The notes beneath the pieces are model-generated. The model ran no database searches and was not told where the DNA came from. It was given only the letters and a program-made list of their open reading frames with translations. A DNA stretch of 64,000 bases, from the NCBI RefSeq assembly GCF_006345805.1, contig NC_043009.1:24490001-24554000 (forward strand), given 5' to 3'. Source of the stretch: Octopus sinensis (taxonomy: Eukaryota). Positions 1-64,000 of the stretch are shown here, in pieces (position 1 is the first letter of the stretch; the number at the start of each line of letters is the position of its first letter). The translations under genes were made by a program, and so were the position numbers.

Positions 1-2983
1 CTGCATCTCGGGCAAGTCGGCCCCGTGTTTCTCGAGCAATGCCTATATAGCTTAAACCGAACGGGTAGCGCTTCTCGGTAGCACTGCCAGGCCAAGGATC
101 TCTGGAAGTTGTCCATAAGTCCAGGCCCGAACATCGTCTCAAACAGGTGGGTCAGGTATTCCTCGTCGGCGCCCGGGTTTGCCCCGAGATCGTCGTCATA
201 CCTCCCCTCCATTAATCCCCCTTAGAATGCTTGGGTTGTGTTGAAGTCACTCAAGGTCGACCCGGGACGGCATAGTTGCTTGAGAGCAACGCGATACTCG
301 CGGTGCCATTCGTCCTTCCTCGGCCTCTTTTTGATCCATGACTGCAGTTCTGTCAAGGAGACGAGCTGCGGGAACGCGTGCCTCACAAACGGCGACCACA
401 CCAGTTCACCGTCGTCTACATAGAGCCGGAGATGTCGCAGTCTCAGCGCGTGTCTGCGCATCATCAACCATGGCATGCCCAGCCCTCCTTTTAACAGGTG
501 TTGACAGCAAATGGATCGCCTGACCATCGGGACGCATCCTTTCCACAAGAAGCGGAAGAGAATGCGTTCTAGTTTGGTCGGGACAAGTTACGACGGTCAG
601 GCGGTAGTAGATGATGGACGCGATGTACGTGTTCGCCACCTCCGCCCGACCTTTTAGGGACAGTTTCCTCTCGGCCCATTGCCGGGCGAGAGTGATCACC
701 CTACTCGTTATCTCGTTCCAGTTCTTCTCCATTTGGAGGTCCGGACCGAACCAGACCCCGAGCAACTCAACCGGGCTGTCCATCCAGCGTCCCACGACAG
801 AGGTGCTGGTGGACGGCATGGGCTTGCTTCTCCAGGTGCCTAGTCGCAAGTCCACTGACTTTTCTCGGTTGATTTTCTCTCCTGTCACCGCTTCGTAGTC
901 TTTCAGTGTCTGGCCGACCAACTCGATGTGCTCGTGGCTAGACACTATGACGGTGACGTCGTCCGCGTATGCAGACACACTCGTCCTGTATCCCAATTCT
1001 CGCGGGATGCCCCTCAGAGTCGCCAGCTTCCGCAGTAGTGGCTCGAGAGTCAATACGTATAGAAGCGACGAGAGGGGGCATCCCTGACGGACCGAACGTG
1101 CAATGTCGAAAGGTCTCGATAGATGTCCATTTACGCGAATTACCGAACGGATACCTCTGTACAAGGCAGCTATCCAGCCGCAGAAGACGGGACCGAAACC
1201 AGCCGCTCTCAGGACTGCCTACCCTATCGAAAATTTCGATTGATCCAAATTGATCAGGGCCCCACCCATGCCAGGTTCCTACCCTGTCTATGATGCAGCG
1301 CATCAGATGGAGGTTGCCATGGATACTCCGGCCCGGCATGGCGCACGTTTGCGCCTTGTCGACCAGTTTCTCGATGACAAGCACCAACCTCTTGGCTAAC
1401 ACCTTGGTCAAAATTTTCAGATCTGCATTGAGCAGGGTGATTGGCCTAAAGTTATCTATAATGTCCCCCTTGTTTGGATCTTTCTTCAGCAGCGTTACGG
1501 ATCCTCGACTCACAAAACCGGATATACTCCCGTTTTGCTGCCAGTTGTAGTATACCGCTGCCAAGACGTCTCCAAACAAGTCTGGCATACAATTGTAAAA
1601 CTCGTAGGGCAGACCATCCAAACCCGACGATTTGTCTCTCGAGCATTCTGCCATTGCGTCCCGCACATCCACCGCCGTGATGGCACCTTCGCAGCACTGT
1701 GCCTCTCTTGCCGAGAGTTGTGGCAGGCTGTGCAGGTAGGCACTGAAGTCCACCCTGCGTTCACGCTCGCCATTCATCCCGTACAGTCGGGAAAAGTGCC
1801 GCTGAAATGCCTAGCACATCTTGCTGGGATCGAGCAATTCGCGTCCTTGTTCGTCTACCAGATACCGAATGGTGGCTTTGTTGCCCTGCTGCGCCTCCGC
1901 CATCCGGGCCTCTCTCGCGGCTCCAACACCTTCCATCCTTAGAGCACGCATCCTAGCCCTGACAGCACACTCTTCGTGTTTGGCGTTGAAGTGTTGGTCG
2001 AGGGCCAACCTCGCCGCTAAAACGTCGGATGTGAAGCCACTTCTAACTTCTTAACTAATTCACCCTCTACTCTATTTCTATCTACGGCTAGTGCCTTGCT
2101 ATATCTAATAGCTTCCGCTTTTACTGCTCTCTTGAGGGCGAACCACCATCTGTTGTTGACGATGGCTCCCGTTAAAGCCCTCATTACTAACGTGTTGATT
2201 CTGTTTCTGAAAACCTGTTTGGACGAGAAAGATGCGTTTAGTTTCCAGTAACCGGGACCCTGTCTATGTGCCTCGAGAGTCAATACGTATAGAAGTGAAT
2301 TTGTGATCCGTGTAGCTAACTGTGTGGAATTGTGGACATCCTAAATTATCCTTGTCTACTGTCCTACACAGTATCCTATCCAGATACGATCTCGACGACC
2401 CACTGCCGTTGCTCCATGTCCACGTTGGTTCATTCGGGTGGTCGAGTCGGTACCTTTCAGAAAGTTGGAATCGTCTGAGCAGGTCTCTAAGGCATTTGCA
2501 TCCCCTTCTGTTTTTGTCTCTCCCCACATAGTCTAGATGCGTGTCCAAAGTAGCATTCCAATACCCCACTAAAAGTAAAGGATGAGACGTTCCCAGGAAT
2601 ACTTCTAGACGTCGAAAGAAATCCGGCCGACCTGTTAAAGGCGGTGCGTAGACTGATACGATTCGAAAAGCGCACCCATTGCTGCCGTCGACATCCAGGA
2701 CTACCAGTATACCCTCCAGGTCTACGAATATCGTCTTGACTTCGAGATCCAGGCTTTTGTGAAAAAGTACCGCGGTGCCACTACCGCCCATCCTCGCCAG
2801 ACAGGGAGAAAAATAAATGTTAAACTGTCCGCCAAACATGGACTTTAGGGCCCGTGGCTCGTGGAGCCTGGTCTCACTTACGGCTATGATTCCCAAATCG
2901 TGTGACTTGATGTCATTTAGGAGGTACTCTTGTTTCCAAGGAGACCCCAAGCCACGCGCATTCACACAACCAATCTTGACCAT
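1..2983 (-). pseudogene. ORF2 (APE endonuclease + reverse transcriptase), frameshifted
   Basis: 2264-2983 MVKIGCVNARGL...SETR...SVYAP...TWTW..SYLDRI..YTDH; 2017-2283 GPGYWKLN; 938-1777 SSGLDGLPYEFY/FRPITLLN; 406-1164 QGCPLS/YADD. Split over several frames. Confidence 0.93.
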
Positions 2984-2989
2984 GATCCT

Positions 2990-5101
2990 ATTGAGGTATG
3001 TGCTTTAAAACACAAAAGGGAAAGTACAGAGAGTTACTTACCTGTGTCGAAAGTTTTGGCTTCTTCGTCCTTTGGTGTATCTGGGAGGAGGTTTTTATAG
3101 AGTTTTTTTGAAAGATACTTTTGGAACCCTCCAACCACATTTGGAAAGAGGGCTTTGAGTGTGTGGTGTTGTGTTTGCGTGATGTGGAGTATTTTGATGT
3201 GTTCTGGTGGTGTAGTGCGTGGATGGTTGTTAGTTTTGAAGTCATCTTCACAGATGTTTGTGTGGGCTGTGATGTACTTCATTAGTTTTGAGTCTTTGGT
3301 GTCTATCGCTGTGTGTATTTTTCTAGTGTTGGTGCTGGTTTGGTTGTGTGAGGAGCTTTCAGGATTCAGATATCTCCCTGCTTTAGTTGCATTTTCTTGT
3401 TTGTTTTTTTAAAATCTTATTCCTTTACCTCCGGTGGCTATTTGCCACTCTGTTGAACTTTTGTCGCTAGACGAAAAGTCTGACGAATCGGAAGGGGGTA
3501 AAGGCAAAGTGTTTGGATCTATATGTGTGTTTGTAGGTGTTGTTGTTTTGTGTGGTGTTTGTGCTGTGGGGGTATTAGGGGCAGAATTTGTCTTTTCATC
3601 ATTGTTTTTTGTTTTCTTGGTTGTTGTTCTTGGTGCTGGTGTTGGTGTTGATGTGTATTTTGATGTTGGTGGTGATGTTTCTTTTGTTGGTTGCGATGTC
3701 GAAGGTAATTCTCTTCTTGGTGATGTGGTTGGTGAGGGGGAAACCGTTTTTGTATCGTTAGCTGCTTTTCCTGTCTTTTGAGTTGAAGGTGGTGTGGGTA
3801 GCAGGGGTTTCCTTCCAGGTTTTGGGAGTGGTTGCTGTTGCTGTTGCCTATTTCTGACAGCAGTTGGGCACTCATATCTAAGATGTGCCTCACTGTTGCA
3901 TAAATAGCATCTTGGCCTCCTGCCCTCCACCACTACATAGAATTTTTGATCTTTTGCCAGTTGAACACTGGTTGGTAAATTGTTTATTGCTTCTTGGGAG
4001 ATTTGAAGCAATATTTCGAGTTTTTTTTACCAGTCCAGCTTTCCTCTGGAATGTCAGCTATTTCTAAAATATCTGCTTCTTCTATATCGGAGCAGATGGC
4101 CGATACCAGCCACTTGTTTATTGTAACTTTCGTTACTCTGCTCCCAAGGTAGCTAGGTACCGTTGTTACCTGGTCTGTGAGCAGAGTAAGCGTTGAAAAC
4201 GTTTTTGCTAGTTCTTCCGTATGGAAGCGAACTTGCACGGTAGCAAATTTACTTCCCCAATTCACATCATTTTGGAATTTCCACACGGAAGAGAGGCACT
4301 TTTCAATTTTTTCTGTAGGTGGTCTTTCTGGTCTTTTTGTTTTGGTGTTGAGTATTCTGTAAATGATGGTCTTCTTTTGTGTTTCTTCTATGATGTTCCG
4401 TGGAATATTTAAATGCATTGTGAGCAAGGATTTCGTGTCTTGTATTTCTTGGTGAGTAAATTTTAGGATTCTTCTTTTCGGTCGTATGGCTTCCGCGAAA
4501 TTGTTTTTTGTGGAGGTGGTGGTGGTGGTGGTGGTGGTGGTGGTGGTGGTATGTTTGTGGCAGAGTCGTTCGTAGTAGCAGTAGATAACTGTGAAGTCGG
4601 GTTGTTTACCAGTTTTTGAGTGGAGGTCGCGATGTTAGCGTTCATGCTCACATTTGTGTTCGTGTTGTTTTCCCCCAATTCCCCTCCTTTATGAAATTGT
4701 GATGAAAGCAGTATGGGGAAACCAACGTCGTAAGCGTTGTCAAGGAGGGTGTCGGTGTTGATGGTGGAATCATTGGTTGCGGTGACGTGGATTGGCCTTG
4801 CGACCTTGGTTGTGTTGTTGTTGTTGTTAGTGGTATCGTTAGCAGAGGAAGCAGTTGTAGTAGCAGAAGCTGCTATGGTGGTGGTGTCGGTGTTGATGGT
4901 GGATTCATTGGTGGCGGTGACGGTGGACGGCCTGGTTTTGTAGTCGTTGCTGTTGTTGATGCTGATGGTGATGATGGTGGTGGTGGTGGTGTTAGTGGCG
5001 TTCGAACTGTCAGGTTCAGCATTTGGTTGCAAGGAATCTTGCTCTTTTGTTTGGCCGTCACGCTTGACTTGCGCTTTGGCCTCGTGGTGACTAGTAGCCA
5101 T
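2990..5101 (-). pseudogene. ORF1 (gag-like nucleic-acid-binding protein), broken into several ORFs
   Basis: CX2CX4HX4C knuckle CYLCNSEAHLRYEC in 3409-4011; RRM-like segment in 3984-4427; Thr/Asn/Pro-rich N-terminal ORF 4463-5101; lies directly upstream of ORF2. Confidence 0.75.
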
Positions 5102-5316
5102 TTTTGAAAATAAAAATGGCTAAAATAAAACCACGAAGCCTTTGAGAATTTTTTAAAATTTTGCCCACAAAGGGCGAACAACTTTTGTGTGGATGTTAAT
5201 GAAAGTATGTGTTGGGTGTTGTTGTACACCTTTTAGACGTAAAATGTTTGACAACAACAATTTTAAACGTAGAAAACTACCAACTTACTTGGAGCCCATT
5301 TGACTTGCGTCAGTCC

Positions 5317-5334
5317 GATAGATAGATAAAATAA

Positions 5335-5409
<75 letters not shown>

Positions 5410-5851
5410 TATAGAAAGATAGGTAGATAGACAGACAGACAGATTGATGGATCGATGGTTAGTTAGATAGATAGACAGACACACAGACAAACAGACAAAC
5501 AGACAGACAGATAGATAGATATGTTTCTTTATTAGCCACACAGGACTGAACACAGACAGGACAAAATTACAAGGTAGAGCTTTTCTTTTGGGGGTAAAAG
5601 AAGGGGGTTTGGTTTTCGATCAAAAGGGATCGTAAATGGAAAGAAAGAGGACAAAAAAGTGGGGGGGATAAAATAAAATTTTTTTAAAAAATTGATAGAT
5701 AGATAGATAGACAGACAGATAAGCAGACAGATAGATAGATAGACAGATAGACAGGCTGATCGATAACTAGATAGATAGGTAGATAGACAGACAAACAGAT
5801 TGATGGATAGATGGTTAGTTAGATAGATAGACAGGCACACAGGCAAACAGG

Positions 5852-5886
<35 letters not shown>

Positions 5887-5898
5887 ATAGATAGATAT

Positions 5899-5983
<85 letters not shown>

Positions 5984-6017
5984 TAGACAGACGGACAGAC
6001 AGACAGATAGATAGATA
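5317..6017. repeat. Compound (GATA)n/(GACA)n microsatellite interrupted at 5524-5692
   Basis: Read directly from the sequence. Confidence 0.97.
5524..5692 (-). mobile_element. Short 3'-terminal LINE remnant, possibly Tx1-type
   Basis: Minus strand ends ...GTCCTGTGTGGCTAATAAAGAAA followed by (TATC)n; pyrimidine-rich UTR-like body. Confidence 0.5.
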
Positions 6018-6637
6018 GCTTTTAACACAAAAAGGGTTCTCCTTAGGAACACGGGACCCAAATTGTATTACAGTTCGATTGTATATGAACTGGTCGACCA
6101 TCAGTTTATCCAATCGCCGTTAGAACAATAAAAGAATAATTTTTAAAAAATTATATATATGTATATAATAATACATATAAATACATATAAATATAATTAT
6201 AAAATATAACAAAATATCAACCGTAGTCTCTGCAGCAGCAGGAACAGCAACTTCTACAGCAGCAACAACTTCTACAGCAGCAACAACATCTGCAGCAGAA
6301 ACAATTTCAGCAGCAGCAGCAGCATATTAAACGAAATGTTTAACTGACGAAAAGTATATTGTTTTTCCTTGTTTGTTCTTTGTTATGTTTTTCCCCCCTT
6401 TCTTTTGATGTTGTTTTCAGGGTGGGGATTATGTGAATGCGGGTGAGTTCGGGTATGCGTGTTGAAGTTTGATGTTTGATTTTACTCGTGTTGTTGTTGT
6501 TGTTATTTATGTATTACATTTTGTTTTTGATTTTGAGTTGTTTTATTTATATTTTATGATTTATTATTTATATTTTATATTTTATATTTTAATTTTTTAA
6601 TAATTTTTTATATTTACTTTTTTCTGTTTATATTTCC

Positions 6638-6657
6638 ATTATCATTATTATTATTAC

Positions 6658-6713
<56 letters not shown>

Positions 6714-6730
6714 TATTATTATTATTATTA

Positions 6731-6776
<46 letters not shown>

Positions 6777-6792
6777 TCTTATTATTATTATT
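6638..6792. repeat. (ATT)n microsatellite
   Basis: Read directly from the sequence. Confidence 0.97.
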
Positions 6793-6924
6793 CCAGTACG
6801 TTTTCATTATGCGCCCCTTTTATCATATTCCGAAATCTTGACTGTTGAATTATTTTCCAATCAATGAAAGATTTATTGTTTTTATTACGAGACTATATAA
6901 GTTACTCCTTTCCCTTTCCGACCA

Positions 6925-7044
6925 GGACCATCAACAACAACAATATCAACAACTGCACTACAACTACCAACATATTCAACACCGCTTCGATCACCATCTG
7001 CATTACATCCACCACCACCACCACCACTAATACTACTGTTGCTG

Positions 7045-7095
<51 letters not shown>

Positions 7096-7740
7096 GCATT
7101 ATTACCACCAATATTATTACCGCCTCTACTACTACCACCAACACACCACCATATTCACTATTACTACATCTGCAACAACAACAATAAAAACATCACAAAC
7201 AACATCTTCACCACCACCTCCACCGCTTTTGCCGCCTCCATCACATCACAATCATTATCTCTCCCACGATCGTCACCACCCCTCTACGAGAATGCCACTC
7301 ACCATTCTTACTGTTACTTTGTCAGCAGCAACAACGATAAAAATAACACCATTACAACTACTAGTACCATCTTCACCATCACCTCGACCAGCATGATTAT
7401 AACTCACACAATCAGGATGTAGCCATGTGTAGCAACAACAAGACCCTGCTTTTCTACTATCTTCACCGCCACCGACTTTACTCTCACATTTCACTACTTT
7501 CAGCACTGACACTACATTCTCATCAACACCGACTACGCTACAACCACATCACCGATATAACCCCAGCTACTAACCCATCGAATATTACATCGTTACTAAT
7601 ATCAGAATAGGACTACAACTTCAACTAATAGCGCCACCAACACCATTATCATCACCACTACACAGCAATATTTACCATCACCAATACTAGTCGCACCAAC
7701 AACACCACTAAGTACCGACACATACCACTATTACCACCTG
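6925..7740. repeat. Degenerate (CAC/CAA/CTA)n trinucleotide low-complexity tract
   Basis: Read directly; source of the poly-T/V/L ORFs. Confidence 0.85.
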
Positions 7741-8237
7741 TTAGATATAATAACCGTATTCTGAGAACAACAATGTAGTTCAAGATGGTCACGCCGTATA
7801 ATACTAGATGGATTCTCAAGACTTAAACGCTTTTGGTTCCAAGTCTGTCTATATCAGCGATGGCCAAGGGCTAAACAATAACAACAACAATAGCAACAAC
7901 ATTTCAATAACTACTCCTCCCCTGCAAACCACACACACAATGTCAATTGTCATGCACAAAAATCACCATTAAGGCCAATAACTTTAACGAAGTTATTATG
8001 GTAGAACATTCTCGAAACAAGTCCCAACAACAACACAAAATCCAATACCAAAGCCATCACCAACGACAACTCCACAAATACTAAAATACCATCTCCACCG
8101 CCACCACCACCACCACCACCACCACTACCAGGAACAAACAACTGCATGATCCACACGGACAAGCGGTAACGTAATGGTAGTTTGTGTTGCTCGGAGCAAT
8201 CCTCTACTTAAATTGCCTTCCTACGTATGGCATATCA

Positions 8238-8788
8238 TCTCTTATATAAAATTCGTTCTATCTGTCTGTCTGTGTGTGTGTCTTCTCGGATCTGGGGTAT
8301 CCTCAATCCGATTGCTCTCAAATTTGATATGTAGATACCGACGGTATCAGGGCGTGTATAAGTCTTGAAAAAATTACAAAAATCGATTCCAGGTGAGAAT
8401 GCGATCGATAAAGCCGTTTTTGTCCTGCTTTTCTTCCGTCAACCTGTACATAACTGCACCTTCCATTTTTGTTGTTTTTGTCCTGCTTAAAGGCACATTT
8501 CTTTCCTGTTTAAACCATGTTTGTTCTCCCAGTCAACAGCCTTATCGCTACTGGTACTTTAAACTCTTCGGTTGCATATTTGTGTGAATAAAATCGTTTT
8601 TCTTTGGAATAGAAAAAAGTCTATCTTTATTTCTTCTTTTGCTGGTGTCTCAAATTTAGGTTACATCAGTATTTCTCAAAGGAGAGGCCTATGGGACGGT
8701 CGGACCAGTTGTTTTGAGAAAATTTGGTTTAAATGTTTGACAACTCAGCACCGTCCATTGGACGGGGGTGGGGGGCCTTTTGCTCTCG
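8238..8788 (+). mobile_element. Non-autonomous Helitron
   Basis: A|TC 5' end (TCTCTTATATAAAA), (TCTG)/(TG) tract, subterminal hairpin CCGTCC-ATT-GGACGG, 3' end CTCG|T (variant of CTRR), inserted in an AT site. Confidence 0.65.
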
Positions 8789-9132
8789 TAATACATATAT
8801 TCATACTATTTTACGTAGGTGTGATCTGTTTGCCTAACCACGCTTATACCGAGGTTAGTGTCACCGCAAAGAAATCAGCACCGGCTACGATTTTCTCATC
8901 GCCACCTTAGCACTCCGAAGTTATTGCCCTCGGATGAGCAACTGACCGCTAACAGCCGGAAAGAGCCTCTAAGTGGAGGCTTTGAATGCAATCAGTGGAA
9001 CGCTAGAAGCTCACCTTCTGATCATACACTGCTATTTTAAACAAGAAGAGGGCACACATTTGACATGTGGGTGTATGTGTGTGTGCATACATATACACAT
9101 ACTTACACACTCGCACGTACACACACGTATAT

Positions 9133-9176
<44 letters not shown>

Positions 9177-9231
9177 GTGTGTGTGTGTGTGTGGTGTGTG
9201 TGTGTGTGTGTATGTGTGTGTGTGTGTATAA

Positions 9232-9262
<31 letters not shown>

Positions 9263-9601
9263 ATAAATATGAGTGTGAGTGTGTATATATATATATAATA
9301 TATATAATTATTAATTTAATATATAAATTGCTTATAATTTTTATTACATGTTGATTAGCTGATAATAAAATCATTAACGTGATTTTATATTTATTCTATG
9401 AAAATATATATGCGTGTTTGTGTGTGTGTCTATATACATGTATGTGCATTTTTTCAATGTGTACAAGCAACACTGAAAAAATAAATAAATAGTTACCGGG
9501 GAAGTAAAAAATTCACATAAGTACCAAGGAAGTTATAGCCTATTTATAAAGGTAGAAATTCCAGGGTTTAGTGAAATGCTTTGGCACAACAGATAAATAA
9601 T

Positions 9602-9958
9602 GAAATGGAGTTAAACGCCAGTGTCATTCAAATCTTTATACTTCCGATAAATGTTTCGAAGAAAACATTCCAGAGGGAAAGAATTGATGTAAAACAATGC
9701 GATATTCTCATCAGGGAACAAAAATCTATCAAGGGTATTTTTAAAAAATAACTTGCCAGCGTTCCCTTCATCATATACGCAGTCATCACATCCGGTTAAA
9801 ATGGCTTATTGATGTGTGTAGTATCTCTTTCTTGCCCTGATGAGAAGATCGCATTGTTTTACATCATTTTGTTCCTTCTGGAATAATACCAATGTTTTCT
9901 TCGAAATATATGTCGCAAGTATAAGGATTTCAATAACACCTGCGTTTAACTCCATTTC
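9602..9958. repeat. Inverted pair of Penelope-type terminal repeats, each with a hammerhead-like motif
   Basis: 9602-9718 is a diverged reverse complement of 9831-9958; both carry CTGATGA...GAAA..NTC. Confidence 0.75.
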
Positions 9959-9959
9959 T

Positions 9960-10013
<54 letters not shown>

Positions 10014-10128
10014 GCTATCTATCTATCTATCTATCTGTCTGTCTGTTTGTCTTTCTATCTATCAATCTATTTATCAATCTCTCTCTCTCTCTCTCTCTCA
10101 CTATATATATTTACATACATACATACAT

Positions 10129-10197
<69 letters not shown>

Positions 10198-10398
10198 ATA
10201 TATGTATGTATATATGTATGTATGTATGTATGTATCTATGTATGTATAAATATATCTGAAAATCCTTTGCGTGGTCATGCTTAGAATATTGTTTTTTCTG
10301 TTCAGTTGAGGTCGGCCTGAATCAGAAATGATCAAGGACAAAATCACTAAAAGAACAAACTGCAGTACCAATATGAATGAGTACAACTATTAAGAATA

Positions 10399-10685
10399 GT
10401 GGAGGTGCAATGGCCCATTGGTTAGCGCAGCAGACTCGCGGTTTCGGCCGGGCGTTGTGAGTGTTTATTGAGCGAAAACACCTAAAGTTCCACGAGACTC
10501 CTGCAGGAGATAGTAACGAACCTTACTGTATGTATATGTATAAGCCAAAAGTCGACCTCGGTCGACTTTGCATTTCGTCCAACCAGGGTCAGTAAAGCAA
10601 GTACGATGCTGAGCGGTGGGGTTGATGTAATCGACTTAATTCCTTCGTTGAAATTACTGCTATTGTTCCAAATTTTGAAGCCAAA
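10399..10685 (+). mobile_element. tRNA(Arg)-like-headed SINE fragment followed by a second degenerate SINE core
   Basis: A-box TGGCCCATTGG, anticodon-like GACTCGCG; downstream GTCGACTTTGC..GATGTAATCGAC core seen in other SINEs in the window. Confidence 0.6.
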
Positions 10686-10799
10686 ATGTAGTCAATATTT
10701 ACAAGAACAAACATCATTGTATCTCCGCACACATAATCACTCACAAATGCATACAAAGAATAGAAACCAGTCACCATATGCTTGCAAACTTATCATCAT

Positions 10800-11351
10800 A
10801 GATAGAAGCGTCTATTGCATAGACACATATAAATATGCATATACGTATATGGATATAGCACCACGCAGTTTATAGAAAAACGCATGTGCATGTATATATC
10901 AAATTCACTATTACGTGTGCACACACGCACACATATAAAGATACATGTGCATATAGATACAAAAACAGGCAGGAACGTGCACAAAGAGGCACACGCAGGC
11001 ATACACGTAGACAGATACAGATCTATGTATATACAGACTGACGAATACATGCATATAGAAGCGCTAATATACAGACATATTAATAGAGATACACACATAA
11101 CACACACATATACAAATATAGTAAGTAAAGGTAATATTCTGTAAAAATACGGATACACATACATACACAGACACATGCACACGAACACACACATATACAC
11201 ACACATGCTCACGTGCAAGCACACGAACACAAAGAGAAAACGTCTGCAAGCTGATATATAATCGCATACACCTTCGTACACCTATAAGCAAACACAATAC
11301 TATGAATTCGCACGCACACACACATACACACATTAACATACTCTTACAGAA

Positions 11352-11424
<73 letters not shown>

Positions 11425-11794
11425 ACGCACATACATACGAACACAGACACACACATACAGATATAAAAGCATTTGTATATATACACAGAAACGCACAGAT
11501 ACACACTCGTAACTGCACACATTTGCACAAATATACATATGCATATACATACATGCATACACACCCATACACACACATACGCACAAGCATATTCACATAC
11601 AAACAAACAAATACACACACAGAAATGCACAAACAGACATAAAGCGAAATAAACACACAAACATAAACAGCTAAAGGCGAATACTATACTACGAATACAC
11701 ACCCATAAACACACACACTCACACAAATACACACACGTACATACGCACATACATACACATACAGAGAACCACACTCGTACCCAAATACATACAC

Positions 11795-11834
<40 letters not shown>

Positions 11835-12192
11835 TTCCTGATTTTTGATTTATGACTCGTAAAAAATGGCGCTCTGTTTTTCTTGTATATTTGTTGTTTT
11901 TTATTGTATTATTGTTTTTATATAGTTCTTTTATGTTATCTTTTGTTTTTATTTTGCAATATTTACTGGGTATTTTTTTTTATTTCAGTGTGTGCTTATG
12001 AATGGGCTGTTGTTGTTATTGTTATTATTTTTGTATTCTATCAACGCTATAACGATATTTCTACTTTATTTGATAATATTTCTATTTTATTATTATTCTT
12101 GTTGTTGAGTGAAAGCGCATGCGTGTGTGTGTGTATGTGATATACTATGTATGGATGAAATATCGACTCTAAGCACACGTTTACGTGTCTGC

Positions 12193-12234
<42 letters not shown>

Positions 12235-12798
12235 GTTTATGTGTATGTATGTATGTATATATATATATATAGGTTTATGTGTATGTATGTGTATATATAT
12301 ATATATAACCAATACACACGTAAATAGATAAATACATAGTCATATATATGTACGATTATACACACACACATATGTATATATATGTATATATATATTGGCG
12401 TGTATACATATATGTATCGTGTGTATATACATTTATGTATCGTTTAGTATACCCGTATTGTTTGGTATAGTTGTATGTTAATACATATATAAGTGTATAA
12501 TTTTGTATCTATGCACGTGTGTGTGTGTGTGTGTGCATGACTGCCTGAGTGCGTGAATTAGTGTACGTGTGTATGTGCACGTGTGTATGTATGTATGTGT
12601 GTGTGTGTGAGTGCGCGCGTGTATATTATTTCATCTGATACCAGCGTTATAGCCGTGATATTCACCCGTCTGGTGTGGGTACGCTTTTTTAATTAATTTC
12701 TTCAATTGTCAGACTTTGAATGATGGAACGTTGACCATGCTACGAGGGGAAAAACAATATAAATCCGCTATTTTATGATGTACGCATGTGTGTGTGCC

Positions 12799-12849
<51 letters not shown>

Positions 12850-12859
12850 TTATTTATTT

Positions 12860-12894
<35 letters not shown>

Positions 12895-13118
12895 CATACG
12901 TATATATGTGTATATATATCCATATGCATGTACGTATGTATATGTATATTATATATATATATATAAATTTATATATACACACATGCGTGTGTGTGTCTGT
13001 GTGTATATATGGGTAAAATGTTTGTATATACTTATTACGCATGATTTTATTGTGGCACATGCATATATAAACATTCACAAATGTATACATGTATATACAT
13101 ACATATTTGTATATATAT

Positions 13119-13180
<62 letters not shown>
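10800..13180. repeat. Compound CA/TA/GA dinucleotide microsatellite region
   Basis: Read directly from the sequence. Confidence 0.9.
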
Positions 13181-13183
<3 letters not shown>

Positions 13184-13364
13184 TGGGAGAGAGATAAATA
13201 AGCGAGGAGAGAAAGAGAAAAAGAGAGATAAGGAGGGAGAGAGTGAAATGAAATCGGGAGATAGTGATACAGCCATATTAAAGAAGAAATTCAATTTTCG
13301 GGAATGGAAATGGTGATATTTGTGCAAAGAAAAAGACATAAAATGGAAGTGGAACCTTTATAGA

Positions 13365-13412
13365 AGATAACGATGATAACGATGAGCGGGATGAGAATGG
13401 TGATTATAGTGT

Positions 13413-13451
<39 letters not shown>

Positions 13452-13775
13452 GCAAGAGGAAATGGAGTTGGGGAGGAGAAGGATGACAATGATGATTATG
13501 ACGTTGGCGGTAGTGATGGCGGTGTTGGTGGTGTTGGTGGTGGTGTTGGTGGTGTTGGTGGTGGTGGTGGTGGTGATGATGGTGGTGGCGTTATTGCTGG
13601 TGCTGGTGGTAATCATGGCGCTGGTGATGATGATGACAATGATGATGATGCAGCTGCTGCTGCTGCTGCTATTGCAGACGATGATGAGGATGTGGACGAC
13701 GACAACGACGACGACGACAATGATGATGGTGATGATGATAGCGATGACAATGATGGCGATTATACCGGTGATGGC
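13365..13775. repeat. (GAT)/(GGT)/(GCT) trinucleotide low-complexity tract
   Basis: Read directly from the sequence. Confidence 0.9.
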
Positions 13776-14529
13776 GCTCTATAGATTTGCCAACTCACTA
13801 CCCAAGCATGGATCTTTTTTGTTGTTGCTGTGCATCGTCCCCGAAAATGGAGAATGTAAAGTTAACAGAGCAATTTGAACTCAGAGGCCATCGAGCTTCG
13901 GAACAAATGTTGCATCGCATTTGAGCCAACGCTTTCTTCACTCAACCAATTTGTTGTCAGCTCACTTACGGAGATTTTTTGCCGGGATTTGTCTCAGGAG
14001 CATTATATGGCGTATATCGCAGGAATATATCTTACACCATCCAAACGAAATGGTTTATATCTTACTATTTACTATCATCTTGTTCTACAGAGTGGATATA
14101 GATTTAAAATCAACTAGTATAGATGCTGGTAAATCAGAAGATGAAAAAAAAAAGAAAATGGACAATCTGTTTCAACTCTCCATTTAACATCAAGCCTGCA
14201 ACAGCATCACAAATTTACTAGTGATGTTTAATAAAGTGTTTCATTCAGTATTGACACGGTCTCCGTCTATCACTAATGGCCAAAGAAACAGGCCCCATTT
14301 GTACGATTCACGAGAATAGTGTATTTTGCGGGTGACAAGTTCGATCAACAGGTGGCTGTCTGTGTCTAACAAGCTGAATTTGTACGCTTTTCAGGAACTT
14401 TTTGAAATGTAGCGAAGGCGCATAACCGGTAACTGTTGCCCATGTTTTGTGTCGAGACTAAAAATTTATATAAACTTATATATATGTATATGTGAATGTA
14501 TGCATGTATGTATATATATATTAATGTCA

Positions 14530-15075
14530 GGTCACTTTCGAGTGCTACTGGTAACATACAACCCAGTACAACCTGTTGCATGGTCGGGTCGTCGACGACT
14601 AAACCGGCAACTCCGCCAAGCTTGCTTGGTGAGGAGCGTGTTTATTGGACACCCTGCGGGATGAAAAACAAAACCCGTCAAAGGGCGGAGGAACTCTTGA
14701 GTGTCAACGGCCATTCAATAAATGTCTTAAGGCTGTATCATGCGCGGGGACATAGAAATAATCGGACTGAATACCTGATCGCGCGGTTAAACCATTGGGA
14801 GTGAAGGACTCCTAGCCTTTGTCAGGGCATCCTTCTAGGAGAAGATAACTCAGGTAACTGGAATAACTCCGACATAAATCTGCGAGTCAGTGGTTACCGA
14901 TGATGTTGACTTGTTCTTCTTTTCGGATTATGGCTGCTGTTGCTTAGTGAGTTGGATTGACTCAGAGCACAGCCTTTCCTCACTTAAAAAAAAATCTTGC
15001 ACAGGCATTGCACGATAACAACATTGATTAAGCTTCGTGCAATGGCCATACTCGATAACGAGGGGGCGGCCACCA
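14530..15075 (+). mobile_element. RTE-like 5' UTR / non-autonomous derivative with structured leader
   Basis: GC-richer island between TA repeats with several hairpins; GGGCATCCTTCTAGGAGAAGATAACTC resembles RTE-clade 5' UTR motifs (from memory); no ORF follows. Confidence 0.5.
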
Positions 15076-15081
15076 TATCTA

Positions 15082-15123
<42 letters not shown>

Positions 15124-15128
15124 CATAT

Positions 15129-15346
15129 TAGTTATCGCCATACTAATATGGCATTCTTATAAAAATAAGAATAAAGCTGTCCGCTTATTAGCTCCATGAG
15201 GCCATCGCCTTAAGTTAGCTATTTGATACACAAACTGTATCCATATATGGATACAGCTAACTTAAGGCGATGGCCTCATGGAGCTAATAAGCGGACAGCT
15301 TTATTCTTATTTTTATAAGAATGCCATATTAGTATGGCGATAACTA
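15129..15346. repeat. Perfect inverted repeat, 92-bp arms
   Basis: 15129-15220 equals the reverse complement of 15255-15346. Confidence 0.95.
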
Positions 15347-15504
15347 TTATTTTCCGGAAACGCTGCCGTTGTTCTCTTTTAGAGAGACTTAGTAATTTTA
15401 ATATTTCTATATATATACATAAATATATATATGCATATACACATACATGTATATATATATAGTCACCATGATAGATCGCTATTATGGCCATGATATATCG
15501 CCAT

Positions 15505-15670
15505 TAAACCTGTTTTATTTTCTTGCCTTGTTTATTTCTGTGTTTCTTCCTGTTTAAGAGCGTGGGCTAGAAACGTAAAAGACTTTCTCACTTCCCGAGC
15601 GTTAAACTAATACCAGTTTGTTGTTTACACCCCCGCCTTCATCTTTTTTTTTTTGTAAATTCTCACTATA
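15505..15670 (+). mobile_element. Diverged solo Penelope pLTR relative
   Basis: CTGTTTAAGAGCGTGGGCTAGAAACGTAAAAGAC..GAGCG..ACTAATAC aligns with 52548-52680. Confidence 0.65.
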
Positions 15671-15695
15671 TATGGATATACATATATATGTAAAG

Positions 15696-15733
<38 letters not shown>

Positions 15734-16466
15734 GTAATATATAATACATACTAGTGTGTACAAAGAATTTTGTAAGTTATATTCGTATGTACAAAGAACG
15801 TATTGTAAGTTAAACGTCGATGTTAATAGCAGTCCGACATTGCTTTCTGAAAGAGAATTTACCAAAAGGTTCAGTTTGTTTCCCAAACACGCTGGAAAGT
15901 TGAAGAAATTGTTATAATGTGTGTGGCAAGACTTTTCTATGATCCATATCCTTTCGATATGATGGATATCTGTTGTTCGACGACGAAGATTGAGTTGTTT
16001 GTTCTACACAATTGCCAGCTCCTCAATTAACGATTGCTGGCCGTTAAAGGAAATTAAGAGTAAATGGCTGAATATCCTACAAAGATGTATGCCTTTAACA
16101 TAATTCTCAGCCAGAATGATCAGTATCCTTCAAATTACTAATACATTCTACCTGATTAATATCTACGCAGTTTACAATTTTCAGCAAAAGGTATGAGTGA
16201 AGCTGATATATAACATCCATTGAGATCGAACTCGGGGCCGTCGTGTATTTAAAATCAACTTCCAAACCATGCGGCACTATTTTCCATGAAAGTTCCCTAT
16301 ATGAATAAATCAATAATAGGTCTCCTTTACAGGAAGAAAATTCAATATCCGCATGCTATCAGCAGTATATTGTATTCGGACCAGCTACTCGAACTTGGCC
16401 ATGATTTAGCATCCATAAGAGATCACATGCCAGCTCGCTTTTAGCTTTCCACCAATATCTCGCAAA

Positions 16467-17068
16467 GTTGGCGCGATGACGATAGATTTTGAAAATTTAG
16501 AGTATATATTCTCAAGGCATCGATGCTGTTGCCTCGTGGAATATTTATTCCTCCTGGCTTCTTTGCCGATGAGACGGGCCACTAGTAAATTGACTTGATT
16601 AAATTTAATTTAATCTAATTAGGCTGGTTTACCAAAAAGTACGTCGAAACTATGCATAGTCCAAAGATGATTAGGGTAAATGTTTTTAATTTTCCTTCGA
16701 TTTCTGAATTACTACTATTTAGCGGTTTGAGTTTAGCTGCTTGTTTAATGAGTTGAATGGCCTATTAAGGCCATTCCTTAATATTATTGTTGAATGTACA
16801 TAATATAGTCTGTTGACTATTCTTTCTTTTTCACTAGACCGCTGGTGGCGAAAAAATTTCTATTGAATTTTTTGCTACCCTTATATTGATTAATTAATGA
16901 TTTTTTGGCTAATTCTGAAATTAAATCAGCAGTTTATATTTGCTGCTGATAAGTTGGCGCGATGACGGTAGATTTTGAAAATTTAGAGTATATATTCCCA
17001 AGGCATCGATGCTGTTGCCTCGTGGAATATTTATTCCTCCTGGCTTCTTTGTCGATGAGACGGGCCAC
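16467..17068 (+). repeat. Direct repeat of about 117 bp (16467-16583 / 16952-17068), probable PLE partial tandem
   Basis: Near-identical copies; the first supplies the 5' half of a hammerhead motif. Confidence 0.8.
16560..16667 (+). ncRNA. Type I hammerhead ribozyme-like motif (U4C core variant)
   Basis: P1 TCTTTG/CAAAGA; CCGATGA; P2 GACG/CGTC; GAAAC-TATGCATA-GTC. Confidence 0.7.
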
Positions 17069-17896
17069 TTATGAAAGGTTTGAGAAAGAACATTTGGTAT
17101 TATTTATAATGGTAGGTAAACCGTGTATCACTGGGAAAGTATGTTTGTAAATCTTCATAATCAAATAGGCGTACATGGTATTATTAGACTCCAAAAATCG
17201 TCCATACCGTTTTCTTAGTCAATATAGTGTGAATACTGGGTAGATTCCGGTTGGGTTCATTCTTCTGGTAAGGGAGGGAAAAAAAGGAGGATTGGATATT
17301 GAGAAAAAGAGAAAAAGGAGAAAAGAAGGGAAGGGGAGGAAACGTTAATGAAGTTGGGATCACAAAAAATATATAAATATAAATATAATTATAAAAGATA
17401 ATAAAATATAATAAAAGGTAAAGATGTAAAAATATGAATATATAAAGATATAAAGAACGTCAGGTATAGGGTCATAAATTCTTGAAATGTATTGTGAAAG
17501 TGTAAAATGTACAAAAAATAAAGAGTAAAAAATAAAAAAACAAAAATAAAGATAAAATGAAATAATGATACAAAAGTATACAAAGTGGTCGTAAAGACAA
17601 AAGAATTAAGATAGAGATAACGGGTTAAAGTTCTGATGCTGTGGTGAGCGTCGTAAATTACTTTTAATTATCTGGTGGCGGGGGGAGGGAAATATGATAT
17701 AGTGGAGGCGAGTGGTCAGTTTATAGCAGTCCGACGCGACATGCTTTAAGCATATCTTGTATGTGTGTACGTGTGTGTCTACATACTTACCCACTTTCAC
17801 ATATATAAACCTGTCTCCTACAACTAGTGATATGTCCGGATGTAGATATCATTACACACCCCATGTCAACCTCAATCAACATATATATACATTTTA

Positions 17897-18350
17897 ATTA
17901 TTATTGTTCGACCGTGGTCGAGACAATGGAATTTACCATGCTACGCCAGACTTCACGGGCCATCATGGCATTACGGAGGTCCTGTTGCTGGATGCCTGTA
18001 TCACTGGAGATTACATCAGGGTAGGAGAGTTTGCGCCCTCTGGTATTGCGAGTAGATGGCTTCCAGAGGAGAAGAGTAGAAATTACCTCTTTTTCAGCTC
18101 TACAGCAATATCCAGCAAACTGGACTCTCCTAGCTTTCACAAGAGATGACACAGGTGGTAGTTTCCCATATATTTGCATTTTGGTTGGATGGCGCTTCCA
18201 CGAGATATTTTGAGCTCTCATAAGGAGGCGAGTGTAGATTCCATCCAACCACCTCTCAAGCTTCTTTGATAACGTCCAGGTTTCTGAGCCATATAGTAGG
18301 ATTGGTTCGACTGTGGCTTAGAAGATTTCAAGTTTGAAGTCCCTACTTAG
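17897..18350 (-). mobile_element. RTE-clade LINE 3' fragment
   Basis: LLYGSETWTL..DGIYTRLL..NISW..RRVQFAGYCCR..LLWKP..GRKLSYPD..DTG..AM..REVWR, then stop and a TAA tail. Confidence 0.88.
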
Positions 18351-18354
18351 ATTT

Positions 18355-18629
18355 TACATATACATACGTATACATACACATATACACACATATATATACA
18401 TATATATACACATACATATGCATATACACACACATACATATGCCTACACATACACGCACATATACACACACGCACACATACACACACATAAATATATATA
18501 TATATATATATACACATACATGTATGCGTCTGTACATGTTCACACATGTTCACGATTACACACACCCATATATACATATATGTATATGCACATATACATA
18601 CACATATATATGTATATACATACATATAC

Positions 18630-18660
<31 letters not shown>

Positions 18661-19110
18661 TATGTACATATGCACACATATATTCCCACATACACATATA
18701 TACATGCATATATACACACAGATACACATGCACACATACATACACATATATATAGATACATATACATATATATATATACATATACCTACATATATACACA
18801 TATACACATATACACATATACAAACACATACATTCCCGAAAACAAGCTGACACGTGTACATATAAAAAAATTATATATGAAAAACTATATATATAAAACA
18901 CGATATATATACACATATACATACACATACACATACATATGCATACATATACATATATATATACATACACATGCATATACACATGCATATGTATACACAT
19001 ACATATGTGTAAACACCTACATATACACACCTACATAAGTATACACTTATATATACCTACACATACACATATCTATACACGTATGCGTACCCCCATACAC
19101 TCGTATATAT
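18355..19110. repeat. Compound (CA/TA)n microsatellite
   Basis: Read directly from the sequence. Confidence 0.95.
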
Positions 19111-19117
19111 GCACATA

Positions 19118-19408
19118 TGCGTACAGTACGTCACAAAATGTAAACAAAAACAAATACGAAAAGAACGTTAGGCACGCAAAGTATGAAAGAAAAAATAGAA
19201 AACAAGACAAGTAACACAAAAAGCAACCCTTCATCAGTTTTATCTTGTCGTTTATAGCTCGAAATAAAGAGTAGAATTACAGCCGACAGCGAATGATGGG
19301 CGGTTTTACGTTAGATGTCTTATTTTCCTTTTGTTTCTTTCGTTCTTTGCGCACCCAACGTTATTTTCGTATTTCATATTGATTACGTTTTGTGATGTTC
19401 TGTACCCA
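19118..19408. mobile_element. Old TIR element (TA|TG...CA|TA) with long imperfect inverted arms
   Basis: About 19118-19210 is the inverted match of about 19317-19408; termini related to 61082-61555. Confidence 0.6.
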
Positions 19409-19434
19409 TATATGTAAATTCCATCTAGCTTTGA

Positions 19435-19590
19435 TTCCATGTCGTCCAAACACCGGCATATGTAGATCAACTCCTCAGAGACACTAGATGCCTTCCCGAA
19501 CGAATCCCTTAACTTATACAGGACCTACATGATGGATGGCTCGTGCGGGCTAAAAATGTCCGAGCAAGTTCGACCAGATGTAGATGATTC
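19435..19590 (+). mobile_element. Degraded RTE 3' fragment
   Basis: Encodes RP..YVDQLLRDT-like RTE C-terminal motif. Confidence 0.45.
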
Positions 19591-19770
19591 AGCAAAATCT
19601 ATTCACCAGCAGAAATCGGCAAAGTAAACAATATTGAAACGTCGTAGCGGAGGTCGTATAGTAATCCAATGGATCAATAAATATCGAATATTTAAACTAT
19701 ATCAACATAGCATGACTGACATTTTATTGATTTTCTTTTAATTCTCATTTTCGTTGAGTACTAATTATTC

Positions 19771-20167
19771 CTTTACTAGTTTCAGTTATTTGATAGCGGC
19801 CATGCTGGAGCAGCGCCTTTAGTCGAATAAATCGACTCCAAGATTTATTCTTTGTAAGCTTAGTGTTTATTCTATCTGTGTCTTTTGCCGAACCACTAAG
19901 TTACGGGGACGTAAACAACCAGCATTGGTAGGGGGTAGGGGGTAAACACAGATATACAAATACATACACACACATACACAGACATATTTATGCATATATG
20001 TATGTATTAATGGCATCTTTCGGTTTCCATCAACTAAATCCACTCACAAGGCTTTGTTCAGCCCGAGGCTATAGTAGAAGACACTTGCGCAGGGTTCCAC
20101 GTAGTCGGACTGAACCCGGAAACATGCTGTTGCGAAGCAAACTTCTTACCACACAGCCAATCCTGCG
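19771..20167 (-). mobile_element. tRNA-derived SINE (family A)
   Basis: Aligns end to end with 38321-38710. Confidence 0.85.
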
Positions 20168-20279
20168 ACTAACATGAAATTTCCTTAAATATTTCTTATT
20201 CAAATGTGGAATTGGACAAAAGAACGAAGGAATTATTCTTTCTAAATCATGGAATTATTTTTTATTAATTATATCTTTT

Positions 20280-20495
20280 ATTTATTACTTCAGTAGATAG
20301 ATTACGTCCATTCTGGAGCAACACACCGGAGAACTTAACATTGAACGAATCGATTTCAGTATTTATTACTTTTAGGTAATGCCTAGTACTTATTCTACTT
20401 GTCCTTTAGCCGAACCGCCAAGATATGAGGACATAAGCACACCAACAGCGATGTCAAGCCGTGGCGGCGGGATAAACAGACACAAGAACACACAA
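20280..20495 (-). mobile_element. SINE family A 3' half, diverged
   Basis: CTAGTACTTATTCTA..GCCGAACCGC..CACCA..TGTCAAGC matches the family A tail. Confidence 0.65.
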
Positions 20496-20801
20496 AAATG
20501 CGTCAGAGATAGGGATGACTTGCAAGTAATCGAAAAAAGAAAATCAAAGAAGGAATCATAGAAACATGGACACTAATTCTATGACCGTTGAACGTACGAC
20601 ATTACATTCATTCACAATTTTCAATCTACATTTGATATCGTTTTATTTGGCGGCTGGTAAATATCTTTTGCCGTAGGCTTGAAGCAATCTGCATTATTAA
20701 ACTTTCTTGTGTATTCTATATGGAGAATAACTTATTCTCATCTATGAGCTACATATATATAGACGCAATCATCTCTGAACTATACGCATACACACACACA
20801 C

Positions 20802-20880
<79 letters not shown>

Positions 20881-21253
20881 AGTATGTGTGTGTGTGTATG
20901 CATACAATCTTCTTAAACAGGCTCGCTTACATGTGTCTCTCATATATATAATATTGATTTAATAAATTTCGAACAAACCTACTGCTTGCACAACAAGACA
21001 TATACTCCTAACGGTTATGAAGTCAAATTGTTATTGTTATAAAGGAACAGAATAATGAGTATCAGCTGCGTCCAAGATTTGTCGATTGTCACAGCAAAAT
21101 ATTGTGAAAAGAACGATCGTTGAAATTCCAAACACGTCAGGCTGATAGCAACCTTTAGTTGTGACTCTTTACTCTATGTTAGAAAATTAACGTTCTCTGA
21201 TACAAGTAGTTCAGCAAGTGTTTAAATGTATATAAATCGAACCATTTAATCAT

Positions 21254-21351
<98 letters not shown>

Positions 21352-21352
<1 letters not shown>

Positions 21353-22362
21353 TAAGGTATGTAGAAAAATACAACATGGACAAGAACGTATAACTCATAG
21401 AAGACGATACAATAAACATGGACAGGACATTCGAACCCCTCAGTCTTCAGTCAAGAACCGGATCATCGTAGTAATTTCGGCTGATTAATCTTGAGATTAC
21501 TAGATCACGGCCAGCCCTCCAAGAAAAACTAAGCTGGAAGCGTAGATTTCCTGAAGAAGGATCGAATGCATACGAACACCAGGACAGCAAAAGGGACAGA
21601 TATAAAAAAAAAAAAAAAAAAAAAAAACAATAATGGAATACAGAAACATGAAATACAGAAGCATTAACGGTGAAAACAACAAGTGTCTTACGACTGATAA
21701 CAAGCAAACAAATTTTTTCTCTGGCGCATTGGAAAAAGCCTTATAGCGGCGGACGAAGAACAACGATGTTACACGACGAGGGTCAGGAGCTGAAAGGCAG
21801 ATTTCGGCCAACAGTCACGTGACAGAGAAGAGAGAGAGAGAAAAGGGGGACAAAACGCAACAAAGAGAGAGAAGAGAGAGAAAGAAGGAATCAGAGAGGA
21901 GAAGGATGGGTGTCGAAGAATGACCTGTGAGTGCAGAGCGAGACAAAGAAATAGGAGGGTAGTGGAAGACTAGACCAAAGGATCAGAGGAAGAGAAGATG
22001 AATAGAGAGAAAGTAAAAATGAGAGAGAGAGAGAGACAAACAGAGAGTCGTACCAATTATTAAGAATATGTGTTCACATTAATGATAAAGGGGGTACGGG
22101 GCGCCTGGAATATATGTTAAGGTATGTAGAAAAATACAACATGGACAAGAACGTATAACTCATAGAAGACGATACAATAAACATGGACAGGACATTCGAA
22201 CCCCTCAGTCTTCAGTCAAGAACCGGATCATCGTAGTAATTTCGGCTGATTAATCTTGAGATTACTAGATCACGGCCAGCCCTCCAAGAAAAACTAAGCT
22301 GGAAGCGTAGATTTCCTGGAAGAAGGATCGAATGCATACGAACACCAGGACAGCAAAAGGGG
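21352..22362 (-). mobile_element. Non-coding element with ~245-bp near-identical direct terminal repeats (PLE-type partial tandem)
   Basis: 21352-21596 matches 22117-22362; purine-rich spacer; no TG..CA ends; embedded in TA/TG microsatellite. Confidence 0.7.
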
Positions 22363-22861
22363 ATATATGTGTGTGTGTGTGTGTGTGTGCGTGTGTGTGT
22401 ACGTATATATATATATATATATTATATATATATATAAACACACACACATATATACCGATATAACAAATATATGCATACCTACATAAATGCATAACTTCCT
22501 GGTGCTAAAACAACGGTAACATCGTCTTTACAGGACTGCCACGTTATGCTGGCATACAAACATTCTTATGTGTGCCGTAAGCTTGAAGCAATCTGCATTA
22601 TTAAGATTTCTTATATATTCTATATGAAGAATATCTGATTCAGATATTCTCATTTTAAAAATCAACTCTGGCTAATCATTGTTATTTATTTTACATATAT
22701 TCCACATATATTTTACATAAATATGTGTATGTGGGGGGTGAAAGTGTTTGTTTCATTGCGTGCGTGGGCGCGTGGGTGGTATGGAAATAAAAAGTATTTG
22801 TTACTGAATGGTGTTTCATTGGTGGGGGTTTGCGCTTTCAGAGTGCTCTTGTTGTTGGTGA

Positions 22862-23962
<1,101 letters not shown>

Positions 23963-24036
23963 ATAATAATAATAATAATAATAATATAATAATAATAATA
24001 ATAATAATAATATAATAATAATAATAATAATAATAA

Positions 24037-24098
<62 letters not shown>

Positions 24099-24101
<3 letters not shown>

Positions 24102-24612
24102 AGACCAAACCATCAAAGCCAATAAACCGGATATTGTTGTGAAAGACCAAAACAATAAAGTTTGCTTATTGATCGACATGAGCATCCCCTGTGATCATAA
24201 CATCTCGGCGAAAGAGTTGACAAGCTCAGAAAATATAAAGACCTGCTCATTGAAATTGAGAAAATGTGGCATCTCAAGGCGGTTACAATACCAGTGATCG
24301 TAGGAGCACTAGGAATGATCAAGAAGGGAACCGAAAATTATATGAGAATGATCCCTGGCTTACCATCCCTGCAAGAAGTGCAAAAGATTGTCTTAACTGG
24401 TACATCACACGTATTGAGAAGAGCATTGTCGATGTGAGAACTATTACTACCCATGTAATTTAATTTAACTTTATTTCTATAAGAAAAAAATGAACGAACT
24501 AGTGTGTTTAGTTTAATGGCCTACCAATGTATACGATGAGTTTCTTTGCCCTATGAGTCGGGAAGACACTCGGCAAGAAATGGAAGCAAATTTGAAAGAA
24601 GAAGAAAAGAGG
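24099..24612 (+). mobile_element. R4/Dong-type 3' fragment, copy B (1-bp deletion)
   Basis: Same 5' breakpoint and near-identical sequence to copy A. Confidence 0.9.
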
Positions 24613-24621
24613 ATAATAATA

Positions 24622-24684
<63 letters not shown>

Positions 24685-24688
24685 CAAC

Positions 24689-24755
<67 letters not shown>

Positions 24756-24987
24756 TAATAATAATAATAATAATAATGAGAAAAGAGGAAGAACAAAATG
24801 TTATTTATTTTACATATATTCCACATAAATTTTTTGGGTGGGTGGTAAATGCTTGTTTGATTGTGTGCATCGGTGGGTGGTATGGAAATAAAAAGTATTG
24901 GTTTATTGAAACGATCGTAACATCAACTTTAATTTGTCTTCTTCCCCATTTTAATTGTCTTTCTATGTCTGTCTAACTCACTCCCTG

Positions 24988-25027
<40 letters not shown>

Positions 25028-25997
25028 CATCTATCTATATATCTCTACCTTTCTATCTCAATACCTATATATCTACATACTGTTGAGAATGCATCTTTAT
25101 TCTTTATCCGTTTTTCTCTAATATTCCCTTTATTTAAAACATCTCGCAAGAAAAGGAATAACAACATACACAGATTGCTTGAGTAATAACTGGACAAATG
25201 AGATACTCATGTTCGATTTCTTTGTACGTATGTATGTACGTGTGTATGTATTGATGGATGGATGGATGGTTGGATGGATGGATGAATAGTTACATGACTA
25301 CGAGAAAATGGACGCTGCAGCCAATTGAAAGATGGCAATTTAGACAAAGTTCAGCTTTGTGAGTTTGTCACAATAGTGAATAAAATCGCAATTACTTTCA
25401 CTCATTCATTCATACCTTCCCTCCTTCATTCATTCATTGACACTTATTTAGTATTTATATTGATATGCCTCAGTTCCTATTGAAAAATAACGCCTGGTGC
25501 AGAACTAAAACAGAACGGAACATAATTCTGTCGAAATCGCCATGCTTCAGTTAATTCTTGTCTTATTCCAATCAACAAGAAAAGTGAAAACTGTGCAAGC
25601 ATCAAAACATTGTTTCTTGCCTATATATGTGGTAATATTTACCGATAAGGTACAGATACTGTAACATAAATGTGCAGTGATCCTGGTCATATCGTGGTAT
25701 TTTATAAGCTATTTCTTCAATATTGCCTATTAAGCGTTTTCTGCATGACTTCAAGGACTCTAGCATAACCACTATGCATGCTGATATAAGCGACCCCGGT
25801 GATGGTGACAACTATAACGGCATCGTCGTGTTAGCTATCCTTCAATATCTATTTTCACGTAACAGTTCATTTAGAATCTACACGGAATATCTCAATGTGC
25901 TTTTCGCTAAGAGTTATCCGTAATTGATATCATCTTCTATGTTCGTTACATAAGAAATGTGTCGATAATTGCAACGCTTGCGAATTACGATTATCAG

Positions 25998-26415
25998 GCG
26001 GGGGAGTGACTGTGAGGTAAAAGGTTTGGTTCTCAACCACAGGTGTTCTGGGTTCAGTCCCATTACGTGGCACTTTGCATCGGTGTTTTCTTTTATAGCC
26101 CCGAGCTTAATAATTCCTCGTGAGTGAATTTGCGAGACTGAAATTGTATGTATATGTGTATATGTGTGTGCGTGTGTGTGTGTGTCAGTGTGTGTTCATT
26201 CATATATGCTTTTATTCTTTAACTGGTTTCAGTCATCTGACTACAGCCACGCTAGAGCATCACCTTGAAGGGTTTTAGTCGACTCCAGGACTTACTTTTC
26301 AAGCTTAGTACATATTCTATCGGATTATTTTGCTGAACCACTAAGTTACAGGACGTATACACACCAACACCGGTTGTCAAACGCTTTTGGGGAGGCAAAT
26401 ATTGACACAAAGACA
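25998..26415. mobile_element. SINE family A fragments: plus-strand head and minus-strand tail
   Basis: GGTTCAGTCCC B-box head near 26050; tail GTTTCAGTCAT..GGTTGTCAA at 26225-26380. Confidence 0.65.
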
Positions 26416-26507
26416 CACACGCATACATATATATATACATGCATATATATGTACTTGCATACATCCATACATACACACGTGTATATATATATGCATACAT
26501 ACATACA

Positions 26508-26578
<71 letters not shown>

Positions 26579-27896
26579 TATATATATATTATATATATAT
26601 ATATATATGCATACATTCCTACACACACATATTCACACACATATAGTTTACAGTTCCGATATAGCGAGAGATAAATTTTTAATATACACAATTTCAAAAG
26701 AGCTACTGATAGTTTCACACTTTAATCTACATAAAATAGGCAGAATCCTATAGCATAAAATCTATCTCCAACCAATCTTTCAGCGTCATTTAATACGTTA
26801 GATGTATATAAAATCCAGGACGCTGTACTATGAGAAAACATGAGTAAAAAACCAGAAGCAAAACAGTTAAGAAGAAAAAAAAAACGTGAAAATTAGATCT
26901 TCCTCCTCTTTGACAGCAGAAATCTTGATTGCTTAACTTACCTGGTGTAAAATATTATGACAGAAAGGAGGGCAAAATCTGAGATAGCCACTCAATCTGG
27001 AACGGACGTTGTCTTCCTGTTCTACAAAAGAAATCTATCAATGAGCGTGCAGTTGCTAAAAATTTCGAATCTGGAATTAAGTATTGTAATGAAATTCTTA
27101 GCTGAAAAAGAATGTGTCTATGGACGCGGGTATGTATACATACATACATACATACATGCATATAAAGATATATATATATATATATATACACTCACACGTA
27201 CACACACATATGTATGTGTGTGTGTAGGCGTATATATATGTGTTCTTGTCTTTGTGCTTGTATTTGTCACCCACCACTCCTTGACCACCGTTCCTTGTTT
27301 ATGTCCCCATTGCATAGCGGTTTTACAAAAAGTGTCCGAGAGAATAAATAACAGGATTAGAGGAAAACATACTGGTGCCTTGACTCAGGATGGCTGTACT
27401 CTAATGAGTCGTGCTTTGAATTATAATTGTACCTGTGCTTTAACTACCAAATGTACACTTTGAATACTAGCCCACCCGAAGTTGCCCCTAGTTCTTTGAA
27501 ATAATCGCTCTCTTTTAAAGCGATTTGAAGTCGGAACGTGAGGAGTCGAGAAAAATGACGTTAAGCATTTTGTCCGATGCACTTCACGGTTCTGTCTCAT
27601 CACCGCTTTAAAGGCCAGCTCAATAATAACAACGTTAGTTTACTAAATACTTCATTAGGCCCTGGTACTGTTGTGTAGTAAGACATTTTGTACCCAGTAG
27701 CATCATGGCACATTAATCAAATGGTTCTTACTTATGCAGCGGGCCGACCAAGGTTAGTGTGTGGATGTGGTAGACGTAAACTGAAAGAAGCCTGCCACAT
27801 CTATTTATTTATCTATATATCTACGCACACACACATATATGTGAGTGTATGCTCCAGCATGGCCGCATTCAAATGACTGAAACAAGTAAAAGAATT

Positions 27897-27973
<77 letters not shown>

Positions 27974-29650
27974 ATATATATATTTACATACATATACACA
28001 AAAGTTAGTCCTTCACCACCATTGGATAAAAGGTATTCGTTTGTTTACGGCTCCATTAACTAGCGGTCCTGCAAAATAAGCAGACAGGTTAACTAGCACA
28101 CTTTAAACAGATTTAACTTCTAGAGTGCCCCATGATAGCAGCTGTCCAATGACTGAAATAAGTAAAGCCTAAAGGATTATTTTTGGGAAATTAGTCGAAA
28201 TAAGAACAATGTATGTCTACAGAAATATAACTAAAGGGATACTATATATAACAAAAAATATAACAAAACGCCTCCCAACACTGACGATATAACTCAGTCA
28301 CACGAGGTAAACGTATGGAGTTAAACAGGGTTGTTTACTTGCAGGAATGTTATTTAGGTGTTTTGCTTATTTCTTTCAAGTTTCCCTCTGTTGTCTTCTA
28401 TCAATATTTGAAAGACTGGACAGCAGGAATGAAGTGAAACGAGGTTATTTATTTGAAAGAATCTTATAAAATACTTTTTTCTTTGTTGTTATTCTCTATC
28501 GATATTTTGAAAAAGTCTATATCATGTGTTTCATTTGATAGAAGAATCGACTATAAATTTGTTAATACGGTACACACAAAGATTAAGGTAAATAAATAAC
28601 TTTTTTTAGAGACGTTCTGCATATTGATGTCGTACAGATTTTCAAGTCCTTCAGAAAAGAAAAGTAAAAAAACAAGTCCTTCAGAAAAAACAAAAAGGAA
28701 AAAACAGAAATCAATCTCCTTTAAATAAATTCAACTCAGCTTGCAAAATTTTCAGTGCCACCAACGAGACCAAACATTCTAAAACAACATATTACGACTT
28801 AGCGAAAAAAAAAAAAGACCGCTATTAGACAGTTATTTCCGAGAAGTTGTCAACCGTTTCGAATAACTCTATTTTACTGTCAATAAAAACTTGTCCTTTG
28901 ATGAATATATTATCATTGCTATAGATAGAAGAATCTTAACTACAGAACCACTGTCAGAAATAGTCTGAGAAAACAAGACAAATAGTAATGCACAGATTAA
29001 AATATATGTCTTGTAATCTTAGTATATATTTCAATGGCAATGAATCTTGGTAAATTTATGCTAATCAGGAAAAGGAATTCAATAGTTTAAATCACTGCCG
29101 ACTATCTTGTATTTTCGGCATTTCTTTTTGTAAAGAGAAAGTTTCACACAGCAAGGTCTTGACCAAATGCAATATATCATGTATATATACTTCGCTTTCA
29201 GATTCACTAACGTTAATCGGTTACATGAAACAACAACATCTAGAAAGTACTATATTGTATGGTCGCTGCAGAAAACATACCACCCGTTGGTCACCTTCAT
29301 TGTTAGAGTGATATTTTCGATAGGTGCATTTAGTATATAAATTACCGAATAGCGAATATATGAGCAAGTCACAAGGAAAGAAAGAAATACATCGAAAAAC
29401 ATATAACAGACAATTTTCTGTATTTTTTCTTTCATCATTTATTTGAATATGTTGCTATACCGTGGCCATACTGGAATAATGCATTGAAAAGTTTATTCGA
29501 ACAATTTGACACCGGTACTTAGTTTTTAAGGTCGGGTATTAAGCCATGGTAAACAGCCTAACAGAGAGTTAAGAGGTGTGCGATACGACTACAAGCATAA
29601 AGGCACTTACACTCATATATATACATATATATATATATATACATACATAT

Positions 29651-29684
<34 letters not shown>

Positions 29685-29688
29685 ATAT

Positions 29689-29782
<94 letters not shown>

Positions 29783-29798
29783 CACATATATATATATA

Positions 29799-29849
<51 letters not shown>

Positions 29850-30182
29850 GTAAAGTCCCAAAAGGGGAACAAACACAAAAAATCAGCTACGTGAGGACGT
29901 GATACATGTAAATATTAGCAGACGCTCCTGATATTATTAATTATGTATAATGATTTCTGGAAAATTTGTTCGAAGAAATTGCCAGCTTTTTTTGCTGCCG
30001 ACGAAAAAATGCGCTTGCGTGATGGATTTGAAAAGGTAAAATGTATAAGCAAGAGGCATCTCGAAGTCCGAACAATTATTTCACATTTTCTCGAATATTT
30101 TAAAAATCATATGACGTCACCTACATATAGTTCTCGCTGGTAAGAATAAAAGTTTCGGAAAAGGATGGACAAGATGGAAGAA

Positions 30183-30250
30183 TTGCTCTGGTTCAATGGC
30201 AGAATGCTTGGCATGCCATCGGGAAATGTAGGTTCGATTCCCAATGGCAA
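30183..30250 (+). pseudogene. Degenerate tRNA-Gly(GCC)-like sequence or SINE head
   Basis: TGGTTCAATGGCAGAAT..TGCCA..GGTTCGATTCCC; anticodon and acceptor stems do not pair well. Confidence 0.5.
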
Positions 30251-30506
30251 CCTTCGTATTTTTCTACACAGAATTGTATTTAAACCCAACATTTATGTAG
30301 TATTGATAGATATGTGAGATCAAAACTTCTCAAATAGAATTAAATAATTAAATAATTAAAAATTCCCTCCAAACTTTAAGAAATGTTTATATTTATCTAT
30401 CTATCTATCTATAGAGAGATAGATAGATACAGATATATGTATATATGAATGTGCGTGCATGCATCTATATATATATACACACGCACACACACACACACAC
30501 ACGCAC

Positions 30507-30549
<43 letters not shown>

Positions 30550-31281
30550 CATATATACATATACACAATTTTATATAGATTTCTACAAGTGATTTATATG
30601 GATAAAACGCAAACACTCACAGATATGCATGCATATCTACGCACGCATGAACACACACACACACATAAACACACACACACATAAACACACACGCACACAC
30701 ACATATATAAATAATGTATCTTGTGCATATGCATGCATGTATGTGCATCGAAACGCTTGCAAGCGTATATGATTATGTAGTGTGACAGTGTGTTCGTCTT
30801 CCTACAGTTATGTTTATCATACGTGGGACGGAAATGCTTTGGAAAGAAGCCAGATGAAATCCAGATAAACGATTGGATCTGGGCCGAACGCTCCATCATG
30901 TGGAGTTAATAGACTGGCTTATGAACTGTATCCTATTTAATATTTGTTTCCACACTTAAATAGAGAGAATAACAAAAACACAGACGTAGATACACGTATA
31001 TGCTGGCATGCAAATATATATGCGTATGTACATATGTGTGTGTATGGGTGCATATAAATAAATATATATATATATACATACACATACGTGCATTTAAATA
31101 TATATGCACTTGAATATAATTTGCATATGCATATATGCGTTTGTGTATATATATATGAATATATAACATAATATAATATGTATATCCATATACTATCACA
31201 CACACACTATCACAGACACCAATGTATATGAATGCATATACATATGTATATGTGTAATGTATATATATATGTATGTGTATA

Positions 31282-31331
<50 letters not shown>

Positions 31332-31342
31332 TATATACAGAT

Positions 31343-31415
<73 letters not shown>

Positions 31416-31813
31416 AATATATATATATTTATATACATATATATGCACACACACACTCACGCACACACATACATATATATATGTACACACATATATGCAT
31501 ACATATATATATTCACGTGAACGGCATTCGCCTCAGCGACAATGGTCAAAATATTAATCAAGTTTGTCGAAAAATATTTATTTCATATATTACGTTGTTA
31601 TGTAATTACTTTTAGTGTATTTAAGCAATTTGCAATACGATTACAGCTGATTGACATACCAATTAATCACCTTAAGTCACCTGAGCCCAACTAGTTAGGT
31701 TTCTGTTACGAGCCTACGTAACGTTATGTTGCATGAGGGTGAATCAAACCGATTTAAATAATAATAACAATCATAATGATTATAATAATAATAATAACAA
31801 CAACAACAACAAC

Positions 31814-31853
<40 letters not shown>

Positions 31854-32231
31854 TAATAATAATAATAATAATAGTGATGATGATAATGGTGATAATAATT
31901 ATCTATGCATATGCTTATATATATATATATATATATATTATATATTATGCGCTCACGTGGTCTCACTTTCATCCTATATTCTACCAATACCACTATCAAC
32001 ACTTACCACTACCTTGGATTTTCTTTACCTCTTGGATACTTACCATTGGCTGCACCTCTCTTTCGCGGATCAAAGTGACTTTGCATTGATGTGAAATCCT
32101 TAAAAAATATACCACGACGTCTACACATTTCTCACCTTGAACTTTCAACCTTGAACTTGTTCGCATAAACTGTCCCGTTTGTTGTATTTTTATTTCCTCT
32201 TATATTACCACTTTTTTTACATTCATTTCAT

Positions 32232-32432
32232 ATTCGTTAGCTACTGCACGCATTTTTTTTCTCTCCTTCTTTCTGTGTTTTTCTCTCTCTGTGTATCTTT
32301 CTGTTGAAGAGCGTAAGCTCGAAACGTTAAAGACTTGTTTTATTTATATTTCCTGAGCGCCATACTAATACAATTGTTCGTTTGTTTTCCACCTGCCTTC
32401 GTCTTTTGTTTATTTTCATAAAGCTTCCCGTT
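32232..32432 (+). mobile_element. Solo Penelope pLTR, near-identical to 52479-52679
   Basis: About 200-bp match with few differences; includes the minimal hammerhead-like motif; ends in (TA)n. Confidence 0.85.
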
Positions 32433-32494
32433 ATATATATATATACATAGCAATAATAAATCTCTGAACAAGATGTAAACAGTAGCTGCTCGAC

Positions 32495-32859
32495 AACGTA
32501 ATGTATACTAGTCATCTCAATATGGCTAACCACTAAGGGTGGGGTGGGTGTTACTGTAGCTTTAACCCCAGGAGATCATCGTCTCCAACTGGCTTTAGGT
32601 ACACTTTCTATGCACTTATGGTATTTGCAAAGGGAGGTCATCCCTCTCTCGTCAACCTAAGTGATACGCACGGAACTGCAGTCCGTGCGTATCACTTAGG
32701 TTGACGAGAGAGGGATGACCTCCCTTTACAAATACCATAAGGGCACAGAAAGTGTGCCTAAAGCCAGCTGGAGACGATGATCTGGGGCTAAAAGCTACAG
32801 TAACACCCACCCCACCCTTAGTGGTTAGCCCTATTGAGATGGCTAGTATACTTTACGTT
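32495..32859. repeat. Long near-spacerless palindrome, arms about 180 bp
   Basis: Centre ACTG|CAGT at 32678/9; arms match with about 10 differences. Confidence 0.93.
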
Positions 32860-32892
32860 ATACATATAAATACTTATATATATATATAATAT

Positions 32893-32966
<74 letters not shown>

Positions 32967-33051
32967 TATGTTATATATGTATATATACGTACATGTATAC
33001 ATATATATATAGTGTATGTACATTGTTGTGTTTAGAGGAACTAAGTATATA

Positions 33052-33923
33052 CAGGGTGTCCATAAAGTCTCTTTACAATTTAAAAACATTATTACAAAGG
33101 CATTTGATGGGATATTTTAACCAGATTTACTTTATTTTAGTGAATGTTTATTAAAGTTTTTATTTGGATTATATTTTCGTGTCTCAGATACTCTGTTGAT
33201 ATAAAATGACGATGAAGCATTCCTCAAGCGAGTTTGTTTAATGACGAAGCGACTTTTCATGTCTCAGGGAAATTAAACAAACACAATGTGATAATCTGTG
33301 GATCAGGGAACTTCAACGGGATAGTCCAAAAGTGAATGTGTGTTGTGGTATCATGCACAGTCGAATAAGTGGTCCATTTTTCTTCAACTAGGCAACATTT
33401 ACTGTAGATTGTTACCTTGACCTTCTAACCGAATATGTGGAATCACAATTGGTTGATTTACAACCAACCATCATTTTCCAGCAAGATGTTGCACCACCAC
33501 ATTGGGGACGGCATGTTCGTCAGTTCCTCAATCAAACATTTCCAGATTGATCGATATGAAGAGATGGGCCAATTCCATGGCCACCGCGTTCGCCAGATAT
33601 CACTCACTTTGACTTATTTTTATGGGGTTATGTAAAAGATATCGTGTATCAAAGATACGAGACAATGTTGACTAGAAGCAAAGGATTAGTAATGCCATTG
33701 CCACCGTTGATGAGGCTATCCTACAGCGAATATGGCAAGAAATCGAGTACCGTCTTGATGTGCTTCGCGCAACTAATGGTGCCCATATTGAGGTCTATTA
33801 AATAACAGGTAAAGAAAACTTTAATGAACATTTATTACAATAAAACAAATCTGGTTAAGATATCTTGTCAACTGCCTTTGTAATAAAGTTTTAAAATTGT
33901 AAAGTGATTTTATGGACACCCTG
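33052..33923 (+). mobile_element. Tc1/mariner superfamily (DD41D-type) internally deleted transposon
   Basis: TIRs CAGGGTGTCCATAAA / TTTATGGACACCCTG with TA on the left; broken transposase DEATFH..GPFFF..FQQDVAPPH..WPPRSPDI..LWGYVK; reconstructed D-D spacing about 41. Confidence 0.88.
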
Positions 33924-33931
33924 AAAAAATA

Positions 33932-33978
<47 letters not shown>

Positions 33979-34321
33979 GTGTGTGTGTGTGTACTTTGTA
34001 TATGTATGTATGTACGTACATATGTATGTATGTATGTATGTATGTATGATGACTTCCACCCAGTTTCTAAAACAGGTGCTTGCGAAACAAACTTTCTAAC
34101 TTCAGGATCTTTGCATATCTGTATTGTAGCTGTCCTCTTTTGTCACTAGCTCTTTTGGACTATTCCCTGTCCATTAGGTGAGTTTAAGGCGATACCAATT
34201 TGTTGCATAATTTATGACCGTACCTTGGTCTGAGAGTAGCTTCCTCTTGTATTCCTTAAACGTTCTCTATCATGGTCCTTTTTCCTTTATGAAGAAATAC
34301 ACCAATTTTATATCTAGGTCC

Positions 34322-34575
34322 AGGCATGGCTTTGTGTTAAGATGTATCCTTCTCAACCAACATGGTTCTCGCTTCAGTCCCACCGCCTGGCACCTTGGGC
34401 CTTGTGATTTGATTTGATTGACGGAAAAATTGAAAGGCGCATGTCGTATATGTATATGTGCGTGTATTTGTTTGTACCACCCTACGGCTTGACAAGCGGT
34501 GTTGATGCGTTAGTGTCTCCGTTATTTAGCAGTCTGCCAGAGAAAGCAATAGAGTAAATATGTAGCTTTACAAAA
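34322..34575 (+). mobile_element. SINE family A, diverged and internally deleted
   Basis: CAACCAACATGGTTC..TTCAGTCCCAC..TGGCACCTTGGGC..GCTTGACAA.CGGTGTTG. Confidence 0.6.
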
Positions 34576-34978
34576 TCAATAAATACAATTTTCTAAGATA
34601 GACGTTAAAAATATGTAAATTAGACTCTTGTACGCCTAACTTATGCGTCATATTCTTCCTCACAGGATTTTGTTCTATTAACTCAAAAATTCTTGGGCTC
34701 AGTTCCTTCCTACATGACCATATGATGCATCAGGCTTAATCATCAGTATCGTTTTTTGAGTTTAATCCTTCGGAACATTCTGAAACCAAACACCGTCAGC
34801 AGCAAAAAGTTATATAGAGGTAATGAATTCCCGGATCATGTCCAGTAAACACTAACTCTTTTGGGTCTTAAACCTGATGTGAAGCCATCTTGAGCTACCC
34901 ACTTCTTTCTCGTTAGACAGCTTGATGGCATTTCGCCTACAGTATTTGTTTCCGTTTTCATTAATTAGCTTGGAATTC

Positions 34979-35385
34979 AAGGCGGCGAGATGGCAGAAAC
35001 GTTAGCACGCTGGAAGAAATGCTTAGCGGTATTTCGTCTGCCGTTACGTTCTGAGTTCAAATTCCGCCGATGTCGATTTTGCCTCTCATCCTTTCGGGGT
35101 CGATTAAATAAGTACCAGTTACCCACTGGGGTCGATATAATCGACTTAATCCGTTTGTATGTCCTTGTTTGTCCTCTCTCTGTGTTTAGCTCCTTGTGGG
35201 TAGTAAAGAATTAGGTATTTCTCCCGTCGCTACGTTCTGAGTTCAAATTTCACAGAGTTCGTCTTTGCTTTTCATCCTTTCGGGGTCGATAAATTAAGTA
35301 CCAGTGCAACACTGGGGTAGATGTAAACGACTAGTCCTTTTCCCGCAAATTTCAACCCTTGTGCCTTTAGTGTAAAAGATTAATT
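34979..35385 (+). mobile_element. SINE family B, nested or dimeric pair
   Basis: Head TGGCAGAAACGTTAG..GAGTTCAAATTCC; core TCATCCTTTCGGGGTCGAT..AAGTACCAG present twice, with two different tails. Confidence 0.85.
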
Positions 35386-35686
35386 AGTAAGGAATTTCCG
35401 AGGTTGATAATTATAAATAATTATCTTGTTACAAAACTGACCAACATACTCAAAAGACATCATTAATGAAACACATTCTCTTTGAGAATAAATGGAAGCA
35501 ATTATAATCAAATAGCTGGATTAATAAGGTATATATTAGTTATAAAATTCTATCGCTAATACATAATCTTAAACTAGGTCTTAATGCGATTATTATTGTT
35601 ATTCTTGCTTACTCTCAAATCGGTCCTAATCCAATACAACTATGATGAAATAAGATACCAGCTGTATGTCGTTTTTTTATTCAATA

Positions 35687-36072
35687 GTAGCAGTATCGCC
35701 CGGCGTTGCTCGGGTTTGTTTCGACCCTTTTAGAATTGGAATTTTTGAAAAGTAAAACTTTTGCATTACGTAGCTTATTATTCTCTTTAAGTGAACATTT
35801 TTCTGGTTGAAATACACCGAAAAATGGCGACACAGCAGTAAAAAAATCGTAAAAAATAGGGATTTTCATAGAAAAAAAAGCACCTTTTTGATGTAAATAA
35901 TTTTTGGTATTAACTTGAATTTGAATTTTTTCTTCTGCGGAAGGAAGAGCAAGCCTTCTTTTATCATACTTTCAATTCTGATCAACTTGCGCCGCATGAT
36001 CTCGGAGGAGTGTTAGTTGAAGGCTACCAAACCTGCCATACACAGACAACTTCAGCTTTATATATATAGAGA
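35687..36072 (-). mobile_element. Non-autonomous Helitron
   Basis: Minus strand A|TCTCTATATATATAAAG start; subterminal hairpin CCCGAGCAACGCCGGG; end CTAC|T, one change from CTAG. Confidence 0.72.
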
Positions 36073-36386
36073 TGTGATGTGACTAAGACGACATTATCGA
36101 CTATTCCATTATTTAAGAGGTTAGGATATGATGTTTATAATATATGTGGCTGCTATTTTTAGTGACTAGTAACTGGCTTCCCCGTCGGCTGGTTGTTTAA
36201 TAACAAGAAGTAGTACGTCGGAAAGAAATAAATATCGGAGAAATGATCTGAGGCAGCAATGTAGACGCTATAAAAATTATTGAAATTTCGCCAGGTAGAC
36301 TGGCATTGCATCGATTTAGTAAAGTTGTGCTCATAAAGTGAATGTAATATTTGTGAACACGCACATACGCAAGCCACACACACACA

Positions 36387-36445
<59 letters not shown>

Positions 36446-37119
36446 ATATACATAAGTGTGTGTGTATGTGCAAGTGTGTGTATGTTGAAGTGTATGCCTG
36501 TGCTTGTGTGTCATCTTTGTGCTTATCTCCTCAAGGCTTGTTTACGGTCCCGTTACTTAGCGATTCGCAAAGAGCGTCCAATACATTAAGTACCAGACAT
36601 TAAAACGAAAAGAAGTACTGGGATCGATTTGTTTTAAGTCGATGCCCGAACATTGCTGCAATCGAATATCTAAAACAAGAAAAAAAAATACTTGACAGGC
36701 AGTTTGTCTCGTTGAAATACAAGGATTTGTGTAATAAATACACGAAAGCATATCTTCTAAGTCTTGTGTGTGATAAATAAAATACTCTAATGGTTTAACG
36801 TATATCGCATCACATTACAACACAACACAACAGCGCGTCTCAAGTATCATTTTTATATAAGATTCAAGTGCGTTGAATAAGTACTAATATCTAGTATTGG
36901 AACACAGATAAAAGCTTAGGTGTGGAGAAGAGCACGACTAATGCATTCGATCACCAGTTATTGATCGTCATTCTATTTTATCGATCATAGAAGGATGATA
37001 AGCAAATCTTATAGGTTCAGGCTCAGCTGTGTGATTAAGAAGCTAGCATTGTATCAACGTGGTATCGGGTGCCTGGGGTAAGGATTTCGCACTACAGTCT
37101 CGAGCAATCTGACTCAATT

Positions 37120-37358
37120 ACTTAGAAGGAAACATGATACTCAGGGTGAAATATCCGACAATTCCCTTCGTGGGACACAGACGCATGGACATACAAGTAT
37201 CGGCAGACCAGCAAGAGCATATATTGTTCGACTTCGGGAAGACACAGGATATCAGATTGAGGATGTGAAGAATGCAATGGAAGATCTAAATATTTGGCAT
37301 GGAAGAGATGCATTGTATGAGTTTGCATACATACATACATACACACATACATACATAC
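37120..37358 (+). mobile_element. RTE-clade LINE 3' fragment
   Basis: HGHTSIGRPARAYIVRLREDTGYQIEDVKNAMEDLNIW followed by a (CATA)n tail. Confidence 0.75.
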
Positions 37359-37604
37359 ATATATATATATAAATAACGAGTGTAATAAATTGAATATTAA
37401 TTTAATTAGTATCAATTTAAAACCGGTAGCCTATAGAAAAAGCTGAAAAATCAGAAAAAATTACAATACATGTGTATATTTAGGGATAAACACTAGGTGA
37501 ATAACCAATATGAGAACAATAGAGAACATTCTTTTCTTTGTAGTTAGATCGTATGTGATCTTCCTCTAGCATATTGTTTATACACCTAGTGGTTATCCCT
37601 AAAT

Positions 37605-37637
<33 letters not shown>

Positions 37638-38110
37638 CACATATATAAAGGTATATATATATATATAAATACATACACACACACACACGCGCGGATAGAA
37701 AGAGTGAGAGTGAGAGAGTGGAAGAGAGAGAGACAGACATTACATTTCATTTGAACACGATACATTTAAACACTTTTCATCGCTTTATACGCATAAGCAG
37801 AAATGTAGCCATACACATAAACAAGCAGAGAAAGGGAGAGAGACACACAGATAAATAGAGAAAGGCTGTGAAAGACAGAGAGAGAGAGAGAGAGAGAATG
37901 ATTGGGAGTAAAAGGGAGAAGAAAAGAAACATTGAAACGTCTGATGTCAAAAAAGTCAGCGTCGAATCAGAGACGCCATATCCAAATAGGCGGCGCCAAA
38001 CCAGATATGACGAATGCCTCATACCCAGGTTTCTCGGTTCAGGGTTGATCTCCATTCCGCATATAAACAATAATAATAAATACTGTATATTCGTATATGT
38101 CATTTCACAG

Positions 38111-38198
38111 GAGGAAGATTTCAACATAGCACCGTGTTTAAAAGCAGTATATCTGTTACAAAACTAGTAAAGATGGAATTTAACCCAGTTTCCACAAG
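38111..38198 (+). CDS. Candidate host exon (GRFQHSTVFKSSISVTKLVKMEFNPVST)
   Basis: Acceptor TCATTTCACAG, donor AAG|GTATAT, one open frame (phase 1 to phase 2), unique sequence. No homology recognised. Confidence 0.35.
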
Positions 38199-38320
38199 GT
38201 ATATGTCACTGAAATTTCAATATTCTCCTCTGAGTTGAGTGTCCTTACGTTGCAGGGTAAACTTCACAGCTATTAGTAGAACTCATTTGCATCTGAAGTA
38301 GGGTAATATACTCTCTTACA

Positions 38321-38710
38321 CTTTTACTTGTTTCAGTCATTTGACTGTGGCCATGCTGGAGCCCCGCCTTTAGTCGAGCAAATCGACCCCAGGACTTATT
38401 CTTTGTAAGTCTAGTACTTATTCTATCGGTCACTTTTGCAAAACCGCTAAGTTACGGGGACGTAAACACACCAGCATCGGTTGTCAAGCGATGTTGGGGA
38501 CAAACACAGACACACAAACATATACACACACATGTATATACATATATATGACGGACTTCTTTCAGTTTCCGTCTACCAATTCCACTCACAAGGCTTTGGT
38601 CGGCTCGAGGCTATAGTAGAAGATACTTGCCCAAGGTGCCACGCAGTGAGACTGAACCCAGAACCATGTGGTTCGTAAGCAAGCTACTTACCACACAGCC
38701 ATTCCTACGC
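38321..38710 (-). mobile_element. SINE family A, full length, best-preserved copy
   Basis: Minus strand A-box TGGCTGTGTGG, B-box GGTTCAGTCTC, internal TG/TA tract, tail GACTGAAACAAGTAAAAG. Confidence 0.9.
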
Positions 38711-39194
38711 TTATGAAAAATGAAATATTTTGCTGAGGAAAACAAATCATCGCCCGATCTAAGGATCGAAACCACCATAATGCGATCGTGACTAGAACAC
38801 CGTAGGCATCACGCCACACACCTTCAACCTGTTATAGAGTACCACCACTAATGCCGTCACCGAAATTTTGATATATCTCTGGAGCAAATGTTTTCACTTC
38901 GTTACCCTTTGGCAACGAGATGACGCATCGATGATATGAGATCTTATACATAGTACCTTGACGTTTTTCTGGAAAAAGACCTCTTACATTGCAAGTAAAG
39001 AATTTAATAGACTTCGAGTCTGACAACTGCATTTATTCTCGATCTCAATGCATTCTGTCACGTTATCATGACATACGATGCATATGTCTGTTTGAGTGCA
39101 ATTTCTTAGAAATATGCAACGTCATTTTCAGTTCTGTATAAATGAAGAGGTAGGAATTTCAATTTCACGGAATATGCATACATACATACACGTG

Positions 39195-39234
<40 letters not shown>

Positions 39235-39879
39235 TATATATATATAATAATATTATATATATATATATACACTTATATATAGATATATATATAATATATA
39301 TATATATCTATTATATATATATATATATACACATATATATATATATATATATATACTTATATATATATATATATATAAATATACATATATATATATAGTA
39401 TATATATGTTGAATTTATTATATATATATATATATATGTATGTATACATACATACAAATCGATGCATATCTATATTCAGCTACGCACGCAACACAAACGC
39501 ACAACTCAGGTACATGTATATGTGAATATGTATATGCTAACATATATACAAGCATAAATGCATATACATGTGTGTATGTGTGTGTTGTGCATGTGTGTGT
39601 GCGTGCGTGTGTGTGTGTGCGTGTGTGTATGTGTGCATGTGTGTGTGTGTGTTGATGGATGTGTACGCGCGCGTACGTAAAAATATGCGTTGTTAAGACA
39701 CACGTTTACAACGGCATCCGAATTATCACGAAGTGTAAGAAAAGTAATTGCAAAAATCATACCGCGAATCCATACTTTCAACGGCTGCTTCCTTCCTGTT
39801 ACAGAGTTCTGAATCTAACTATATAATAGGAAAATGGACAGACAGATATATATATATATATATATAGACAGATAGATAA

Positions 39880-39915
<36 letters not shown>

Positions 39916-39916
39916 G

Positions 39917-39958
<42 letters not shown>

Positions 39959-40049
39959 TATAGACAGATTGATAGATAAATAAATAGATAAATGGACAAA
40001 TACGTACAAGAATGGAAAAATAGTGGGTACTAACTTGCCCAAACTCATA

Positions 40050-40094
<45 letters not shown>

Positions 40095-40263
40095 CTTTCT
40101 ATCTATCTATCTATCTATATATCTATCTATCTATCTATCTATTATATCTACATATATATACACACACACATTTAAAATATTGCGCAACATATATTAATAT
40201 ATATTATATATGTATATTTCTTCCTACCCCTCTTTCTCTCTCTTCCCTCTCTCTTTGTCTTGG

Positions 40264-40294
<31 letters not shown>

Positions 40295-40849
40295 TTATAT
40301 ATGTATATGCGTGTGTATATATATGTATGTATGCATGCATGTATGTGTGTGTATGTCTATTCATATATATCTATTCATATATATCTATTCATATATATAC
40401 ATACATACATACATACATACATACATACATACATACATGCATACATACATACATACCTGAGTCTACAGATACATACATACAGGATTAAAAAAGTTAATGA
40501 CAACCACCGCGATGAACCATTGCGTATCGTTAATACGTATCGGCTTGAACAGCCGCCTGGAATGAGTGCGAACGAATCGTACCAGTTATAAATAATGAAC
40601 CATCTTTCAAGCTCAACGCATCCAGTTGTCAGTCATTCTGGATATCGGATCTATGTGACAGCTGTTTACACTCGTACGAATATCTGAGATACCCACTCTT
40701 GATGCTCCGAATGTATTACTGTAGAAATGTTTATCTAACAAGAGAGCTAGCTTTCCGTGTATGTGCGCACCCCTATATTTATAGTGTATATATATATATA
40801 TATATACATCCACCACTTGTTCTTTGTAAGTGTGGTACTTATAAGTTCA

Positions 40850-41760
40850 GCAAAAGTTAGATTCAGATGAATATGGTACTTACGTTAAAGGCACCAGAAT
40901 TTGGTGTGGTATTATCCATATAAATCAAATGGGGTGATTATAATCAAAATAAGCAACACGGATATCCAAAGGTCGTGTAGTACGATCGGTTCATGCTACT
41001 TCATTTAATTAAACAATGTAAGTATTACATCAGTTTTAAAATGTATAGCACTCTTCAGCCACATATGGAATTTTTAAAATTAACTTGACAATGTTCATTT
41101 TTATACTTATCCCATTTACCAACATTACAAAGAGGGTAGGTATATAGACAGAGAGGTGAATTTCATCAATAAAAACATGGTAGTAGATCTTAACTCATGG
41201 GCAGATTTTTTATCACTGAGTTCACTTTGTTATTTAGATTTACCAATGGGGGGGGGATTTCTATTAAGTTCAGTAGAGACAATCAAGAATTTTTCTATTG
41301 TTAGATAGAGGAAGGGGCAGTTAGATAGAGGAAGGGGCAGTTTTAAATGGCAGAGCCATAAATCCAACCCTTTTATGAGGAATTTAACTTTGGTACATTT
41401 GACTGAATTTCAACTAAAGTTAGTAGGCTGAAGCTAGTGGGGTAGGGAGAATAAAGACTTCTAATGGGCTTAACCATTTAACAGCCATAATCCTACTTGT
41501 GTTTTACGTAAATATATTTTAGATAGTTTTTTCCAAAGGATTCTAATAATTTTTAGTATCTTGTATAGGGATGGGGAGTATAGAAATCATTTCATATTTA
41601 TAAGAATATATATATATATATCAGATTATTATTAATATAGATTTATAGTTAGTTAGTAAATAGTAATTTATTTGTATTAATGAGTTAAATTAAAGGAATA
41701 TGCTAGATATATTATATATTTCCTGCAAAAAAATCTTATCAATTAGCACATATATCAAGA
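40850..41760 (-). mobile_element. AT-rich PLE 3' UTR/pLTR-like remnant
   Basis: Contains the hammerhead-like motif at 40976-41063; boundaries approximate. Confidence 0.45.
40976..41063 (-). ncRNA. Type I hammerhead-like motif (A15.1C change)
   Basis: P1 TGTGG/CTACA; CTGAAGA; P2 GTGCTA/TAGCAT; GAACC-GATC-GTA. Confidence 0.65.
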
Positions 41761-42467
41761 GCCTGGTTTAAACTTACATTGTTTAATTAAGGAGTGTGGA
41801 ACTACCTCGAGAAAGAATTTTTCCCGCGTGAAGTAGCATCTGCCACGGCTTCAACTATAGGTGAATCAGTATGACACCAAAGTACCTCCTGTAGAAGAGC
41901 GAAATAACGGATCAAGAGCAGATATCGCACCTGAAGTCTTTTGCTATTCGTCTAAGAGAAAATAATTCCGTGGAAATCCTGCCCCCTTATTACTACATTG
42001 CTTGTCATACTCCTTTCATCAGAAGATAGACGTCATAGAGGATCTAGTTCTACACGAACCATGCCCATTGTAAAATTTTTTATTCTGTAGGTTGTTCAGC
42101 GAACCAAGATACTGGACCAAACACCGTCACATCTCATCAGAAGCCGAGTGACGGAAAGAAAAAATGACGACAGAAATCTTCATGTTTCGAGCAAAACACT
42201 GGCGGTCTTGGCCTGGAGGTCCTTTTCCACAGGCGTGGAAAAACTATATCTGTGCCTTCTGGAAAATGTTACTTAGAGACAAGAACGATACACACACACA
42301 CATTCACATACACCCCCCCACACACACACATACACACACACACACAAACACACACACAACCACATATATATATATATGTTGCGTGTGTGTATATATATAT
42401 TGATAGATAGATAGATAGATAAATAGATAGATTGATAGAAAGATAGATAGATAAATAGATACATATA

Positions 42468-42559
<92 letters not shown>

Positions 42560-42760
42560 GAGACAGACAGACAAATAAATAGATAAATACATACATATAC
42601 ATATATATATACATATATATATACACACACACACACAAACATATATTTATATATCCATCTTTCTGTCGGCTTACATATCTCTTTCTCAATATGCATATAT
42701 GTGTGTGTGAGTGTCTGCGTATCTGTGAGTGCATATGTGTACAAACGATATATATGTCGA

Positions 42761-42796
<36 letters not shown>

Positions 42797-42823
42797 ATGT
42801 ATGTATGTGTGTGTATATATGTA

Positions 42824-42861
<38 letters not shown>

Positions 42862-42961
42862 CATGTATGTATATGTAAGAATGTATACACACACACACAT
42901 ATTAGTCTGAATATAAGGTCCGTATATTTGAATATTTCTCTACATCTATCTTTTTCTGCAG

Positions 42962-42995
42962 ATCTATGCATAATGGATATAGAGACGATGAGTGA
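42962..42995 (+). CDS. Candidate terminal coding exon ((R)SMHNGYRDDE*)
   Basis: Strong acceptor TCTTTTTCTGCAG; phase-compatible with 38111-38198; an alternative frame ends at 43038. Confidence 0.33.
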
Positions 42996-43783
42996 GGGGC
43001 CGGGTGATTCCGAGGAGGAGCAAAATACGGATCATTAATGGTAATAACTCCAAGACAGACACTTGGAGAATCGTGACAGCCAAATCGGCATTGTACTGAG
43101 TGGCATTCGTTGGTTGTTCACTTTGGTTCTTACTTTCGTTCTTACTTTCGTTCCTCTGTTGTTTTGTTTGGCCCATTGCCTCGATCGGTCGTTTATAAGA
43201 CCACTAAAAATATCTGTCGAAATGGAAAATGATTTCTCATGAAAAATATATTGGAAACATAGAGGAATGGTGGCAGAAAAATATTTCAGTTAAGCTGGAA
43301 ATTAATTCTACAATATCCTCCTGATTCTATGACAAGTTGTTAATAAAGAATGAAAAATTACTTTCTTGTAATGTGTTGTTCGGCGAAAATCGCCATAATA
43401 TTAAGATCTCTCGCATAGTTGGAATTATTACATCAATAATAATCCAAGTGTAGTGTGTAATTTAATATTGCCACCAATGTTCTGCTTCAACGGTTCTTGG
43501 CAACAACAAAAACAAAAACAAAACATATTTCCAATTACGGTGTTAGAAGCAGTAGCAGTAGAAGGAGCAGCAGTAGCAGCATAAGGAGGAACTAAAAGAA
43601 CAGCGGCGGCTACGACAACAACATTACCAACAACACCAACACCAACAACACCACCAACAACTAACGGAATATTAATAACATCTTTGACAGAGGAGCAGGA
43701 AAAGAAATAAAAAGGAATTGTCGAATATATACGTGTGCTTAAGAATGTATGAACATATACATACATTCAAACATATATGTATA

Positions 43784-43845
<62 letters not shown>

Positions 43846-43985
43846 ATATATATATATGCACACATAAACGCGCATACACGCACACCCATATATGCATACA
43901 CCAAACATATGCGTTTCTTTCCTGTACGCGCTAAAGCACCATTAGTTGGTTTCCATTCACTTACATGAATACATATGCGCGCGAT

Positions 43986-44063
<78 letters not shown>

Positions 44064-44221
44064 TATACATACATAATTATAAAACATACGTACACAACAT
44101 ATAAACCGAGCCATGCTACAGGTATCATGTAATGGAGGAGAATGTATCCTATCACGCTGCTTGTAACAAGAACTGTATTATCCGTGAATATTATGCTCTC
44201 TCCGTTCTGCATATACGTGCA

Positions 44222-44253
<32 letters not shown>

Positions 44254-44670
44254 ATCATGCACGCGTACATACCTAGACATACACATACATACAACATACT
44301 TAGATAATTCATACGTGGACAACGAGAGACAGAGAGAGAGATGACGAGAGAGAAATTGGAAGGGGGAGAAAGAAAGGAACACAGTCAGAGAAACAGATAG
44401 ACAGATAAGTAGACTTCTTGATAGATTTTGTGTTGCGTCGATTTTAAAAAGCAGGAGTCTAGTTTCTCGGTCCATTGGGCAAGCCGCATATTAATTTAGC
44501 GCTTAAAAAGCGATTCTATTCACGAAATTTCCAGGTAGAATTAGCGTGGAAGTCTGTGGTGTGGTGAGATATTTGCATTCCAAGTAGGATTCTTCCAACA
44601 GTCTTTTGCCCTTCTTTCGTCTACTCAAATTTATTTAAGAGGCTTGTGTGAAATAGAGACTAGAGCGAAG

Positions 44671-44832
44671 TATCTACTCACGACAACATGCGAACCGGAC
44701 TATTTCGCGACCTTACAACAGACGGGTAAACGTTTTATCCAATCAACAAACCACCGTTGATTGGATAAAACGTTTACCCGTCTGTTGTAAGGTCGCGAAA
44801 TAGTCCGGTTCGCATGTTGTCGTGAGTAGATA
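44671..44832. repeat. Perfect hairpin, 77-bp arms, 8-nt loop
   Basis: 44671-44747 equals the reverse complement of 44756-44832. Confidence 0.96.
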
Positions 44833-45051
44833 GGACTTATTAGGCTGTACGCATATCAACCGTATGGCGGGAAATGGCTAAGTACAATAGCATATATTTC
44901 ACAATGAGTTATAACAAACATGGAGGTATCATGCGTTAGTAGGATGTGTATATATGTAGATATGTGTGTACCAAATCCAATTTAATACGTAGGTACAATT
45001 CAGTTTTATTATACGAGCGGCGTAGGTATAAAAATGAAGAACACAAATTGA

Positions 45052-45137
45052 GTTTAAACTTTACGACAGCTGTTTCGGTAGAATTTTACTGATTACATCA
45101 TAGCATCAATCCACCATCTTCAGGTAAAAGTTTAAAC
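45052..45137 (-). ncRNA. Type I hammerhead ribozyme motif with intact core
   Basis: P1 GTTTAAAC(T)TTTAC/GTAAAGTTTAAAC; CTGAAGA+T; P2 GGTGGA/TCTACC; GAAAC-AGCT-GTC. Confidence 0.8.
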
Positions 45138-45205
45138 AGGTATGAACAGCTTAGGTAAAACCTTGATGATGACATATCTAAACACATATTGCATACTTAC
45201 CCACA

Positions 45206-45465
45206 TATGGGGGCTGCTGAACGGTTCCTAGCTTTAGGGGATCACGAAAAGGCTTGGCTGGAAACCAAACATTCCGAGTTTGTTTTAAAGGGCTTAGAGA
45301 AACTGAGAGACCGCTACAATAGGTGTGTCAATCTGAGAAGAGAACATGTGGAATAAAATCATGATTACCTGACCACTACTGCATTTTCTTTTACCACACA
45401 CACACACAAACACACACACACACACACAATACACACACACACACCATATAATATATTATATATAT

Positions 45466-45518
<53 letters not shown>

Positions 45519-45590
45519 ACGTATATACGAGGGTGCTGAATTAAGCCTGTCTTTTGGTAAAAGAAAATGCAGGAGGGTCAGGTAATCATG
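45206..45590. mobile_element. mariner-derived non-autonomous fragments
   Basis: KGLEKLRDRYNRCVNLRREHVE* resembles a mariner transposase C-terminus; inverted terminal piece at 45526-45590. Confidence 0.6.
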
Positions 45591-46407
45591 TGTGTGTGTG
45601 TTTTCATATTTCTATAAATTACATGCAAACGTTGGTCCATTCAATATGTTAGCGAATGGACTTTATCAATCAAGAGAAAATGGGTTTTACAAAATTCCAA
45701 TAGTAGTAGTAGTAGTATAGTAGTAGTAGTAGTATAGTAGTAGTAGTAGTAGTAGTAGTGTATACACTCGCGTATTCATTTCTCTGCTTAACTAATCCAT
45801 AATTATAGTATTACCTAATGAAATTTTCGTTGTACTACTTGATAAGAAATATACGCGAAGAAACCCTCTCCTTGATACCCGGATATACAAAAGTAAAATG
45901 GAAAGTTTTTGTTTTTACATGCACACATTTTTGTACTTTCTAAATTCCTACTGAATACAAATACAATACAAAAACAAAACATTCCATCAGCAATCACAGA
46001 AAGAAAAAGACAATCAACAAATAAAATTCACAACAGGGGCAACTGTAGTTGTAGATTTATTGTAGAATCGAGAAAAAATGTAGTAGGGAGAACTTTGAAA
46101 GAACTATCAGTGTTTTCTTACCGAATCCAAATCATTAGAAGGCAAAGAAAATGAATATTCCCCAGAAAATATGGATCTGAGCAGTATCTGACAAGAGAAG
46201 ACGTCTAACACTTCAAGATATCTCGGAAAAACTTCTCACAACCGAGGAAAGAAAGGTTGTGAGGGACTATCAGCTGTTGTTTCATGCTGAAGAATTAAAC
46301 AAAGCAAATGCTGAAATTCTTAGATATAAACATCTCTGACCCTATACATGTAATTCTCTACACCCCTAAATTTGCCGGCCTGGTGGCAAAATTTAAAAAA
46401 AGTACTA

Positions 46408-46582
46408 TTATCATCTTTTTCATTTTCACCATTACCACCACCATCATCATCATCATCATCATCATTATCATAATTAACATCATCCTTACCCGCTTCTTCT
46501 TCTTCTTCTACTTCCTCTTCTTCTTCTTCTTCTTCTCCTTCTTCTTTTTCTTCTTCTTCTTCTTCTTCTTCTTCTTCTTCTT

Positions 46583-46662
<80 letters not shown>

Positions 46663-47038
46663 GGAGAGTTGGAAAGAATCGTTAGCGTGCCGGCCTAAAT
46701 GCTTAGCAGTATTCTCTCTGTCTTGACGTTCCGAGTTCAATTCCGCTGTGGTCGCCCTTTCCTTTTATCCTTTCGGGGTCGATAAAATAAGTATCAGTCA
46801 AATACTGATGTCGATGCAATCGACTAGCTCACCACCACCACCACCACTATCACCACCACCACCACCGCCATCACCACCACCATCATCATCACCACCACCA
46901 CCACCACCACCACCACCACCACCACCACCATTACCGCCACACACACTCATTTTCAGGCCTGGCGTCGTTAATAGAAAGGTTTATTTTTACTATTATTATT
47001 ATTATTATTATTATATTATTATTATTATTATTATTATT
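46408..47038 (+). mobile_element. SINE family B copy embedded in CAT/CTT/TTA/CCA microsatellites
   Basis: GTTAGCGTGCCGG..GAGTTCAA..TCCTTTCGGGGTCGATAAAATAAGTA at 46665-46830. Confidence 0.75.
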
Positions 47039-48146
47039 GCCTCCTACTTAACGTAATTTTAGTGACAAATCACATCACGTCCAACTTCCGACCATAATAC
47101 AAAAACGTTATATATGACACAATGTCAGCAAACAGAGAAAAAAATCCTGGAAGGTTTCCTCTTAAAAATCATTGCATCTCTCTAGACGGAGGACATAAGG
47201 AAATCAATCTTAATTTCTATAGAAATTTATATATTTTTCCATCGTCTGCTTTTGTAGTTACGTATTTTATTTAATTAGACGAAACGGTTTATATTCAATA
47301 GATTGATTTATTATTTTCTATCATCCACTATTAATGTCTGTCTTGATTTCTACAACCAATTTTTTCTGGGCGAATAAAAAAATCAGACCATCAGACATAT
47401 TAATATATTTCCTTCCAAAGTTCTTTTATTTTGATTAGGAATCCACCACCTTCAGCTGTCGTTTTTGTTGTTATTGTGTTGATGGCGATAGTAAAGGCGG
47501 TTGTTGATGTATTTTATTTTGCTAGGGTTTGTTATGCGCTCTTTTCCACGAACATCGTTGCTCTCTATTGAATGAGTCGTAAAACGCCAAAATGCGCAAC
47601 AGGAAAATAAAAGAAAAAGAAAATTCATTCAGCGAATATTCTCGGCGGAGAATCGGGGGGTTTGGTCTTGTATGTCATTTATTCTGAGAATTGTTCAGCA
47701 GTTGATTTTAAAGATGTGTAGCCGAGACGTTTACTATGCGACAATCTTAGGAGTATGGGAAGTGTTGTGTTGCAGCTAAACAGCAATTGCATTAGTCGGC
47801 CATGATTGGGAGATCAGGATAATCAAAAAATTAAAGAGTTCAAATCTGGATGCTTTAGTAAGAAGAATTCAAGGAATGGAATAACTATTGTTATGTGTTA
47901 TATAACGGTTATTATGCTATGTAATTAATTATTTATTTAAAAATCAATATTCTGATGTCACTATCTCTAACTCTCTTTCTCGAATTTTTCTCTCACACTC
48001 AGTACGTATCTTCTTCAACCAGCCACAACAAGATATGTTGACACGCTTCACCACGCCTTCGCAGCAATACTCTGTACACACGTACCCATAATGTACATGG
48101 AAATATAAGTATTTAGACATGAGTGTATATTTTTTATCTATACATG

Positions 48147-48205
<59 letters not shown>

Positions 48206-48209
48206 TAAT

Positions 48210-48851
48210 ATAATTCTTACCAATATGTCATTTCCATACCGAAAAATCTACTAGGTGAAATTTATTAATTTTATTAAATTAATTATATTTCACCCTTTTT
48301 GTATATTGAATACTATTACTCCCTTACAATAAATCTGCGAAACTTCGTTTCTTTGGTAATATTTTTGTAACTCAAATGGTAATTTTGGAGGGAGATACGA
48401 ATTCGCCTGTTTATATAAATGGAGAGATGTTAGCGGACCGTTAGATCGTTCGATGTCGCCTGATCGAGCTGGTGTAATGGGTGAGTTTTTTTCCTAGCAT
48501 TTCTAGATTTATAGGAAATATTATATTGACAAGGAAATGAACTCTCGGTTCTAATCCAGAAACGATTCGTCTATAGTTAATCCAATAGGCTGGGATTTCG
48601 TTATTTTCTTTCTCTTTACCATATACGGGTTACAAATTATGTTTGTTTGTGGAGACTTTTTTATTAGTAGGACAAATAGTGATCTATTTGGCTGGTATTT
48701 CTAATATTTTCGGTATGTGTTTTTGAGCAACTTGTTCCAATTAACCATTATTATAATTAATAAATTCTTACCAAATATGATCTTTTCCATACCTAAAAAT
48801 TTACTAGGTGAATTTATTAATTTTATTAAATTAATTATATTTCACCCTTTT

Positions 48852-48858
<7 letters not shown>
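48210..48858. repeat. Diverged ~95-bp direct repeats (48210-48305 / 48762-48858) around unique sequence; probable PLE partial tandem
   Basis: AATTCTTACCAA..CTAGGTGAA.TTTATTAATTTTATTAAATTAATTATATTTCACCCTTTTTGTATA occurs twice; both ends of the block abut (TA)n. Confidence 0.65.
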
Positions 48859-48908
<50 letters not shown>

Positions 48909-49995
48909 ATATAATATATATATATACATATATATAATATATATATACCAGTTGTATACTGGGGTCGATGTAATCGATTTAGCCCGTACCCGAATTGCTA
49001 GCATTGTGCAAAAATTGGAAACTAATATCAAATCCTTCCGTGGTCGACTTTACATTTTGGGTTTGATGCGGTCTAGATATAATCTTGTTCCCCAAATTTC
49101 ATACTGTATAAAAGTCAATATATTCCAAACTCATCTATGGAATCTGCAGTATTAGCTCCTTCATAAACATGATACGCCATTCCACGAACGTTCAAAATTC
49201 CAGATTTATAACCTACCAACACCTAATGCATAGGAAAAATTCAGGTCATAATGAATTCTTCACTTTAAGCAAGAAACACTAAGCAAATTTTCCCTATTCC
49301 CACCACAGCAAACAATAACGAAGTCTAATTGGGATCAAATGGCAACTCACTAATCTGAATAGTAATTAAATCAATGGTCGAAAGGTCGAATGATGCCATC
49401 ATCTAGACCTTTAAGATGATGATCAAAGTTTTAAAGTTCGCTTATATCGGTTTTAAAAATTATGGATTAAATTATGAAATGAATTGAAAATTATTTCATC
49501 AGTGCTAAATTTGATGATATTAGTGCAAAGGGAGGTGGTGGCGGGAAATATGCAATTAGTTTAGTATTTAATTAGCTACGGGAGTTAATTATATCAACAG
49601 CAATGTTCTCATAGGTCCAGGTGTGAATATGGTTAAGTAGCGTATATATGTGATAAGGTATGAAGCTTAATGGAACTATGAGAGGGGCGTTCGGTCTTTG
49701 GCATAACAGTTACACATTCCTGTTTGATTGCACTCATACAAAACTACCTATATAAATACAGAGATATATGCATAGCCACATACAAATATTTACACACACA
49801 CACATATAAAGGTGTGTGTATGTCTGTGTGTGTGTGTGTGTGCGTATGTGTGTGTATGTGCAGAAACACACAGACACAGGCACACACACACAAAATCCCG
49901 AACATACACATAAAAGTCACAACAGACATGGAAAATGCTATGCATTTTATAAATTATATATATCTTATATACCGTAAATATTTAGCATATGTATG

Positions 49996-50047
<52 letters not shown>

Positions 50048-50127
50048 ATATTATATATATACATAAACATACATATAAATATATATACATATGTATATAT
50101 ATATATACATATATATATACACACACC

Positions 50128-51685
50128 ATTTACTTCCTCCCCAAAATCCACAAACCCAACAACCCTGGCCGCCCCATCGTCTCCGCCTGTAACTGCCCCA
50201 CGGAGCTCATCTCTAAATACCTCGACCGTGTCCTTGCCCCCCTAGTGGCATCTCTTCCCTCCCACATCCACGATACCAACCATGCTCTCCGGCTTTTCAA
50301 CTCTTTCTCCTTTCCTCCCGGCTCCTCCAAAATCCTTTTTACTATGGACATCCAAAGCCTCTATACTGTTATCCCTCACCACGAAGGACTGCAGGCCCTT
50401 CGACACTTACTTGACCTCCGCTCTAACCCTGTACCTGACACCTCCACACTCATTCGTCTGGCCGAACTTGTCCTTACTCTGAACTGCTTCTCGTTCGCGG
50501 GCGAGTTCTACCATCAGGTCTCGGGAGTGGCCATGGGAACGCGAATGGGCCCCAACTATGCGAACCTGTTCGTTGGCTATGTTGAGGCCCAAATATTCTC
50601 TAATTTCACTGGTCCCACTCCTGAACTATATGGTCGTTATATTGACGACATTATCGGTGCCACCTCACTCTCCCGCGAACATCTAGATTCCTTCCTCTCT
50701 TTCGTCCAATCTTTCCATCCAGCCCTCCACTTCACTTCCACTATCTCCAACACCTCTGTCTCCTTCCTCGACATTTCGGTTAGCATTCTTCACTCCACTC
50801 TTACCACCTCCATTCACTAGAAACACACAGACTCACACTCATACCTCAACTTCTCTTCCTCCCACCCAGAACACACCAAGCTTTCCATCCCCTATTCCCA
50901 ATTCCTCTCCTTCTACGTAGGCTCTGTAGTGACGACCATGACTTTGAGACTCAGTCTCAACGTATGGCTCACCACTTCACCCTACGTGGATACCCCCTCA
51001 CCACTATCCACACCGCCCTTGCCAGAGCACGGTCCGTGGACCGTGTATCTGCTCTCTCTCCCCGAACCCGCCCTGTAGTCTCCCGCCTCCCTTTTCCCTC
51101 TCACTTACCACCCCACGACCCTACGTCTCCAACGCACCATTCTTCGAGCTTTCCGTCATCTCCAGTCCGACCCGTCCACTTCACACCTCTTCCCTAACCA
51201 CCCTCCCCTCTTTCAAACGAGCCCACAACCTTCGAGACCTTTTGGTCCATAGCTCCTTCCCTGACCCTACCTCCTAACCCGGCTCGTTCCCCTGCTCCCG
51301 CCCACGTTGCTGCACTTGCCCTTACCTCTCCAACACCACCCGCCTCACTAGCACCCACCATCGACCCTATCCCATCATCCACTCCTTCACCTGCACCTCC
51401 AGCAATATTATCTATTGCATTTCTTGCTCTCTCTGCAATTCCTTGTACATCGGACAAACGGGACGCCGCTTGGCTGACCGGTTCGCGGAACACCTTCGTG
51501 ACATCCACCTTGCGAACGACACACACCGGTCTCACGCCATTTCCGCTCCACCGGTCACTCCTTGCAACACCTATCTGTGTTCGGTTTGTCCTTACACAGA
51601 GGCCATCCGGATTCCCGTTTGCGCCGTGAACAGGAATTAATCTTCTCTCTTCGCTCTTATACGCCCATTGGTCTCAACTCTCCCC
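50128..51685 (+). pseudogene. PLE reverse transcriptase + GIY-YIG endonuclease, disrupted
   Basis: YFLPKIHKP..GRPIVS, MDIQSLYT, GVAMG..PNYANLF, RYIDDI, FLDI; linker CSRPRCCTC; NIIYCISC..C..LYIGQT..RFAEH; TAG at 50818-50820 and frameshifts. Confidence 0.92.
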
Positions 51686-52034
51686 CCTCCTCATCTAACC
51701 CCCCTCTCTCCCCCTCCTCACCTATCCTTTCTCTCCCCCCGACCCCTACTTCTTCAGTCCTTCATCCTTTCACCCCCTACTCCCCTTCCCTTCTTCCCTC
51801 TTTCTCCCTCCCTCTTCCCCTTCCCTCTGCTCCCTCACTCCCTCTCTCCCCCCCTCTCCCTCTTCCTCCTTCATCCTCCTCCTCCCCTTCCTTCTCCCCC
51901 ATCCTCTCCTCTTCCCCCTTCTCCTCCCCCTCTTCCCCCTTCTCCTCCCCCTCTTCTTCCCCTCGCCTTCTCTCCCCCCTCTTCTCCTCACTACACCACA
52001 TGACTTTACACATCACATCACATATGATGTGCCA

Positions 52035-52372
52035 TACTAATACACACCCCAACTAATACATACTAATACGTACTAATACATACCAGTACATACTAATACT
52101 TACCCAACCCTATACATACACACGTCCAGACCCCGCCGCATACGCACTTATACTCTCTCACACACACACACACACACACACCTATACATACCAATACGTA
52201 CTAATACATACTAATACATACTAATACATACACCAACCCATACATACGCACGTCCAGACCAATCTTACGCACTAATACTCTCTCATACACACACACACAC
52301 CACACACCCTTATACATACTAATACATACACAACCCTATACATACACACATCCAGACCCCTCCCACGCACTT
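52035..52372 (+). repeat. About 120-130-bp minisatellite, ~3 copies, in the PLE 3' UTR
   Basis: Repeated CTAATACATA..CACGTCCAGACC..ACGCACT..TACTCTCTCA. Confidence 0.75.
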
Positions 52373-52542
52373 TAGCTGGTCCCTCAACCCATTTATCAAC
52401 CCTATTATCTCCCCTTATTTCGCTCTCGCGTCTCATGTTTGATCTTTGACCTCTGGCCGAAATCAGATCGCCATGTTGATTCGTTAGCTACTGCACGCAT
52501 TTTTTTTCTCTCCTTCTTTCTGTGTTTTTCTCTCTCTGTGTA

Positions 52543-52580
52543 TCTTTCTGTTGAAGAGCGTAGGCTCGAAACGTTAAAGA
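52543..52580 (+). ncRNA. Minimal hammerhead-like variant in the PLE pLTR
   Basis: P1 TCTTT/AAAGA; CTGTTGA+A; P2 GAGC-GTAG-GCTC; GAAACGTT with palindrome AACGTT. Confidence 0.55.
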
Positions 52581-52822
52581 CTTGTTTTATTTATATATCC
52601 TGAGCGCCATACTAATACAATTGTTCGTTTGTTTTCCACCTGCCTTCGTCTTTTGTTTATTTTCATAAAGCTTCCCGTAACATATATATATACATATATA
52701 TATATACATATATATATATATACATACATATATATATATATACATACATATATATATATATATTTATATATATATACATATACATACATATATGTATATA
52801 CATACATACATACATACATACA

Positions 52823-52855
<33 letters not shown>

Positions 52856-53190
52856 CTTTACCCACAAGAATATCGTTGCTGCTGTAATAATAATCTCTGC
52901 TGTCTACTACGAATATGACAATACTACTGCCGGCGTGATTACTACTACTACAACTGTTACTAATACTCGTATCATAAGAAATAATAACAAATGATACTTA
53001 TGCGGTTTGCCGTTCAAGAAACAGCGATATCACATCGGCATGCTATTGTCTTAAAACTACACGCAGCTGAAACGTCTCGGATCATAGGTCGGCTGTGTTG
53101 GTGCTTGGTGCTTACCTGGAGCATTATGACAAGAATAGTGACAATTACTAATAGTTATAAATACTTCTGCTACTGCAAATACTACTACTA

Positions 53191-53245
<55 letters not shown>

Positions 53246-53349
53246 TGGCCATGCAACTGTCAAAACTCTCTGGTTGTTACTTGGCTGTTATTTGTAATAA
53301 AGTAAAACAGAGGCAAAATAAACAAAAGAATAAATATAATATCGATAAT

Positions 53350-53562
53350 GGTTTCAAATTTTGCCACAAGGGCAGCAATTTTGTGGGAAGGAGTGAGTCG
53401 ATTATATCGACCCCAGTGTTCAACTGGTATTTATTTTATCAACTTCCAAAAGGATGAGGGGCAAAGTCAACCCTGGCGGAATATGAACTCAGAAAGTAGC
53501 GACGAGCGAGATACAGCTAAGCACTTCGTCCAGTGCGTTAACTATTCTGCCAGCTCACCGAC
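53350..53562 (-). mobile_element. SINE family B
   Basis: Reverse complement of the head and core seen at 34979. Confidence 0.75.
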
Positions 53563-53635
53563 TTAATAATGATGATAATAATAATAATAATAATAATAAT
53601 GATAATAATAACAACAACAACAACAACAACAACAC

Positions 53636-53933
53636 AACAAGAGCATTCAGAGAGCGCAAACCTCCACCAAGTAAACACCAACGTCGACTCAACGATTAGC
53701 CAGAGATGATTTTTAAATGAGAATATCTGAAATAAACTCGACTGCTCTCACAAACGAGAATACTAAAAATGAATCCGTCCGCTCTCAAAAATTAAGTTAA
53801 AAATAATAAACGAAAAAATAATCCAGAATCCTTGTCCTGTAGCGGATCGATCTCAAAATCTAATCAGTCCGTGCCAATCACGAGGCTAAACATACCTGAA
53901 AGTTTCATCCGAATCCATCGAGCGGTTCTTGAG
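53636..53933. mobile_element. Helentron/HINE-like non-autonomous repeat, copy 1
   Basis: Shares about 250 bp with 56300-56550; starts AACAAGAGC; AAGTTTCATCCGAATCC motif typical of such elements (inference). Confidence 0.55.
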
Positions 53934-53934
53934 T

Positions 53935-54137
53935 CCTTTCTACTCTAAGTACATGGCCTGGAATACGGGGAGGGGTACGTCGATTACATCGACCCCAATA
54001 CTCGGCTAGTACTTAATTTATCGACTCCGAAAGGATGAAATGCTAAGTCGAACTTGGCGGAATTTGAAAGTAACAGCAGACGAAATACCGCTAAGCATTT
54101 CGCCCGGCGAGCTAACGATTCTGCCAGTCTGCCGCCC
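53935..54137 (-). mobile_element. SINE family B
   Basis: Reverse complement of the family B head, core and tail. Confidence 0.8.
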
Positions 54138-54172
54138 TTATACTAATAATAATAATGATGATGATGATAAAA

Positions 54173-54234
<62 letters not shown>

Positions 54235-54283
54235 AATAGTAATAATAATAATGATGGTGATGATGATGATGATGATGATGATG

Positions 54284-56057
<1,774 letters not shown>

Positions 56058-56061
56058 TAAA

Positions 56062-56116
<55 letters not shown>

Positions 56117-56117
56117 T

Positions 56118-56250
56118 AGAGTCCTGAAATTTTGGGCGTTAGGATGAGTGGATTACATCGATCCCACTATTGAATTGGTACTTCTTTTATCGACCCCAAC
56201 CGATGAAAGGGAAAGTCGGCCTCGGTGGAATTTGAGCTCGGAACGAATAT
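56118..56250 (-). mobile_element. SINE family B fragment
   Basis: TGGTACTT..TTATCGACCCC..GATGAAAGG.AAAGTCG..GGAATTTGAGCTC. Confidence 0.7.
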
Positions 56251-56299
56251 GTGTGCTTATGTATGTGTGGGAGGATGGGGTGCGCGCGCGTTCTTGTGT

Positions 56300-56630
56300 G
56301 CAAATATCCACCAAGGCAAAACCAGCATCATCTCAATGATTAGCCAGAGTTGATTTTTAAAATGAGAATATCTGAAATAAACTCGACTGCTCTCACAAAC
56401 GAGAATGCTAAAAATGAACCAAAAAAAATAACGGAAAAATAACACAGAATTCTTGTCTAGTGCCGGATCGATACCAAAATTTAATCGTTTCGTGCCAGTC
56501 TTGAGGCCAAACATCGCTGATAATTTCATCCGAATCCCTCCGGCGGTTTTTTAGATGTCTTGTGCAAGGACAAACAAGCACACAAACACGACTAGAAACA
56601 ATAGCTCCGCCTTCGCTGTTGAGAGGAATT
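56300..56630. mobile_element. Helentron/HINE-like repeat, copy 2
   Basis: Homologous to 53660-53930; ends with an ACAA tract and a CTCCGCC..GAGG hairpin remnant. Confidence 0.55.
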
Positions 56631-56990
56631 CTTTGGGCTTTGGATAATAAACCGCTGGGAACATGGGTGTTTCGTTCAACATCCTTAAATAACCCTTATT
56701 CAGAGATCTTCTTACCGGGACAGGCTGCTGGACTTGAAGAAAATTCAAGTTATCTTGGTTATCTTGATATGAGATGACAATGTCACGCACATATGTTTAT
56801 GATGCATATGCCTGGTATACTCTTATCATAATGGCAGTCATGATGGGTATAGTGGGCTTGGTATATTTTACCCGTGTCACTTTCATGGCATGCAGTGCTC
56901 TCTCATTCACTCAATAATAATAATGATAATAATAATAATAATGATGATGATGATGATGATGATGATTATGATGATGATGATGATGATGAT

Positions 56991-57835
56991 GAGAGTGAAG
57001 GCTTTATGTTGGCTGCCCAAGTTCAGAGCCTATTGACCCGGAACTATCAAGACAATGTGATGAAAAATGGTGTAGCCCCAAAGTGCCGATACTGCTACGA
57101 TGGGATTGAAACAGTGGACTGCCTAATCTCTGGCTGTAAAGTTTTAGCACCTGTAGAGTACAACTCAAAACACGACAGAGTTGGCCAATATCTACATTGG
57201 ATAATGTGACGGCATTATAAAATCAAAACTGCTGGCAAATGGTACAAGTAATAGAGGGGACTTCCCAGTATGTACAGGACAGACCATCAAAGCAAATAAA
57301 CTAGATATTGTTACGAAAGATCAAAACGATAAAGTCTGGTTATTGATTGACATGAGCATACCCTGTGACTATGATATCTCGGCAAAAGAATTTGATAAGC
57401 TCAGAAAATATAAAATATAATCGGAATCTAAAAGATGTGGCATCTCAATACGTTCACTGTACCACTGATTTTAGGAGCACTTGGAATGATCAAAAAAAGG
57501 AACTGAAAATGATTTAAGAATGATCCCTGATTTACCATCCATACAGGAAGTGCAAAGACTGTCTTAATTGGTATGTCACACGTATTGAAAAGAGAATAGT
57601 CGCTGTGAATTTTTGTCCCTTTTTTCCTCTTTATTTTCTTTGTTTACTTTTTAATTTTTTATTGTTTCCGTTTTCTCTATGTCTTTCTTCCTATTTTTCT
57701 CCATCACATGACTTTGTAAATGAACAATCTCGTGTGTCTGTCTTAATGACATATTAATGTATACAGTACGCGTTTCTGTGCCCTAGGTTTTAGGAAGACA
57801 CTCGGCAAGAAATGGATACAGAATTGAAAGAAGAT
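56991..57835 (+). mobile_element. Older, diverged R4/Dong subfamily fragment, copy D
   Basis: ESEGFMLAAQVQSLLTRNY..CRYC..HDRVGQYLHW; different 3' UTR middle but conserved GGAAGACACTCGGCAAGAAATGGA end; followed by (TAA)n. Confidence 0.88.
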
Positions 57836-57842
57836 ACTAATG

Positions 57843-57911
<69 letters not shown>

Positions 57912-59258
57912 TAATAATAATAAGGAGAAGGAGGAGGAGAAGAAGAAGAAGAAGAAGAAGAAGAAGAAGAAGAAAGAAGAAGAAGAAGAAGAAGAAGAAT
58001 TTCTTGAAGTCACACAAGGGGAATAGGAAATATTATATTATAGAGCATTAATTATTTGGTCACAGTAGAAAGGCATACCTATAGAGCTTAGCAAGGGATT
58101 GCAGGGTATAGCTTTAATCTACCACGGGTAAGAGTAAACTTTTGCCGCTGTTTTCATAGCTACAGTATCGTATTGACGGGGAGCTTATTCATCGGGATCT
58201 TTCATAAACCGTTGTCGCTAACTTCCAACAAAACTGCGTAAAAGCAGCGAACCCTTCTGCACCCTACATTTTTTTATTTTTACCATGTGGAAACTGGAGA
58301 AAGCTATCTGCGTTTTGCTAGTGATGAAAATCAGGCCTCAGTCCTTACAATCTATCCATCATACAATCGCTTTTGTCGTATCTTCTATAGATTCAAACAG
58401 TGTCTGCATTCTCTACTAAAAAGAAAATAACCCGGACAACCATCCTTAGAATGGACATGCTGACAACTGGATCTATACTTGATATTTGACACAAGCATTC
58501 AATAATGAGACACTGAACAGAGGCGTGGAGACTTTGCGCTCGTGTTAGCTCCTCCAGTGTAGTGTTGTGACCGCATTATTTACCTCTACCAATTTTCCTT
58601 CTAGCACTAGAGAGCCAGAAGTTATAAAATTTTCTGTATGTGGTCTCCGGGATGAAAGTTAAGCTGAACTCACAACTAAGATGATATGGTTTCCGATTCT
58701 TAGCTTCTCTGCAATAAACATTTGCAAGAATGCTTCCAAACGTATGCCCACTGGAAGACAACTGTGAACCCCGCACAACATTCCATATACAACATGTGAA
58801 ATTTTGACCTTCGCCTTGTTTGCAAAGGTTCGGTGCGCCGGGGTGGGGAAATGTCAGACAAATGGCAATAACAGATGCTCAACGTCAGACCCAGTACATT
58901 TCTTCACATCATTACTCACAGTAAACCGAGGTTCCCATAAATAGTTTATTGTTGGCAAATTGGTGTCCTGAGCAATGGAAGTTTTCTTTAGTTTGAAAGG
59001 CTAAAAGACAGATACTCCGTATATATATATATGAACCTACATTACCAGAAATGGCTCTGTTGAAAGTAGCGTTAATATTATGGGGTCGTTCAGTTTTCTT
59101 TAGTTGATCAAAAGAGCAATTGAGTAAAAATTATCTGCAATGTACCTATAATGACCACTGGAAAGAGCACTAAGCCAAATTTACTCCAATAAAGGAAAAA
59201 TATGAATGACGTTATTTTAAACTACACACTCACACACACACACATACACAGCACACAC

Positions 59259-59530
<272 letters not shown>

Positions 59531-59590
59531 AGATATGTTTATCTGTGTATCTATTTACATGCACACATACAAACACCCTCACACACACAC

Positions 59591-59627
<37 letters not shown>

Positions 59628-60329
59628 CTATATATATATATTATATATATATATATGTATGTTGTACGTACAGAAGTGTGTGTAAAAGCAATCATACAAA
59701 CATACACTTAGCGTAAATGTGCCAGGCCTTACATGCCTCTTCTATGCAAGAATTATATGTAAGATATTCCATTCTAATAAGATTAAATTAATGCACTTGT
59801 AATAAAAGTTTAACAAAATATCAAAACATTTTCTATTTGGTATCTTCTGATTTAAATCGTTTAACACTATTCAATACTACTTGAATTTACGGATACACAT
59901 CTACGTAATCGATAATATTTCATACTCTAACAATTATTCTTTAATTATTTTATTACTTTTCACACATTCAACTTGATATATAATCGATTTACACCTCTTT
60001 AACAATCACAATTTAATGTTCGAAATAGACTTTTACTGCTGGTGGTCTCGAAGCTGTAGTCGTAACATAATGCTGAACGTAAACAGTTTAACGTTCGGCT
60101 GTGCACACATACACACACATATACACCCAAACAAACAACCAAACACACGTAAGCAGTCACACAAAAACAGGTGCACAAAATCTCACACACATACACCCAC
60201 CAACACACACACATGCACACATATATACCCACACACACATACACATATATGTATGTATGTATATATGTATATATATGCACAGAGGGAGAACTGATAGATG
60301 GATATATATTTATTAATATATATACAAGT

Positions 60330-60470
60330 CAGGGTCGAGATTGCCTTTCATACTTTCGAGGTGGATTAAATAAGTAGCAGTTACGCACTTGGGTCGATGT
60401 ACTCGACTTAATCCCTTTGTCTGTCCCTGTTTGTTCCCCCTGTGTTTAGCCCCCTGTGGGCAATAGAGAA
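60330..60470 (+). mobile_element. 5'-truncated SINE family B with the LINE-like tail variant
   Basis: Core plus tail TTTGTTCCCCCTGTGTTTAGCCCCCTGTGGGCAATAGAGAA, as at 35161-35210. Confidence 0.75.
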
Positions 60471-60621
60471 CTATATATACAAGGCACGGCATAAATAACA
60501 GTCGTTACACATTTCTTCATTCTAGGAAGTTTGACATGCAGCTATGTCCAGTAGTCCTTATAGCTTTGTTATTGAAGGACCGAGACAATTAATGCTACTT
60601 TCGTTAGTGTCAAACCAGCAA

Positions 60622-60739
60622 TGACTCTGACGAAAGTAGCATTAATTCTCAAGCGATCAGCTTCTCTCAATCAATGGTTCGACTGAGTAAAACAATAAAT
60701 ATCGAACCTATAATAACAACTGGAAACAGCTGTCAGTCA
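60622..60739 (+). ncRNA. Type I hammerhead-like motif with long helix II insertion
   Basis: P1 TGACT/AGTCA; CTGACGA; GAAAC-AGCT-GTC; base of P2 imperfect. Confidence 0.65.
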
Positions 60740-61032
60740 AATATACTGCAATAAAGAAACATGTAAGGAGATTATTTATGCCTTGTCTTGTATACCACTG
60801 TGTAAAAATTATGCAGTACAACTAGAATATCACCAGGGATTTACAATACAGAGTAGTGATCAGCTTTAACTTCGTACCCTGCGACAAGAAGACGCGGAGT
60901 TCTTTACTAATCCAAATAACGTTATTAACCAGGTGTATTAAGAGAGCGCTTATAAAGTATTTTGCTTGGACCGATGAATCCTCACTATATACATATAAAT
61001 ATAATATATATAATATAAACAGATATATCTTA

Positions 61033-61079
<47 letters not shown>

Positions 61080-61081
61080 TA

Positions 61082-61555
61082 TGTGGCCACAGGACGTCAT
61101 GAAACATGTTCCTCTCCCTCACTCCTCCCCCTTGCTCACGTAGCTCCCACGTGACCCTCGGCCATCTTTCTTTCTCTCTCTCCATTGTAGTTGGAATAAA
61201 GAAAACGTGTTCTTGTTTGTCTCTTGTCCTAGCTTGATTTACGCGTTCGCCACCACAACCTCGTTTAGTCTTCGCAGCCCTCCTGTTTGTTTTTACTTTT
61301 TTGTTTGTGTTATCTATTTTGACCCTCCGCAAAATCCTAGGCTTTATTTAATTTGCTTCGAAAGTGTATATTGTTGTTAAATGCACGAAATACGAGATTA
61401 GAAAAACAGTCTACAACTGATGAAGGGCCATTCTTTATGATGTTTGTTTTGTCTTCCATTTGTGCCTTTCGTTGTTCGAAAGAATAATTCATGCTCCAAG
61501 TACTCATACTTTGTACTTTATCGTTGTACAAGTTTCATGACGTCCTGAGACCACA
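61082..61555. mobile_element. Non-autonomous TIR element, 24-bp TIRs, TA flanks
   Basis: TGTGGCCACAGGACGTCATGAAAC / GTTTCATGACGTCCTGAGACCACA, 2 mismatches. Confidence 0.75.
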
Positions 61556-61606
61556 TATTTCTATTATTATATGATTGAATGCCATGCAACCTCTTCCAAG
61601 TAAGTT

Positions 61607-61660
<54 letters not shown>

Positions 61661-61734
61661 CTCTCTCTCTCTCTTCTCTCCTCTATCTATATATATATAT
61701 ATAGTATATATATATATATATATATTTATTTATA

Positions 61735-61777
<43 letters not shown>

Positions 61778-62305
61778 TATATATATACATATATATATAT
61801 AATCTGTCTATCTGGCTCTCCGTTTGTCTATCTACCTATCTGTCTATCTATCTATCTCTCTATCTATCTATCTACTATCTATTATCTATCTATCTATTCT
61901 ATCTATCTATCTATCTATCATCTATCTATCCTCTATATATTATATATATATAATATATATATATATAAGAGAGAGAGAGAGATGAGAGGGGAGAGAGAAG
62001 ATGTGGACAGTTTTTGCCCAATGGTTCAGAGCACCGCGACGCGTAATCACGGATCTGTGAGTTCGAGTCTCATAGCCGGCACCAACATTTTTTCTGCAGG
62101 ATAGGGGTAGCTTAACCTGTTCAGGCTATATTATTAGCATTATATTGCGTTTGAGAATTTAAAATCACTTCTTTAACTTTCTAAGACATATCAACGATTC
62201 CAAAGCAAACTTCGTTTCTTTCATCGTAATTTGAATTTATATATATATATATATACTTATATATATATACTTATATATATATATATACATATATATTATA
62301 TATAT

Positions 62306-62348
<43 letters not shown>

Positions 62349-62377
62349 GTGTGTGTGTGTGTGTTGTGTGTGTGTGT

Positions 62378-62826
62378 TACAGAATCTAATTGTGTGAAGG
62401 TGAAACAATGCGAGAAGGTATAAAGTAAACTAGAAAATGAAAGTAAAACAGTAAGAAGTCGTAGTTTTACCTCCTATTTCTATATTTCGGTGTGAAGACT
62501 CCTTCTTTGGGACATTTGGAAAAAGCTCAAGTGAGATTTGTAGGGGGGAGAAAGGTGGAAGGTGACATGCGTGGATACTTGTTGCTATAGCATCCAATTT
62601 GCTTCGTCTAGTTCTTTCCTGTGGTTAATGGCTGACTTCAGTTTGTTTCTAATAGATGTTTCCATAATTCTGTGGTGCTGGTTTCCTTAACGAAAACTTT
62701 GAAATTCCGGATTTGGCATATCCTAAGGTATTTCTTTAATGAAGGGCTTGAATGCATATGCTTCTTTATACTGATGTATAGTTTGCTAGAGGTACTCATT
62801 GAGTAGGATGATCCACATTTATTGTA
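62378..62826 (-). mobile_element. Degraded PLE 3' end (GIY-YIG remnant + decayed pLTR)
   Basis: NKCGSSYSMSTSSKLYISIKKH..YLRIC resembles the CxxC..YIG.T...L..R..EH motif; decayed AAGAAGGA..CCGAAATATAG near 62470-62505. Confidence 0.55.
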
Positions 62827-62912
62827 TATATGTGTATATATATACACAATATACACACAATATATATATATATAAATCTCTCTCTCTCTCCTCTCTCTCT
62901 CTATATATATAT

Positions 62913-62978
<66 letters not shown>

Positions 62979-63004
62979 TAGATGTATATATGCATACATA
63001 CAAC

Positions 63005-63360
63005 GTAAGGCCATGATTCTAGGTTCAGACACTTTTGCAAGTGTCTTCTATTATAATAACCTTGGGGTCAATGAAAACCTTGTGAGAGGATTTCGAAAAG
63101 TTAAACTGAAAGAAGCTCGTCGTATATATAATATATATATATATGTGTGTGTAGTGTGTTGAGTTCTGTGTCTGTTTGTCCTCCACCACTGCTTGGCAAA
63201 CGGTGCTGTGCGTTTACGTCCCCGTAACTTAACGGTTCAGCGAAAGACGTCGATAGGATAAGTACCATGTTTAAAACAAAAAGAAAAATACTGGCGTTGA
63301 CGTGTTCCAAGGGGTGATGCTGTATGGCCTCAGTCAAATGAAGGAAACAAGTAATTCATA
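63005..63360 (+). mobile_element. SINE family A, diverged
   Basis: CAAGTGTCTTCTA..CCTTGTGAG..AAACTGAAAGAAG..TTTACGTCCCCGTAACTTA. Confidence 0.8.
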
Positions 63361-63391
63361 AAAGAAATGATAAATAAATAACTATATATAT

Positions 63392-63625
63392 TATTATGCT
63401 CCCTTTAAAGCCTAGCCAGGCTCATGGGCCCGGTTTCCCGGTTTCAATGGCGTATGCATTCCCCAGCTGGACGGGGCGCCAGTCCATCGCAGCGTTACTC
63501 ATTTTTGCCAGCTGAGTAGACTGGAGCAAGTGAAATGAAGTGTTTTGCTCAAGAACACAACGCGTCGCCGTGTCCAAGAATCGAGACAACAATCTTATGA
63601 TCATGAGCCACGTGACTCCACAACC
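63392..63625 (-). mobile_element. Third tRNA-derived SINE family (V-domain-like body)
   Basis: Minus strand tRNA-like head (CTCATGA..TCGATTC), GCGATGGACTGGCG.CCCGTCCAG, GAAACCGGG, TAA tail. Confidence 0.65.
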
Positions 63626-63751
63626 ATATATATATATGCGGTACTCCAGCACGGCCGCAGTCAAATGACTGAAACAAATGAAAGTATATATATATATACC
63701 CATAAACAACTACACACTCGCATAGACGCGCGCGCACACACACACACATGA

Positions 63752-63792
<41 letters not shown>

Positions 63793-64000
63793 TGACGTTG
63801 GAAAATTAATCACATAATAAAATTTAATTGCCCGCAGCTGTTTCTCGTATGAGAAAAATTGCTCTACGAGATGAGACTTTCCGAGAAATCCTATTACTTC
63901 ATCGAAGCCATTATAAAAGATTTGTATACTGAAGAACAGAAAGTATTTAGATACATAAGAAACAGAAATAATTACATTCAAAACCATGAATATAGATAAT

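What the first reader, a model, noticed from the sequence alone, without database searches (positions are those of the whole stretch)
45052..45137. Best-preserved hammerhead: intact core, 13-bp helix I, no adjacent ORF
Minus strand reads GTTTAAACTTTTAC-CTGAAGA-T-GGTGGA...TCTACC-GAAAC-AGCT-GTC-GTAAAGTTTAAAC. All catalytic core positions are present, the cleavage triplet is GUC, helix I is 13 bp with one bulge, and there is one extra U after A9. It is the copy most likely to be still active.
Basis: partly seen in the sequence, partly recalled or inferred. Interest (0 to 1): 0.75.

Follow-up and report, generated by a model that had tools for sequence, protein, structure and literature searches.

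The report
Fossil hammerhead from dead Penelope retrotransposon
This is a well-preserved hammerhead ribozyme motif left in a lone end fragment of an old Penelope-type jumping gene; it is an ordinary, known kind that likely needs a second copy to cut and has none nearby, so it is probably a silent fossil.

Summary
The motif is real and was read correctly: a type I hammerhead on the minus strand with an intact core, GUC cut site, 13-bp bulged helix I and an extra U after A9. Its helix III is only 1-2 bp inside an 8-nt palindrome, the dimer-type design known from Penelope-like elements (PLEs). It sits in a lone, 5'-truncated ~370-nt 3' end of an old PLE family. In the genome, this end follows a decayed GIY-YIG endonuclease with Hydra-clade motifs in 9 of 29 endonuclease-selected loci. 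The family looks extinct: star-like tree, median 15% divergence, core no better conserved than the loop, no intact reading frame found. No partner copy lies within 84 kb. So 'most likely still active' is not supported, although the copy is among the best preserved (8 of 46 other hammerhead-selected copies pass the same test). Two residues of interest remain. The family has two fixed 3' ends about 200 nt apart (reported tails: 30-40 bp), paired long+short in 22 of 26 back-to-back insertions. This copy's hammerhead is also less diverged than its own flank. The scan noted two-armed PLE/hammerhead insertions earlier on other DNA of this genome.

The parts
44825..45196 (-). Lone, 5'-truncated 3' end (pseudo-LTR region, long arm) of an old Penelope-like retrotransposon family
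   Evidence: family profile match 45196-44825, the only one in 84 kb; family end follows a GIY-YIG endonuclease at other loci
45052..45137 (-). Type I minimal hammerhead motif (dimer type)
45124..45137 (-). Helix I 5' strand; U45129 bulged; C45130 is the rare allele of a compensatory pair
45116..45123 (-). Core box CUGAAGA (C3-A9) plus extra U between A9 and G10.1
   Evidence: the extra base is a PLE min-HHR trait (PMC4209133)
45077..45115 (-). Helix II (6 bp) and 27-nt loop II; loop about 12 nt shorter than in most family copies
45066..45076 (-). GAAA box (G12 = 45076) and 8-nt palindrome 45073-45066: 1-2 bp as a monomer, 8-bp duplex (-11.1 kcal/mol) between two copies
45064..45065 (-). Predicted cleavage site after C17 of GUC
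   Evidence: sequence plus hammerhead consensus (known); not shown experimentally
45052..45064 (-). Helix I 3' strand; G45059 is the rare allele pairing C45130
44825..45027 (-). About 200-nt optional 3' extension ('tail') between the family's short and long fixed ends; this copy carries it
44671..44832 (.). Perfect 77-bp-arm foldback abutting the long 3' end; unique in the genome search; likely younger than and separate from the element
   Evidence: DNA contig pieces

Best explanation
This is the hammerhead motif of a Penelope-like retrotransposon's 3' repeat, left as a lone truncated fragment of an old family that appears extinct, and it is likely inactive where it sits. Shown: the motif, the family, the family's link to a decayed C-terminal GIY-YIG endonuclease, insertion ends next to microsatellites, back-to-back long+short arms, and neutral-looking decay. 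Inferred from published PLE work: in the active ancestor, tandem copies were transcribed through; two hammerheads paired their palindromes into a double hammerhead, probably helped by the element's own protein, and cut after GUC. The protein nicked TA-rich DNA and began reverse transcription at one of two internal sites, predicted to lie about 37 nt and about 240 nt 3' of the cut site, which would give the short and long ends. This copy is one long-arm product that stopped after about 370 nt. Its core survived mostly by chance, helped by keeping the two CpG sites that touch G12 and C17. In a tube it would probably cut weakly as a tandem dimer and hardly at all as a monomer.
For: Family: 384 first-look candidates, 40 scored, non-self matches 72-87% identical. 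Endonuclease link: DNA of a GIY-YIG remnant found upstream of one copy retrieved 29 other loci; 9 of 29 carry the family end 0.7-1.4 kb downstream on the same strand at E<=1e-5, 2 more at E 7e-4, and 4 carry an inverted copy upstream; control: 1 of 30 loci of another PLE family, that one having been picked for carrying it. Endonuclease motifs CxCx5C, YIG, CxxC-x-E, N..CxY match the Hydra clade description (PMC8557442 section 11). Ends: 66 short and 60 long ends; microsatellite within 45 nt after 33 of 66 and 43 of 60 versus 15% background; 22 of 26 back-to-back pairs long+short, none long+long or short+short. Decay: in 62 copies not found by a hammerhead query, column conservation is 0.86 core, 0.86 helix I, 0.79 helix II, 0.88 loop II; median divergence 15%; 14 of 62 keep the core boxes, 0 of 62 keep everything; no covariation; star-like tree, median end branch 0.15; best protein relatives 42-46% identical, mostly with stops. 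Folding: monomer 2e-4, tandem double hammerhead ties MFE. No partner in 84 kb. Literature: monomer inactive, dimer weak (PMC4209133); protein-assisted (PMC11167929).
Against: The family's reverse transcriptase was not recovered (no hit with the one RT probe upstream of the endonuclease in the extended stretches), so PLE membership rests on endonuclease, ribozyme and insertion anatomy. This copy's hammerhead is less diverged than its own downstream flank (4 of 82 vs 47 of 197 non-CpG sites, Fisher p 5e-5; p 8e-4 after scaling for the family-wide difference), none of its 4 substitutions breaks core or helix, and two of them form a compensatory A-U to C-G pair seen in no other of 29 aligned copies. 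ViennaRNA ignores tertiary contacts, so the monomer figure is only indicative; canonical invertebrate retrozyme hammerheads can cut well as monomers (PMC7229834 passages). Two transcripts could dimerise in trans.
Confidence: 0.85

Rival explanations
1. This particular copy was kept under purifying selection after its family died (host co-option as a conditional, e.g. trans-dimer or chaperone-assisted, self-cleaving signal), or comes from a late, low-copy active sub-lineage.
For: Hammerhead 4 of 82 vs flank 47 of 197 non-CpG differences; only 2 of 62 unbiased copies are as close to the majority over the hammerhead; unique compensatory pair (only 3 genome matches carry the 3' G allele in an otherwise exact motif, the two others with the unpaired 5' A); a 12-nt deletion confined to loop II. 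Domesticated hammerheads exist in amniotes (PMC7761336 passage).
Against: The copy was noticed because it is intact (winner's curse in a family of at least hundreds). Three of 24 other long-arm copies show the same asymmetry, one of them found without a hammerhead query. The flank divergence is concentrated in two 30-nt patches (13 of 30 and 12 of 30). Imperfect inverted repeats can be corrected by template switching (recalled), which would give the compensatory pair without selection. No host exon was recognised in 32000-50000; the one weak Pfam hit was a microsatellite artefact. Helix III has not been lengthened.
Confidence: 0.08
2. The family is a non-autonomous, retrozyme- or SINE-like short element moved in trans by PLE enzymes, and the endonuclease remnants belong to a different element.
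For: Most fetched copies are short and ORF-less; no RT was recovered; animal retrozymes derive from PLE pLTRs (bioRxiv 10.64898/2026.07.22.740005, parts 1-2 of 5).
Against: 5' ends vary continuously and reach, through shared 3' UTR sequence, into the endonuclease on the same strand at a steady 0.7-1.4 kb in 9 of 29 loci. No head-to-tail hammerhead array of 170-400 nt units was seen at this locus. The hammerhead is the minimal PLE type, not the canonical retrozyme type.
Confidence: 0.05
3. Chance resemblance to a hammerhead in an AT-rich repeat.
For: No Rfam hammerhead match; no covariation within the family.
Against: 0 strict hits in 100 shuffles. Four PLE-hammerhead traits co-occur (extra base at 9/10.1, G10.1-C11.1, palindromic helix III, location in a PLE 3' end). 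Variation between subfamilies falls on the tolerant positions N7 (A/U/G) and H17 (C/A/U).
Confidence: 0.02

Closest known systems
Minimal type I hammerheads of metazoan PLE pLTRs (Cervera & de la Pena 2014, PMC4209133; abstract, results, discussion read)
   Same: Extra base between 9 and 10.1, G10.1-C11.1, 5-bp inner helix I, enlarged helix II, small palindromic helix III, mostly solo copies, pairs on opposite strands 100-700 bp apart.
   Different: Outer helix I extends by 8 bp past a single bulge; loop II is long (about 39 nt in the family, 27 here). This family was not found described in two paper searches.
Hydra-clade EN+ PLEs (Craig et al. 2021, PMC8557442; section 11 and passages read, supplements not read)
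   Same: C-terminal GIY-YIG with CxCx5C linker, CxxC before the conserved E, CxH/Y after N, canonical HHR, insertion at (TA)n-type microsatellites, inverted 5'-truncated arms, tail at one end only.
   Different: RT motifs (RWK, DKT) could not be checked. A long N/S-rich stretch precedes the linker. The optional tail is about 200 nt instead of 30-40 bp.
PAc, Poseidon PLE of Anolis (Frangieh et al. 2024, PMC11167929; passages and second half of main text read)
   Same: Hammerhead upstream of two fixed 3' ends; ATG at the start of helix II; AT-rich targets.
   Different: PAc is intact and its ORF starts in the hammerhead; here the ATG frame stops after 3 codons in this copy (about 22 in family copies) and the two ends are about five times further apart.
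Animal non-LTR retrozymes (PMC7229834 passages; bioRxiv 10.64898/2026.07.22.740005 parts 1-2 of 5)
   Same: Type I hammerhead in a short dispersed repeat; PLE ancestry.
   Different: No head-to-tail array; family linked to its own endonuclease gene; old and decayed.

Membership tests
Type I hammerhead ribozyme | Core CUGANGA...GAAA...NUH with helices I and II | tested here: met
Type I hammerhead ribozyme | Site-specific self-cleavage | not testable with these tools
   needs in vitro transcription
Type I hammerhead ribozyme | Covariation support for helices | tested here: inconclusive
   90% of cells paired vs 33-50% for slid partners, but 1 compensatory cell, not above shuffles
Canonical monomer-active type I hammerhead | Stable helix III in the monomer | tested here: not met
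   helix III pair probability 0.00; catalytic fold about 2e-4
PLE minimal (dimer-type) hammerhead | Extra nucleotide between 9 and 10.1; G10.1-C11.1; palindromic 15.2-16.2/loop 3 | tested here: met
   U45116; G45115-C45077; perfect 8-nt palindrome; features from PMC4209133
Penelope-like element (EN+) | C-terminal GIY-YIG endonuclease upstream of the 3' repeat | tested here: met
   for the family, not this copy: 9 of 29 loci; tblastn to a PLE endonuclease E 1e-13; Pfam GIY-YIG only weak (E 0.011) on that probe, none on two family fragments
Penelope-like element (EN+) | PLE reverse transcriptase in the same ORF | tested here: inconclusive
   no RT hit upstream of the family endonuclease; copies truncated or too decayed, one probe only
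Penelope-like element (EN+) | 5' truncation, inverted 5'-truncated arm, tail at one end | tested here: met
   26 back-to-back pairs, 22 long+short
Penelope-like element (EN+) | Tandem pLTR-ORF-pLTR full-length copy | tested here: inconclusive
   none among the loci fetched
Hydra clade of PLEs | CxCx5C linker, CxxC and CxH around E/N, no CCHH | tested here: met
   by eye on decayed translations against the description; CxH often reads CxY
Hydra clade of PLEs | RT phylogeny, RWK and DKT motifs | not tested
   no RT recovered
Hydra clade of PLEs | Insertion into (TA)n-type microsatellites | tested here: met
   33 of 66 short and 43 of 60 long ends vs 15% background; this copy's own end is followed by a foldback instead
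Non-LTR retrozyme | Head-to-tail repeats of 170-400 nt each with a hammerhead | tested here: not met
   single copy in 84 kb; no such array

The most novel reading that the evidence does not exclude
This one copy of a dead retrotransposon's dimer-type hammerhead has been kept by selection: every change in it spares or repairs the fold (compensatory C-G pair, loop-only substitutions and deletion) while its flanks drifted about 24%. It would be an invertebrate case of a domesticated PLE ribozyme acting as a concentration- or chaperone-gated switch that cuts only when two transcripts meet.
Probability: 0.07. Interest if true: 0.65.

Novelty: new member of a known kind. Interest (0 to 1): 0.2.

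Why it matters
As it stands it matters little: PLE hammerheads occur by the thousand in animal genomes and this is one fossil copy. The family adds one useful mechanistic observation: two fixed 3' ends about 200 nt apart, never the same end on both arms in 26 back-to-back insertions. That suggests the two nicked target strands prime at two different internal sites of the RNA, and that the PLE 'tail' is not limited to 30-40 bp. If the copy proved to be under selection, it would be a rare domesticated PLE ribozyme outside vertebrates.

Tried and rejected
Rfam: no hammerhead model fits; the miRNA hits are generic matches to the foldback, all below gathering score. Expression: no RNA holder listed; contigs of 5 runs guessed to be RNA gave no close cover of the hammerhead (X4; X5, X7, X8, X18); this is no evidence either way. 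Cross-species test: DNA runs X1-X3 (3 organism labels, 2 studies) hold the copy with no listed difference from its own contigs across the hammerhead and 1-2 differences in the 900-nt stretch, too close to test selection. L062/L070: an intact PLE next to a family fragment proved to be a different, young family with its own ribozyme-like end; used only as probe and control. Host gene: the weak TPR_RPAP1 hit at 36162-36530 is a (GT)n translation; the real gene lies on C1. Two minus-strand frames (15602-16003, 17901-18317) were never scanned against Pfam. RT of the family: not found in 12 + 14 extended stretches. An apparent 41-bp tail (ends at 44871 vs 44830) was a BLAST drop-off artefact; those copies run on to the long end. 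CpG decay does not explain the hammerhead/flank asymmetry. One long-arm copy (L042, hammerhead part misaligned) was dropped. A full-length degenerate pattern count of intact copies was not obtained, so genome-wide copy numbers are lower bounds. Lunse et al. 2017 (PMC5785218) is not held; only its title and a review's summary were seen.

Full report
Observation. It has type I hammerhead topology: helix I of 13 pairs with U45129 bulged, CUGAAGA, an extra U, a 6-bp helix II closing a 27-nt loop, GAAA, and GUC with the predicted cut between 45065 and 45064. It is the only hit of a structural scan in the window; 100 shuffles gave 0.05 hits on average, and none under a stricter filter. Rfam has no model that fits. 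ViennaRNA gives the catalytic monomer fold about 2e-4 of the ensemble (6e-6 to 2e-4 in three longer contexts). The palindrome forms an 8-bp duplex with a second copy (-11.1 kcal/mol), and in a tandem dimer the double hammerhead ties with the MFE at -48.0 kcal/mol, though it holds only 0.7% of the ensemble under full constraints. These figures ignore tertiary contacts.

The family. The window lies in a 2.72-Gb animal genome (G000). The hammerhead retrieves dispersed relatives at 72-87% identity (384 first-look candidates, 40 scored), and 19 places carry the 3' half of the core exactly. In the window the family match spans 45196-44825, and it is the only one in the window plus 10 kb on either side. 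Walking upstream through longer copies reached decayed GIY-YIG endonuclease frames. They lie on the same strand as the family end in three extended loci and on the opposite strand of an inverted arm in two (12 stretches examined). The reverse test used only endonuclease DNA as the query. Of 29 non-self loci, 9 carry the family end 0.7-1.4 kb downstream on the same strand at E<=1e-5, 2 more weakly (one of these was a seed locus), and 4 carry an inverted copy upstream. Flanks were only 1.5 kb, so this is a lower bound. Among 30 loci of an unrelated young PLE family the only hit was the locus chosen for carrying a family fragment. The endonuclease shows CxCx5C, YIG, CxxC before E and Cx(Y/H) after N, the traits described for the Hydra clade (PMC8557442 section 11, read whole). 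The reverse transcriptase was not recovered, so clade placement is provisional.

Insertion anatomy. Among 158 distinct profile hits, 3' ends pile at two places, model positions about 190 and about 392, i.e. window about 45027 and about 44825. Microsatellites follow within 45 nt in 33 of 66 short and 43 of 60 long ends, against 15% at random. Of 26 back-to-back pairs (25 loci), 22 are long+short, 4 have one unclassified arm, and none is long+long or short+short. Inverted 5'-truncated arms and a tail at one end are known PLE traits (PMC8557442 passages), and in PAc the two ends equal two RT start sites (PMC11167929). The reported tail is 30-40 bp; here it is about 200 nt. I ran no dedicated literature search on tail length, and unread supplements may list longer ones. 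The idea of testing arm asymmetry came from an earlier scan note on another family.

Age and selection. In 62 near-full copies from loci found without the hammerhead in the query, column conservation is 0.86 in the core, 0.86 in helix I, 0.79 in helix II and 0.88 in loop II; median divergence is 15%. Fourteen of 62 keep the core boxes and none passes the full test; 8 of 46 hammerhead-selected copies do. Across 29 aligned copies 90% of pair cells are paired, but covariation does not exceed shuffles. The tree of 25 long-arm copies is star-like, and the family endonuclease has no close intact relative: best non-self matches are 42-46% identical, mostly with stops. By contrast a separate PLE family in this genome has 150 scored copies at 95-100% amino-acid identity with open frames up to 717 aa. 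The family therefore looks extinct and neutrally decaying, while tolerant positions N7 and H17 vary by subfamily, consistent with function in the once-active sources.

Results against this reading. The window copy differs from the majority at 4 of 82 non-CpG sites in the hammerhead but at 47 of 197 downstream (p 5e-5; 8e-4 after scaling). Only 2 of 62 unbiased copies are as close over the hammerhead. Two of its changes make a compensatory C-G pair found in no other aligned copy; the others, and a 12-nt deletion, fall in loop II. This is what selection would look like. But the copy was noticed for being intact; 3 of 24 other long-arm copies show the same asymmetry, one of them found without a hammerhead query; and the flank divergence clusters in two 30-nt patches. 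No host exon was recognised nearby. DNA from three organism labels is too similar to test conservation. I give this reading under 10%.

Mechanism and verdict. Published work found a PLE minimal hammerhead inactive as a monomer and weak as a dimer (PMC4209133, parts 1-2 of 4 read; review passages in PMC6765202), and the PAc hammerhead silent without its protein. With no neighbouring copy and no family protein found, this copy is most likely a silent fossil that would cut weakly in a dimer construct. It works like, and by the tested features belongs to, the PLE dimer-type hammerheads; the family is a probable Hydra-clade PLE. Two paper searches combining hammerhead with a guessed taxon name returned no description of this family (search listings only; the taxon was not tested here). 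New member of a known kind; interest 0.2.

Noticed in passing
window 44671-44832: Perfect foldback, 77-bp arms and 8-nt loop, CpG-rich, starting at the element's long 3' end; only self-matches in the genome search, single-copy depth in DNA contigs. Far younger-looking than the element; origin unexplained.
   Followed up: partly
window about 9630-9722 (-) and 9829-9922 (+): Back-to-back pair of decayed type I hammerheads of a different family (CUGAUGA core, damaged palindromic helix III), about 120 bp apart; the same PLE two-arm layout.
   Followed up: partly
L070:3598-5569 (+) (G000:C15) and L062:1206-1270: Young, high-copy PLE with RT, CxCx5C linker and GIY-YIG (150 scored copies at 95-100% aa identity, 25,387 first-look candidates). 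Its 3' end holds a hammerhead-like motif with a changed first box (C instead of U at position 4, read by eye). A better target for activity tests than the finding.
   Followed up: partly
window 49978-50820 (+): PLE-type reverse transcriptase fragment of another family (Pfam RVT_1 E 3e-8; motifs read by eye), opposite strand, 4.8 kb from the hammerhead.
   Followed up: no
window 406-3004 (-) and 55010-55426 (+): LINE remnants: RVT_1 and endonuclease frames at the window start, zf-RVT at 55 kb.
   Followed up: no
window about 45360-45395 and 45555-45590: 37-bp inverted arms flanking a microsatellite block just upstream of the element; the arm region is high-copy in DNA contigs.
   Followed up: no
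L208:1720-2370 (-): The family's endonuclease linker is preceded by a long N/S-rich, Cys-containing stretch (217-aa open frame, no Pfam match).
   Followed up: partly
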